Below, piece after piece: positions 1-23,803 of a stretch of 23,803 nucleotides of DNA. This DNA comes from a virus (taxonomy: Duplodnaviria > Heunggongvirae > Uroviricota > Caudoviricetes). Under the pieces are notes generated by a model, which searched no databases, was not told the DNA's origin, and saw only the letters and a list, made by a program, of their open reading frames with translations. The position numbers were made by a program, and so were the translations under genes. Positions within the stretch are counted from its first letter, which is position 1. Every line of letters begins with the position of its first letter. The stretch is taken from positions 1 through 23,803 of the IMG/VR virus record IMGVR_UViG_2563366943_000008; one strand, written 5' to 3'.

Positions 1-1254
1 ATGCTGGAACAAATGGGCATTGCCGCGAAGCAAGCCTCTTATAAATTAGCGCAACTCTCCAGCCGCGAAAAAAATCGTGTGCTGGAAAAAATCGCCGATG
101 AACTGGAAGCACAAAGCGAAATCATCCTCAACGCTAACGCCCAGGATGTTGCTGACGCGCGTGCCAATGGCCTTAGCGAAGCGATGCTTGACCGTCTGGC
201 ACTGACGCCCGCACGGCTGAAAGGCATTGCCGACGATGTGCGCCAGGTGTGCAATCTCGCCGATCCGGTGGGGCGGGTAATCGATGGCGGCGTACTGGAC
301 AGTGGCCTGCGTCTGGAGCGTCGTCGCGTACCGCTGGGGGTTATTGGCGTGATTTATGAAGCGCGCCCGAACGTGACGGTTGATGTCGCTTCGCTGTGCC
401 TGAAAACAGGTAACGCAGTGATCCTGCGCGGCGGCAAAGAAACCTGTCGCACTAACGCTGCAACGGTAGCGGTGATTCAGGACGCCCTGAAATCCTGCGA
501 TTTACCGGCAGGCGCAGTACAGGCGATTGATAATCCTGACCGCGCGCTGGTCAGTGAAATGCTGCGTATGGATAAATACATCGACATGCTGATCCCGCGC
601 GGCGGGGCTGGTTTGCATAAACTGTGCCGCGAACAGTCGACAATCCCGGTGATCACTGGTGGTATAGGCGTATGCCATATTTACGTTGATGAAAGCGCAG
701 AGATCGCTGAAGCATTAAAAGTGATCGTCAACGCGAAAACTCAGCGACCGAGCACATGTAATACGGTAGAAACCTTGCTGGTAAATAAAAACATCGCCGA
801 TAGCTTCCTGTCCGCATTAAGCAAGCAAATGGCGGAAAGCGGCGTGACGTTACACGCAGATGCTGCTGCGCTGGCGCAGTTGCAGACAGGCCCCGCGAAG
901 GTGGTGGCGGTTAAAGCCGAAGAGTATGACGATGAGTTTCTGTCATTAGATTTGAACGTCAAAATCGTCAGCGATCTTGACGATGCCATCGCCCATATTC
1001 GTGAACACGGCACGCAACACTCCGATGCGATCCTGACCCGCGATATGCGCAACGCCCAGCGTTTTGTTAACGAAGTGGATTCGTCCGCTGTTTACGTTAA
1101 CGCCTCTACGCGTTTTACCGACGGCGGCCAGTTTGGTCTGGGAGCGGAAGTGGCGGTAAGCACACAAAAACTCCACGCGCGTGGCCCGATGGGCCTGGAA
1201 GCACTGACCACTTACAAGTGGATCGGCATCGGTGATTACACCATTCGTGCGTAA
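1..1254 (+). CDS. proA: gamma-glutamyl phosphate reductase (glutamate-5-semialdehyde dehydrogenase), complete 417 aa
   Basis: Full-length ORF from ATG at 1 to TAA at 1252-1254. Translation matches enterobacterial ProA from memory along its whole length, with a few substitutions relative to the K-12 sequence as I recall it. High-GC core-genome codon usage. Confidence 0.95.
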
Positions 1255-1368
1255 ATAAAACCGGGTGATGCAAAAGTAGCCATTTGATTCACAAGGCCAT
1301 TGACGCATCGCCCGGTTAGTTTTAACCTTGTCCACCGTGATTCACGTTCGTGAACATGTCCTTTCAGG

Positions 1369-1444
1369 GCCGATATAGCTCAGTTGGTAGAGCAGCGCAT
1401 TCGTAATGCGAAGGTCGTAGGTTCGACTCCTATTATCGGCACCA
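1369..1444 (+). tRNA. thrW: tRNA-Thr (anticodon CGU), 76 nt with encoded CCA
   Basis: Sequence GCCGATATAGCTCAGTTGGTAGAGCAGCGCATTCGTAATGCGAAGGTCGTAGGTTCGACTCCTATTATCGGCACCA folds as a cloverleaf: 7-bp acceptor stem GCCGATA/TATCGGC, D-arm AGCTCAGTTGGTAGAGC, anticodon loop with CGT, T-arm GGTTCGACTCC. Position immediately downstream of proA matches the known thrW locus. Confidence 0.93.
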
Positions 1445-1461
1445 TTCAAACATCTCCCCAA

Positions 1462-1608
1462 GTCTACTAAAGTCTTTCAAAACCCCTTATAATCCGCGTA
1501 TTAAAGCCCCGTTCGTCTTTTGACGTCTACTAAAGTCCCTCAAAATCTACGGTCAGATGGGGGTACTTATGGGGGTATTTGCTGTTCGGTTTAGTGGAGG
1601 TACCCCCA
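1462..1608. promoter_or_regulatory. integrase-proximal repeat cluster (candidate arm-type / operator sites)
   Basis: Two 23-bp direct repeats GTCTACTAAAGTC(T/C)(T/C)TCAAAA at 1462-1484 and 1525-1547 (3 mismatches). TGGGGGTA(C/T) occurs at 1558-1566 and 1570-1578, with an inverted copy GGTACCCCCA at 1599-1608 that overlaps the GGAGG Shine-Dalgarno (1596-1600) of the integrase gene. Confidence 0.45.
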
Positions 1609-1609
1609 A

Positions 1610-2824
1610 GTGAAACTCAATGCCCGTCAAATAGACACAGCCAAGCCAAAAGAGAAGGCTTACAAGCTGGCCGATGGTGGCGGTTTGTATCTCTTGGTAA
1701 AACCTAATGGAGGTAAATACTGGCGACTTAAATATCGTGTAGCTGGTAAAGAGAAGCTATTGGCACTAGGTGTTTATCCTGAGGTTACTCTAGCCGATGC
1801 TCGGGCAAAACGTGAAGATGCGAAAAGAGGTATCGCTGGTGGTATCGATCCGATGGAAGCGAAACGAGAGGAAAAGATTGCCCGGGAAACGCAGTTAAAC
1901 AACACCTTCAAAGATATTGCCCTTGAGTGGCACAGCAGCAAATTAAAAAAATGGTCTGCTGGTTATGCTTCAGACATCCTCGAAGCCTTCAACAAAGATG
2001 TGTTCCCTTACATTGGCAAAAAAACCATCGCCGAAATCAAACCACTTGAACTTCTGAATGTGCTGCGTCGCATCGAGGGGCGCGGTGCTACAGAAAAAGC
2101 CAAAAAAGTGAGGCAACGGTGCGGGGAAGTTTTCCGCTATGCAATAGTCACTGGTCGCGCAGAGTATAACCCTGCACCAGACCTTACTAGCGCGATGCAA
2201 GGCCATGAATCTAATCATTACCCTTTCCTTACAGCCAAAGAATTACCTGATTTTTTCAAGGCATTGTCCAGTTACTCAGGAAGCGCATTGGTTGTTATGG
2301 CGGCTCGTCTACTGATTATCACCGGCTTGCGGACTGGCGAACTACGTGGCGCATTATGGGATGAAATTGATTTCAACAAGGCTATCTGGGAGATACCCGC
2401 TTCACGTATGAAAATGCGGCGGCCTCATATTGTGCCATTGTCTGAGCAGGCTCTTTCGCTTATTGGGAAGATTAGAGAAATAACAGGCAATTACCCTCTT
2501 ATGTTTCCCGGGCGCAATGATCCAAGGAAAACAATGAGCGAGGCCAGCATAAACCAAGTGTTTAAGCGCATTGGCTACGCTGGACGTGTAACTGGTCATG
2601 GGTTCCGGCACACTATGAGTACGATTTTGCATGAGCAGGGCTATAACACTGCGTGGATAGAAACGCAGCTCGCTCACGTTGATAAGAACTCAATTCGTGG
2701 CACATACAACCATGCGCAATATCTGGATGGAAGGCGGGAGATGCTTCAATGGTATGCCGACTATATGGATTCTCTCGAGCATGGCGGAAATGTGGTGCAT
2801 ATGGTGTTTGAAAAACACGCATGA
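1610..2824 (+). CDS. int: tyrosine integrase, P4/IntA-type (site-specific recombinase), 404 aa
   Basis: GTG start at 1610 with GGAGG 10 nt upstream. N-terminal region typical of P4-family integrases (KLADGGGLYLLVKPNGGKYWRLKYR), C-terminal catalytic domain with HGFRHT and HxxR/Y context. Position directly 3' of a tRNA gene is the classic island arrangement. Confidence 0.9.
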   Translation: MKLNARQIDTAKPKEKAYKLADGGGLYLLVKPNGGKYWRLKYRVAGKEKLLALGVYPEVTLADARAKREDAKRGIAGGIDPMEAKREEKIARETQLNNTFKDIALEWHSSKLKKWSAGYASDILEAFNKDVFPYIGKKTIAEIKPLELLNVLRRIEGRGATEKAKKVRQRCGEVFRYAIVTGRAEYNPAPDLTSAMQGHESNHYPFLTAKELPDFFKALSSYSGSALVVMAARLLIITGLRTGELRGALWDEIDFNKAIWEIPASRMKMRRPHIVPLSEQALSLIGKIREITGNYPLMFPGRNDPRKTMSEASINQVFKRIGYAGRVTGHGFRHTMSTILHEQGYNTAWIETQLAHVDKNSIRGTYNHAQYLDGRREMLQWYADYMDSLEHGGNVVHMVFEKHA

Positions 2825-2919
2825 AACAACTGGACAAGTATACAGAGGTTTACTAAAGTATAAGGGAGTAGATTGATAAAAACTCACAGAGGATTGCTAT
2901 TTAACAGTTAGCCATGGAG

Positions 2920-3220
2920 AAGGGCAATCGCTCTTTTAACAACGAAGATGGAATCTTCTACGCAGCTGAAAAGCTGGATGCTCTTTAACAGCCTTTGGTG
3001 CTTTTCTGATGCAGGAAAGAATAGGGATACATGCACCTTTACAATGCATGTAATGATTCATCCATGAGGCTGCGGAGCGCTGACAAAGCGCAATTGCTCT
3101 TTAACATTGATGTGGGCGGGATGGTTCGTCCCGCAGTGACCGATAGATTTCTATCGGGAAACATACAATGATTCAAATATGAATCTACGGCGCTGACAAA
3201 GCGCAATTGCTCTCTTGCCT
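2920..3220. repeat. intergenic repeat/palindrome cluster
   Basis: Perfect 24-bp direct repeat GCGCTGACAAAGCGCAATTGCTCT at 3077-3100 and 3190-3213. Related CTCTTTAACA motifs at about 2929-2948 and 2980-2993. Perfect palindrome CGATAGATTTCTATCG at 3141-3156. Small hairpin GCGGGA-N7-TCCCGC at about 3115-3135. Confidence 0.6.
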
Positions 3221-3542
3221 GCCCACCATGCCCTGAAAAAGGGCGTTCTTTAAAACTACTGGATGTCACGCCTAATAGCGTGATCCTGCCGAAATGCAGG
3301 GTAGCTCTACCCTTGTGGAGCAAACAAACCAAAACAATCTGACTATCTTTTATAAAAGACCGCAATATGTTTTTCATATTGTGGTCTTTGGCGTATTCGA
3401 CATTTGACGCAAATAAAACTCTCGCCATTCGTTGCAGGAGGGGGTTATTGCGTCATTAGTACAGGATATTAATAAATGGCTAATTACAATTCATTAATTC
3501 GTCTCTCTGAAGTTCAAAGGCGAACTGGGTAATGACTCCAAC

Positions 3543-4046
3543 TTATTGATAGTGTTTTATGTTCAGATAATGCCCGATGACTTTGTCATGCAGCTCCACC
3601 GATTTTGAGAACGACAGCGACTTCCGTCCCAGCCGTGCCAGGTGCTGCCTCAGATTCAGGTTATGCCGCTCAATTCGCTGCGTATATCGCTTGCTGATTA
3701 CGTGCAGCTTTCCCTTCAGGCGGGATTCATACAGCGGCCAGCCATCCGTCATCCATATCACCACGTCAAAGGGTGACAGCAGGCTCATAAGACGCCCCAG
3801 CGTCGCCATAGTGCGTTCACCGAATACGTGCGCAACAACCGTCTTCCGGAGCCTGTCATACGCGTAAAACAGCCAGCGCTGGCGCGATTTAGCCCCGACA
3901 TAGCCCCACTGTTCGTCCATTTCCGCGCAGACGATGACGTCACTGCCCGGCTGTATGCGCGAGGTTACCGACTGCGGCCTGAGTTTTTTAAGTGACGTAA
4001 AATCGTGTTGAGGCCAACGCCCATAATGCGGGCTGTTGCCCGGCAT
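3543..4046 (-). CDS. insB: IS1 InsB reading frame (expressed as the InsAB' transposase by -1 frameshift)
   Basis: 167-aa ORF overlapping the 3' end of insA in the -1 frame; sequence matches IS1 InsB. Confidence 0.85.
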
Positions 4047-4240
4047 CCAACGCCATTCATGGCCATATCAATGATTTTCTGGTGCGTACCGGGTTGAGAA
4101 GCGGTGTAAGTGAACTGCAGTTGCCATGTTTTACGGCAGTGAGAGCAGAGATAGCGCTGATGTCCGGCGGTGCTTTTGCCGTTACGCACCACCCCGTCAG
4201 TAGCTGAACAGGAGGGACAGCTGATAGAAACAGAAGCCAC
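3965..4240 (-). CDS. insA: IS1 InsA (transposition repressor / N-terminal part of transposase)
   Basis: 91-aa [43 protein letters not shown], a zinc-finger plus HTH protein matching IS1 InsA. Confidence 0.9.
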
Positions 4241-4304
4241 TGGAGCACCTCAAAAACACCATCATACACTAAATCAGTAAGTTGGCAGCATCACCGGGTG
4301 ATTA

Positions 4305-6410
4305 ATGGCTAAAGCATGGAAAGATGTTATCGCCTCTCCACAGTATCAGGCGTTAGCACCAGAACAAAAAGCGCAGGCTCAGGAGCAATACTTCAATGAA
4401 GTCGTGGCCCCGCAAGCCGGAGAAAGTGTAGCGCAGGCTAAGCAGGCTTTTTATGCTGCCTATCCACTACCATCAACGAATGAAATAGACCGATCCCAAT
4501 CAGCAACTCAAAATATTCAACATACATCATCTGATAATTCTCTTGCGTCAGGGTATGCAAAGTTAGCTACTCAGCAAAGAGAGGGGCTTGAGCGTTCAGC
4601 AGAACAGGGAGCCAGTCTTGGGGCTGCGATGCGCGATGCTATAACAGGCGAAAGCCGAATGACTCCAGAGATGGAGAGACTGCAAAATGTCGACCTTGCC
4701 CCAGAGTTAACCTCACTCAGCATGGGTGCTCTAAAAGCTCGATGGTCTCAACTTTTCGGCTCTGACGCATCTCAGGAAAAGATTCTTCAGAGCATGGGAG
4801 CGAAATTAAGGCAGGATGAGAAGGGTAACACTATCGTTTCCCTGCCATCCGGTGATTATGCTCTGAACAAGCCGGGTTTATCGCCGCAAGACGTGGCATC
4901 GTTTCTGGCTAATGCGCTGGCGTTTACACCAGCGGGCAGGGCTGGAACGGTGCTTGGTGCCATAGGAAAATCAGCAGCTACAGATTTAGCACTACAGGGA
5001 GCCACCAGCCTTGCTGGTGGAGAAGATATTGATCCGTTACAAACGGTAATTTCTGCTGGCATTGGTGGTATTGGTAAGGGGCTGGAAAATACAGCGAGTG
5101 CGGTTTCGAGGGCTGTTCGTGGTGATATGTCGCCTGAAGCAAAGGCTGCTGTCAACTTTGCATCGGAAAGAAATCTGCCGTTAATGACCAGTGACATGCT
5201 GAAAGATAAAACCTTTATGCAGAGTCAGGCTCAGACATTAGGCGAAAGAGTTCCTTTTTTTGGAACCGGTAAGAATCGGCTGAATCAACAACAAGCACGA
5301 GAAAATTTAGTCAGAACATTTAGCGATGGTCTGGGTGGCATTTCTGATAAACAGCTTTATGAATCTGCGACTAAAGGGCAACAAAAATTCATTGAGGCAG
5401 CAGGAAAGCGATATAACCGCATAATTGACGCTATGGGGGATACCCCTGTCGATCTCTCAAACACGGTAAAAGCTATCGACAATCAGATTGCCGTGTTAAG
5501 CCGCCCGGGCAAATCTCAGGATAGAGCCGCGGTAAAAGTCTTGCAGCAATTTAAAGACGATATCACCAGCGGACCAAATGACCTGCGTCTGGCGAGGGAA
5601 AACAGAACCGATCTTCGAAAGCGATTTATGGCGTCATCTGACACTGTTGATAAAGATACGCTCCAGAAAGCCAGCGATATTATCTACAAGGCATATACGG
5701 CGGATATGAAAAAAGCCGTAGCCAAAAATCTTGGAGCAGACGAAGCCATTAATATGGCAAGGGTTGATCGGTCATGGTCTAAATTCAATGACATGATGGG
5801 AAGAACGCGCGTTCAAAAGGCAATAGCCAGCGGTAAGGCCACGCCTGAGGATGTAACAAAACTCGTTTTTAGCCAAAGCCCATCAGAACGTTCTCAGCTT
5901 TACAGGCTTCTGGATGACAATGGTAGGCAAAACGCACGAGCAGCCATAGTTCAGAATGCTGTAGATAAGGCGACTGATCCGTCTGGAAATATCAGTGTTG
6001 AGAAGTTTATTAATGCGTTACACCGGAACAGGAAGCAATCAGCAACTTTCTTTAAAGGCGTACATGGAAAGGAACTGGACGGCGTTATTAAATACCTCAA
6101 CGATACAAGACACGCGGCAAAAGCGAACGTTCAAAACTTAAATGGTCAGCAGCTTTATGGATTGTTAGTTGGTGGTGGCATCATAAACGCAGCAGTATTA
6201 GCGGGGATGCTAAAAACGGCTGCGTTTGTTGTTCCTGCTGCTGGTGCCGTAGGCGGAGCAGCGAAGGCATACGAAAGCCCTGTTATACGAAATGCCTTGT
6301 TACGTCTGGCAAATACGCCAAAAGGTAGCACAGCATATGACAGAGCGATCAGTACGGTCACACAATCGCTCACCAGAGTCGCACAGGCATCACAAAAAGA
6401 AGCTCAATAA
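4305..6410 (+). CDS. large Ala/Gln/Lys-rich helical protein with C-terminal Gly/Ala-rich hydrophobic segment (function unknown; tape-measure-like or pore-forming-toxin-like)
   Basis: 701-aa ORF with consistent coding character. First ATG lies 9 bp after the IS1 end, preceded by an in-frame TGA and no Shine-Dalgarno, so the native N-terminus and promoter may be missing. About 37-residue hydrophobic stretch LYGLLVGGGIINAAVLAGMLKTAAFVVPAAGAVGGAA near the C-terminus. Confidence 0.5.
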   Translation: MAKAWKDVIASPQYQALAPEQKAQAQEQYFNEVVAPQAGESVAQAKQAFYAAYPLPSTNEIDRSQSATQNIQHTSSDNSLASGYAKLATQQREGLERSAEQGASLGAAMRDAITGESRMTPEMERLQNVDLAPELTSLSMGALKARWSQLFGSDASQEKILQSMGAKLRQDEKGNTIVSLPSGDYALNKPGLSPQDVASFLANALAFTPAGRAGTVLGAIGKSAATDLALQGATSLAGGEDIDPLQTVISAGIGGIGKGLENTASAVSRAVRGDMSPEAKAAVNFASERNLPLMTSDMLKDKTFMQSQAQTLGERVPFFGTGKNRLNQQQARENLVRTFSDGLGGISDKQLYESATKGQQKFIEAAGKRYNRIIDAMGDTPVDLSNTVKAIDNQIAVLSRPGKSQDRAAVKVLQQFKDDITSGPNDLRLARENRTDLRKRFMASSDTVDKDTLQKASDIIYKAYTADMKKAVAKNLGADEAINMARVDRSWSKFNDMMGRTRVQKAIASGKATPEDVTKLVFSQSPSERSQLYRLLDDNGRQNARAAIVQNAVDKATDPSGNISVEKFINALHRNRKQSATFFKGVHGKELDGVIKYLNDTRHAAKANVQNLNGQQLYGLLVGGGIINAAVLAGMLKTAAFVVPAAGAVGGAAKAYESPVIRNALLRLANTPKGSTAYDRAISTVTQSLTRVAQASQKEAQ

Positions 6411-6429
6411 CTGGTTAGCCATGGATGGC

Positions 6430-7044
6430 TTAGATATCTCTGCTGTCTCCATTAGGAAATAAAAGATAATATGGATTTGCCTTTCTTGCTCTCCTTGCTT
6501 CACCCGGATACCTGTTAGTCAGTAGCTTGCATAATGAGCAGAGAACAACACTCAAGAAAATTCCGAATGAGAAGATCAATATCTCACCAAAAATCAATGG
6601 CGATATTAAATTTTCAGGATTTAATGATAAGTCAATGTTAAAAACATATTGAGCAATACCAGTAAGTATCAATAATATAATCCCTATGGAATACATTGCT
6701 GTTTCCCAAACATCAGACAGTCTATTTTTGAATTGTTCGCTGGAGTAGTAGTTTGTTATAAAGTCAGAAAAATCACTCTCATATGCATCATCTTTAGGTG
6801 ATGTTAGAAATCCTCTGTCTCTCCATACCTTCTCCCAATTAGTCGATTCTTTTTTTAAGGAAAAATAAATATGTATTCCCAAAAGGATAGCCAAAATTGG
6901 TGTTAGCTCTAAAAAATAGAATGTTATGGAATAAATAATACTGCCATGTTCAAACTCATCTGGGACTATCATGTATGCACAAAAATAAATTGAAAAGTAC
7001 ACCATGCAGATAGTTAGCAATTCTTTAGTATCTTTTCTGCTCAC
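6430..7044 (-). CDS. integral membrane protein, 4 predicted TM helices (candidate immunity / abortive-infection membrane protein)
   Basis: 204-aa ORF with GTG start at 7044 and AAGGGGG Shine-Dalgarno upstream. Four long hydrophobic helices with a charged central loop. Very AT-rich compared with the adjacent 701-aa gene. Convergent with that gene, with a 19-bp gap containing a palindrome. Confidence 0.6.
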   Translation of the reverse strand: MSRKDTKELLTICMVYFSIYFCAYMIVPDEFEHGSIIYSITFYFLELTPILAILLGIHIYFSLKKESTNWEKVWRDRGFLTSPKDDAYESDFSDFITNYYSSEQFKNRLSDVWETAMYSIGIILLILTGIAQYVFNIDLSLNPENLISPLIFGEILIFSFGIFLSVVLCSLCKLLTNRYPGEARRARKANPYYLLFPNGDSRDI

Positions 7045-7498
7045 ACCAACCCCCTTTAGCGTTGTTTAGAATGGCAATCATCATATATCCAAGACATGGC
7101 ATTTGGTACATAGCTTGGGTCGGGATTTCAAGTCCGCTCCCAGTTGATGGGGCCGTTACAGTACGCGCATATCCGCTTTATGTGAAACAGGAAGATTTTT
7201 CTGATATCACTGCCACAGCAAAACACCAATTTCGTGACCAGTACGCGCGCGAGGGGTATCAGTTGCAAAATTTTTTGCAACTGCGTCCGACCAGTACGCA
7301 CACGATGGCGGGGGATACCATAAAACTGTTCTCTACATGAGACAGAGTGGTGGTGATGTGTTGATTATCGGCGTATATGCGCACAGGACGCGCTATGACG
7401 ATGTTTTATGCGGGTACACCAATCACATGTATCTGGTGTGATAAATCGCGTTACATGACCTCTCATGTTGTGCTGGTGGTTATCACGACTTTCTGAAT

Positions 7499-7542
7499 CT
7501 GGCCTTTGCCTGATATTTTGCGACAAGTACGCGCGCGTAGCA
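7499..7542. repeat. dispersed repeat with alternating CG core (copy A)
   Basis: CTGGCCTTTGCCTGATATTTTGCGACAAGTACGCGCGCGTAGCA. Partial relatives at 7231-7253 (TTTCGTGACCAGTACGCGCGCGAG) and 7283-7303 (CCGACCAGTACGCACACGA). Confidence 0.6.
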
Positions 7543-7565
7543 TCGACAGCATACACATTGGATAT

Positions 7566-7787
7566 TCATTTTGTGACCAATGCGATAAGTAGCGGGATAA
7601 GAATTGATAAAATCAACAGGCCGATGATCCACTTTTGATTTTCACTGGCCTTATCTCTATTTTCATCAATCTTATCAATAATTCGACGCTCCAATCCGTG
7701 CATATCACCGCGAATGGCAATCATCTCATTGCGAACATCAGGGAAGTGGTTGGCTTGATGTTCAATGTGTGGCGTTCTGCCTTTCAT
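7566..7787 (-). CDS. small protein with N-terminal coiled-coil and single C-terminal TM helix (XhlA/holin-like architecture)
   Basis: 73-aa ORF; C-terminal WIIGLLILSILIPLLIALV is a clear TM segment. Architecture resembles small prophage membrane proteins. Not verified by homology. Confidence 0.4.
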   Translation of the reverse strand: MKGRTPHIEHQANHFPDVRNEMIAIRGDMHGLERRIIDKIDENRDKASENQKWIIGLLILSILIPLLIALVTK

Positions 7788-7866
7788 ATCTGATCCTCAC
7801 CTATCGTCACTACCTGCTGGTGTATAAAGGTATTGGCCCAAGCAACTTTCCAATGGGCACTCATGT

Positions 7867-8322
7867 TTATACGCTGACCTTACAATCAATCACTGCTTTT
7901 AGCTTTTCAGCATTGCTTCCCTGACGCTTCCACGCGCTGTAAATATCTTTATCCCACGCTTTACCAGCTTTTGTTTGATAGCCTGCTTCATTGATCCGTT
8001 CAGCTATCACACGCCCATTATCAAATCCCTGTTGGATGGTATCGGCAATGATCTTTATAACTGCCGTTTCGTTATATGGTTTTGGTGGGATGTTCGGCTT
8101 TCCGGCAATAAGCGACGCAGCGGCTTTTTCCATGCGCTCCACCAGCCCAAGCATTCGTGAATCAATAGACTTTTCCGGCTGCCCCAGCTTCATGCGAATC
8201 GCATCAACAAGCCAGGAGGTTTTATCTCCTCCAGAAGCGAGAACAGACCGATTAAACTCATCCTGCAATTCAGATGGGATGCGGAACGCGACCAGATTAG
8301 ATTTGCTCATTGCAAAGACCAT
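7867..8322 (-). CDS. putative ribbon-helix-helix DNA-binding regulator with C-terminal extension
   Basis: 151-aa ORF. N-terminus NLVAFRIPSELQDEFNRSVLASGGDKTSWLVDAIRMKL fits a beta-strand / helix / helix RHH pattern. A palindromic operator-like sequence lies immediately upstream. An alternative start at 8310 (MSKSN) is possible. Confidence 0.5.
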   Translation of the reverse strand: MVFAMSKSNLVAFRIPSELQDEFNRSVLASGGDKTSWLVDAIRMKLGQPEKSIDSRMLGLVERMEKAAASLIAGKPNIPPKPYNETAVIKIIADTIQQGFDNGRVIAERINEAGYQTKAGKAWDKDIYSAWKRQGSNAEKLKAVIDCKVSV

Positions 8323-8339
8323 ATCAGTGAGTAATATCC

Positions 8340-8545
8340 ATACAGTATACCACTGTATAACACTGTTATACGCTCAAATATCAGCCAGAAAATAACGGAC
8401 CAATCACAAATCTATCGCTGTGTTGTTGGTTCAGAGCTGGGCTGTGTTGGTTCAAAATGAGTTGATGTTGGTTCAATATTTCAGAAAAAACACAATAAAA
8501 ACAACAATCTTTACAAATTGAACCAACTGAACCAACTGAACCAAC
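8340..8545. promoter_or_regulatory. divergent control region with phased iterons
   Basis: Palindrome GTATAAC-ACT-GTTATAC at 8355-8371. Three direct copies of TGTTGGTTCA at 8424, 8445 and 8467 (spacing 21-22 bp). AT-rich spacer. Three tandem inverted copies TGAACCAAC at 8519, 8528 and 8537. TATAAT at 8563-8568 just before the 8582 start. Confidence 0.55.
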
Positions 8546-8581
8546 ACCTTTTTGCTTATCTATATAATCTGAGAGGCAGAA

Positions 8582-8863
8582 ATGATAAGGGACAGGAAAG
8601 CTGAAGAGCTGGAGTCAAAAGGGCTATACCGGAGAGCTGCCGCACGATGGATGGAAGTCATGCTGTTATGCACCGAGGACGATGATCGGGAATGGATAAA
8701 GCGCCGCCGTGAAACGTGTCTGGAGAACGTGAAGCGCCCGCCCGTGAAGGTTGAGGAATTTGGCGACCTGCATAAAGCTGTTACCGAAACGCAACACCGC
8801 ATGGGGATAGCGCAACCGAACGGTAACGCCTTCCGGTTAAATGGCGGCAAGAGGCAAAGGTAG
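8582..8863 (+). CDS. small transcription-activator-like protein (PerC-family-like, tentative)
   Basis: 93-aa ORF MIRDRKAEELESKGLYRRAAARWMEVM. The N-terminal motif resembles PerC/Pch-type prophage regulators as recalled from memory. Directly downstream of the iteron region. Confidence 0.45.
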   Translation: MIRDRKAEELESKGLYRRAAARWMEVMLLCTEDDDREWIKRRRETCLENVKRPPVKVEEFGDLHKAVTETQHRMGIAQPNGNAFRLNGGKRQR

Positions 8864-8888
8864 ACCACCAGAGGGAAATCATCCTCTG

Positions 8889-8934
8889 GCTGGCGGTTTC
8901 TGGTATTTCGGGACAAGTACGCGCGCGCGTAGCA
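8889..8934. repeat. dispersed repeat with alternating CG core (copy B)
   Basis: CTGGCGGTTTCTGGTATTTCGGGACAAGTACGCGCGCGCGTAGCA. Same orientation as copy A, core GACAAGTACGCGCGCG(CG)TAGCA identical apart from one extra CG unit. Confidence 0.6.
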
Positions 8935-9160
8935 CCCAATCGGTGAGGAAATAGCGGCGACCTGAATGGTCAAAATCACAACGCAGCTATCCCCGTAAGC
9001 AGCGCTTAACGGAATAGCAGTAACCTGAATCCAGTGGGGAGGGGGTAGTCAAATCTCTACAGCCCTGACTATCCGGGACTGCCCGCCCCATCGTTTTTTT
9101 ATACCCGCGAAAAATGAAATTTAATCCGGGCGTGTTTCATTCTTCCAGAGGGTATGACGT

Positions 9161-9346
9161 ATGACACCACGCGAAATAGCCTTATTGACCATCGCCAAAC
9201 TTGAGCACGGAGGCCACCAGCTTACACAGGCAGATCAACGGGAGATAGAACGATCAGTTAATGCCGATATAGCCCGGCGCGACAGGTTCCGCGAAATGAT
9301 GCGAGCACCTGCCTACCAGTGGAAGAAGCCAGCGCCGCGCAGGTAG
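9161..9346 (+). CDS. hypothetical small protein (61 aa)
   Basis: ORF with a GAGGG Shine-Dalgarno-like sequence upstream; no recognisable motif. Confidence 0.3.
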   Translation: MTPREIALLTIAKLEHGGHQLTQADQREIERSVNADIARRDRFREMMRAPAYQWKKPAPRR

Positions 9347-9466
9347 ATATGGGATTATTCCACATGTAACTTATGCGTATTAAGCAAATTTCCTTTATTC
9401 ACCTTTACAGAATTGTGAGTACGTCAGTATCGTTATCCTTCCGATTCGCATTTATTCAGGATTTGC

Positions 9467-10009
9467 ATGTACCAGCTAAAGATAACCATCCGAGACAGCA
9501 AACCACCTATATGGCGGCGTGTGCTGGTTCCAGAGCAAATCCCCTTTAGTAAACTTCATGCCGTGATCCAGTTAGCTTTTGGCTGGAATGACGAACACCT
9601 GTATATGTTCGAGAAAGGGCGTAAAGGTGATCCAGGTAGCGAGTATCGCGTATGGGGTGAGGATGAAAGCATGGGTAACGCGGCAATCACGCCACTATGG
9701 GCGGCGCTCCAGAATGAGGGTGACAAGCTGGTTTACACGTATGACTTTGGCGACTGGTGGGATTGCGTCATTGTGCTGGAGAAGCAAACACACGATACGA
9801 GTAATCAGCCCATTAGCTGCCTGCGTGGGAAAGGCACCACCCCGGCGGAAAACTCAGGCGGCTTGCATGGTTACAATGAATTGCTATTACAGGCCAGAGA
9901 GTCTGATAATCCTGAGCAGGCCGAGATCCACAATTTCCTGATGCTGGATATTGAACGCCGGGTTTACGACCTGAGCCGCATCAACGACAGATTGCAGGCT
10001 ATTAACTGA
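9467..10009 (+). CDS. pRiA4b ORF-3-like family protein (tentative)
   Basis: 180-aa ORF containing YTYDFGDWWDCVI, which resembles the YxYDFGDxWxHxI signature I recall for the plasmid pRiA4b ORF-3-like domain. Confidence 0.45.
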   Translation: MYQLKITIRDSKPPIWRRVLVPEQIPFSKLHAVIQLAFGWNDEHLYMFEKGRKGDPGSEYRVWGEDESMGNAAITPLWAALQNEGDKLVYTYDFGDWWDCVIVLEKQTHDTSNQPISCLRGKGTTPAENSGGLHGYNELLLQARESDNPEQAEIHNFLMLDIERRVYDLSRINDRLQAIN

Positions 10010-10361
10010 CCCGCATGTATTCACCTGATATTGCGTTGTCAGCGCCGCCAGTATCGCGCATAACAGCGCACTGACCGGGTAAACCGTAGCGCACGACCGT
10101 TGCGTTAGTATCACCGCCGCGCCGTATCTGGCGCGATTCATACACTGTCACCCGCTCAAGCAGTCCACCAGCAACCATGCTTTCCAGTGTGCGCCGGGTT
10201 GATTCGAGCTGGTGACGCTTATCGAACGACACCATGCCATGAAGCAGGTAGGCCACACCCGACACATCGAACGGCGGCGCACCAATCTCACCAGTCACCC
10301 ATTCGAGGTTATCCGGTTCAAAGTAGCTAAGTATCTCTTTTTTGCGGCTGGTCATTCTCAT
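10002..10361 (-). CDS. hypothetical protein (119 aa)
   Basis: ORF convergent with and overlapping the 3' end of the 9467-10009 gene by 8 bp; AAGGA-like Shine-Dalgarno upstream of the ATG at 10361. Function unknown. Confidence 0.35.
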   Translation of the reverse strand: MRMTSRKKEILSYFEPDNLEWVTGEIGAPPFDVSGVAYLLHGMVSFDKRHQLESTRRTLESMVAGGLLERVTVYESRQIRRGGDTNATVVRYGLPGQCAVMRDTGGADNAISGEYMRVS

Positions 10362-10480
10362 GGCTGGCTGATTCCTTATTGTGGGATAGCACTATCATAC
10401 AATAAGTGGGTTAAAGGGAGAGCGTTACCGCCTGATATGCTGTATGAATAACAACCAAATTTCAGGGGCGGAAAAAGATA

Positions 10481-10501
10481 TGGGGGTACTTTTGGGGGTA
10501 T
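10481..10501. repeat. second copy of the TGGGGGTAC-N3-TGGGGGTAT motif pair
   Basis: TGGGGGTACTTTTGGGGGTAT at 10481-10501 versus TGGGGGTACTTATGGGGGTAT at 1558-1578: same orientation, one mismatch. Confidence 0.7.
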
Positions 10502-10562
10502 CTATAAAAAATGAACAATAAAAAAGGCAACAAAAACAAAGCTTATCGCCTATGTGTATTGT

Positions 10563-10582
10563 TCCTATTATCGCACAATCAA
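10563..10582. other. degenerate direct repeat of the tRNA-Thr 3' end (candidate attR core of module 1)
   Basis: TCCTATTATCG-CAC-AATCAA aligns with tRNA 3' end TCCTATTATCGGCACCATTCAA (1428-1449): 11/11 identical, then gapped similarity. Lies about 60 bp beyond the second TGGGGGTA pair. Confidence 0.45.
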
Positions 10583-11182
10583 GAAAATCAATAACTTAGC
10601 TTAACTTCTCTAAGAAATTGTATCTTCTGTTATCACTTACAAACGCCTATACGTTGTTATGGGCTTTGGTAGTGTAACACGTATGGGCGAGTAGTTCCCA
10701 GGCTCAACCTCGTAACAAGTTCCTTTGAAGCTGGAAGACGTGCCACCGTCTCTAAACCTTCTACCAAAACTCTTAGCAAGATGTTCCACACCTGGCGCGG
10801 TGTCCAATGATGCTACACGTCGTGAGACGTTGCAGAGGATAAACAGGCTAAATGATGGGAAGAGTTTTAAGTGCAATAGTGGATCAAAGCCCACCTCTTC
10901 AAAACCTAACTTGATCGGGAAAGAATCAAGCTCTAGCACGGTTTCGTCCACCGGAGTACAACGGGTGCCTGATAAGAGAAGAACTGCTAAGACTTCATAG
11001 CTTTTGTGAAAAAGCCCTTTTAGTGGATACGCCTACGGCGCTTATTTTTTGGGGTAGCCCATCAAAGGCGCTTTATGGCTCCTATTGTCTTGAAAATGTA
11101 TCTTTACTTGTATTGTGTTTTATGCGTAGTCTCCCTGTGTAGTATGTAACTTGTTAATTTTCATATGAATACAGAGGCACAC

Positions 11183-11341
11183 GATGAAAAACATTGCAGC
11201 TATCAAACGTAATAACCGCAAGATTCACGCTCGTAAGTTCCTGTCTACGCCAGAAGGAAAAGCCTGGCTAGAGCGTAAACAGAGAGAGAACGAAGAAAGA
11301 AAACTCCTTAATGAGTTGAAATGGCTTAGAGAGGATTTCTG
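11183..11341 (+). CDS. hypothetical small basic protein (52 aa)
   Basis: ATG at 11183 with GAGG 6-9 nt upstream; translation MKNIAAIKRNNRKIHARKFLSTPEGKAWLERKQRENEERKLLNELKWLREDF. Below the ORF-track size cutoff, so found by eye. Coding status uncertain. Confidence 0.25.
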
Positions 11342-12153
11342 AAAATCTCCAGAACGCAACAGGACGCATTCTAACGCTATTTTCATTGCTTGGTATAGGG
11401 ATGTATAGGTGATGTGTGTTTAATGCGTCTGTGCGCTTGTTTTGTGCCTTATTTTGCATTTTCATAATGCAGAAGAGAACACGGAAAACCTTAAAATTAA
11501 TTATTGGGGTATTTAAGGGTATTTTCAGGTGATTTAAGGGTATTAAACTTGATTTAATTGATTAAAATATAAACAGATAGTTGTGTATCTTATTGATTTA
11601 TAAGGTTATTTTTAAATAAAGGTAAATAAAAAATAAATAGCCATAAATAGCTATAAATACATCTAAATACCTATATCCCTTCCCTTATGGCTAGATTGCG
11701 AGAGGTGCTTAACGCGATTTTCAGCGCCCCCCGATCTGGAAAATCCAGAATCCCCAAATATCAGCAAGGAATTTTCTTGCGTAATCAACATCGTTTTTAC
11801 CTATTAAATCATTACACAGAAAGCCTTTCTGTAATGTCTCTCACTAAACTTTCACTAAACACGAGAATGATCGGTTTTATGTCGGATCAGATGCTAGAAA
11901 CAGCACCACGTCTCACAAGGACTGTAAGCGATGAAACCAGTGTTTATGCGGGTGCAGGTCAAAATATAGGCCAAAATCAATTTAACATAATAAACGTAAT
12001 ATGCACTAAGGAACACATAGAACGCCTTGAGTTGATGTATCAGGGGAAAAGTGATGGATTTTTTACGTAGGAGCACGAGAGGGCTTCTGTTGACTTTTGT
12101 ATGCTATGAAACATAATTAAAGGTTTTTTTGTTTTTATTGTGTGATGTAGTGG

Positions 12154-13127
12154 ATTACACAGGGGAATAGATTAAATGGTGTTCTGTTTATACAGGTTTA
12201 TTTGTTAGATCAACAATTTGGCATTTCTAAACAGATGTTTGAACGTTGCCAAATGTCTTGACAACACAAGAAAAGGGCTTGCTATGCCACGCATTACACG
12301 AAATAAGGCTGTAAAAACAAAATAAATTTTAAAATTTGCACAAACGAGAAAACTCGTTAAGAAACAAGCAGAACAATTTTTAGCCAACAATTTCTGATGG
12401 TGCTCTGTAGGCCGCACTACACAAGGATTTGCGAAAGTGATGTAAAAGTGAAGAAAGTAAGAATTGCACTTTTAAGCTACTTTTCATTGAATTTTTAGTA
12501 TGGAATTACACAGGAATAAGTTAGGGATATTCTATGATTTACACAGGGAATATAGGGGATTATGGCACACACATAGAAAGGCATTACACAGAGTGAGTGC
12601 TATGTGATGATTGGTAGTAACGGTAGGTCATAGTGAGCTAGGGGGTAGGTCACTGTGAACTACAATAAGACTATTAATAAAACTATATTAGATTATTAAT
12701 TAGATCATAATAATAATATTCTTTATATCTATATATATGATCTTTTGCCTTCCGGCGTTAGCTTCACTCTCTGGCAAGCAGCCTTACTCCGCTACCTTTC
12801 GGGCTTCGTGGCTGGCCCGTTCCGCTCACACCGAAAGCAAAGCGTTACTTTCTTCGTGTAACTTCGTTGGCGGTAACGCCCACGAAGAAATCTATTGCGC
12901 TGTGCGCAGTAAGAGTAATCACCTAACCAATCATACTGATTGCTTATGTGTTAACTCTCTCTAACTCTTAATTACCCTCCTACATTTAATAACTCTGTTA
13001 TTCTCTGTAGTTGTGTAATTACTCGAAGAGAGAGCGGCTAAAGCTCAATTACACTCTGCTTTCCTCGTGTAATTTCACTAAGCCTCAATACAATTTCACT
13101 TCCTACATTCTGTAGTCGTGTAATTGT
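12154..13127. repeat. iteron field flanking an AT-rich tract and GC-rich core (origin-like region)
   Basis: Direct copies of (A/T)TTACACAGG(G/A)AATA at 12154, 12505, 12538 and 12583, plus variants at 12293 and 12417. Inverted copies CGTGTAA(T/C) at 12855, 13012, 13066 and 13117. 17-bp repeat TCTGTAGT(T/C)GTGTAATT at 13004 and 13110. GGTAGGTCA repeats at about 12625 and 12649. Extremely AT-rich tract at about 12660-12745. Confidence 0.5.
12745..12915. ncRNA. candidate structured RNA or single-strand initiation element (strand undetermined)
   Basis: GC-rich patch inside AT-rich DNA. Hairpin CTTCGTTGGCG-GTAA-CGCCCACGAAG (12862-12887; 10 of 11 positions pair, GNRA-type tetraloop). Hairpin CGGGC-N10-GCCCG (12800-12819). 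Long-range complementarity CTTACTCCGC (12783-12792) with GCGCAGTAAG (12904-12913). The overlapping 75-aa ORF has a non-protein-like sequence. Confidence 0.25.
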
Positions 13128-13761
13128 TTTCGGTGGAAAAGCCAGAGGCGACACCGAAAGAGAATTCTGATCTTATTAATCTTATCTATCTTAGTTAATC
13201 TTCTTACTTATCTTACTTACTTTATCTACTTTATTATTAATAATAGCTTTATAAGCTCTCTGTGTAGCTCTCTGACGCAAGAAACAGCATTCAGGAAGGG
13301 AATCACCTTAGAAAAGGTGTTCTTTGCGTCATAATGTGTTTTATGAAGGATTCAGAGGTGTTTCATAACAGGAATGTATAGAGAATACTTTAGGTAATTA
13401 AAAATAAGGGGTCTAAATGCTTCTCTAACAGCATTAAGCAGGGTAGGGAATGGAAACGCATTGCCTACATATAATAAACTCACTACAGGGCTTTACAGGG
13501 CGTTTTATAAAGCGACTCTCTGTTTTATATCTACAATCACCTTTTCATATACCTAACAAATACAAAATAAGCCCCTTAAATAAGCCTCTGGCGAGCTAAA
13601 CAGACATTACATAAGAGAATGTATTGCTTTTATCAAAACTTCGTTAGAACGCGTTTTAGAGCGTTTTAGCGGATAATGAAGAATAGCACTACACAGAAGA
13701 GCACGAATTGCTAAGACAAATTATAACATGCTGAAAAAGATCGATTTTTTCGAAAAGGGTA

Positions 13762-13790
13762 TTGACAAATGTTTCTTTATATGTAATAAT
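13762..13790 (+). promoter_or_regulatory. sigma70-like promoter upstream of the rightward small-gene array
   Basis: TTGACA at 13762-13767, 16-17 bp spacer, TAATAA(T) at 13784-13790. The -35 is embedded in GGGTATTGACA, sharing the GGGTATT motif seen elsewhere in the element. Confidence 0.4.
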
Positions 13791-13903
13791 AGGTATTAGA
13801 GGGACAGAAAAACATTCTTCTCTAAATAATCAAAATCAATGCACTTTGAAGCCGTCAGGCTTGCAAGGTGTTTTATTTCTTTTAACTGAATAAGGAGTTT
13901 TTT

Positions 13904-14092
13904 ATGAAATGGTTTACACCGGAGCACGTCGTAAAGGCATTTAAAAAAGGTGAGCTTACACGCCACCAAATAGTAATGAATCGTAATATGGCAAGGAGTC
14001 GAGGTTATCCAGAGCGAGCAGCTTGCTTCAATGAAGCACTCAAGATTATTGATGAACTAAGAAAAAATGAAAAAGAATCTGAAACAGAGTAA
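13904..14092 (+). CDS. hypothetical small protein (62 aa)
   Basis: ATG preceded by TAAGGAG Shine-Dalgarno at optimal spacing; first gene downstream of the promoter. Confidence 0.5.
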   Translation: MKWFTPEHVVKAFKKGELTRHQIVMNRNMARSRGYPERAACFNEALKIIDELRKNEKESETE

Positions 14093-14111
14093 AGAAGAGA
14101 AGGAGAAAACT

Positions 14112-14282
14112 ATGAGCGAAGCTACAGAAAAGAAAAGACAACCACGCACTTGCTTTCATATTCCTGATGAAGTATTTCAGGTGTTGTTTAAAGAAGCCAG
14201 AAGTAAACGTATCACTGTTACAGATTACATTCTTGATATGTTGAAAAGAGAGGCTGAAACACTCTCAAATAAAAGCAAGTGA
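14112..14282 (+). CDS. putative ribbon-helix-helix (CopG/Arc-like) DNA-binding protein, 56 aa
   Basis: ATG at 14112 with GAAGGAG upstream. RTCFHIPDEVFQVLFKEARSKRITVTDYILDMLK fits strand-helix-helix. The ORF track starts earlier (14067) at an upstream in-frame ATG lacking a Shine-Dalgarno. Confidence 0.5.
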   Translation: MSEATEKKRQPRTCFHIPDEVFQVLFKEARSKRITVTDYILDMLKREAETLSNKSK

Positions 14283-14335
14283 TTTTTATCACCATAGTAG
14301 CGCCATAGAGCGTGATTACATCAAGGAGATTTTTA

Positions 14336-15028
14336 ATGATTAACCAACTAACTTTTACAAAACACTATGACACGTTTGATAATATATCAAAGATTTATTC
14401 TGATAAATTCCCTCAAGGAAAAGATTTAGATCTATTACATATTGTGCTTTATTTTCGATTCCTTAGTTATCAGGAAAACAACCTTAATTGTTATGAAAGT
14501 CACGAAACATTAGCTAAGATTTTTAAGTCTTCACCATCAACAATTAAACGTAAGATAAACGATCTTAAAGAGATGGGATTATTAGAAACATCCCCACATC
14601 CTGATCCGTATATTTCATCTTTGATTTACAATGCTCTCCCTCTCACAGATGCACATATTACTCCCCCAGGAGAATCATCACTCTCTGATCTTTCTGAGGC
14701 AGAAGAAGCACAGGAACAACCTAAAGGCCATAAACAGCCTTCTTTTGATGTTCTTGATGATGATTGGGATACGCCTTTACCCTGGGAGACGGAAGAAACA
14801 CCTGTTTCATCAAGTGAAAAGGTAGCTAATGATAATGAGGAGGATGTGTTAGAGAATTTTGCCTCTCTTATCATCCAGGAGAAACACAAAAGAACAGGAG
14901 GGGCATCATTTATAGAATTTGCAAATTCACTAGCTTGTAGATACGGGCTAAAACGACCAAATGGTATTGAGGCATATTTTTCTAAGCATTACCCAAATGT
15001 ATACGAAGACTTTGATATTCCCTTTTAA
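14336..15028 (+). CDS. putative winged-helix DNA-binding protein with acidic C-terminal tail (replication-initiator / replisome-organiser-like)
   Basis: ATG at 14336 with AAGGAG 9 nt upstream (ORF track starts at 14312). N-terminal segment ETLAKIFKSSPSTIKRKINDLKEMGLLE is a typical HTH. C-terminal third is strongly acidic (DDDWDTPLPWETEETP...EEDVLENF). Confidence 0.45.
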   Translation: MINQLTFTKHYDTFDNISKIYSDKFPQGKDLDLLHIVLYFRFLSYQENNLNCYESHETLAKIFKSSPSTIKRKINDLKEMGLLETSPHPDPYISSLIYNALPLTDAHITPPGESSLSDLSEAEEAQEQPKGHKQPSFDVLDDDWDTPLPWETEETPVSSSEKVANDNEEDVLENFASLIIQEKHKRTGGASFIEFANSLACRYGLKRPNGIEAYFSKHYPNVYEDFDIPF

Positions 15029-15044
15029 AAAGTAAGGAGGACTA

Positions 15045-15323
15045 TTGATACAGTATTTAATAAAAAGCAAAGTAGACAGAATTCAGTGTAACGACACAGG
15101 AAAACGCATCTACGAAACGCTTGCTTACCTCTATAAAGGAAAGCCAACACCGCTAAAATATAGCGATGTGTTACATCGAGCAGGTTGCTCTGAGTCAGGT
15201 TTAAAATTCTGGCTGAAACAGCTATCAAATTTCGGTGTTATTGAAATGAAAGAGCTGTCTTTCTCTACATTTAATCTCAAAAGACTAGATAAAGAAATAG
15301 AATTCATCTATTCCACTCTCTAA
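15045..15323 (+). CDS. small HTH-type DNA-binding protein (92 aa)
   Basis: TTG start with very strong TAAGGAGG Shine-Dalgarno 6 nt upstream. Contains a probable HTH (YSDVLHRAGCSESGLKFWLKQL). Confidence 0.45.
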   Translation: MIQYLIKSKVDRIQCNDTGKRIYETLAYLYKGKPTPLKYSDVLHRAGCSESGLKFWLKQLSNFGVIEMKELSFSTFNLKRLDKEIEFIYSTL

Positions 15324-15455
15324 AATCTCTCTATGTAATTAAAATATAAAAGGAAAACATTATTATGATAGTAGCTATGTATTGGTTATTGTTCTTTCTC
15401 ACGTTAGAAGCATATTTCGGGGTGTTTTCCTTTAAAAGAAAAGGAAAAGTAAATT

Positions 15456-15866
15456 ATGGCAAAAAGAAAAAACAACGTTGTTAAGAAAATCGGTGATTCA
15501 GCTTCTCTTCTAAGTAAACCTAAATCTATTCTAAAACGTAAAGACTTTAAAGAGCTAGTTACGCTCACCAAGCATAATAGCGCCCCTGGCGAATGGAAAA
15601 CAGAGATCATAGAACATTCTCCCTCTGTGCCTTGTGGAGATGAATATATCGCCTTACAAGAAATCTTATCTTCAACACCTGGCGTGTTCTGGAAACCTAA
15701 AAAAAGAAAAGAGTATATCGTTGATAGCTCTGATTTACGCAAATACCAGATTTTAGGATTTGAAGATTATAATCACTACGTTGGTTATCTCGCCACAAAT
15801 GGCCTAAATAATTTAGTTCCTGAATTCCAGATTTTAGATAATGCAGATCACTATGGAGACTTTTAA
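15456..15866 (+). CDS. hypothetical basic protein (136 aa)
   Basis: ATG with AAGGAAAAG upstream. Lys/Arg-rich N-terminus. Stop codon is 1 nt before the start of the next gene. Confidence 0.5.
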   Translation: MAKRKNNVVKKIGDSASLLSKPKSILKRKDFKELVTLTKHNSAPGEWKTEIIEHSPSVPCGDEYIALQEILSSTPGVFWKPKKRKEYIVDSSDLRKYQILGFEDYNHYVGYLATNGLNNLVPEFQILDNADHYGDF

Positions 15867-15867
15867 T

Positions 15868-16206
15868 ATGAACAAAAACACGTATGACACAATTTACTCA
15901 CTAATTAATTATTATGAGGATGATTACCTCCTGCCTTTAAACCGCGCTGAACTTGAAGCATACAAAGAAAACACGCCAGCGGCACTAAATGAGGCGTTTA
16001 AACACTGGGATTTAGCTGTGAATGCCTTTGAGCACCTCTCTAAGCGTGTAGAGATGCTCTGTAAGCGCGAAAACGCATACCTGACAGCCGATCAGGTATG
16101 GGAATTATCAAACTGGATAGAAGATATTGAATCTGATGTTCGCTATGTGGGAGATGGACTTGTTGAACTAGCGCAACGCTTAGGCGCTACTATCACAGAA
16201 GAATAA
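15868..16206 (+). CDS. hypothetical acidic protein (112 aa from ATG 15868; in-frame alternative starts at 15841 and 15853)
   Basis: GGAG 9 nt upstream of ATG 15868; translationally coupled to the preceding gene. Confidence 0.45.
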   Translation: MNKNTYDTIYSLINYYEDDYLLPLNRAELEAYKENTPAALNEAFKHWDLAVNAFEHLSKRVEMLCKRENAYLTADQVWELSNWIEDIESDVRYVGDGLVELAQRLGATITEE

Positions 16207-16235
16207 AAAAAGCAACAAAAAAGTTGTAAAATATC

Positions 16236-16264
16236 TTGACATTCCATCTATTGTATGTTAATAT
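16236..16264 (+). promoter_or_regulatory. near-consensus sigma70 promoter
   Basis: TTGACA (16236-16241), 17-bp spacer, TAATAT (16259-16264). Confidence 0.5.
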
Positions 16265-16270
16265 AATTAT

Positions 16271-16491
16271 ATAGGGGTGATTATTTTTCCTTTATTGGTT
16301 CGATATTAAAAATTCTTCCTGTCATTAAAGGGGAGTAAAATCTCCGCTCCCCGCTTCTTCTCCTCCTTAAGTAAATACTGTGCCATTATACCTCTTTGTT
16401 ATGCATACATCTTGGAGTATGCATAACATAGGGTAATTACATAGGTATGAGTTAATAAAAGGCGGCTTTAAATGCTGCCTTTTATTTTGCC
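16271..16491 (+). ncRNA. candidate small RNA or structured 5' leader (about 220 nt)
   Basis: Lies between the promoter at 16236-16264 and a hairpin plus T-tract at 16457-16488 (AAAAGGCGGC-TTTAAAT-GCTGCCTTTT-ATTTTG). No ORF longer than about 11 codons on this strand. Contains hairpin GGGGAG-N11-CTCCCC (16330-16352), pyrimidine tract CTTCTTCTCCTCCTTA (16355-16369), and inverted repeat TTATGCATA / TATGCATAA (16399-16426). Confidence 0.3.
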
Positions 16492-16550
16492 CGTTATACA
16501 ACTTAAAAGTTGTATTTCTTACTTTAAACAAGGTAACAAGGTTTATATAA

Positions 16551-16763
16551 ATGTTGCTCTTAAATGATAAAGAGCAAATCATCAAGTATAAAGATGAAAT
16601 GCTGAAAATTAATCCACAAATTACCGAAATGGTAGCTAAATACGCTGGGTGTTCTGTCGAGGAAGTAGAAAGATGTGTTGAAAAATATTTTTCTCCTTCT
16701 TCTCCGTCTACACCTTCCCTTAATGAATTAATCAAATTAAAAGCTAAGGAGATTACTAAATGA
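16551..16763 (+). CDS. hypothetical small protein (70 aa)
   Basis: ATG at 16551; stop overlaps the start of the next gene (ATGA). Weak Shine-Dalgarno. Confidence 0.4.
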   Translation: MLLLNDKEQIIKYKDEMLKINPQITEMVAKYAGCSVEEVERCVEKYFSPSSPSTPSLNELIKLKAKEITK

Positions 16764-17122
16764 TTATTGATTTAGACACTCTGTTTCCAGTTCGAAAGAC
16801 TTTCACGGATATTGTAAGTTATTGTACTGATCCGTTTGCCTCTGTAGAAAGCAAGGTTTTTGCTTCTCTTCCTGCTGATGTTGAGTGCGGCGACTTGATC
16901 ACCAGCACTGGCGCTAAATATGAATCAGGAGATGATATTTATGTTGTTATGAGTGAATTTGTAACGGCTGGAGAAAACAAGCCTGTAGATGTGCTACGTA
17001 GCAATGCTGGGCTTGTATGCATCAAAGCTGATGCGCTGAATGCTGTAAGTGAAGCAGCAAAAACAGCATTAATTAAAAAAGGCTTTCAGCTTGAAGGGTT
17101 CCATTCTGTTTTCACTTCTTAA
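16760..17122 (+). CDS. hypothetical protein, 120 aa (position and size compatible with a head-decoration or scaffold-like protein)
   Basis: AAGGAG Shine-Dalgarno 9 nt upstream. Immediately precedes the capsid-like gene, as gpD precedes gpE in lambda. No direct sequence support. Confidence 0.45.
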   Translation: MIIDLDTLFPVRKTFTDIVSYCTDPFASVESKVFASLPADVECGDLITSTGAKYESGDDIYVVMSEFVTAGENKPVDVLRSNAGLVCIKADALNAVSEAAKTALIKKGFQLEGFHSVFTS

Positions 17123-17140
17123 TAAAAGGAATAATAATAA

Positions 17141-18169
17141 ATGATTCTAGGTAATGATTACGTTGATTTAGCTCCTCTGTTCTCTGCGCATAGCACTAGA
17201 AATTATCTACTTTCTACTCTCGACTTCACTGATCCGGTGGGCGTTAGTTCTCATAAAGTAGCTGTTTCCCAGCTTGTCGAAAGCAACGAATCTCTCTTTA
17301 ACAAAGAGACAAGCCGTTTTAGTTCTGAACACAATGTTACTAAGCGAGAACAAGGTAAAGAATGGCTGATCGAAATCCCTTACTTCCTGCGTGAAGATGT
17401 GATCCGTCCTTCTGATGTTCAAGGCAAGCGTAAGCCTGGCACTGATTTTCAGGAAACACTCACTGATATTTATGCTGACTATGTTGCTAAACACCACGTA
17501 GCGTATCAGCGTACAAAAGAGAGCGTGCTGGCTGCATCTCTGTTTAGCGGTAAAACTTACACGCCTAAAACTGATGATGTTCTTATCGAGTGGAGCAAGC
17601 TGTTTAACGTATCAGCTATGAAAGCCACTGTGAACGCTTCCAGCACTGACACCACGAAGATTTTTAAAGAATTTGATCAGATTGCTACTGACATTATCGA
17701 AAAAGCACAGAGTCAGGCGGCGGCTGTAGAGCGAATTGTTGTTTTCTGTAAGCCGGAAGCCTTCTCTGCAATTCGATTCTCTGCTGGTATGGCAAACGCA
17801 TTCCAGTATGTAAGCCCACTGGAAGAGGGGAACGTTGTGTATCAGCGTCGTGACCTGCTGCCAGGGGTGACAGCGTTCACTATTCCAGGAACTAACATTG
17901 ATGTTGTTAAACTGGTAGATCCGCTACACCTGGCACATATGACCGCAGACGCTGTAGCTGTGCCTAAATTCTCTAAGGGTAGCGGAATTTATACCAACAT
18001 CTACGGGGCTGCTTCCAGCACCTTTGAACTGATTAATGCCGCTCCTGCTGAGGTGTATAGCTATAGCTATGAATCTTCTCGTGGTGATGCTGTTAACGTT
18101 GTTACAGAGAATAGCCAGATGGTGGTAAACCACGGTGTAGGCTTCTCCGTTCAAATCACTGTTAAATAA
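17141..18169 (+). CDS. putative major capsid protein (lambda gpE-like / HK97-fold candidate), 342 aa
   Basis: Length close to lambda gpE (341 aa). Local resemblance IVVFCKPEAFSAIRFS versus lambda IIVFDPKGWALFRS as recalled from memory. No signal peptide or enzymatic motif. Followed by a strong intrinsic terminator, consistent with a highly expressed structural gene. Confidence 0.4.
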   Translation: MILGNDYVDLAPLFSAHSTRNYLLSTLDFTDPVGVSSHKVAVSQLVESNESLFNKETSRFSSEHNVTKREQGKEWLIEIPYFLREDVIRPSDVQGKRKPGTDFQETLTDIYADYVAKHHVAYQRTKESVLAASLFSGKTYTPKTDDVLIEWSKLFNVSAMKATVNASSTDTTKIFKEFDQIATDIIEKAQSQAAAVERIVVFCKPEAFSAIRFSAGMANAFQYVSPLEEGNVVYQRRDLLPGVTAFTIPGTNIDVVKLVDPLHLAHMTADAVAVPKFSKGSGIYTNIYGAASSTFELINAAPAEVYSYSYESSRGDAVNVVTENSQMVVNHGVGFSVQITVK

Positions 18170-18187
18170 TATTTTAACGTGTAATAG

Positions 18188-18224
18188 AGGCGTGGCGTGA
18201 ATAACACGCTTCGCCTTTTTTTAT
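18188..18224 (+). terminator. rho-independent terminator
   Basis: AGGCGTGGCGTG-AATAA-CACGCTTCGCCT stem-loop (10 of 12 stem positions pair) followed by TTTTTTTATTTATTTTT. Confidence 0.75.
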
Positions 18225-18255
18225 TTATTTTTAAATTTTGAGAGGTGATTAAAAT

Positions 18256-18459
18256 ATGGAAGTGATTTTGAAATCAAAAAATGGTGTACACGTACATTTA
18301 GATGCTAATGATTCTAGAGGATTGTTAAATCTGAAATATCTCTGTTCTCTTTTAGATGTTCCCTATGAAGGAGTAAAAGCCCGTATGTTCAGATTAAACG
18401 AGAGTATTGATCAGGCTCTACACCATTTCTTAAGCAAAGAAGGTGGTAAAAATGATTAA
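18256..18459 (+). CDS. hypothetical small protein (67 aa)
   Basis: ATG with GAGAGGTGA Shine-Dalgarno-like sequence; lies between the terminator and the next gene. Confidence 0.4.
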   Translation: MEVILKSKNGVHVHLDANDSRGLLNLKYLCSLLDVPYEGVKARMFRLNESIDQALHHFLSKEGGKND

Positions 18460-19378
18460 TAAGGGGATTTTAAATGTTAGAAATTAACACTTCTAAAATT
18501 AAGAACACAGTAACATTTAGTGTAGATAAAGACAGCTTGAAAAAAGCGAAAGACTCTATTACAGGCTTAAAGGAATTTGCAGAGAATATCAAGCCAGCTA
18601 AGTTAAGGTTTGATAATGTCACTAAAGGCTATAAGAAAGCACAAAGTGAAGTAGACAAGATTGCTCAACAGAAAGCTAAAGCCGAAAAACAGAATCAAAG
18701 AGTACAAGCTGCCGCAGCAAGAGCACAGGCAAGGCAACAGCAACAAATAGCAGCACGTAAAGAGAAAGCAGAATTAAAACTCCTCGATGTGTCAAGCTCT
18801 ATCAGTGCAATGCACCGTCTCTCTGTAGCTGAACAATACAAAGCTATTGCACAGGCTAGAGAAATTGCCCTCCAATATGAAAGAGGCGCTATTAGTCTGG
18901 CACGTATGAATAGCCAGATGAAACGCTTACAACAGCAACAACGTAAGATTAATGGCAACAGAAAAGCACAATTAGCCCCCGTTAAGGGAGGATCAGGGAA
19001 TTCCGCCACTATGGGCGCTCTGTTATTTGGAGGCGCTACGGCTGCTGCTGGCGTGATGGCTGTTAGTAAAGCGTCGGAGTTTGTTAGTAGCAGTTTCGCT
19101 AACGCAGAGACCCAAGGGGAGCTAATCCAACGTGCAAGGCTTGGCGGTGTAGACGTTAACCAGATGTATAATATTACAGAATGGGCGTATAGAAACGGCG
19201 TTGACTCTATGATGGGTGATCAAGGGGCTAGGAAATACCTGGATCAGATGAAAGATGTTAGGGAACGTGCCGCAAAATCCTACAGTGAAGCTGAATTGGT
19301 GAAAGACAAGAAAACCGGAAAATCTGAATGGAAAGGCGGTGATAATGCTATTAATGAACTTCTAAACTGGATTTGCCC

Positions 19379-20284
19379 CTATATTTCCAGACATCTGTTA
19401 TCACTTAACCCATTACAAGCCCGCTGCCGCAGATATTCCCGTGGCGAGCGATAACCCAGCGCACTATGCGGATGCCATTCGTTATAATGCTCGAACGCCT
19501 CTGCAAGGTTCTTTGCTGCCGTTAACCCGTCTGGTTTGGGCATGATACTGATGTAGTCACGCTTTATCGTTTTCACGAAGCTCTCTGCTATTCCGTTACT
19601 CTCCGGACTCCGCACCGCCGTGTTCTTCGGTTCAAGTCCCAACATCCGGGCGAACTGGCGTGTTTCATTAGCCCGGTAGCATGAACCATTATCCGTCAGC
19701 CACTCCACTGGAGACGACGGAAGATCGTTGCCGAAGCGGCGTTCCACCGCTCCCAGCATGACGTCCTGTACTGTTTCACTGTTGAAGCCGCCGGTAGTGA
19801 CCGCCCAGTGCAGTGCCTCACGATCACTGCAGTCCAGCGCGAACGTGACACGCAGTCTCTCTCCGTTATCACAGCAGAACTCGAACCCGTCAGAGCACCA
19901 TCGCTGATTGCTTTCTTTCACGGCCACTCTGCCTGTATGTGCCCGTTTCGATGGCGGTACAGCAGGTTTTCGCTCAAGCAACAGCGCATTCTGGCGCATG
20001 ATCCGGTAAACACGTTTGGCATTGATCGCAGGCATACCATCAAGTTCTGCCTGTCTGCGAAGCAGCGCCCATACCCGACGATAACCATACGTGGGCAGCT
20101 CTCCGATAACATGGTGTATACGGAGAAGCACATCCGTATCATCAGTGTGACGACTGCGGCGGCCATCCATCCAGTCATCGGTTCGTCTGAGAATGACGTG
20201 CAACTGCGCACGCGACACCCGGAGACAACGGCTGACTAAGCTTACTCCCCATCCCCGGGCAATAAGGGCGCGTGCGCTATCCAC
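19379..20284 (-). CDS. insD: IS2 OrfB (InsD) transposase catalytic (DDE) domain; expressed as OrfAB by frameshift
   Basis: 301-aa ORF overlapping insC; sequence matches IS2 InsD. Confidence 0.88.
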
Positions 20285-20607
20285 TTTTTTGCCCGTCCAT
20301 ATTCAACGGCTTCTTTGAGGAGTTCATTTTCCATCGTTTTCTTGCCGAGCAGGCGCTGGAGTTCTTTAATCTGCTTCATGGCGGCAGCAAGTTCAGAGGC
20401 AGGAACAACCTGTTCTCCGGCGGCGACAGCAGTAAGACTTCCTTCCTGGTATTGCTTACGCCAGAGAAATAACTGGCTGGCTGCTACACCATGTTGCCGG
20501 GCAACGAGGGAGACCGTCATCCCCGGTTCAAAGCTCTGCTGAACAATTGCGATCTTTTCCTGTGTGGTACGCCGTCTGCGTTTCTCCGGTCCTAAGACAT
20601 CAATCAT
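20242..20607 (-). CDS. insC: IS2 OrfA (InsC) transposase N-terminal / regulatory protein
   Basis: 121-aa product [53 protein letters not shown] matches IS2 InsC (HTH). Confidence 0.9.
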
Positions 20608-21673
20608 CTGCTCTCCAATGACTAGTCTAAAAACTAGTATTAAGACTATCACTTAAATAAGTGATACTGGTTGTCTGGAGATTCAGGGGGCCAGTCTATA
20701 AACATCGGTGTTATTAACAAAAGCGACCTTAAAAAATTTGCTGATAATCCGGCTGGATTAATTTCTAAGGCTGTTAATGGAATGATGAAAAAAGGGTTTT
20801 CAGACTCCCAAATTGGACAACGTTTAGAAGACCTGGGCGATGATTTGATGCTTACGTCAAAATATTGGCAACGTTCCGTTAAAGATGTACAAGAAAGTAT
20901 TAATCAGCAAAAAGCCTCTGGAAAATGGCTAACAGAAACACAGCAAGACTCTATTGTTAAATTCAGAGAACTAAACAGACAGCTTTCACAGCTTTCTGAT
21001 GCAAGACAAGTAGCATTCGTAGACGGCTTTATGAAATCTCTCGATCCAAAAGTAACGGAAGAGTTTATGAAAAACCTTTCTAATCTCACTCCGTATTTTA
21101 CGAAGCTGGGAGAAGCTACAGGAAGTCTCTTTGAAGCTATTATGAAGATTGTAAACTGGTTTAATCGTAATGATGATAAGACAGATGCTATTCAGAAAAA
21201 TATGGGTGATGCACCGCCATTAAGCAATGAAGGGATGAAACAGAATCTTTCTAATCTCGTTCCTAATCAATATAAAGGCGCTGGCACTGCAACAACTACA
21301 CCTGATAATAGTCATTCTCTCTTTAACACAATTAAGGGATTGCTTTTCGATGATAATTCTTCTGTGTCAGATGTAAAAATGTCAGTCAATGAAGCACCGA
21401 TAACCAATCTCAAACAGGGTGCTTTAAATAATCTTGCAATGACAACTCCAGCTTATAATTTATCTCCTGTGTTTAATCTGAATCCTACATTTGAAGTGGT
21501 AACAGAAGTGCCGCTAACTATCGAATCAGACACCGGACGATTGAGCGATTATGTGGATTTTACAGCGAGAGCAAGTCGGGATAGCTTCTTGAAATCATTA
21601 ACATTAACCAGCTTATCAGGACAATCCAACGGCGGGTAATTCCCGCCATAACATTACAAGGAAAATTATTATT

Positions 21674-22387
21674 ATGGCGACCGCCGGGATTTTAACCATA
21701 CGTGCAGCAAATACTCCAGAACAACACGTTCAGGCTGTTTACAAAGCAGAACAAGATATAAATTCTACAAAAAACGAAAATAGCAAAGCTAATAAAACAA
21801 AAGGAGAGAACGGATTTGCTATTGTTACCAGTGGCTTGGCATCTTCTGGTAATGACGTTTATGAAAATTATATGGCACTGGCCTTTGATAGTGTTGACGA
21901 TGTGAACGTGAGACGTTCGGCAGATGTCACAAGCTACCCCGTAGAAAATGGTGCTACTGTGTCTGATCACGTTCAAATTAAAAACAATAAGTTCTCTCTT
22001 AAAGGGCGTATCACTGAAACACCGATTAAAAGCGATCCTGGCTTGTTAAAGAGTGCAGGGGTGAACGGGAACAGAAGATCATTAGCTATAGACTACTTGA
22101 ATCAGATTATGGACAGTAGACAGCCTTTTCTTCTTGTTACAGAAAATAAAACTTTTGAGAACGTTGTTTTAACAGGCATCGAATACACAGAAGAGGCAAG
22201 CGAATCCCTGGTATTTGATCTTAGCTTTGAACAAATAAGATTAGTTTCTTATGGTACTGTAAACACTGTAGCTATCAAAACACAGCCATCTAAGAACATC
22301 GGGGCGAATATGAAAAAACGTGTTAACACTGAAAAATCAAGTAGTGAAGGTGAAGACACTATTACTCCTGCCTTTAAACAGGAATAG
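21674..22387 (+). CDS. hypothetical protein (237 aa), predicted beta-rich
   Basis: ATG with AAGGA upstream; last gene of the rightward array. No recognisable motif. Confidence 0.45.
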   Translation: MATAGILTIRAANTPEQHVQAVYKAEQDINSTKNENSKANKTKGENGFAIVTSGLASSGNDVYENYMALAFDSVDDVNVRRSADVTSYPVENGATVSDHVQIKNNKFSLKGRITETPIKSDPGLLKSAGVNGNRRSLAIDYLNQIMDSRQPFLLVTENKTFENVVLTGIEYTEEASESLVFDLSFEQIRLVSYGTVNTVAIKTQPSKNIGANMKKRVNTEKSSSEGEDTITPAFKQE

Positions 22388-22428
22388 CCGTAAATGCCTC
22401 TAAAACGCTCTGTAACGATGTAATTATA

Positions 22429-22461
22429 AAAGAGGCTACCAATCTATGTTGAAGCCTCTTT
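22429..22461. terminator. bidirectional hairpin between convergent genes
   Basis: AAAGAGGCT-N15-AGCCTCTTT, a perfect 9-bp stem, located 8 nt beyond the integrase stop and about 40 nt beyond the 237-aa gene stop. Confidence 0.5.
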
Positions 22462-22468
22462 ATTGCGT

Positions 22469-23803
22469 CTATGGCGTTGTTTTGCGCATTAAATTTGATT
22501 TTTTATTGATTGATAAGCCTTTCTCTATTTCAGGGTAGCGTAGAAGCTCAATATAGTTTTTAAGCTCTACTGGAGAAGCTGCATTCTTGCTATATGTGCG
22601 GAATGTCTCTGTATTGCCGCGTGTATGGCCCAGGAGAAGGGCGATCCTGTCTTCTGGAATTTGATTTCGATCAAGAAGCTGTGCTACTCCGTGTCTCAGA
22701 GAATGAAACACCTTCCTTTCTGTTCCCTTTTCCCCTAAAGCCTTTCGTTTAGCTCTTGTAAATCTCTGCGTGTGCCACGTGGAACGTTTACCATCAGCAC
22801 GCTCTGTAATGCTGGCGTGATAGAACAAAAAGCCATTATGAGGCTTTTCACGCAGCGACAACACCAACGGAGTGATAAGGCTATGCACAGGCACAAGACG
22901 TGCCGCAGCTTTCGTTTTTCCCTGTGTGATTTCAAAACACAGCACACCTTCGATCTCTTTCACATCGTCTATTGTGAGACTTGCTATCTCATTGATCCGC
23001 ATACCTGTATAAGCACCGATAAGACACAAAGCCATCATTTCTTTGTTTTCTGCTGAATCACCGGAAAATACTTGCAACACCTGCAATAGCTCTTTGTTAG
23101 AAAATGCCTCGTAGCTCTCTCTACTTTGTGCCACATCAAGCCTATGCCCTCGCCAGGGGGAGAGCGCCCTTTCTGGCGCATCGTGGTAACGTGATGAAGC
23201 TAACTCCCATAGCTGGGCCATTGGGCTGATATAATTTGCAATTGATTGTTGTGAAAGGGTTTTTTGCATGTGTTCTATCCAGCCTGTAACAGTGGTGCGG
23301 CTTACATCTTGCAATGCAATATCAGGCTTTTTACGGTAGGAGAGAAACATCTCTACCGCTTTTCTTGCCTTAGCTAAAGTGGCTGGCTTCTTCTTCGTGC
23401 TGTTAATTGTCAGGTAGATTTCAAGAATTTTAAGCAATGACGGACACGAAGACGCTGTATCTTGCATTCTGGTAGCTGTTTTGGCGTATTTAGCCTTACT
23501 GCGTAACAGTTCCAGCGTGTTCTCTATTGTGCTGTTTACAGGGGCGACACTCTCCCGTAGACAATGGTATTCATCTGCAATCTGATCACGCTTTCTACGT
23601 GCAACACGAAGACTACTTGTGTGCAGACTTCTGACAAACGTCCTTTTTCCTTCAAAAAAGGGCTGCATATACACAGGCAACGTGATCCTCAAATAGTAGT
23701 TACCGTAAGAATCACAGATTATGTATTGATTGGGCTTGTATCTCATAAACTCCCCGGCTAAAGTGTCGGAGCGTTTGTAATGTGAAAATTGATTGTAACG
23801 CAT
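22469..23803 (-). CDS. tyrosine integrase / site-specific recombinase (second, distinct family), 444 aa
   Basis: Start ATG at 23801-23803 (window edge). C-terminal catalytic motifs GMRINE, HSLRHGVAQLL, LLGHT and a downstream Tyr typical of tyrosine recombinases. Clearly different sequence from the first integrase. Confidence 0.85.
   Translation of the reverse strand: MRYNQFSHYKRSDTLAGEFMRYKPNQYIICDSYGNYYLRITLPVYMQPFFEGKRTFVRSLHTSSLRVARRKRDQIADEYHCLRESVAPVNSTIENTLELLRSKAKYAKTATRMQDTASSCPSLLKILEIYLTINSTKKKPATLAKARKAVEMFLSYRKKPDIALQDVSRTTVTGWIEHMQKTLSQQSIANYISPMAQLWELASSRYHDAPERALSPWRGHRLDVAQSRESYEAFSNKELLQVLQVFSGDSAENKEMMALCLIGAYTGMRINEIASLTIDDVKEIEGVLCFEITQGKTKAAARLVPVHSLITPLVLSLREKPHNGFLFYHASITERADGKRSTWHTQRFTRAKRKALGEKGTERKVFHSLRHGVAQLLDRNQIPEDRIALLLGHTRGNTETFRTYSKNAASPVELKNYIELLRYPEIEKGLSINKKSNLMRKTTP

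Follow-up and report, generated by a model that had tools for sequence, protein, structure and literature searches.

A predicted replication and regulation cassette in an Escherichia coli thrW island, with an SSB-like tip on its candidate initiator

Genes and features of the island

The window, which is the whole stretch of 23,803 nucleotides analysed here, carries an integrative island of about 12.5 kb at the thrW tRNA gene of Escherichia coli (E. coli). The coordinates of the features are given in Table 1. Homology to the simple island of strain 13E0780 begins at 10563-10576, right after the tRNA-Thr of that strain, and an integrase gene forms the right end. Among the island proteins, scans with Pfam, PHROG and NCBIfam named only an integrase, a resolvase, a capsid protein E, a tape-measure-like protein and a Dit-like protein. 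The same scans revealed no replication enzyme, and the earlier note on this DNA was right that a primase-helicase is absent. Neither a helicase nor a loader domain is encoded by p92, p136 or p112, which follow p230. About 12% of complete E. coli genomes carry the island. The copy in the window may be partly decayed, and possibly defective, because it has two iterons, compared with four or five in its relatives, a tape-measure-like gene interrupted by IS2, and, at the position of the relatives' resolvase, a different ORF. A 3.5-kb query showed no IS insertion in strain DSM 103263.

Table 1 Features of the thrW island, in window coordinates or, for parts of p230, in amino acid residues.
Feature	Position	Strand	Description
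Left boundary	10563..10576	+	thrW att repeat; degenerate repeat of thrW 3' end, TCCTATTATCGCAC
GTGTAAY motifs	11811..13124	.	scattered; five on minus strand left of origin, four on plus and one on minus strand right of it
Iterons	12622..12662	+	two 22-bp copies, GGTAGGTCAnnGTGAnCTAGGG; four or five copies in close relatives
AT-rich stretch	12663..12745	.	about 80 bp with GATC sites, between iterons and structured element; candidate unwinding region
Structured element	12771..12909	+	conserved nucleic-acid element; core helices, three-way junction with GNRA-type loop, terminal hairpin
Cassette promoter	13762..13790	+	sigma-70-type; TTGACA, 17 nt, extended -10 TG-TAATAAT; score 11/12
p62	13904..14092	+	62-aa orphan protein; predicted three-helix bundle
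p56	14112..14282	+	56 aa, ribbon-helix-helix-like; likely operon repressor; CopG-like position just before rep
p230	14336..15028	+	candidate Rep initiator, 230 aa; winged-helix N-domain aa 10-110
p230 junction motif	aa 100-111		ALPLTDAHITPP
p230 linker	aa 112-167		disordered and acidic
p230 C-domain	aa 168-225		four helices, followed by SSB-Ct-like terminus
p230 C-terminal motif	15005..15025	+	EDFDIPF, like SSB C-terminal tip DDDIPF; kept family-wide
p92	15045..15323	+	92-aa winged helix; TTG start; first gene of downstream block
Integrase	22469-23803		right end of island

The cassette is composed of the genes p62, p56, p230 and p92. These four CDS are also annotated by PGAP in the chromosome of E. 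coli AF3, where they are 100% identical, and the RefSeq calls match. Shine-Dalgarno sites precede each start codon: AAGGAG lies 6 nt 5' of the ATG of p62 (13904), GGAG lies 5' of the ATG of p56 (14112), AAGGAG lies 7 nt 5' of the ATG of p230 (14336), and AAGGAGG lies 5 nt 5' of the TTG of p92 (15045). Coordinates, Shine-Dalgarno sites and database calls agree, and the four small ORFs proposed in the earlier note are real. The TTGACA promoter that it placed upstream of the cassette is borne out as well. This site is the top-scoring promoter-like site of the region, and its -35 and -10 hexamers are identical in 17 of 17 aligned relatives. Its spacer and the 5' UTR occur among these relatives in two forms, each of which travels with a p62 allele. 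All four genes would be transcribed from this one promoter.

The four-gene order is kept in Escherichia, Enterobacter, Serratia, Buttiauxella and metagenomes, with protein identities of 25-60%. In about 50 independent loci the order p62-p56-p230-p92-p136 is found at a fixed offset from the conserved element of the origin. Since identities in these loci go down to 25-40%, the arrangement is more than chance.

Single-sequence searches of the PDB with each of the four cassette proteins gave nothing significant. The proposal that all four bind DNA does not hold for p62, a plain three-helix bundle in which neither a helix-turn-helix nor any other DNA-binding fold was found, and whose structural neighbours are uninformative. 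Profile matches of p62 to designed PPR proteins were rejected as repeat artefacts, since no single stretch passes. The description of p56 as a ribbon-helix-helix (RHH) protein has some support from profile comparison, in which its family aligned by hhalign to Arc/Mnt/CopG/NikR/ParD with 85.6% probability and with the strand and both helices in register, but none of seven members of the family gave a Pfam match. PHROG gave a weak Arc-like match (E 0.013), and profile matches to designed helical proteins were uninformative. E. coli relatives have p56 in two allelic forms that share 43% identity, and some of the relatives have no p56 at all. No difference in the promoter region of the 17 aligned relatives correlates with the p56 alleles, and an operator could not be assigned in this way. 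Judged from its fold and position, p56 would be an RHH-type repressor ahead of rep, like CopG.

The p92 family profile matched SmtB (E 8e-4), ArsR (1e-3), CzrA (about 1e-3) and also PefI in the PDB, and it aligned by hhalign to the N-domain of the p230 family with 84.7% probability. By these profile comparisons, p92 is a winged helix that resembles the Rep N-domain, and its likeness to ArsR/SmtB is at the fold level only. It could be described as a stand-alone Rep-type winged helix that would bind some conserved site. The gene is missing from three minimal islands.

A different function that could be considered is a partition or stability module, made of an RHH protein of the ParG/omega type and a centromere-binding winged helix, or a toxin-antitoxin pair p62-p56. 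RHH proteins are known as ParG/omega centromere binders and as antitoxins, and p56 has a weak PDB match to antitoxin 7e4j (E 0.5-0.7). We regard this as very improbable. The island encodes no ParA- or ParM-type ATPase, there is no ParB-like partner, and no centromere-like array is tied to the cassette genes, so that the suggestion of a partition module in the earlier note has to be dropped. Several otherwise intact relatives keep p62 without p56, which is unlike an antitoxin, and p62 matches no toxin family; PADLOC found no defence system.

The p230 protein and the origin region

The earlier note could not name a family for these proteins with confidence. However, p230 matches Pfam HTH_36 (PF13730) with an E-value of 1.1e-5 over residues 38-83 (25.6 bits, with a cut-off of 25), and it matches PHROG families of replication initiators, with an E-value of 9.7e-10 for PHROG 270. 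The N-domain was modelled by AF2 with a pLDDT above 90. Its predicted fold is like that of the N-domains of plasmid RepA and DnaD, and the viral structural neighbours of p230 are named replication initiator or replisome organizer. The Pfam scan, taken to an E-value of 1, gave no match to RepA_N. The model comprises the winged helix and a helical domain only; an OB fold is absent from it, and Pfam gave no SSB match. The linker has 16 acidic residues (D/E) versus 3 basic residues (K/R) and a pLDDT below 50. The winged helix described earlier is thus confirmed, but the acidic tail described with it is an internal linker, and the true C-terminus is the short conserved motif EDFDIPF. The family is tiny, with 41 representatives in a search of representative sequences; among the matches listed in a larger homologue search there were only near-identical E. 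coli sequences. The NCBI label for p230 is transcriptional regulator only.

The origin is located 1.2-1.7 kb upstream of p230, and it comprises the iterons, the AT-rich stretch and then the structured element. The earlier placement of the cassette downstream of an origin-like iteron region is correct as to the origin, but the 22-bp iterons sit at 12622-12662 and are not directly upstream of the cassette. Strain 13E0780 has five iteron copies with a 22-bp period. The same order of iterons, AT-rich stretch and conserved element is found in Serratia and Enterobacter loci. No DnaA boxes were found near the origin. The AT-rich stretch beside the iterons would be the part that is opened.

Identity among p230 alleles can be as low as 25% and as high as 100%, whereas it exceeds 90% for p62, p92 and p136. 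The N-domains of the family form nine clusters, each of which has its own iteron type in 37 of 38 loci; in the remaining locus a cluster-6 Rep is paired with iterons of the window type. The N- and C-domains of Rep recombine at the junction ALPLTDAHxxPP. In these natural domain swaps the iteron type follows the N-domain type, which ties the N-domain to the iterons. From this co-variation, the winged-helix N-domain of p230 would recognise the 22-bp iterons located about 1.7 kb upstream, and p230 is very likely an iteron-specific Rep initiator. If this is correct, the nine natural pairs of N-domain and iteron represent a ready-made specificity code for winged-helix/DNA recognition.

It could be argued that p230 and its neighbours are mere transcription factors of a cryptic prophage remnant, in which the repeats are operators or junk and nothing is replicated. 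This is improbable in our judgement. The top family matches of p230 are replication initiators, and 22-bp tandem iterons with an AT-rich block at a distance of 1.7 kb from the promoter are not the layout of operators. Moreover, the gene order kept across genera at 25-40% protein identity points to a working unit, and the phage nucleases that carry copies of the N-domain, described below, make sense if an origin is the target. The matches to HTH_36 and to the PHROG initiators, the co-variation with the iterons and the iteron/AT-rich layout support what the earlier note suggested, a regulation or replication-initiation module adjoining an origin. We conclude, with a probability of roughly 0.7, that the cassette is the replication and regulation module of the thrW island.

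The core of the structured element is about 94% identical across genera, and a covariance model found the element in 32 of 33 sources. Pairing is kept at 98.9%, versus 86.6% in shuffles; 23 of 38 pairs are changed on both sides, and slid controls gave 24-46%. The element has no match in Rfam and no relatives in plasmid or phage collections. A cos site shared with a sequenced phage was considered and rejected, as the phage collection gave no match at that sensitivity. The probable role of the element in this replicon is that of a primer RNA, a regulatory RNA or a single-strand priming signal. In addition, the motif GTGTAAY occurs 17 times in the window, where 4.8 are expected, and 10 of these copies lie within 1.3 kb at 11811-13124. 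This arrangement is shared by all E. coli-type relatives, regardless of the p230, p56 or p62 allele. The motifs track the whole E. coli-type non-coding region, so that no binder could be assigned to them.

The C-terminal tip of p230 and the link to phages

All full-length members of the p230 family end in acidic residues followed by [IL]PF, with variants such as EDFDIPF, STIPF and FDPIPF. The family displays the features of the SSB C-terminal tip (SSB-Ct): a free C-terminal Phe, Pro at position -2, Ile or Leu at position -3, and acidic residues before them. Natural SSB tails end in -DIPF or -DLPF, and both endings are present in the p230 family. One natural variant keeps the tail without the helical C-domain. 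Whichever N-domain type a member has, and in at least four C-domain types, the [D/E]-rich [IL]PF end is retained, which indicates that the tail is under selection. In two loci the place of p230 is taken by a non-homologous initiator that lacks the IPF tail, so the tail is not obligatory for such replicons. A literature search of limited coverage turned up no initiator described as having an SSB-Ct tail.

The SSB-Ct, DDDIPF, recruits at least 17 partners (PMC5872125, PMC7145534). By analogy, the acidic linker and the EDFDIPF end of p230 would bring in SSB-docking proteins, such as PriA, DnaG, the chi subunit of the clamp loader, or their phage equivalents, and through this recruitment the island would be able to replicate although it encodes no primase or helicase. 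Judging from the motif, recruitment of replication proteins by the SSB-like tip is possible, at somewhat less than even odds. If it is correct, an SSB-type recruitment tip tethered to origin DNA lets a mobile element start replication with neither a helicase nor a primase of its own. It is also conceivable, though rather unlikely, that p230 is an initiator whose IPF end docks elsewhere, on a helicase or loader of the helper phage, on p92 or p136, or on a protease adaptor. The island seems tied to phages that have their own replication genes, the spacing of the motif in EDFDIPF, STIPF and FDPIPF departs from DDDIPF, and the RepA of the Vibrio satellite PLE is thought to use phage machinery (PMC8263062). 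Against such a dock, all the defining features of the SSB-Ct are present in p230 at the end of a disordered acidic linker, and the family has the two endings of natural SSB proteins.

The earlier note mentions neither the SSB-like terminus nor the satellite context nor the link to virulent coliphages. The link to phages comes from the tail proteins of the island. Proteins of Justusliebigvirus and Phapecoctavirus share 58-61% identity with the 237-aa tail protein of the island and 31-37% with its tape-measure-like protein. These homologues belong to the Stephanstirmvirinae, which are large virulent myophages, and the island is likely to be a satellite of this group. No satellites of Stephanstirmvirinae were found in a literature search of limited coverage.

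Three phages, inny (inny_184), muut (muut_154) and Mt1B1_P17 (QNJ49226), have chimeric genes in which a Rep N-domain of cluster 7, 2 or 6 is joined to a cluster-1 Rep N-domain and to a MUG113/T5orf172 nuclease domain. The HTH_36 domains of these chimeras are 82-91% identical to the satellite Rep clusters, and the chimeras have no IPF tail. Phages arall, Eryne and alia lack such a chimera. The nuclease domain is a marginal match, with an E-value of 2e-4 for MUG113, exactly at the Pfam cut-off, and 0.025 for T5orf172; putative homing endonucleases of T5-like phages are relatives of the C-domain. In the phage ICP1, Odn uses a domain like the RepA of PLE to cut the PLE origin (Barth et al., eLife 2021, PMC8263062). 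The phage chimeras are, likewise, predicted to be Odn-like origin-directed nucleases of GIY-YIG type, and virulent coliphages would thus appear to have copied the DNA-binding domain of Rep into putative nuclease genes.

These elements could be joined into one scheme. The SSB tip at the origin would hijack the network of SSB interactions in the host or the phage, the phages would answer with dual-specificity nucleases made from captured Rep DNA-binding domains, and the pressure of these nucleases would drive the shuffling of Rep N-domains and iterons. The cluster-0 Rep of the window has been captured by no sequenced phage and could represent an escape allele. The whole scheme, with undescribed satellites of Stephanstirmvirinae, an origin hijacked through an SSB tip, an Odn-like answer by phages and a new structured RNA, is tentative, and we judge it a little less probable than the recruitment step taken by itself. 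If it is true, the island is a tractable E. coli counterpart of the Vibrio PLE/ICP1/Odn conflict, for which the candidate helper and counter-attacking phages are sequenced; they were isolated on K-12. Such islands could also alter the efficacy of phi92-like and phAPEC8-like phages in phage therapy.

Comparison with known systems

The small RHH gene immediately 5' of rep in one operon is similar to the CopG-RepB operon of the pMV158 type, which suggests autoregulation of rep. However, RepB is a rolling-circle nuclease, which p230 is not, and the cassette has an additional gene, p62, before p56.

Lambda O, SPP1 G38P and the DnaD-like organizers (PHROGs 270, 428, 678 and 391) have, like p230, an N-terminal winged helix for iterons near an AT-rich region. 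The C-terminal part of the lambda O type recruits the helicase-loading machinery, while that of p230 consists of a short helical domain and the SSB-like tip. Lambda O has its origin within the initiator gene, whereas here the iterons are found 1.7 kb upstream, and p230 is not followed by a P-, DnaC- or DnaB-like partner gene. The tail of bacterial SSB also has a disordered acidic linker, an acidic stretch, [IL]-P-F and a free carboxyl end. The tip of p230, in contrast, is on a protein predicted to bind double-strand DNA sequence-specifically, and a folded domain of 58 aa separates the linker from the tip.

P4-like satellites, PICI and cf-PICI are similar to the island in being small and integrative at a tRNA gene, with an integrase, a replication module and few virion-related genes. 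The island lacks the alpha primase-helicase, sid, delta and psu of P4, the AlpA and pri-rep of PICI, and the portal, protease and terminase set of cf-PICI. It has, instead, a lambda-E-type capsid protein and tape-measure-like and Dit-like proteins related to those of virulent myophages.

The closest parallels are with PLE of Vibrio cholerae. To our knowledge, an SSB-tip-like terminus is undescribed for PLE RepA, and p230 carries one. PLE RepA is, as p230 is predicted to be, a satellite initiator with a winged-helix N-domain for iterons in a non-coding origin (PMC8263062). Neither PLE nor the thrW island has its own primase or helicase, and among the islands of each kind the replication modules and iterons have diversified. 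In contrast to PLE RepA, p230 has no Pfam RepA_N match and is classed as HTH_36. The hosts are E. coli and its relatives, and the candidate helpers are Stephanstirmvirinae. In both systems a chimera of a Rep-like DNA-binding domain and a nuclease of the GIY-YIG superfamily (T5orf172-type) is found in a virulent helper phage, with one Rep domain at 42% identity in Odn and two tandem Rep domains at 82-91% in the chimeras of the coliphages.

Tandem islands after thrW

The module formed by the four-gene cassette (p62, p56, p230 and p92, named for their lengths in amino acids) and the origin upstream of it is probably an iteron-Rep replicon of a phage satellite, a variant of that known kind. Two of its features are unusual: the terminus of the initiator, which resembles the SSB tip, and the capture of the initiator's DNA-binding domains by virulent coliphages. 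The window matches the chromosome of E. coli isolate AF3 at 100% identity and has two islands inserted after thrW, which are in tandem since a degenerate thrW repeat closes the first. In the first island, the gene for a DNA-ejection protein of the P22-gp16 family (4305-6410) stands alone. The second island, with a low G+C content of 34-38%, is found by itself immediately after thrW in strain 13E0780. There, its left part is composed of a small ORF and a resolvase gene, 2 kb of gene-free DNA, the cassette and four small ORFs, and its right part encodes a capsid protein, a 66-aa ORF, a tape-measure-like protein, a Dit-like protein and an integrase. Of 5426 complete E. coli genomes, 669 carry part or all of a 3.5-kb stretch around the cassette, and 286 carry at least 80% of it.

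The tape-measure-like gene, intact (609 aa) in 13E0780, is split in the window (18474-21639) by IS2 (transposase 19379-20607). Most relatives have a serine recombinase (resolvase/invertase) gene upstream of the origin, for example at 14325-14864 of locus L002; an unrelated 127-aa ORF (11687-12070) takes this position in the window, as it does in locus L008. With the IS2 insertion, the different ORF in the resolvase slot and two iterons, the window's own copy is probably impaired. Minimal islands (L003, L004 and L010) occur in Enterobacter and Serratia. These consist of an integrase, cargo that includes a putative DNA methyltransferase, a resolvase, the origin, small genes (p62-like only in L003 and L004, p56-like only in L010) and the initiator, Rep. 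They stop directly after Rep, and the neighbouring genes, identified by eye only, are thiamine-biosynthesis-like. Because these three islands have no capsid or tail genes, the unit of origin and Rep is the conserved core.

Features of the window, of related islands and of phage loci
Feature	Position	Strand	Remarks
proA and tRNA-Thr (thrW)	thrW 1369-1444		start of window, before the two tandem islands
First island	1445-10562 (about)		integrase 1610-2824, IS1, P22-gp16-family gene, PerC, pRiA4b-ORF3 protein
PerC gene	8582-8863		first island
Degenerate copy of thrW 3' end, TCCTATTATCGCAC	10563-10576		closes first island, opens second
Two iterons	12622-12662		window
Structured RNA or ssDNA element	12771-12909	+	conserved; beside origin
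intF-like integrase	22469-23803		right end of second island
Major capsid protein, lambda-E-type			13E0780 island; PF03864
Tape-measure-like protein, 609 aa			13E0780 island; phrog_16051, E 9e-54
Dit-like tail protein			13E0780 island; PF21821
p230 winged-helix domain	residues 10-110		AF2, confident
p230 disordered segment	residues 112-167		AF2; strongly acidic, 16 D/E vs 3 K/R
p230 four-helix domain	residues 168-225		AF2, confident
p230 replacement	L034 +1103..1883, L048 +1161..1983 from core		259-273 aa; winged helix, acidic proline-rich linker
Phage inny gene 184	L072 3914-5017		chimeric, annotated hypothetical
muut_154	L074 328-1326		chimeric, annotated hypothetical
Mt1B1_P17 QNJ49226	L073 514-1500		chimeric, annotated hypothetical

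The origin and its probable initiator

The gene-free 2.5 kb upstream of the cassette holds true 22-bp tandem iterons GGTAGGTCAnnGTGAnCTAGGG, two in the window and four or five in 13E0780 and most relatives. After them come about 80 bp of AT-rich DNA containing GATC sites and then a G+C-rich block, which is about 94% identical between genera. This block was used as a search pattern and yielded 7 loci from the viral collection and 44 metagenome loci, in which the spacing between block and cassette is constant. The identity of p230 ranges from 25 to 100% among the loci, whereas it exceeds 90% for p62, p92 and p136, the product of the next gene downstream. The N-terminal domains of Rep form nine clusters, and the N- and C-domains have recombined at a junction motif, ALPLTDAHxxPP, that is conserved in the family alignment. 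In 37 of 38 loci, the N-domain cluster is paired with its own repeat type ahead of the AT-rich stretch; the sole exception is L030. The collected loci are a natural swap experiment, and this co-variation in sequence is the strongest evidence available short of experiment that the N-domain would read the iterons, which would make p230 the Rep of this origin. GTGTAAY motifs are enriched in the window (17 compared with 4.8 expected); ten of them are in 11811-13124, where they face away from the origin on either side, a pattern conserved in all E. coli-type relatives whatever the Rep allele. Between the origin and the cassette promoter there is a pyrimidine-rich run of 9- and 13-nt repeats resembling CTTATCTTA (13170-13237).

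The p230 family is very small, with 41 representatives among 1.84 billion proteins. p230 matches Pfam HTH_36 and, among PHROGs, families labelled replication initiation protein, DnaD-like loader and O-like initiator (best E 1e-9). Its domains were taken from an AF2 model with a pLDDT of 80.6. The C-terminus of essentially every full-length member of the alignment consists of acidic residues and then [IL]PF (EDFDIPF in the window; EDLPF, DPIPF and STIPF among the variants elsewhere). Proteins of every N-domain cluster retain this terminus, as do those with any of at least four unrelated types of C-domain, and even a natural variant without the helical C-domain. The tip of E. coli SSB, DDDIPF, is carried on a disordered linker and recruits 17 or more partners, PriA and DnaG among them (PMC5872125, PMC7145534). 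p230 thus resembles SSB in its putative SSB-style recruitment arm, here joined to a probable sequence-specific origin binder. The island has no gene for a primase, helicase or loader, and we therefore propose that the p230 tip would recruit replication proteins that interact with SSB to the origin once it is opened. This idea is limited by loci L034 and L048, in which a non-homologous initiator without the IPF tail occupies the p230 slot; in L048, the one of the two with enough upstream sequence to show them, it is accompanied by its own iterons, GGTGTCAATTTGGCAC. A further limit is that no report of an initiator with an SSB-Ct-like tail turned up in the literature searched.

The cassette genes and the structured element

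The ORFs of the earlier note, all four with the Shine-Dalgarno sites and one with the TTG start described there, were confirmed, and the same four genes are in the PGAP calls. The proposed TTGACA promoter (13762-13790) is the site closest to consensus in the region, and relatives carry it unchanged. The order p62-p56-p230-p92-p136 is found again in Enterobacter, in Buttiauxella, in a second lineage of E. coli and in dozens of contigs from metagenomes; as it is kept at protein identities down to 25-40%, the cassette comprises real genes under selection. The core of the earlier reading, a module of replication and regulation, was right; a role in partition finds no support, and the description of four DNA-binding proteins was overstated. 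The p56 family is in register with Arc, Mnt, CopG, NikR and ParD (hhalign 85.6%), and p56 has a weak Arc-like PHROG match and no Pfam match. Its gene sits immediately ahead of rep, as in CopG-RepB. It has two alleles and is missing from some relatives, and comparison with relatives gave no assignable operator. p92 has a winged-helix profile, with SmtB and ArsR matched at E about 1e-3, and is similar to the Rep N-domain (84.7%). Kept whatever the Rep allele and absent from the minimal islands, p92 is probably a functional part of the block that follows it.

Between the promoter and p62, the 5' UTR contains a small hairpin, AAGCC-GTCA-GGCTT, and then a T-rich run (13846-13880), which together may be an attenuator; relatives retain the hairpin, and a variant linked to the second p62 allele has compensating differences in it. 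The last residues of p136 (136 aa, 15456-15866) form an acidic stretch that finishes with Phe, ...DNADHYGDF, while some relatives have instead an internal DFDELF or DFDILF a few residues short of the end. It may be a further short motif for docking.

The conserved block beside the origin is more than a binding site. Its structure was built by hand, with core helices, a small hairpin, a three-way junction, a further hairpin and a terminal GCGC hairpin, and was turned into a covariance model, whose matches gave the alignment. The model locates the element in 32 of 33 sources, two of them without the exact core pattern. In this alignment, which is itself fitted to the model, standard pairs fill 98.9% of cells (86.6% in shuffles; 24-46% with partners slid), 23 of 38 pairs are changed on both sides (11.0 ± 1.6 in shuffles), as are 121 cells (30.7 ± 5.4 in shuffles). 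Compensatory changes are strong across 27 distinct sequences. The second hairpin of the three-way junction has GNRA-type loops, and these loops, with a nearly invariant U·G pair, favour the + strand. No Rfam family corresponds to the element, and the plasmid and phage collections gave no match to it. It may be an RNA (a primer, a regulator or a P4-CI-like immunity RNA) or a single-strand priming signal.

Chimeric genes of virulent myophages and comparison with ICP1 Odn

The Dit-like protein of the island shares 58-61% identity with a tail protein of Justusliebigvirus and Phapecoctavirus, virulent E. coli myophages of about 146 kb, and the tape-measure-like protein is 31-37% identical to their counterparts. 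The sole phage match of p230 is gene 184 of phage inny. Its first winged helix and linker are 82% identical over 178 residues to Rep cluster 7, its second winged helix is 91% identical to cluster 1, and its C-terminal domain is MUG113/T5orf172 (GIY-YIG superfamily), related to putative homing endonucleases of T5-like phages. The genes of muut and Mt1B1_P17 have the same design, but with cluster 2 or cluster 6 first, and BI-EHEC encodes a related gene. inny, muut and Mt1B1_P17 are virulent phages of the Stephanstirmvirinae, and the two Rep-type winged helices of their chimeras are 82-91% identical to island Reps. None of the phage chimeras examined has the IPF tail or the cluster-0 domain of the window's Rep. 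No paper linking satellites to Stephanstirmvirinae was found in the literature searched.

In joining a Rep-type DNA-binding domain to a nuclease domain, the chimeras have the architecture of Odn, the origin-cutting nuclease of phage ICP1, and those of inny, muut and Mt1B1_P17 are candidate origin-directed nucleases of this kind. Odn borrowed its DNA-binding domain from RepA of PLE, the Vibrio cholerae satellite, cuts the PLE origin at the iterons, and is thought to select for diversified PLE replication modules (PMC8263062). By analogy with this system, the thrW islands are probably satellites, or at least antagonists, of Stephanstirmvirinae, and phage nucleases would be driving the diversification of their Rep N-domains and iterons.

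Follow-up and report, generated by a model that had tools for sequence, protein, structure and literature searches.

Several mobile elements make RNAs from the leader of the operon that they control, among them C4 of phages P1 and P7 and CI of P4, which end at or near a terminator and act on the ribosome-binding region. The nut (boxA/boxB) element of lambda and put of HK022 are structured promoter-proximal leader RNA elements with which RNA polymerase reads through downstream terminators. IsrK of Gifsy-1 is a leader-derived RNA that ends at a Rho-independent terminator, coexists with read-through transcripts and acts on the ribosome-binding region (PMC4825925). In Stx phages the PR' promoter is active at all times, and in lysogeny its transcript is terminated immediately downstream (PMC7547250). 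Q and AlpA proteins bypass an intrinsic terminator located 3' of a promoter, and for AlpA (P. aeruginosa alpBCDE) the regulator-binding element (ABE) is situated between the -35 and the -10 (PMC9371919). The lambda layout, as read from NC_001416, is Q, PR', the 194-nt 6S RNA, tR' and the late genes, in that order.

The locus described here lies in a window of 23,803 nucleotides (i.e., the whole stretch of DNA that was analysed), within a ~12-kb compact capsid-encoding integrative element at thrW of the E. coli chromosome, which is carried by 308 of 5,426 complete genomes. Carrier strains include O26 RM8426 and isolate AF3. A unit of promoter, leader and terminator is placed exactly where the early (replication-like) genes give way to the late ones, which encode proteins of 70 aa and 120 aa and the major capsid protein (Table 1). 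We favour, with moderate confidence, the interpretation that this region is a control leader, a transcriptional gate, of the late (capsid) operon. Published work on this element family or its RNA was not found in a literature search.

The unit resembles the PR'-tR' region of lambda in having a strong sigma-70 promoter (TTGACT-17-TAAATT in lambda) immediately 3' of the final early or regulatory gene, an RNA of about 200 nt that is not translated and extends to a hairpin and T-run (here predicted), and late structural genes beyond the terminator that depend on read-through (here proposed). However, it resides in a ~12-kb island with a capsid that is not lambda-like, and -10-like pause elements are not enriched in the initial transcribed regions of 14 representatives (combined p 0.87; in the window, the best-scoring pause-like hexamer, GATTAT at 16279-16284, has p 0.40). 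Furthermore, the leader has a conserved RNA structure with covariation and reaches 950 nt in the relatives, whereas conserved structure is not a known trait of the 6S/tR' leader. The AlpA system likewise has an intrinsic terminator 3' of a promoter, and several relatives carry a palindrome in the -35/-10 spacer, but this palindrome is dyad-symmetric and 14 bp in length, compared with the 6-bp ABE of AlpA, it lies 5' of the -35 and outside the spacer in the E. coli type, and no pause element was found in the element. Unlike IsrK, C4 and CI, the unit precedes a capsid operon and not an antirepressor or replication operon, has no repeated complementary target boxes or significant pairing between leader and ribosome-binding sites, and is not matched by the C4 covariance model (RF01695, even at E = 10, positions 16150-16600). 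Action in the manner of nut or put would explain a conserved RNA structure beyond the terminator alone, but put and nut measure 15-70 nt compared with 220-950 nt here, and boxA (GCUCUUUA-like) is absent from the window and the O26 leaders and sporadic in the relatives (4 of 14 representatives); ops (GGCGGUAGnnUG), the signal of RfaH antitermination leaders, is likewise absent from the window and the O26 leaders and occurs in none of the 14. All three antitermination systems also differ in their proteins: neither a Q-like nor an N-like protein nor a Phage_AlpA domain was identified among the element proteins, and those of 62, 56, 92, 136 and 112 aa matched nothing in Pfam, PHROG or the PDB sequences.

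Table 1. Features at and around the early/late border of the E. coli element (positions in the window).
Feature	Position	Strand	Basis or remark
Last early-block gene, 112 aa, helical	15868..16206	+	annotation of identical record; without family match
Palindrome CAACAAAAAAGTTG	16213..16226	.	centre ~51 bp 5' of predicted start; candidate protein-binding site
Sigma-70 promoter: -35 TTGACA, 17-bp spacer, extended -10 TG, -10 TAATAT	16236..16264	+	motif scan
Predicted non-coding transcript (terminated leader RNA), ~218 nt	16271..16488	+	no ORF; fold z -4.75; indels
5' hairpin AUAGGGG...UUCGA...CUUCCUGU	16271..16322	+	MFE structure
GC-rich hairpin GGGGAGU / GCUCCCC	16330..16352	+	MFE and centroid
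Pyrimidine tract CTTCTTCTCCTCCTTA / CUUCUUCUCCUCCUUA	16354..16369	+	predicted unpaired
12-bp hairpin UGUUAUGCAUAC / GUAUGCAUAACA, 8-nt loop	16397..16428	+	RNA fold; within extended helix 16378-16444
Putative intrinsic terminator AAAAGGCGGC-TTTAAAT-GCTGCCTTTT, then ATTTTG	16454..16488	+	RNAfold MFE and centroid
Second palindrome ATACAAC-TTAAAA-GTTGTAT (core CAAC-N6-GTTG, 16499-16512)	16496..16515	.	directly 3' of terminator
Tandem AACAAGGT x2	16527..16542	+	weak Shine-Dalgarno region of first late gene
First late gene, 70 aa	16551..16763	+	nearest gene 3' of terminator
Second late gene, 120 aa	16760..17122	+	immediately 5' of capsid gene
Major capsid protein, Phage_cap_E fold family	17141..18169	+	Pfam PF03864, E 2.5e-14; PHROG 29

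The promoter, leader and terminator of the E. coli element

An earlier sequence-only reading had proposed a near-perfect sigma70 promoter (TTGACA, 17 bp, TAATAT), and this was borne out by a motif scan, which adds an extended -10 (-35 at 16236-16241, TG at 16256-16257, -10 at 16259-16264). With a score of 10/12 it is the best site within positions 15000-18000; its -35 hexamer begins 30 bp after the stop of the 112-aa gene and the predicted transcription start is near 16271. The strict pattern TTGACA-N14-TGN-WANNNT occurs twice in the window (at 13762 and 16236), both times on the + strand and within the element, against 0.05 expected by chance, and none of 100 shuffles contained two or more matches. 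One could argue that a promoter-like and a terminator-like sequence merely happen to coincide, without any function, in an AT-rich spacer: the region has 31% G+C, loose promoter-like matches are frequent in it (9 found vs. 7.7 expected), and no feature is annotated beneath the unit in any of 307 genomes. We consider this extremely improbable in view of the strict matches in the same orientation, the fold of the leader (z -4.75; see below), the covariation of the leaders of the relatives, and the retention of the unit at the same junction where the capsid proteins are just 37-65% identical.

The RNA starting near 16271 is predicted to be about 215-219 nt long, in agreement with the ~220 nt put forward earlier. 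The claim that this stretch lacks a plausible ORF also holds, as no + strand ORF of at least 20 aa is present between 16271 and 16471 and the longest, with ATG, GTG and TTG starts counted, has 18 codons. A small protein encoded in the leader was rejected as a candidate, because there is no conserved ORF and the indels among the E. coli copies (1, 2, 3, 8, 10 and 17 nt, including lengths not divisible by three) disrupt reading frames. The minimum free energy of the leader is -63.7 kcal/mol, compared with -44.7 +/- 4.0 kcal/mol for 200 dinucleotide shuffles. Its GGGGAG/CTCCCC hairpin and pyrimidine tract are found as had been described, and the reported 9-bp inverted repeat does exist but is larger, forming a perfect hairpin of 11-12 bp (16397-16408 with 16417-16428). 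In a set of 26 E. coli variants, paired positions vary less often than the others (24/130 vs. 33/101; Fisher p 0.014) and the three core hairpins are invariant, the GGGGAGU/GCUCCCC hairpin entirely so, except for one change from U-A to U-G in the stem of the 12-bp hairpin (A to G at 16419), by which pairing is kept. The number of CCT units in the tract differs among the E. coli copies. Rfam 15 (4,227 covariance models) recognised only the tRNA-Thr in the window and did not match the leader, a gathering-threshold Rfam scan of seven related loci gave no match, and a 771-nt Enterobacter leader gave nothing at E <=1. No phage DNA match to the window region or to the Enterobacter leader was obtained by blastn against 50,697 phage records.

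The hairpin that had been read as terminator-like before the next gene is present at the sequence level, with a stem of up to 13 bp (hairpin 16454-16486; core GGCGGC/GCUGCC), a 7-nt loop and then UUUUAUUUU. A scan for hairpins with a T-run gives it -13 to -15 kcal/mol in the E. coli copies; a simple scanner makes no terminator call because the stem takes up the first T's of the run. This simple scanner listed no terminator-like site on the + strand from the early block, whose last gene is the 112-aa one, to the leader promoter. On the same strand it listed no other promoter-like site from the leader promoter to 17109, a span that includes the interval from the terminator to the first late gene. 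A promoter that is weak or depends on an activator may nevertheless exist 3' of the terminator, where the second palindrome sits.

The early proteins have 62, 56, 230, 92, 136 and 112 aa, and the 230-aa one is an HTH protein. Searches of the neighbouring proteins (PADLOC, Pfam, PHROG, PDB sequences) were uninformative. The 112-aa protein has no Pfam or PHROG match, and the AlphaFold model of the 136-aa protein, built with 23 homologues, is unusable (pLDDT 55). The capsid protein matches, among deposited phages, solely Pseudomonas phage capsids, to which it is 23-25% identical.

Conservation of the unit among relatives

The position of the unit was examined in 92 distinct relatives from Escherichia, Klebsiella, Enterobacter, Citrobacter, Dryocola and Serratia. 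Scans of metagenome and viral sequences with capsid alignments were productive in this respect, whereas a single capsid query on genome contigs gave one locus. In all 92 relatives the early/late junction holds a gap of 330-950 bp that is free of ORFs, and the 70-aa gene is the first gene past it in every case; a gap between the early block and the 70-aa, 120-aa and capsid genes is seen in the window, in three more E. coli loci with annotation and in 12 from other genera. Gap sizes in about 100 loci are 333-356 bp (E. coli type), 518-568, 564-810 and 876-883 bp. The unit of the relatives is often three to four times longer than that of the window. ORFs inside the leaders of the relatives are not conserved in position. 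Most of the 92 gaps contain a TTGACA-like -35 with a 16-18-bp spacer and mostly an extended -10, and these include every E. coli-type copy and the representatives of each group, in which a near-consensus promoter stands at the start of the gap. The upstream arrangement is retained even with capsid homologues of as little as 37% identity.

A hairpin and T-run of -7 kcal/mol or better precedes the first late gene in 89 of the 92 distinct gaps, the nearest one, where picked, lying about 40-80 nt 5' of that gene. The stems are unrelated across groups (GGCGGC, GCCGGAAG, AGGGGC, GGCGAC, GCCGGGG and AAGCGGC), which indicates selection for function and not for sequence. The terminator is predicted to function in vivo. 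A promoter, an ORF-free structured stretch and a terminator sequence are present at this locus, at a position conserved across genera.

The leaders of the relatives have a covariation-supported RNA structure. In an alignment of 21 Enterobacter, Citrobacter and Klebsiella copies, with leaders of 580-690 nt, a structure of 113 pairs is 88.9% paired compared with 42-48% for slid partners, and 46 pairs have changed on both sides compared with 13-17; the covariation score was reached by none of 500 shuffles. Near-invariant U-G pairs at columns 127-137 (20/21), 369-431 (21/21) and 684-698 (19/21) identify the + strand as the transcribed one. An alignment of all leader groups together was too divergent to be used in this way (mean column identity 37%). 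The short E. coli leader may be homologous to the long ones, as suggested by its position and the order of its motifs and not by a significant sequence or covariance-model match. The G-run and UUCGA-type loop reappear at the leader 5' ends of several groups of relatives, and a GC hairpin with a CU tract 3' of it is seen again in other groups.

It could be argued that the hairpins act as DNA, be it as part of an operator, as a site for packaging (cos/pac) or as a signal for single-strand initiation, and that their transcription is incidental. The element must hold a packaging signal somewhere, since no terminase is present among its proteins (Pfam, PHROG). The hairpins also fold on the minus strand (z -4.30), and two of only three YAAC-N6-GTTR matches in the whole window, both CAAC-N6-GTTG, flank the unit, one of them being the CAACAAAAAAGTTG palindrome. 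The relatives have TAAC-N6-GTTA pairs, one in the equivalent place 3' of the terminator, where its outer arms covary (helix 17); in one Enterobacter locus (L013) TAAC-N6-GTTA lies inside the promoter spacer. However, conservation of the promoter in its orientation, and of the T-run that follows the hairpin, is confined to one strand, and many invariant U-G pairs, including one in the GGGGAGU/GCUCCCC hairpin, would be A-C mismatches on the opposite strand. The terminator stems, moreover, vary freely between groups, unlike a sequence-specific DNA site, and an origin-like iteron cluster is located elsewhere, away from the leader, at 11811-13124. We therefore regard a role at the DNA level as very unlikely. 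As a candidate for a lambda-like cos, GGGCGGCGACCT-like strings, which were looked for by eye in the leaders, were rejected; they occur only within covarying stems of a few relatives.

Possible pairing of the leader with ribosome-binding sites

The sequence-only reading had offered two functions for this region, a structured leader that controls the capsid-like operon and a trans-acting small RNA that masks ribosome-binding sites. According to the latter, the exposed tract CUUCUUCUCCUCCUUA would block the Shine-Dalgarno sequences of mRNAs of the element, a helper phage or the host, and the position next to the capsid genes would have no bearing on this function. With a strong promoter to itself, and a terminator that has a long U tail, the unit would yield a discrete RNA in which the tract is predicted to be unpaired, and there is a precedent in StxS, a by-product of PR'-tR' that is a regulatory sRNA (PMC7547250). 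The motif CUCCU/CCUCC occurs in the leaders of all 14 representatives, typically 2-3 times compared with 0.3-1 expected (for CUCCU in the window leader, 2 observed vs. 0.31 expected), GGAGG/AGGAG is missing from most of them, and several relatives hold the motif in a hairpin loop (CAU-UCCUCCUUAAA-AUG). The motif is conserved in all leader groups, but specific pairing with the ribosome-binding sites of the element was not found. Calculations with RNAduplex, for the tract against all ribosome-binding sites in the window and for whole leaders against the start region of the first late gene, gave no signal beyond generic anti-Shine-Dalgarno pairing. Within the element, the tract pairs best with the ribosome-binding sites of early genes (-14.5 kcal/mol for the 56-aa gene and -14.2 kcal/mol for the 92-aa gene), but the energies track the strength of the Shine-Dalgarno sequence, no extended specific complementarity was found, and the first late gene (-4.2 kcal/mol) and the capsid gene (-5.6 kcal/mol) give the weakest pairing. 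In no group does the pairing of the leader with late-gene start regions surpass that of shuffles (for the window -11.1 vs. -12.6 +/- 2.2 kcal/mol with shuffled targets, z +0.69; z -1.7 to +1.2 across the 14 representatives). Moreover, the tract varies in length across the E. coli copies, which is unusual in a seed, no Rfam sRNA family is matched at threshold, and a purely trans role leaves the constant early/late placement and the 400-950-nt RNAs of the relatives unexplained. That masking in trans is the main role of this RNA therefore seems unlikely.

A related explanation is a leader with a dual function, of the type of IsrK, P1 C4 or P4 CI, in which the short RNA would act in trans on transcripts that start at the same promoter and read through, activating or blocking their translation or elongation and so setting a threshold for late expression. 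The layout is that of IsrK, i.e., a promoter, an sRNA extending to a Rho-independent terminator, partial read-through, and a short form acting on a long form (PMC4825925). RNAalifold also places leader pyrimidines opposite the first late Shine-Dalgarno sequence in two independent groups: in group B GUUCC is paired with GGAAC and CGCG with CGCG, and in the Klebsiella group CCUUYUU is paired with AAAAAGG. These long-range pairs never covary, however, and the duplex energies, as described above, do not exceed those of shuffles. The first late gene in the window, furthermore, has a weak Shine-Dalgarno sequence to which the tract pairs poorly, and the C4 family is unmatched. We consider a dual function quite improbable. 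Tandem RNA repeats before the terminator, a feature of type III toxin-antitoxin systems, are absent from 16150-16600, where the sole tandem repeat (AACAAGGT x2) is positioned 3' of the terminator.

A proposed transcriptional gate before the capsid genes

The occurrence of the same unit at the same place in every relative makes a gate the most likely interpretation, in preference to a small RNA that masks ribosome-binding sites. The earlier suggestion of a structured leader controlling the capsid-like operon is supported by this junction position, by the lack of any other listed promoter and by the covarying relatives. In the gate that we propose, the strong sigma-70 promoter would fire just 3' of the last early gene and produce an untranslated, highly structured leader, and RNA polymerase would by default halt at the intrinsic terminator 60 nt 5' of the first late gene. 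As a consequence, a discrete RNA of ~218 nt is proposed to build up while the capsid genes stay silent. The terminator would also shield the late genes from transcription of the early operon, because no terminator separates the two. Expression of the late genes, with the major capsid protein as the proposed main cargo of the gated operon, would then need read-through.

The conserved RNA structure suggests that read-through acts at the nascent leader. It may be set there by an RNA-binding antiterminator or a polymerase-modifying RNA rather than by a DNA-loaded factor of the Q type. We infer that read-through is regulated by a factor acting on it, which may possibly be supplied by a helper phage, and the discrete RNA and regulated read-through are predictions of the gate. 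The leaders of the relatives, at up to about 950 nt, exceed the needs of a simple gate, which hints at further functions. More tentatively, then, the leader may represent an undescribed class of structured ncRNA (0.2 to about 0.95 kb), specific to undescribed compact capsid-encoding elements of the Enterobacterales, in which the RNA itself is the regulator; although we hold this reading to be rather doubtful, such an RNA may, for instance, bring about antitermination in a put-like or N-independent way, sense infection by a helper phage or serve as an abundant decoy for Shine-Dalgarno pairing, and the 218-nt E. coli version may be its minimal form.

If the proposed gate is real, this small and sharply bounded unit would be the switch that times capsid production in a widespread, uncharacterised element of E. 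coli, Klebsiella and Enterobacter. Capsid production is the step that links the element to a helper phage and to horizontal transfer, and the identity of the read-through factor would probably show how the element senses induction or superinfection. The longer relatives, which occur in bacteria that are among the most thoroughly studied, carry a covariation-supported RNA of ~650 nt without an Rfam family, and such RNAs are rare.

The capsid element and its leader unit

The window is a piece of E. coli chromosome with 100% identity to NZ_OZ547117.1, in which proA is followed by a tRNA-Thr gene (thrW) and two tandem islands. The second of these, a compact integrative element of ~12 kb (the capsid element), was found in 308 of 5,426 complete E. 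coli genomes, also stands alone at thrW (O26 RM8426 and strain Z217-4), and occurs in Klebsiella, Enterobacter, Citrobacter, and Serratia as well. It opens with an ORF-poor region (2.5-3 kb), after which come a consensus promoter (13762), small genes, an HTH protein similar to a replication initiator, and genes of 92, 136, and 112 aa. The leader unit (promoter, ORF-free leader, and terminator) comes next, and is followed by genes of 70 and 120 aa (the latter directly upstream of the capsid gene), the major capsid protein (Phage_cap_E), a 67-aa gene, a 609-aa tape-measure-like protein that is split in the window by IS2, a Dit-like protein, and an integrase on the opposite strand. The leader unit, therefore, forms the junction of the early block with the capsid (late) block. 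No terminase, portal, or protease genes were found in the capsid element (window positions 10500-23803 and related loci L002, L003, and L005-L016), and PADLOC gave no match for it. Among 50,697 deposited phage records its capsid protein matched only capsids of 23-25% identity, from ~90-100-kb Pseudomonas phages. The element is not known to fit any satellite family, and no description of the element family or of the RNA was found in the literature.

Features of the window and of related loci
Feature	Position	Strand	Remarks
thrW	1369-1444		tRNA-Thr
Tandem island	1610-10400		between thrW and capsid element, distinct from the latter; integrase, P22 gp16-like ejection protein, PerC-family regulator, pRiA4b ORF-3-like protein
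IS1	3543-4269		inside tandem island
ORF-poor region	11343-13903		2.5 kb, unannotated
YGTGTAAT, five copies	11811-12590	-	
Two 19-nt repeats	12622-12662		
Folding block	12700-13119		strong fold, z -3.6 to -6.2
YGTGTAAT, three copies	13012-13124	+	
Second consensus promoter	13762-13790	+	TTGACA-17-AATAAT with TG; ~110 nt 5' of first early gene
CAAC-N6-GTTG	16213-16226		just 5' of -35
Leader promoter, TTGACA	16236-16241	+	17-bp spacer ending TGT
Leader promoter, TAATAT	16259-16264	+	
5' hairpin	16271-16322	+	predicted fold
GGGGAGU/GCUCCCC hairpin	16330-16352	+	predicted fold
Pyrimidine tract CUUCUUCUCCUCCUUA	16354-16369	+	predicted unpaired, 3' of the preceding hairpin
12-bp hairpin	16397-16428	+	predicted fold
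Terminator hairpin	16454-16486	+	then UUUUAUUUU; MFE and centroid structures alike
CAAC-N6-GTTG	16499-16512		just past terminator
Tandem AACAAGGT x2	16527-16542		perfect; immediately 5' of start codon of first late gene
IS2	19379-20652		inside 609-aa gene
Short integrase-domain gene, L007	2017-2595	-	
Short integrase-domain gene, L013	2166-2726	-	
Short integrase-domain gene, L010	2061-2675	-	
Short integrase-domain gene, L016	1138-1689	-	

The ORF-poor region is found at the same place in every relative, with a length of 1.1-3 kb, and holds eight of the window's nine copies of YGTGTAAT, against 1.5 expected. Part of its folding block (about 12895-13106) is ~70% identical to an Enterobacter locus, and no pseudogene remnants were found in the region. 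It is probably an iteron origin and possibly also holds another structured element. At the far end from the full-length integrase, relatives carry a short Phage_integrase-domain gene (183-205 aa); the E. coli type has neither this short gene nor a detectable remnant of it.

The leader promoter ranked first among promoter-like sites between 15000 and 18000 (score 10/12, with an extended -10). Only two sites in the 23.8 kb, 13762 and 16236, match a strict pattern (consensus -35, 17-bp spacer, TGn, WAnnnT); both lie on the + strand, and 0.05 would be expected by chance. Past the predicted start (near 16271), + strand ORFs all fall short of 20 codons, the longest having 18. The leader stretch (221 nt) folds at -63.7 kcal/mol vs. 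-44.7 +/- 4.0 for shuffles (z -4.75), with four predicted elements. The terminator hairpin was not listed by a simple terminator scan because its stem absorbs the first T's; a separate hairpin scan gave -13 to -15 kcal/mol in E. coli copies. The scans listed no + strand terminator upstream of the leader promoter and no + strand promoter-like site from there to 17109, and no annotation lies under the leader unit in any of 307 genomes. The sequence-only reading of a sigma70 promoter, an ORF-free transcript, a GGGGAG/CTCCCC hairpin with pyrimidine tract, and a terminator-like hairpin ahead of the next gene is thus confirmed; its 9-bp inverted repeat is indeed a hairpin, although of 12 bp.

The two CAAC-N6-GTTG palindromes bracket the leader unit, and the window contains only three matches. 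TAAC-N6-GTTA has only two matches in the 17 kb of Enterobacter locus L013, one inside the promoter spacer and the other past the terminator, and the downstream copy is present in locus L007. In relatives, the outer arms of the downstream palindrome (helix 17) show covariation as in an RNA hairpin. The palindromes could be operators for a dimeric protein, RNA hairpins, or both.

Conservation of the terminator and of the leader RNA

Capsid homologues (37-97% identity) were found across Escherichia, Citrobacter, Klebsiella, Enterobacter, Cronobacter, Dryocola, Sodalis, and Serratia. The contexts of seven of them and 100 metagenomic and viral loci were compared, and all show the same gene order with an ORF-free gap at the early/late junction, which measures 333-356 bp in loci of the E. 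coli type and 518-883 bp or more in the others. In the representatives read for every group, this gap begins with a near-consensus promoter, whose -10 is extended in most. Ahead of the first late gene, a GC hairpin with T-run was scored in 89 of 92 distinct gaps, about 40-80 nt 5' of the start codon where the scan took the nearest. The stems share no relationship between groups; a terminator is thus kept by function, with no constraint to one sequence. No other argument is as strong that halting transcription ahead of the late genes is under selection.

The 26 distinct E. coli copies differ mostly by linker indels (1, 2, 3, 8, 10, and 17 nt), the three core hairpins being invariant except for one U-A to U-G change, and variable columns are rarer at predicted paired positions (24/130 vs. 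33/101, p 0.014). In their alignment, the pyrimidine tract gains or loses whole CCT units (CTCCTCCT vs. CTCCTCCTCCT), and the window copy lacks an 8-nt CTTTTTTC carried by most others; this variation looks like slippage in a linker. Since these copies are too alike to covary, 21 longer leaders (580-690 nt) of Enterobacter, Citrobacter, and Klebsiella were used, with a composite of domain-wise RNAalifold folds (113 pairs, 18 helices). This structure was 88.9% paired vs. 42-48% with slid partners, a percentage inflated by taking the structure from its own test alignment; the double-change counts, which are not so inflated, were 46 pairs vs. 13-17, including nine pairs of one 10-pair helix. The composite structure beat 500 of 500 shuffles in percent paired, double changes, and covariation score, but not all 500 in the number of further pair types. 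Read from the other strand, the invariant U-G pairs of the relatives' leaders would become A-C mismatches, and ORF positions vary among these leaders without conservation. The leader is a predicted + strand non-coding RNA; it matched neither an Rfam family nor deposited phage genomes.

Possible ribosome-binding-site masking and antitermination

The sequence-only reading also proposed an RNA that masks ribosome-binding sites. CUCCU/CCUCC is indeed a real and conserved motif, present in 14 of 14 representative leaders (typically 2-3 copies vs. 0.3-1 expected) and located within a hairpin loop in several relatives, while its complements GGAGG/AGGAG are nearly absent. How well the window tract pairs with the ribosome-binding sites of 23 genes, however, simply tracks their 16S anti-SD pairing strength. 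The pairing is strongest at some early genes (-14.5 and -14.2 kcal/mol) and weakest at the first late gene (-4.2) and the capsid gene (-5.6). In no group did the whole leader form better duplexes with the start region of the first late gene than with shuffled targets, and the leader-to-SD pairs that RNAalifold draws in two groups show no variation. These results lend no support to a specific masking mechanism, although one might still operate. The tandem AACAAGGT supplies two weak AAGG Shine-Dalgarno-like sites.

The layout of the leader unit is the same as that of phage lambda (Q-PR'-6S RNA-tR'-late genes; NC_001416) and matches that of the AlpA system (PMC9371919). The defining extras of these systems are missing, however: a -10-like pause element is not enriched in the initial transcribed regions, and no Q, AlpA, or N family protein was found among the element proteins. 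Neither boxA nor ops was found in the window leader, and the conserved 136-aa early protein yielded too poor a model for use. Since the conserved feature is RNA structure, action on the nascent leader, whether by a put-like RNA or by an antiterminator that binds RNA, would be favored over a DNA-loaded Q. By analogy with StxS (PMC7547250) and IsrK (PMC4825925), which act in trans as terminated RNAs, the terminated leader may also act in trans, with no evident target.

A structured leader controlling the capsid-like operon had likewise been proposed. Its position at the early/late junction, conserved terminator, and covarying structure support this. The best-supported explanation, and a somewhat probable one, is that the leader unit serves as a checkpoint, holding the capsid operon off and insulating it from early transcription. 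By default, the leader promoter would yield an RNA of ~218 nt, as the terminator would stop transcription ahead of the late genes and would also shield the capsid operon from early transcription. This would be a known logic on a new carrier, an unannotated RNA family that in relatives reaches 650-950 nt with a complex conserved structure.

Follow-up and report, generated by a model that had tools for sequence, protein, structure and literature searches.

An operon for capsid and cement proteins in an integrative island of Enterobacterales, the probable head module of a satellite of phi92/phAPEC8-like phages

Introduction

What kind of element carries a gene for a phage-type major capsid protein, if genes for packaging DNA into the resulting head are not found around it? 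The question is raised by positions 16551–18169 of a 23,803-nt stretch of viral DNA (IMG/VR record IMGVR_UViG_2563366943_000008; hereafter, the window). We consider the following alternatives: the genes could form the head module of a satellite that depends on a helper phage, serve as decoys directed against such a phage, be left over from a decaying temperate phage, or encode a self-sufficient particle. As discussed below, the operon is probably the head module of an integrative satellite of ~12 kb, and a phi92/phAPEC8-like phage is its most likely helper.

Organization of the operon

The 70-aa (16551..16763), 120-aa (16760..17122) and 342-aa (17141..18169) ORFs were confirmed in the ORF list, all on the plus strand. 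The first two overlap by 4 nt (ATGA), the start of the 120-aa ORF is preceded by AAGGAG 8 nt upstream, and 18 nt separate its stop from the 342-aa ORF. An intrinsic terminator (18186..18225, plus strand) begins 16 nt 3' of the stop codon of the latter and consists of a 13-pair GC-rich hairpin (18186–18218; −20 kcal/mol, z −3.9) followed by seven T. Thus, these coordinates, the overlap, the gap and the hairpin confirm the preliminary description of an overlapping or closely spaced three-gene operon with a strong terminator. The stretch noted there ended at 18224, dropping the final T of the terminator tail. A capsid gene followed by a hairpin and a T-run is also observed in most checked family members from other genera, Sodalis being atypical, and likewise in phage phiWec188.

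Upstream of the operon there is a sigma-70-type promoter-like site (16236..16264, plus strand), identified by consensus match only: TTGACA, 17 nt and TAATAT, with TG ahead of the −10 element and 10/12 matches. In style this putative promoter resembles those before the structural genes of phiWec188. The leader RNA (16271–16498) folds at −66.8 kcal/mol (z −5.2). It contains a perfect 11-bp inverted repeat found by repeat search (GTTATGCATAC, 8 nt, GTATGCATAAC; 16398..16427), which pairs as a hairpin in the folded leader and is a candidate operator or RNA hairpin. The inverted-repeat search and folding also yielded a terminator-like hairpin with a 13-pair stem and a T-run (16454..16492, plus strand), situated ~60 nt 5' of the first ATG; a hairpin with a T-run ahead of the operon is also seen, by eye, in the alignments of the Klebsiella, Serratia and Sodalis members. 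With a strong predicted promoter of the sigma-70 type and, behind it, a structured leader of ~220 nt that contains a terminator of its own, the operon is probably gated in its expression, and we infer that the leader regulates it.

Among the E. coli variants, purifying selection acts on each of the three genes (dN/dS 0.04–0.15 for the capsid gene, 0–0.10 for the 120-aa gene and 0.11–0.50 for the 70-aa gene). At the DNA level, a search with the operon region (16200–18480) against 50,697 phage records produced no match, hence the link to phages is seen only in proteins or short sites.

The three head proteins

The 342-aa protein had been tentatively likened to capsid proteins of the lambda gpE type. 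It matches the Phage_cap_E family (Pfam PF03864) with 53.5 bits at a gathering cut-off of 22.9, essentially over the full length (residues 19–341 align to profile positions 14–329 of 329), and it also matches phrog_29; the RefSeq label of the gene is already "major capsid protein". PF03864 is present in all 50+ relatives of the capsid family, and the family profile retrieves Phi92_gp124 from the PDB (E 4.6e-19). Structure prediction and fold comparison, proposed in the preliminary description as a check, have now been run, and the predicted fold is HK97-like: the AlphaFold model is of modest confidence (pLDDT 70, pTM 0.70), and Foldseek aligns it to solved phage capsids with probability 1.0, E down to 2e-17 and TM 0.6–0.67, the matches including PhiTE, Bas63, Sf14, ICP1 and lambda (gpE). 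Thus, the earlier likeness holds, and the family matches and the model identify the protein as a major capsid protein of the HK97 fold, predicted to assemble into a shell. Its identity to any phage capsid is 21–25%; it is 21.6% identical to the phiWec188 capsid over 334 aa, and Pseudomonas Pakpunavirus-type capsids are as close to it as that of the putative helper (about 22%).

The 120-aa protein was placed by the preliminary description in the position of a decoration or scaffold gene, and of these two possibilities we retain decoration and do not adopt scaffold. The predicted fold is gpD-like, the length lies in the range of gpD-like cement proteins (about 110–150 aa), and the gene adjoins the capsid gene. 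The family has no significant match among PDB sequences, and its profile has no detectable similarity to the 130-aa protein encoded upstream of the phiWec188 capsid gene; hence the decoration call is based on the predicted fold together with a transitive link through PHROGs. On this modelled basis the protein is a gpD-like cement protein and a putative binder of the assembled shell.

For the 70-aa protein, Pfam, PHROGs, NCBIfam and PADLOC give no significant match. Every family member has a gene of 66–74 aa in the same position, the identity being 43–44% to Enterobacter and Citrobacter and 23–31% to other members. Translationally coupled to the 120-aa gene, it may be an assembly or regulatory accessory.

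The island and its distribution

The prophage framing of the preliminary description was not borne out. The host element is an integrase-bearing island of ~11.8 kb with att repeats and a GC content of 38.8% (54.9% in proA), and genes for terminase, portal, head maturation, tail and lysis were detected neither in it nor in at least 30 related loci; the reading as a complete prophage was rejected on these grounds. Likewise, Pfam, PHROGs and NCBIfam recognise no terminase, portal, protease, scaffold, sheath, tube or baseplate gene in the element, nor any morphogenesis gene beyond the capsid, cement, tape-measure and Dit homologues. Apart from the capsid gene, the only ORFs of >240 aa in 10563–23803 encode the tape-measure homologue and the integrase, and an Rfam search over the window yields tRNA-Thr alone.

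Comparison of att repeats places the left junction at 10563..10573 (plus strand), where the tRNA-Thr 3' end is repeated (TCCTATTATCG), and the right repeat ~94 nt past the window end (position 25698 of the locus, L001). In the copy L002, direct repeats of 20 bp are found at the tRNA-Thr 3' end, and in L003 repeats of 52 bp surround 11.8 kb in srsR. The tRNA-Thr locus occupied in the window is rich in islands, another phage-like one being adjacent. IS1 and IS2 insertions are seen in and around the window copy.

Of 5426 complete E. coli genomes, 314 (about 6%) contain the element. The gene order is the same in Klebsiella, Enterobacter, Citrobacter, Serratia and Sodalis, with differing recombinases and insertion sites, and capsid identity across the members, from E. 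coli to Serratia and Sodalis, is 37–98%. For nearly every pair dN/dS is well under 1 (0.0–0.2 for structural genes). In Klebsiella, Enterobacter, Serratia and Sodalis, the left end of the element carries a small Phage_integrase-like gene, which was rejected as a core gene since the E. coli type has none. Among 20 IMG/VR loci and three metagenome contigs of 11–12 kb there is no free, circular or terminally defined element; all IMG/VR and metagenome contigs with the capsid gene appear chromosomal or partial.

Other genes of the island

Immediately downstream of the operon, the ORF list contains a 67-aa protein (18256..18459, plus strand), whose position between the capsid and tape-measure-like genes is conserved. 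By eye it resembles a small helix-turn-helix protein (dN/dS 0–0.03), and it has no similarity to the product of the 82-aa gene preceding the phage tape-measure gene.

It is followed by a homologue of tape-measure proteins of 610 aa, assigned by PHROGs, RefSeq and protein comparison and split into a 5' part (18474..19367, plus strand) and a 3' part (20698..21639, plus strand) by an IS2 insertion (19368..20697, minus strand; RefSeq annotation of L001). The gene is unbroken in L002 and L003, so the copy in the window is probably not fully functional. Strains with an intact copy include STEFF_1 (NZ_CP048609) and Res13-Lact-EA06-22 (NZ_CP062910). The intact L003 protein is 27% identical to its phiWec188 counterpart over the full length (E 2e-47); the homologue also matches Phi92_gp134 (E 1.5e-34), with 27–38% identity across Stephanstirmvirinae, and genes of the Phi92_gp134 type are annotated as tape measures in related phages. 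The next gene encodes a Dit-like tail-tube initiator of 237 aa (21674..22387, plus strand; Pfam PF21821, 101.9 bits), 53% identical to the protein encoded by the next gene after the tape measure of phiWec188 (E 1e-70) and matching Phi92_gp135 (E 2e-78) and the PhiTE tube initiator (E 2.7e-13); only some family members have it. A tyrosine integrase (22469..23746, minus strand; PF00589, PF20172, PF13102) ends the series.

Upstream, Pfam, PHROGs and RefSeq delineate an early or replication module (13904..15028, plus strand) of 62-aa, 56-aa and 230-aa proteins, the last being a winged-helix protein (HTH_36, replication-initiator-like). Phage muut encodes counterparts of two of these in the same gene order, muut_153 with 43% identity to the 56-aa protein and muut_154 with 27% identity to the HTH protein. 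In total, five island proteins are homologous to Stephanstirmvirinae proteins.

A site shared with phage termini

A DNA match, together with motif and profile searches, revealed a site of ~80 nt (11686..11765, plus strand) in common with the terminal-repeat boundary of Stephanstirmvirinae, which is a candidate packaging or cleavage site. An exact 40-mer (11696–11735) equals phi92 318–357 and crosses the annotated terminal-repeat boundary between 343 and 344. The cut is predicted between 11709 and 11710. In phi92, the annotated right end is located within the invariant GTGCT/TAACG, so that this core bridges the point at which the terminal repeat physically ends. The core and AAATATC recur in phages that infect three host genera, as well as in elements from three or more genera. 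Wherever the site is found, it lies on the same strand, 5.1–6.8 kb upstream of the capsid gene.

The strict site is missing or degenerate in Sodalis, in a Citrobacter member (L010) and in some E. coli variants. Blastn of the gene-poor region of the Klebsiella element gave no terminal-repeat match, and the site was later recovered there by motif and profile search. For the left boundary of the phi92 terminal repeat, no counterpart was found in the element. As the shared site starts an unannotated 127-aa ORF in E. coli, it could have a function other than packaging. An experimental description of the packaging signal of Stephanstirmvirinae was not found in the literature. We infer that satellite DNA would be packaged at this site.

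Comparison with known systems

Similarly to lambda (gpE/gpD), phi92, PhiTE and Sf14, the Phage_cap_E capsid gene follows a cement gene of ~110–130 aa and precedes a terminator; in contrast to these pairs, here it lies in a 12-kb island without portal, protease/scaffold and terminase genes. Classical PICI and P4-like satellites carry an integrase, AlpA, a primase-replicase and TerS/Ppi/Rpp or Sid/Psu/Delta with cos. The element has an integrase and HTH_36 but no match to AlpA, primase, TerS, Sid, Psu or Delta, and assignment to this class was rejected. P4 and PLE reshape the helper capsid with scaffolds (Sid and TcaP, respectively), neither encoding a capsid protein, and PLE exploits the virulent myovirus ICP1. 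No homologue of P4 or PLE hallmark genes was found by the Pfam, PHROG and NCBIfam scans of the element, whereas the general plan of a small integrative element leaning on the virion genes of a helper (P2 for P4, ICP1 for PLE) is the same. The ICP1 capsid (8g1r) falls in the same structural clade as the 342-aa protein in Foldseek. P4 is packaged because it carries the cos site of its helper (PMC10690885), and the terminal-repeat site mimic of the element parallels this cos site.

Production of an own capsid shell, with the remaining virion parts coming from the helper, has been described for cf-PICIs (10.1101/2022.09.08.507074; PMC10690885). Their set, as given in PMC10690885, comprises small and large terminase, HNH, portal, protease, capsid and head–tail connectors. 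The element resembles them as a probable satellite with its own capsid protein, but it has only capsid and cement, plus two tail-protein homologues that cf-PICIs lack. Of the defining set, Pfam, PHROGs and NCBIfam find only the capsid protein in 10563–23803, and the cf-PICI assignment was rejected. Another comparable element is the Vibrio "PISP" TG93 (~11 kb), a sequence-only predicted satellite with a "Capsid protein E" that was missed by SatelliteFinder (PMC13230959). Both are small, have a Phage-capsid-E-type gene without a full head module, and were predicted from sequence. However, TG93 is a plasmid that lacks an integrase and encodes a protease, a small terminase and a MerR-like regulator (PMC13230959), whereas our element is integrated, has no protease or small-terminase match and carries tape-measure and tube-initiator homologues.

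Satellite model and alternative explanations

In general, a satellite is a mobile element that lacks essential virion genes and has parts or signals matching a helper; here these are, respectively, the att-flanked 11.8 kb, the missing genes listed above, and the five Stephanstirmvirinae homologues with the 40-nt phi92 copy. The best reading is that the satellite supplies its own shell and borrows the packaging and tail machinery of a helper. As terminase, portal, protease/scaffold, sheath, tube and baseplate genes are absent, transmissible particles would form only during helper infection, most likely by a phi92/phAPEC8-like virulent myovirus (Stephanstirmvirinae). The satellite capsid, presumably small, since about T=4 would suit 12 kb, would assemble round the helper portal; the helper terminase would cut and package satellite DNA at 11686–11765, the copy of the helper terminal-repeat end site; and helper tails would join, possibly built on the satellite tape-measure and tube-initiator homologues. 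Owing to the terminator after the capsid gene, capsid and cement would be made in larger amounts than the products of the tail genes further downstream, as in related phages. Since the capsid is only ~22% identical to that of the putative helper, Pakpunavirus-type capsids being equally close, compatibility with its portal and scaffold is not evident.

If the island instead interfered with phages, the virion homologues and the terminal-repeat site would be decoys poisoning the assembly and packaging of phi92-like phages, so that the bacterial population is protected and the element itself is not moved in particles. Diverged copies of multi-subunit helper parts are plausible dominant-negative subunits, the shared site could titrate terminase, the packaged form was not found among the contigs checked, and known satellites pair interference with transfer (PMC10690885; PMC11364771). 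Still, a decoy needs less than a complete, strongly conserved capsid and cement pair with capsid-type expression architecture, the PADLOC defence models find no defence system among ten small or regulatory proteins, only generic HTH matches, and the movement of the element across sites and genera with its own recombinases means that its spread needs a vehicle. We therefore consider pure interference unlikely.

Decay of a temperate phage, with head genes left over, would agree with the initial prophage framing, the IS elements and the phage-like neighbour at the tRNA-Thr locus, but a remnant would not account for a minimal gene set and order recurring from E. coli to Serratia and Sodalis over the range of capsid identities given above, intact att repeats, differing integrases and low dN/dS of the structural genes. 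Moreover, terminase, portal and tail genes occur in no member seen, hence no parent prophage is in evidence, and the relatives of the genes are virulent phages of 145–150 kb rather than temperate ones, making this origin improbable. Even less credible, to the point of being hardly tenable, is a protein compartment or a gene-transfer-agent-like particle working without a helper. HK97-fold shells are capable of self-assembly, and encapsulins are found far down the Foldseek list; however, phage capsids score best, cargo or an encapsulin-type partner is absent, the neighbouring genes encode tail-protein homologues and an integrase, a phage terminal-repeat site is present as well, and the portal and terminase needed for DNA packaging are missing. 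The encapsulin reading was rejected for its phage-type best matches and neighbours.

Implications

Literature searches retrieved no description of the element, of its protein accessions or of any satellite of Stephanstirmvirinae. The satellite reading may well extend to a whole, so far undescribed family, widespread in Enterobacterales, with large virulent Stephanstirmvirinae myoviruses (phi92, phAPEC8 and relatives) as helpers, packaging via a copy of the helper terminal-repeat site, and a mixed strategy unreported so far: own capsid, cement, tape measure and sometimes tube initiator, with portal, terminase, scaffold and the remaining tail given by the helper. As RefSeq calls most of the family genes "hypothetical", current tools would miss such a family.

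Phages of the phi92/phAPEC8 type are much used in phage-therapy and biocontrol collections. If the satellite reading is true, a satellite of these virulent phages is common in E. coli and its relatives and could cut phage yield and shift DNA between strains during treatment. The shared 80-nt site provides a testable candidate packaging signal for Stephanstirmvirinae. The element would be intermediate between satellites that reshape the helper capsid (P4, SaPI, PLE) and the cf-PICIs, which make heads of their own and fill them. It would also raise the questions of how a capsid protein with 22% identity can assemble together with the portal and scaffold of another element, and for what purpose a satellite has a tape-measure gene of its own.

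The head operon and its products

The three genes preliminarily described as an operon lie on the + strand and are as tightly spaced as claimed: the 70-aa (16551-16763) and 120-aa (16760-17122) ORFs overlap by ATGA, an AAGGAG ribosome-binding site serves the second gene, and 18 nt separate its stop codon from the start of the 342-aa ORF (17141-18169). The strong intrinsic terminator was also recovered, as a 13-pair GC-rich hairpin (18186-18218; -20 kcal/mol, z -3.9) beginning 16 nt 3' of the capsid stop codon and followed by seven T. Most relatives, whether from Klebsiella, Serratia, Citrobacter, Enterobacter or other E. coli types, have a comparable hairpin and T-run 3' of the capsid homologue, the Sodalis sequence being atypical; the capsid gene of phage phiWec188 has one as well. 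Among E. coli variants with about 5% DNA difference, dN/dS was 0.04-0.15 for the capsid gene, 0-0.10 for the 120-aa gene and 0.11-0.50 for the 70-aa gene; thus, all three are maintained.

The 342-aa protein, previously called capsid-like with uncertainty, matched Phage_cap_E over nearly the whole domain (53.5 bits; Pfam gathering threshold, 22.9 bits) and phrog_29, major head protein. A profile built from the alignment of 19 family members retrieved from PDB sequences Phi92_gp124 (E 4.6e-19, full length), followed by 9zbi_A, a solved 344-aa 'Capsid protein' close in length to this family (E 1.3e-16). The AlphaFold model (pLDDT 70) matched the capsid proteins of PhiTE, Bas63, Sf14, ICP1, YSD1, Chi and lambda with Foldseek probability 1.0. 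As all these matches agree, the capsid assignment is sound; both the observation and its capsid interpretation are confirmed, and RefSeq already names the gene capsid protein.

For the 120-aa protein no direct family match was found in Pfam, PHROGs, NCBIfam or PDB sequences, and an exhaustive profile search of 1.8 billion representatives yielded no more than 20 relatives. Of the remote ones, two match phrog_2680, 'head decoration'. With moderate confidence, we retain the proposed decoration role and consider the protein gpD-like. Relatives of the 70-aa protein were detected nowhere beyond the element family, where the same position is always occupied by a gene of this size class. Almost certainly, the products of the head genes include a capsid protein and a cement protein associated with the head.

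In the operon leader, a promoter close to consensus (16236-16264) is followed by a perfect 11-bp palindrome (16398-16427) and, about 60 nt 5' of the first ATG, by a hairpin that resembles a terminator and has a T-run (16454-16492). The fold predicted for the leader RNA is far more stable than those of shuffled controls (z -5.2), leaders are 340-880 nt long in all relatives checked, and the terminator-like hairpin is seen by eye in aligned Klebsiella, Serratia and Sodalis leaders. These features point to repression, antitermination or a separate small RNA as possible modes of control.

Boundaries, content and distribution of the element

The window DNA is E. coli chromosome 3' of proA and tRNA-Thr, 100% identical to isolate AF3, and the capsid operon in it is part of a discrete element and not of a prophage. 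In Res13-Lact-EA06-22 the element is inserted within srsR between 52-bp direct repeats 11.8 kb apart; in STEFF_1 it adjoins tRNA-Thr and has a 20-bp repeat. The copy in the window begins near 10563, in tandem with an unrelated island that precedes it, and extends beyond the window end. Its GC content is 38.8% vs 54.9% for proA.

The island between tRNA-Thr and the element (1445-10562) is separate. Besides its own tyrosine integrase (1610-2824) and an IS1 (3543-4240), it has genes for a 'P22-gp16 family phage DNA ejection protein' of 701 aa (4305-6410), for a regulator of the PerC family (8582-8863) and for a member of the pRiA4b ORF-3 family (9467-10009). The presence of a single podovirus ejection-protein gene in such a small island with an integrase may be a sign of another satellite or defence element.

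The first ORF of the element, of 52 aa, is followed by about 2.6 kb in which no genes are annotated, by two small genes and one for an HTH_36 replication-initiator-like protein, and by three further small genes whose products have no assigned role. Next come a 344-nt leader and the head operon, then genes for proteins of 67 and 610 aa and a Dit-like gene, and last a tyrosine integrase on the strand opposite to the other genes. The 610-aa tape-measure homologue is split in the window by IS2 (19368-20697) and is uninterrupted in other E. coli strains (STEFF_1, Res13-Lact-EA06-22). The 67-aa protein (18256-18459), whose gene separates the head-operon terminator from the tape-measure homologue, is extremely well conserved within E. 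coli (dN/dS 0-0.03); its pattern LLNL..LC..L.I.Y..V..R, helix-turn-helix-like by eye, suggests a small DNA-binding regulator and not a tail chaperone. No element ORF matched terminase, portal, protease, scaffold, sheath, tube or lysis families in Pfam, PHROGs or NCBIfam.

The element was found in 314 of the 5426 complete E. coli genomes. The order of genes for about 70 aa, about 120 aa, capsid, about 65 aa and 610-650 aa recurs in Klebsiella, Serratia, Sodalis, Citrobacter and Enterobacter, and metagenome contigs have the same head/tape-measure-like order. Family members differ in insertion site and recombinase (serine recombinase in Sodalis). Non-E. coli members carry at the left end, on the - strand, a short Phage_integrase-domain gene (183-205 aa; L004 2968-3585, L011 4166-4726, L006 3138-3689, L007 3576-4133), which adjoins the terminal-repeat-like site, is additional to the full-length integrase or serine recombinase, and was not found in the E. 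coli type.

Relation to Stephanstirmvirinae

In tblastn the 610-aa protein showed 27-38% identity to genes annotated as tape measure in Stephanstirmvirinae, virulent myoviruses of about 145-150 kb from the genera Phapecoctavirus and Justusliebigvirus (phi92-like). Compared with the structural region of phiWec188, it aligns end to end with the tape-measure gene (E 2e-47), the Dit-like protein is 53% identical to the gene directly after it (E 1e-70), and the capsid protein is 21.6% identical over 334 residues (E 7e-8); the structural genes keep the phage order, with intervening phage genes missing. PDB-sequence matches to Phi92_gp134 for the 610-aa protein (E 1.5e-34), and to Phi92_gp135 (E 2e-78) and the PhiTE tube initiator (E 2.7e-13) for the Dit-like protein, confirm the link. 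The 56-aa and HTH_36 proteins are homologous to muut_153 (43% identity) and muut_154 (27% identity), neighbours in the same order in a phi92-like phage (regions compared: window 14112-15028, L014 2339-3556); hence, the early module of the element, beyond its structural genes, is also related to the putative helper lineage.

A DNA site shared with the phages

In the gene-poor region (11342-13904, about 2.6 kb, GC 34-39%) no gene is annotated and ORFs do not exceed 127 aa; such a gap, of 1.1-2.6 kb, exists in every family member. The region contains four same-strand copies of ATTACACAG (11811, 12154, 12505, 12583), against a chance expectation of 0.2, as well as short tandem repeats (11500-11541, 12622-12662), and may be an origin of replication.

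By blastn it has a 46-nt match (95.7% identity) to many Stephanstirmvirinae genomes, window 11696-11735 being identical over 40 nt to phi92 318-357. The direct terminal repeats of phi92 are annotated at 1-343 and 148270-148612, and the record ends exactly in ...GCGTTA; thus, the physical right end lies within the shared block (GTGCT|TAACG in the element orientation). The site is about 290-368 nt from the left end in the phage records beginning at the physical end (phi92, W22, PHB05, phi1_175008). No counterpart of the left boundary of the phi92 repeat was found in the element. Across phages of E. coli, Citrobacter and Klebsiella hosts and elements of E. coli, Klebsiella and Enterobacter, the alignment retains as invariant GTGCTTAACG and, 41 nt 3', AAATATC. 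The 10-mer GTGCTTAACG occurs once per locus; a profile of the site locates it in most family loci, invariably 5.1-6.8 kb upstream of the capsid gene and on the strand of that gene, and the Serratia copy, which is degenerate, occupies the corresponding position.

In E. coli the site coincides with the start of an unannotated 127-aa ORF (11687-12070; MARLREVLNAIFSAPR...). As other genera do not conserve the start codon of this ORF, we regard the site as acting at the level of DNA; less probably, a short peptide may be conserved between phage and element. Most economically, the site would be the recognition and cleavage site of the helper terminase, copied by the element, similarly to P4, which copies the cos of P2.

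Nature of the element

The preliminary prophage framing does not hold for a discrete att-flanked element lacking terminase, portal, tail-tube and lysis matches and retaining its architecture across genera. A prophage in decay would not be expected to preserve a single minimal layout together with intact att sites and strong purifying selection in several genera. PICI, P4 and PLE identities were rejected as well. The cf-PICI and Mulch/Flayer-type satellites (PMC10690885) encode terminases, portal, protease and connectors, and since the element has none of these, it does not belong there. The nearest published analogue found is the Vibrio plasmid element TG93 (PMC13230959), like ours predicted only, which has a protease and a small terminase in addition to 'Capsid protein E'. 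Full-text searches of openly accessible papers revealed neither a description of this family nor a Stephanstirmvirinae satellite.

The novelty is the element around the operon, which is widespread, compact and integrative. Probably it is no remnant but a satellite-like mobile element that depends on a helper, and its parts and DNA signal point to phi92/phAPEC8-like virulent phages as candidate helpers. With about even chances, the satellite would build its own shell, the helper would supply portal, terminase and tail, and the element DNA would be packaged at the shared terminal-repeat site.

Follow-up and report, generated by a model that had tools for sequence, protein, structure and literature searches.

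An IS2 insertion in the tape measure gene of a putative phage satellite island at thrW in Escherichia coli

Introduction

Known satellites interfere with their helpers. P4, the satellite of P2, encodes Sid, Psu, Delta and a primase and has no virion proteins of its own. Capsid-forming PICIs (cf-PICIs) carry a complete head module (portal, protease, connectors, small terminase and HNH) and no tail genes, and their tails are stolen. PLE of Vibrio cholerae is a satellite of the virulent myophage ICP1, and its external scaffold TcaP reportedly remodels the helper coat protein. In the full-text literature that we searched, the coverage of which leaves out many papers in subscription journals, we found no account of a satellite of phi92-like or phAPEC8-like phages, nor of the island described here.

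Among the virion proteins of phi92, gp134 is a trimeric tape measure protein (TMP), modelled inside the baseplate in the cryo-EM structure of the virion (PMC13450770). Here we analyze a homologue of this protein whose gene lies on a 12.0-kb island integrated at tRNA-Thr (thrW) in E. coli and is interrupted by an insertion sequence. The window, that is, the whole stretch of DNA analyzed, comprises positions 1-23,803 of the IMG/VR record IMGVR_UViG_2563366943_000008.

Results and Discussion

The IS2 insertion

A sequence-only reading of this DNA had proposed an IS2 element at 19368-20698 with a perfect 5-bp duplication, and inspection of the sequence confirmed TAAAC on both sides. The interrupted gene and the element are arranged as follows.

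18474..19367, plus strand: TMP gene, 5' part, codons 1-298 (ORFs; annotated by PGAP as a pseudogene without C-terminus)
19363..19367, no strand: target-site duplication TAAAC, left copy (sequence)
19368..20698, minus strand: IS2, 1331 bp, with transposase orfA/orfAB at 19379-20607, an A6G frameshift site and imperfect terminal inverted repeats (ORFs, RefSeq, L026 copy)
20699..20703, no strand: target-site duplication TAAAC, right copy (sequence)
20704..21639, plus strand: TMP gene, 3' part, codons 299-609 and the stop codon (ORF join, RefSeq; aligns with phi92 gp134 to the C-terminal LTL..SGQS motif)

The direct repeats bracket 1331 bp, which start with TGGATTTGCCCC and end with GGGGGCCAGTCTA, the two ends pairing as imperfect inverted repeats. 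Two ORFs on the minus strand overlap (19379-20284 and 20242-20652), and the transposase strand holds a single AAAAAAG, the A6G slippery site, at position 409. The features checked for IS2 were all present: a length of ~1.33 kb, imperfect inverted repeats, a 5-bp duplication, a -1 frameshift between orfA and orfB at A6G, and near-identity to other copies. The RefSeq/PGAP annotation of the insert is likewise an IS3-like element IS2 family transposase with programmed frameshift. When a 6-kb query including the element was searched, matches of at least 99% identity were obtained in 2594 E. coli records, nearly all of them from the IS.

In-silico removal of IS2 joins 18474-19367 to 20704-21639 and gives a 1830-nt ORF of 609 codons plus a stop codon, with no internal stop and with the junction ...NELLN joined in frame to IGVINKS..., as had been proposed. 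By this reconstruction, IS2 landed in codon 298/299 of what had been a working gene of 609 aa, and TAAAC was duplicated in the process. In the present allele, the 5' part is predicted to read through into IS2, yielding a 326-aa truncated product that ends at 19454.

The IS2 allele was found in one of 5426 complete E. coli genomes, that of the present strain (isolate AF3, NZ_OZ547117.1). An IMG/VR provirus from another isolate, L026, has IS2 at the identical site with the duplication and 0 differences over the 1331 bp; the IS2-bearing TMP allele is therefore not private to the AF3 genome, the L026 isolate being near-identical.

The insertion had been described as recent and its target as functional. 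Both halves of the gene are free of other lesions, and a search for the uninterrupted allele in other genomes returned many at 608-614 aa with 95-97% identity. Overall, the TMP gene occurs in 486 of the 5426 complete E. coli genomes (~9%), including O104:H4 HUSEC2011, O103 and O111 strains and APEC O1, and pairwise dN/dS values of 0.14-0.29 suggest purifying selection. The sequence-only reading had named a junction out of frame and the lack of any intact homologue as the findings that would speak against it; since intact alleles are abundant and the junction is in frame, neither is the case. Because the IS2 allele is limited to AF3 and one near-identical isolate, the insertion is, as judged from these genomes, a recent null allele of the island TMP.

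The element lengthens the island by 11%. In its 1331 bp, 5-bp duplication, intact transposase and AT-rich horizontally acquired target, it resembles ordinary IS2 insertions in E. coli accessory genes, and the insertion itself has no unusual feature. Taken alone, it is routine genome erosion of little weight.

The interrupted gene and the tube initiator gene

The interrupted gene had been guessed to encode a tape measure protein, and this guess agrees with profile and structure searches. The 609-aa product matched PHROG 16051, "tail length tape measure protein", with an E-value of 6.5e-52 (residues 154-609 on positions 230-659 of the 660-position profile), and PDB 21vq_V, which is phi92 gp134, with an E-value of 1.2e-38. 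The alignment with gp134 is colinear end to end. The two proteins have in common the N-terminus (24 of the first 25 residues), the hydrophobic segment of Gly and Ala, the blocks KDVRER, WKGGD and LGDDLM and, at the C-terminus, an SGQS motif. A composition scan of the 609 aa was in accord with the coiled-coil-like composition, Gly/Ala hydrophobic segment and Asn/Ser/Thr-rich C-terminus noted from the sequence. Residues 1-170 are rich in Ala, Lys and Gln, residues 171-200 consist of 27% Ala and 23% Gly, and residues 461-609 are rich in Leu, Ser, Asn and Thr. The hydrophobicity maximum, at 179-197, aligns with the counterpart segment of gp134, and the composition is compatible with long helical or coiled-coil regions.

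The landmarks come in the same order in both proteins, and in both genomes the TMP gene is followed by the tube initiator gene (gp134 and gp135 in phi92). Beyond the first 66 residues, however, identity is only ~31%, and gp134 has a Gly-rich insert that is absent from the island TMP, which is the shorter protein by 50 aa. With 609 aa versus 659 aa, tails would be ~7.5 nm shorter if the protein were helical throughout. Furthermore, gp134 is encoded in a 148-kb phage genome, whereas the island TMP comes from 12 kb of chromosomal island DNA in which genes for sheath, tube, hub and chaperones are missing. Based on these comparisons, the 609-aa protein is a full-length homologue of phi92 gp134 and the TMP of the island. 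Its hydrophobic segment and coiled-coil-like composition, together with the lack of a Pfam match and the label "flotillin family protein" that PGAP gives to some RefSeq alleles, might also suit some other membrane or ejection protein, but we consider this extremely improbable given the whole-length alignment with a protein modelled as a trimeric TMP, the match to the PHROG tape-measure family, and the location of the gene directly upstream of the tube initiator gene, the same as in phi92.

21674..22387, plus strand: Dit-like tail tube initiator of 237 aa, homologous to phi92 gp135 (Pfam Dit_like 3.4e-29; PDB 21vq_N, E 2.1e-78)

The tube initiator is 60.5% identical to gp135, with dN/dS values of 0-0.12 and a protein that is 100% conserved at a dS of ~0.1. 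Its gene starts at 21674, after the last base of the TMP stop codon at 21639; a scan of the 35-nt gap for a promoter gave no good match. The tube initiator is probably co-transcribed with the TMP gene and thereby exposed to the polarity of IS2, so the insertion is probably polar on the tube initiator gene.

The thrW island

The sequence-only reading left the nature of the element that hosts the gene unrecognised, and this element is the more interesting part of the locus. The island encodes an integrase, a winged-helix replication-initiator-like protein, about eight small conserved proteins, an HK97-type capsid protein, the TMP and the tube initiator.

10563..10578, no strand: attL, degenerate (TCCTATTATCGCACA versus TCCTATTATCGGCACCA in the tRNA), at the junction with a second, tRNA-proximal island (repeat comparison)
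16760..17122, plus strand: conserved 120-aa ORF directly upstream of the capsid gene, in the slot of the cement protein in phi92 (ORF, synteny)
17141..18169, plus strand: HK97-type major capsid protein, 342 aa, island-encoded (Pfam Phage_cap_E 2.5e-14)
18256..18459, plus strand: conserved 67-aa ORF between the capsid and TMP genes (ORF, RefSeq; syntenic homologues in Enterobacter and Klebsiella islands)
22469..23746, minus strand: tyrosine integrase, 425 aa (RefSeq, attachment-site analysis)

The right attachment site (attR) falls slightly outside the window, beyond its end, near 23890-23910 if the numbering is continued. The left site, degenerate in this strain, is intact in three other copies of the island (L002, L004 and L005).

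The capsid protein, the TMP, the tube initiator and the integrase are the only large ORFs of the island, and no island ORF matched a terminase, portal, protease, sheath, tube or hub protein in Pfam, PHROGs or NCBIfam. Because essential virion and packaging genes are missing from it, the island would need a helper. The capsid protein matched PDB 9zbi_A (6.9e-11) and, at only 21% identity, phi92 gp124 (1.8e-5); its dN/dS is 0.12-0.15. In the HUSEC2011 variant of the island, an unrelated protein occupies the capsid slot, and a search of this protein against phages gave no match.

BLASTP showed no similarity between the 67-aa ORF and phi92 gp133, nor between the 120-aa ORF and the phi92 cement protein gp123, and we rejected both as counterparts of these proteins. 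Against PADLOC, NCBIfam, Pfam and PHROGs, the small island ORFs gave nothing but weak HTH matches. Single-sequence AlphaFold2 models of the 136-aa and 120-aa ORFs were unusable (mean pLDDT of 31.9 and 41.3, respectively), and an Rfam scan detected the tRNA only.

The GC content of the island (38.8%) is near that of phi92 (37.9%), and that of the flanking proA is 54.9%. All island ORFs have syntenic homologues, with 30-65% identity, in islands of Enterobacter hormaechei and Klebsiella.

Phage-like non-coding sites and the replication-like gene

Two non-coding sites of the island closely resemble DNA of present-day virulent phages, one at 11690-11735 and one in front of the winged-helix gene.

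11613..11669, plus strand: six TAAATA repeats with 10-11-bp spacing, adjoining the boundary mimic (sequence scan)
11690..11735, minus strand: terminal-repeat boundary mimic (39-nt core at 11696-11734 identical to phi92 nt 319-357)
14295..14343, plus strand: 49 nt in front of the winged-helix gene, including its start codon and ribosome-binding site (96% identity to the equivalent position of phage Mt1B1_P17)
14336..15028, plus strand: winged-helix protein resembling replication initiators, 230 aa when read from ATG 14336 (Pfam HTH_36, PHROG replication-initiation families)

In phi92, nt 319-357 straddle nt 343, where the direct terminal repeat of 343 bp ends on the right. The 39-nt core contains a candidate cut-site motif, GTTA|AGCAC (11705-11713), and GTTR|AGCAC is common to both repeat boundaries in both phi92 and phage WPEC4. 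This core is kept in 14 of 26 informative island loci. The HUSEC2011-type island has, at the same place, a Phapecoctavirus-type sequence instead (81% identity over 85 nt), and the matching stretch of WPEC4, 273-357, again spans the boundary of a terminal repeat, one of 328 bp. Boundary type and TMP type are associated but not strictly linked (10:1 versus 3:10, Fisher p = 0.001). Searches of the L005-type site and the Klebsiella island site against the phage collection gave no significant match. To our knowledge, a packaging role of the terminal-repeat boundary has no experimental proof in these phages. The adjoining TAAATA repeats are possibly bent DNA or iterons.

The winged-helix protein is homologous to a conserved ~330-aa protein of phi92-like and phAPEC8-like phages (29% identity to Mt1B1_P17 gp053, E 3.6e-8), and its 49-nt leader is, on sequence identity, a candidate shared regulatory element. 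We also considered a T4-type late promoter, TATAAATA, or another phage-specific promoter shared with phi92, and rejected it; the phi92 structural genes use sigma-70-like promoters. A generic promoter and terminator scan gave results not above chance.

These short patches are 96-100% identical to the phage sequences, and the DNA adjoining them is unalignable. Both observations bear on whether the island is simply what is left of an old prophage, or of phage DNA once captured, and is now decaying, with leftover structural genes and with IS2 as one more neutral step of erosion. The lack of terminase, portal, sheath and tube genes and the degenerate attL of this strain are in line with such decay, as are the IS3, IS5 and IS2 insertions or truncated TMP genes that the same island carries in other strains; such frequent IS hits could mean weak selection. 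Decay would not, however, account for near-identical patches amid unalignable DNA, and the phages that match them are annotated and described as virulent, not temperate. Nor does it fit a gene set and gene order kept from E. coli to Enterobacter and Klebsiella, or the strong purifying selection on the integrase, which in this respect is like the TMP, the capsid protein and the tube initiator. We therefore regard the remnant explanation as improbable, and the thrW-type island appears to be a conserved family rather than debris.

A possible satellite of virulent myophages

Based on gene content and shared sites, we consider it reasonably probable that the island represents a satellite family not described before, with virulent myophages of the phi92-like and phAPEC8-like groups as its helpers. 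The helpers would be the virulent 145-155-kb myophages of the subfamily Stephanstirmvirinae (phi92-like Justusliebigvirus and phAPEC8-like Phapecoctavirus). Infection by a helper would activate the island through its phage-like regulatory DNA, and replication would follow. The helper terminase would then cut and package the island at its copy of the helper's direct-terminal-repeat boundary, into capsids that the island capsid protein would size for ~12 kb. At the baseplate hub, the island's TMP and tube initiator, in which the helper TMP ends are preserved, would join tail assembly, and they might serve either to build tails for the satellite itself or to spoil those of the helper. We know of no reason why a satellite would need its own TMP, which counts against the satellite reading. 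The sequence-only reading had suggested that inactivation of the gene may have immobilised the element or altered its function. Since the helper would supply its own TMP with the same conserved ends, loss of the island TMP by IS2 insertion need not block transfer.

A fuller proposal, to which we give slightly less than an even chance, is that the thrW island and its Enterobacter and Klebsiella relatives form an undescribed satellite family that exploits virulent phi92-like and phAPEC8-like myophages with direct terminal repeats and copies their terminal-repeat cut site, its variants tracking the helper genera. Unlike any known satellite, such elements would themselves supply a capsid protein together with a tape measure and a tube initiator, so that chimeric virions would form around size determinants that the satellite encodes. 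In this proposal, the IS2 allele would be a natural tape-measure knock-out.

One alternative is that the island is an anti-phage defence element and not a transferable satellite. During infection by a phi92-like phage, the island's TMP, tube initiator and capsid protein would co-assemble with components of the invader and, as poison subunits, stop its tails and heads from being completed; IS2 would have disarmed part of this defence. The island proteins are homologous to exactly those subunits that nucleate or size tail and head, and the island TMP keeps the interaction ends of the helper TMP. Searches of IMG/VR and JGI metagenome contigs gave no sign of packaging: the pattern predicted for the circular junction (attP) had 0 matches in both, the boundary core occurred in IMG/VR only in isolate-genome proviruses and phage genomes, and no island copy in IMG/VR was virome-derived, all being proviruses called in isolate genomes. 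Blocking of tail assembly is, in addition, a documented strategy of islands and prophages (Tai systems, PMC11364771). Membership of the island in the Tai systems was rejected, as Tai proteins are small and unrelated; they offer a functional precedent only.

Defence alone, however, would not account for a terminal-repeat boundary that has been copied, a replication-like gene preceded by a phage-type leader, or an integrase with attachment sites conserved across genera, and PADLOC models matched no island protein. We thus consider a purely defensive element unlikely, if less so than a remnant. The two roles are not exclusive, because interference with helpers is also found among known satellites.

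The proteins and short, exactly conserved non-coding sites that the island shares with phi92-like and phAPEC8-like phages give it an interest beyond the insertion. If the island is a satellite or a dedicated defence, the literature open to search has no earlier example for these phages, and it could affect their host range and yield. A satellite that encodes head-size and tail-length determinants would represent a new mode of hijacking and would help to locate the phage packaging site. In that case, the IS2 allele would be a mutant, already provided by nature, in which to study what the island TMP does.

Comparison with known satellites

The island differs from each of the described satellites in its gene content. 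Classical PICIs have a core of int, alpA and primase or replicase, with a small terminase or redirecting genes; in the island, AlpA, primase and small terminase were unmatched, and the replication-like gene is a phage-related winged-helix gene, so we rejected this assignment. P4 shares with the island a size of ~12 kb, integration at a tRNA gene and a copy of a helper DNA-end or packaging sequence, which in P4 is the P2 cos site. The proposed helpers of the island, unlike P2, are virulent phages with direct terminal repeats, and Sid, Psu, Delta, the alpha primase and P2 cos were unmatched among the island ORFs (Pfam, PHROG, NCBIfam); a P4-like satellite was accordingly rejected.

The cf-PICIs, like the island, are chromosomal and encode their own HK97-type capsid protein, which in the island would also form satellite-sized capsids. 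We nevertheless rejected the island as a cf-PICI, as its head module consists of the capsid protein (Phage_cap_E) only, accompanied by two tail-initiation genes.

The comparison with PLE is one of descriptions, not of sequences. Genes for a capsid protein, a TMP and a tube initiator, all present on the island, are absent from PLE. Both are small and integrated, and both are apparently tied to one virulent myophage lineage. PLE and the island each have their own integrase and replication initiator and need helper structural and packaging proteins, presumably so in the case of the island, and in both the variants appear to track the helper.

IS2 splits a tail tape measure gene

The window comes from the E. 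coli isolate AF3 (NZ_OZ547117.1; blood culture, UK) and spans proA, tRNA-Thr(CGT) and the accessory DNA behind the tRNA. The sequence-only reading had described a recent IS2 insertion, with TAAAC duplicated, in an otherwise intact gene. TAAAC direct repeats are present at 19363-19367 and 20699-20703, and the 1331 bp between them have IS2 ends with imperfect inverted repeats and, on the minus strand, two overlapping ORFs with one A6G slippery site; every IS2 feature that could be tested was found. RefSeq annotates the insert as an IS2 family transposase with a programmed frameshift and both flanking gene halves as pseudogene fragments. Joining 18474-19367 to 20704-21639 gave 1830 nt with 609 stop-free codons, reading NELLN|IGVINKS across the junction, as had been claimed. 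The compositional zones ascribed to the target protein were also real when composition was computed. The finding is correct as written and, taken alone, ordinary.

The same reading had likened the product to a tape measure protein (TMP) or an injection protein. The 609-aa protein had no match in Pfam; however, residues 154-609 matched PHROG 16051, 'tail length tape measure protein' (6.5e-52), and the sole PDB match was Phi92_gp134 (21vq_V; 1.2e-38). Its phage homologues were 34-38% identical and, among the matches listed, all were 130-154-kb phi92-like or phAPEC8-like myophages. Cryo-EM of phi92 identified gp134 as the trimeric tape measure, with its C-terminus in the baseplate, and gp135 as the hexameric tube initiator (PMC13450770). 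A three-way TMP alignment including phi92 was colinear end to end, with the Gly/Ala hydrophobic segment, several central blocks and a C-terminal LTL..SGQS motif in common. In the first 25 residues, 24 were identical between island and phi92 but only 64 of 75 nt, so many of the differences are synonymous. Directly after the TMP gene lies a tube initiator gene. In both sequence and synteny the protein belongs with the phi92 gp134 family, and the PHROG, PDB, alignment and neighbour-gene matches together bear out the tape-measure guess.

Two tandem islands at thrW

At thrW the window has two tandem islands, A and B, with the following features.

1445 to ~10562, island A, between tRNA-Thr and island B
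1610-2824, integrase of island A
3543-4240, IS1 in island A
4305-6410, lone P22 gp16-family DNA-ejection protein gene of island A (701 aa; PHROG 770, 3.6e-159)
10563-10578 to attR, ~100 nt past the window end, island B, beginning at a degenerate core repeat
11690-11735, boundary mimic; its 39-nt core (11696-11734) matches phi92 nt 319-357 exactly
14295-14343, the winged-helix gene's leader, ribosome-binding site and start, at 96% identity to the corresponding stretch of Mt1B1_P17 gp053
14336-15028, winged-helix replication-initiator-like gene, after small ORFs
17141-18169, Phage_cap_E capsid protein gene
18474-21639, plus strand, TMP gene, split by IS2 (19368-20698)
21674-22387, tube initiator gene (Pfam Dit_like; 60.5% identity to gp135; PDB 21vq_N, 2.1e-78)

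Island A also carries a PerC-like regulator and a pRiA4b ORF-3-like gene. Island B is 13,348 bp with IS2, which adds 11% to its length, and 12,012 bp without it; its GC content is 38.8%, compared with 37.9% in phi92 and 54.9% in proA. At its left end, ~3.3 kb nearly free of annotated genes are followed by small ORFs. Five further small ORFs separate the winged-helix and capsid genes, and a 67-aa ORF, the TMP, the tube initiator and, on the opposite strand, the integrase follow the capsid gene. Genes for a terminase, portal, protease, sheath, tube or hub are absent from island B. The left attachment core in AF3 is degenerate (TCCTATTATCG-CACAA vs TCCTATTATCGGCACCA), presumably as a result of the tandem integration of island A, and this may hinder excision.

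Window 11342-13904, ~2.5 kb without an annotated gene in any strain examined, contains the boundary mimic and, at 11613-11669, TAAATA six times at a spacing of 10-11 bp; patches at 12376-12640 and 13528-14058 are ~75% conserved with the HUSEC2011 variant. A comparable unannotated gap occurs in the Enterobacter/Klebsiella islands. This region may hold an origin or other cis-acting functions. In other island copies a small recombinase gene adjoins the boundary mimic (13077-13753 in copy L002); at 11763-12148 the window has 385 bp of unrelated sequence in its place. A terminator-like hairpin just 3' of the capsid gene (18194-18210) and near-consensus sigma-70 promoters at 13762-13790 and 16236-16264 suggest separate early and late operons, the late one attenuated past the capsid gene, although the promoter and terminator scan as a whole was not above chance.

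Non-coding links to phi92-like and phAPEC8-like phages

When the left half of island B was compared by blastn with 50,697 phage records, only two short matches emerged, and the hits listed were all to phi92-like or phAPEC8-like phages. The first is the boundary mimic, whose phi92 counterpart runs across nt 343, the right-hand boundary of the direct terminal repeat annotated in that phage (343 bp). Of 26 informative island loci, 14 had the 39-nt core with few or no changes. The 131-nt region around it occurred in 427 of 5426 E. coli genomes, where it lay outside annotated features with a median copy number of one. At the equivalent position, HUSEC2011-type islands carry a different sequence, 81% identical over 85 nt to Phapecoctavirus genomes (E 6e-13). 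The genome ends of one such phage, WPEC4, have a 328-bp repeat in common, and the match (273-357) again spans the repeat's right boundary. GTTR|AGCAC is common to the left and right terminal-repeat boundaries of phi92 (343 bp) and WPEC4 (328 bp) and occurs once in the window, within the 39-nt core; it is a candidate terminase cut site of this phage subfamily, the Stephanstirmvirinae. Boundary-site type and TMP type were associated (10:1 vs 3:10, p = 0.001), although recombination occurs.

The second match is the winged-helix gene leader, near-identical to that of Mt1B1_P17 gp053, whereas the proteins are only 29% identical (E 3.6e-8). Such patches in otherwise unalignable DNA do not look like relics; they point either to mimicry, under selection, of cis-acting sites of a helper or to recent exchange.

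Distribution, age and selection

With a 6-kb query including IS2, AF3 alone among 5426 complete E. coli genomes gave an uninterrupted single-piece match; other strains matched in two pieces skipping IS2, and thus have an empty site. The uninterrupted allele sought in other genomes proved abundant: the restored gene was present in 486 of the 5426, always on the chromosome, and 608-614-aa protein clusters at 95-97% identity comprise thousands of sequences from E. coli, E. fergusonii and E. albertii. An IMG/VR provirus from another isolate (L026) carries IS2 at the identical site with 0 differences. The event is therefore recent, as proposed, yet already inherited within a lineage.

Other island copies are hit by different elements, namely IS5 copies, an IS3-family element and IS2 at another position; in L002, IS3 (18714-19876) lies inside a 120-aa gene that precedes the capsid gene. 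Insertion sequences seem to enter this AT-rich island often. Some genomes (H141, H163) keep the TMP gene only in part.

The architecture of island B recurs in strains 2014C-3061 and 47-1826, with a diverged variant in O104:H4 HUSEC2011. dN/dS across island alleles was as follows.

TMP, 0.14-0.29
Capsid protein, 0.12-0.15
Tube initiator, 0-0.12, with the protein identical at dS ~0.1
Integrase, 0.04-0.13

Between the window and HUSEC2011 types, identity was 97% for the integrase but 63% for the TMP and 60% for the tube initiator. The HUSEC2011 capsid slot (L004 10310-11341) encodes an unrelated 343-aa protein, 17% identical to the window capsid protein and without a tblastn match in the 50,697 phage records, between homologous flanking genes. 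The structural module thus changes far more quickly than the backbone.

Homologues of the tube initiator, 48-56% identical, were found on chromosomes of Enterobacter, Klebsiella, Citrobacter, Kluyvera, Cronobacter, Kosakonia and other genera. Two contexts outside E. coli were examined, in E. hormaechei and a Klebsiella-type metagenome contig. Both begin with a small recombinase, a 1.7-2.3-kb gap, small ORFs, an HTH protein and small ORFs, and both end with a Phage_cap_E capsid protein, a 595-622-aa TMP-like protein, a Dit-like protein, a cargo gene and an integrase. Syntenic homologues at 23-65% identity exist there for most window ORFs, the small ones among them. Because gene order and syntenic homologues are conserved across genera, simple prophage decay appears an unlikely origin of the island.

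The small recombinase is of the serine type in E. coli and of the tyrosine type (186-192 aa) in Enterobacter/Klebsiella. The cargo gene, between tube initiator and integrase, encodes an EAL-domain (cyclic-di-GMP phosphodiesterase) protein (L049 10712-11383, L051 10717-11205) and is absent from the E. coli island.

A proposed satellite and the effect of IS2

Sequence comparison thus shows IS2 inserted in a TMP gene that is full-length and under selection, on a conserved integrative island with proteins and two short, putatively cis-acting sequences in common with the Stephanstirmvirinae. We moderately favor reading the island as a satellite that depends on these virulent phages as helpers. The predicted attP junction had no match in IMG/VR or in JGI metagenome contigs, and every IMG/VR copy of the island was a provirus from an isolate genome. 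Infection by the helper would activate the island and set off its replication, cleavage at the repeat-boundary mimic would be the work of the helper terminase, and the island would be packed into capsids built of its own capsid protein; the small capsids of P4, SaPI and PLE belong to this ~12-kb size class. The conservation of the TMP ends and of the tube initiator suggests an interaction of both proteins with the hub and tail-completion machinery of the helper; this would either build the satellite's tails or sabotage the helper's.

IS2 would leave a 326-aa N-terminal TMP fragment with the putative coiled coil and the hydrophobic segment and remove the C-terminal half that would dock in the baseplate. 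Because no convincing promoter was found in the 35-nt spacer between the TMP and tube initiator genes, IS2 is likely polar on the latter. Together with the degenerate left core and the replaced recombinase gene, these effects may leave the AF3 copy impaired in several ways; immobilization would not be automatic, since a helper would supply its own TMP. The island context lifts an otherwise ordinary insertion: the gene hit is, on entirely comparative evidence, probably a core gene of a new satellite or defence family aimed at phi92-like/phAPEC8-like phages.

Comparison with known satellites

No description of the island was found in the full-text literature searched, in which coverage of subscription journals is incomplete. 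Its gene content lies outside the definitions of cf-PICIs, classical PICIs and P4-like satellites, but it has the generic structural features of a satellite. We know of no described satellite with its own TMP and tube initiator. Like cf-PICIs, the island encodes its own capsid protein, and like P4 it carries a copy of a DNA-end sequence, here that of the presumed helper; the closest likeness in lifestyle, as judged for the island from its sequence, is to PLE and ICP1.
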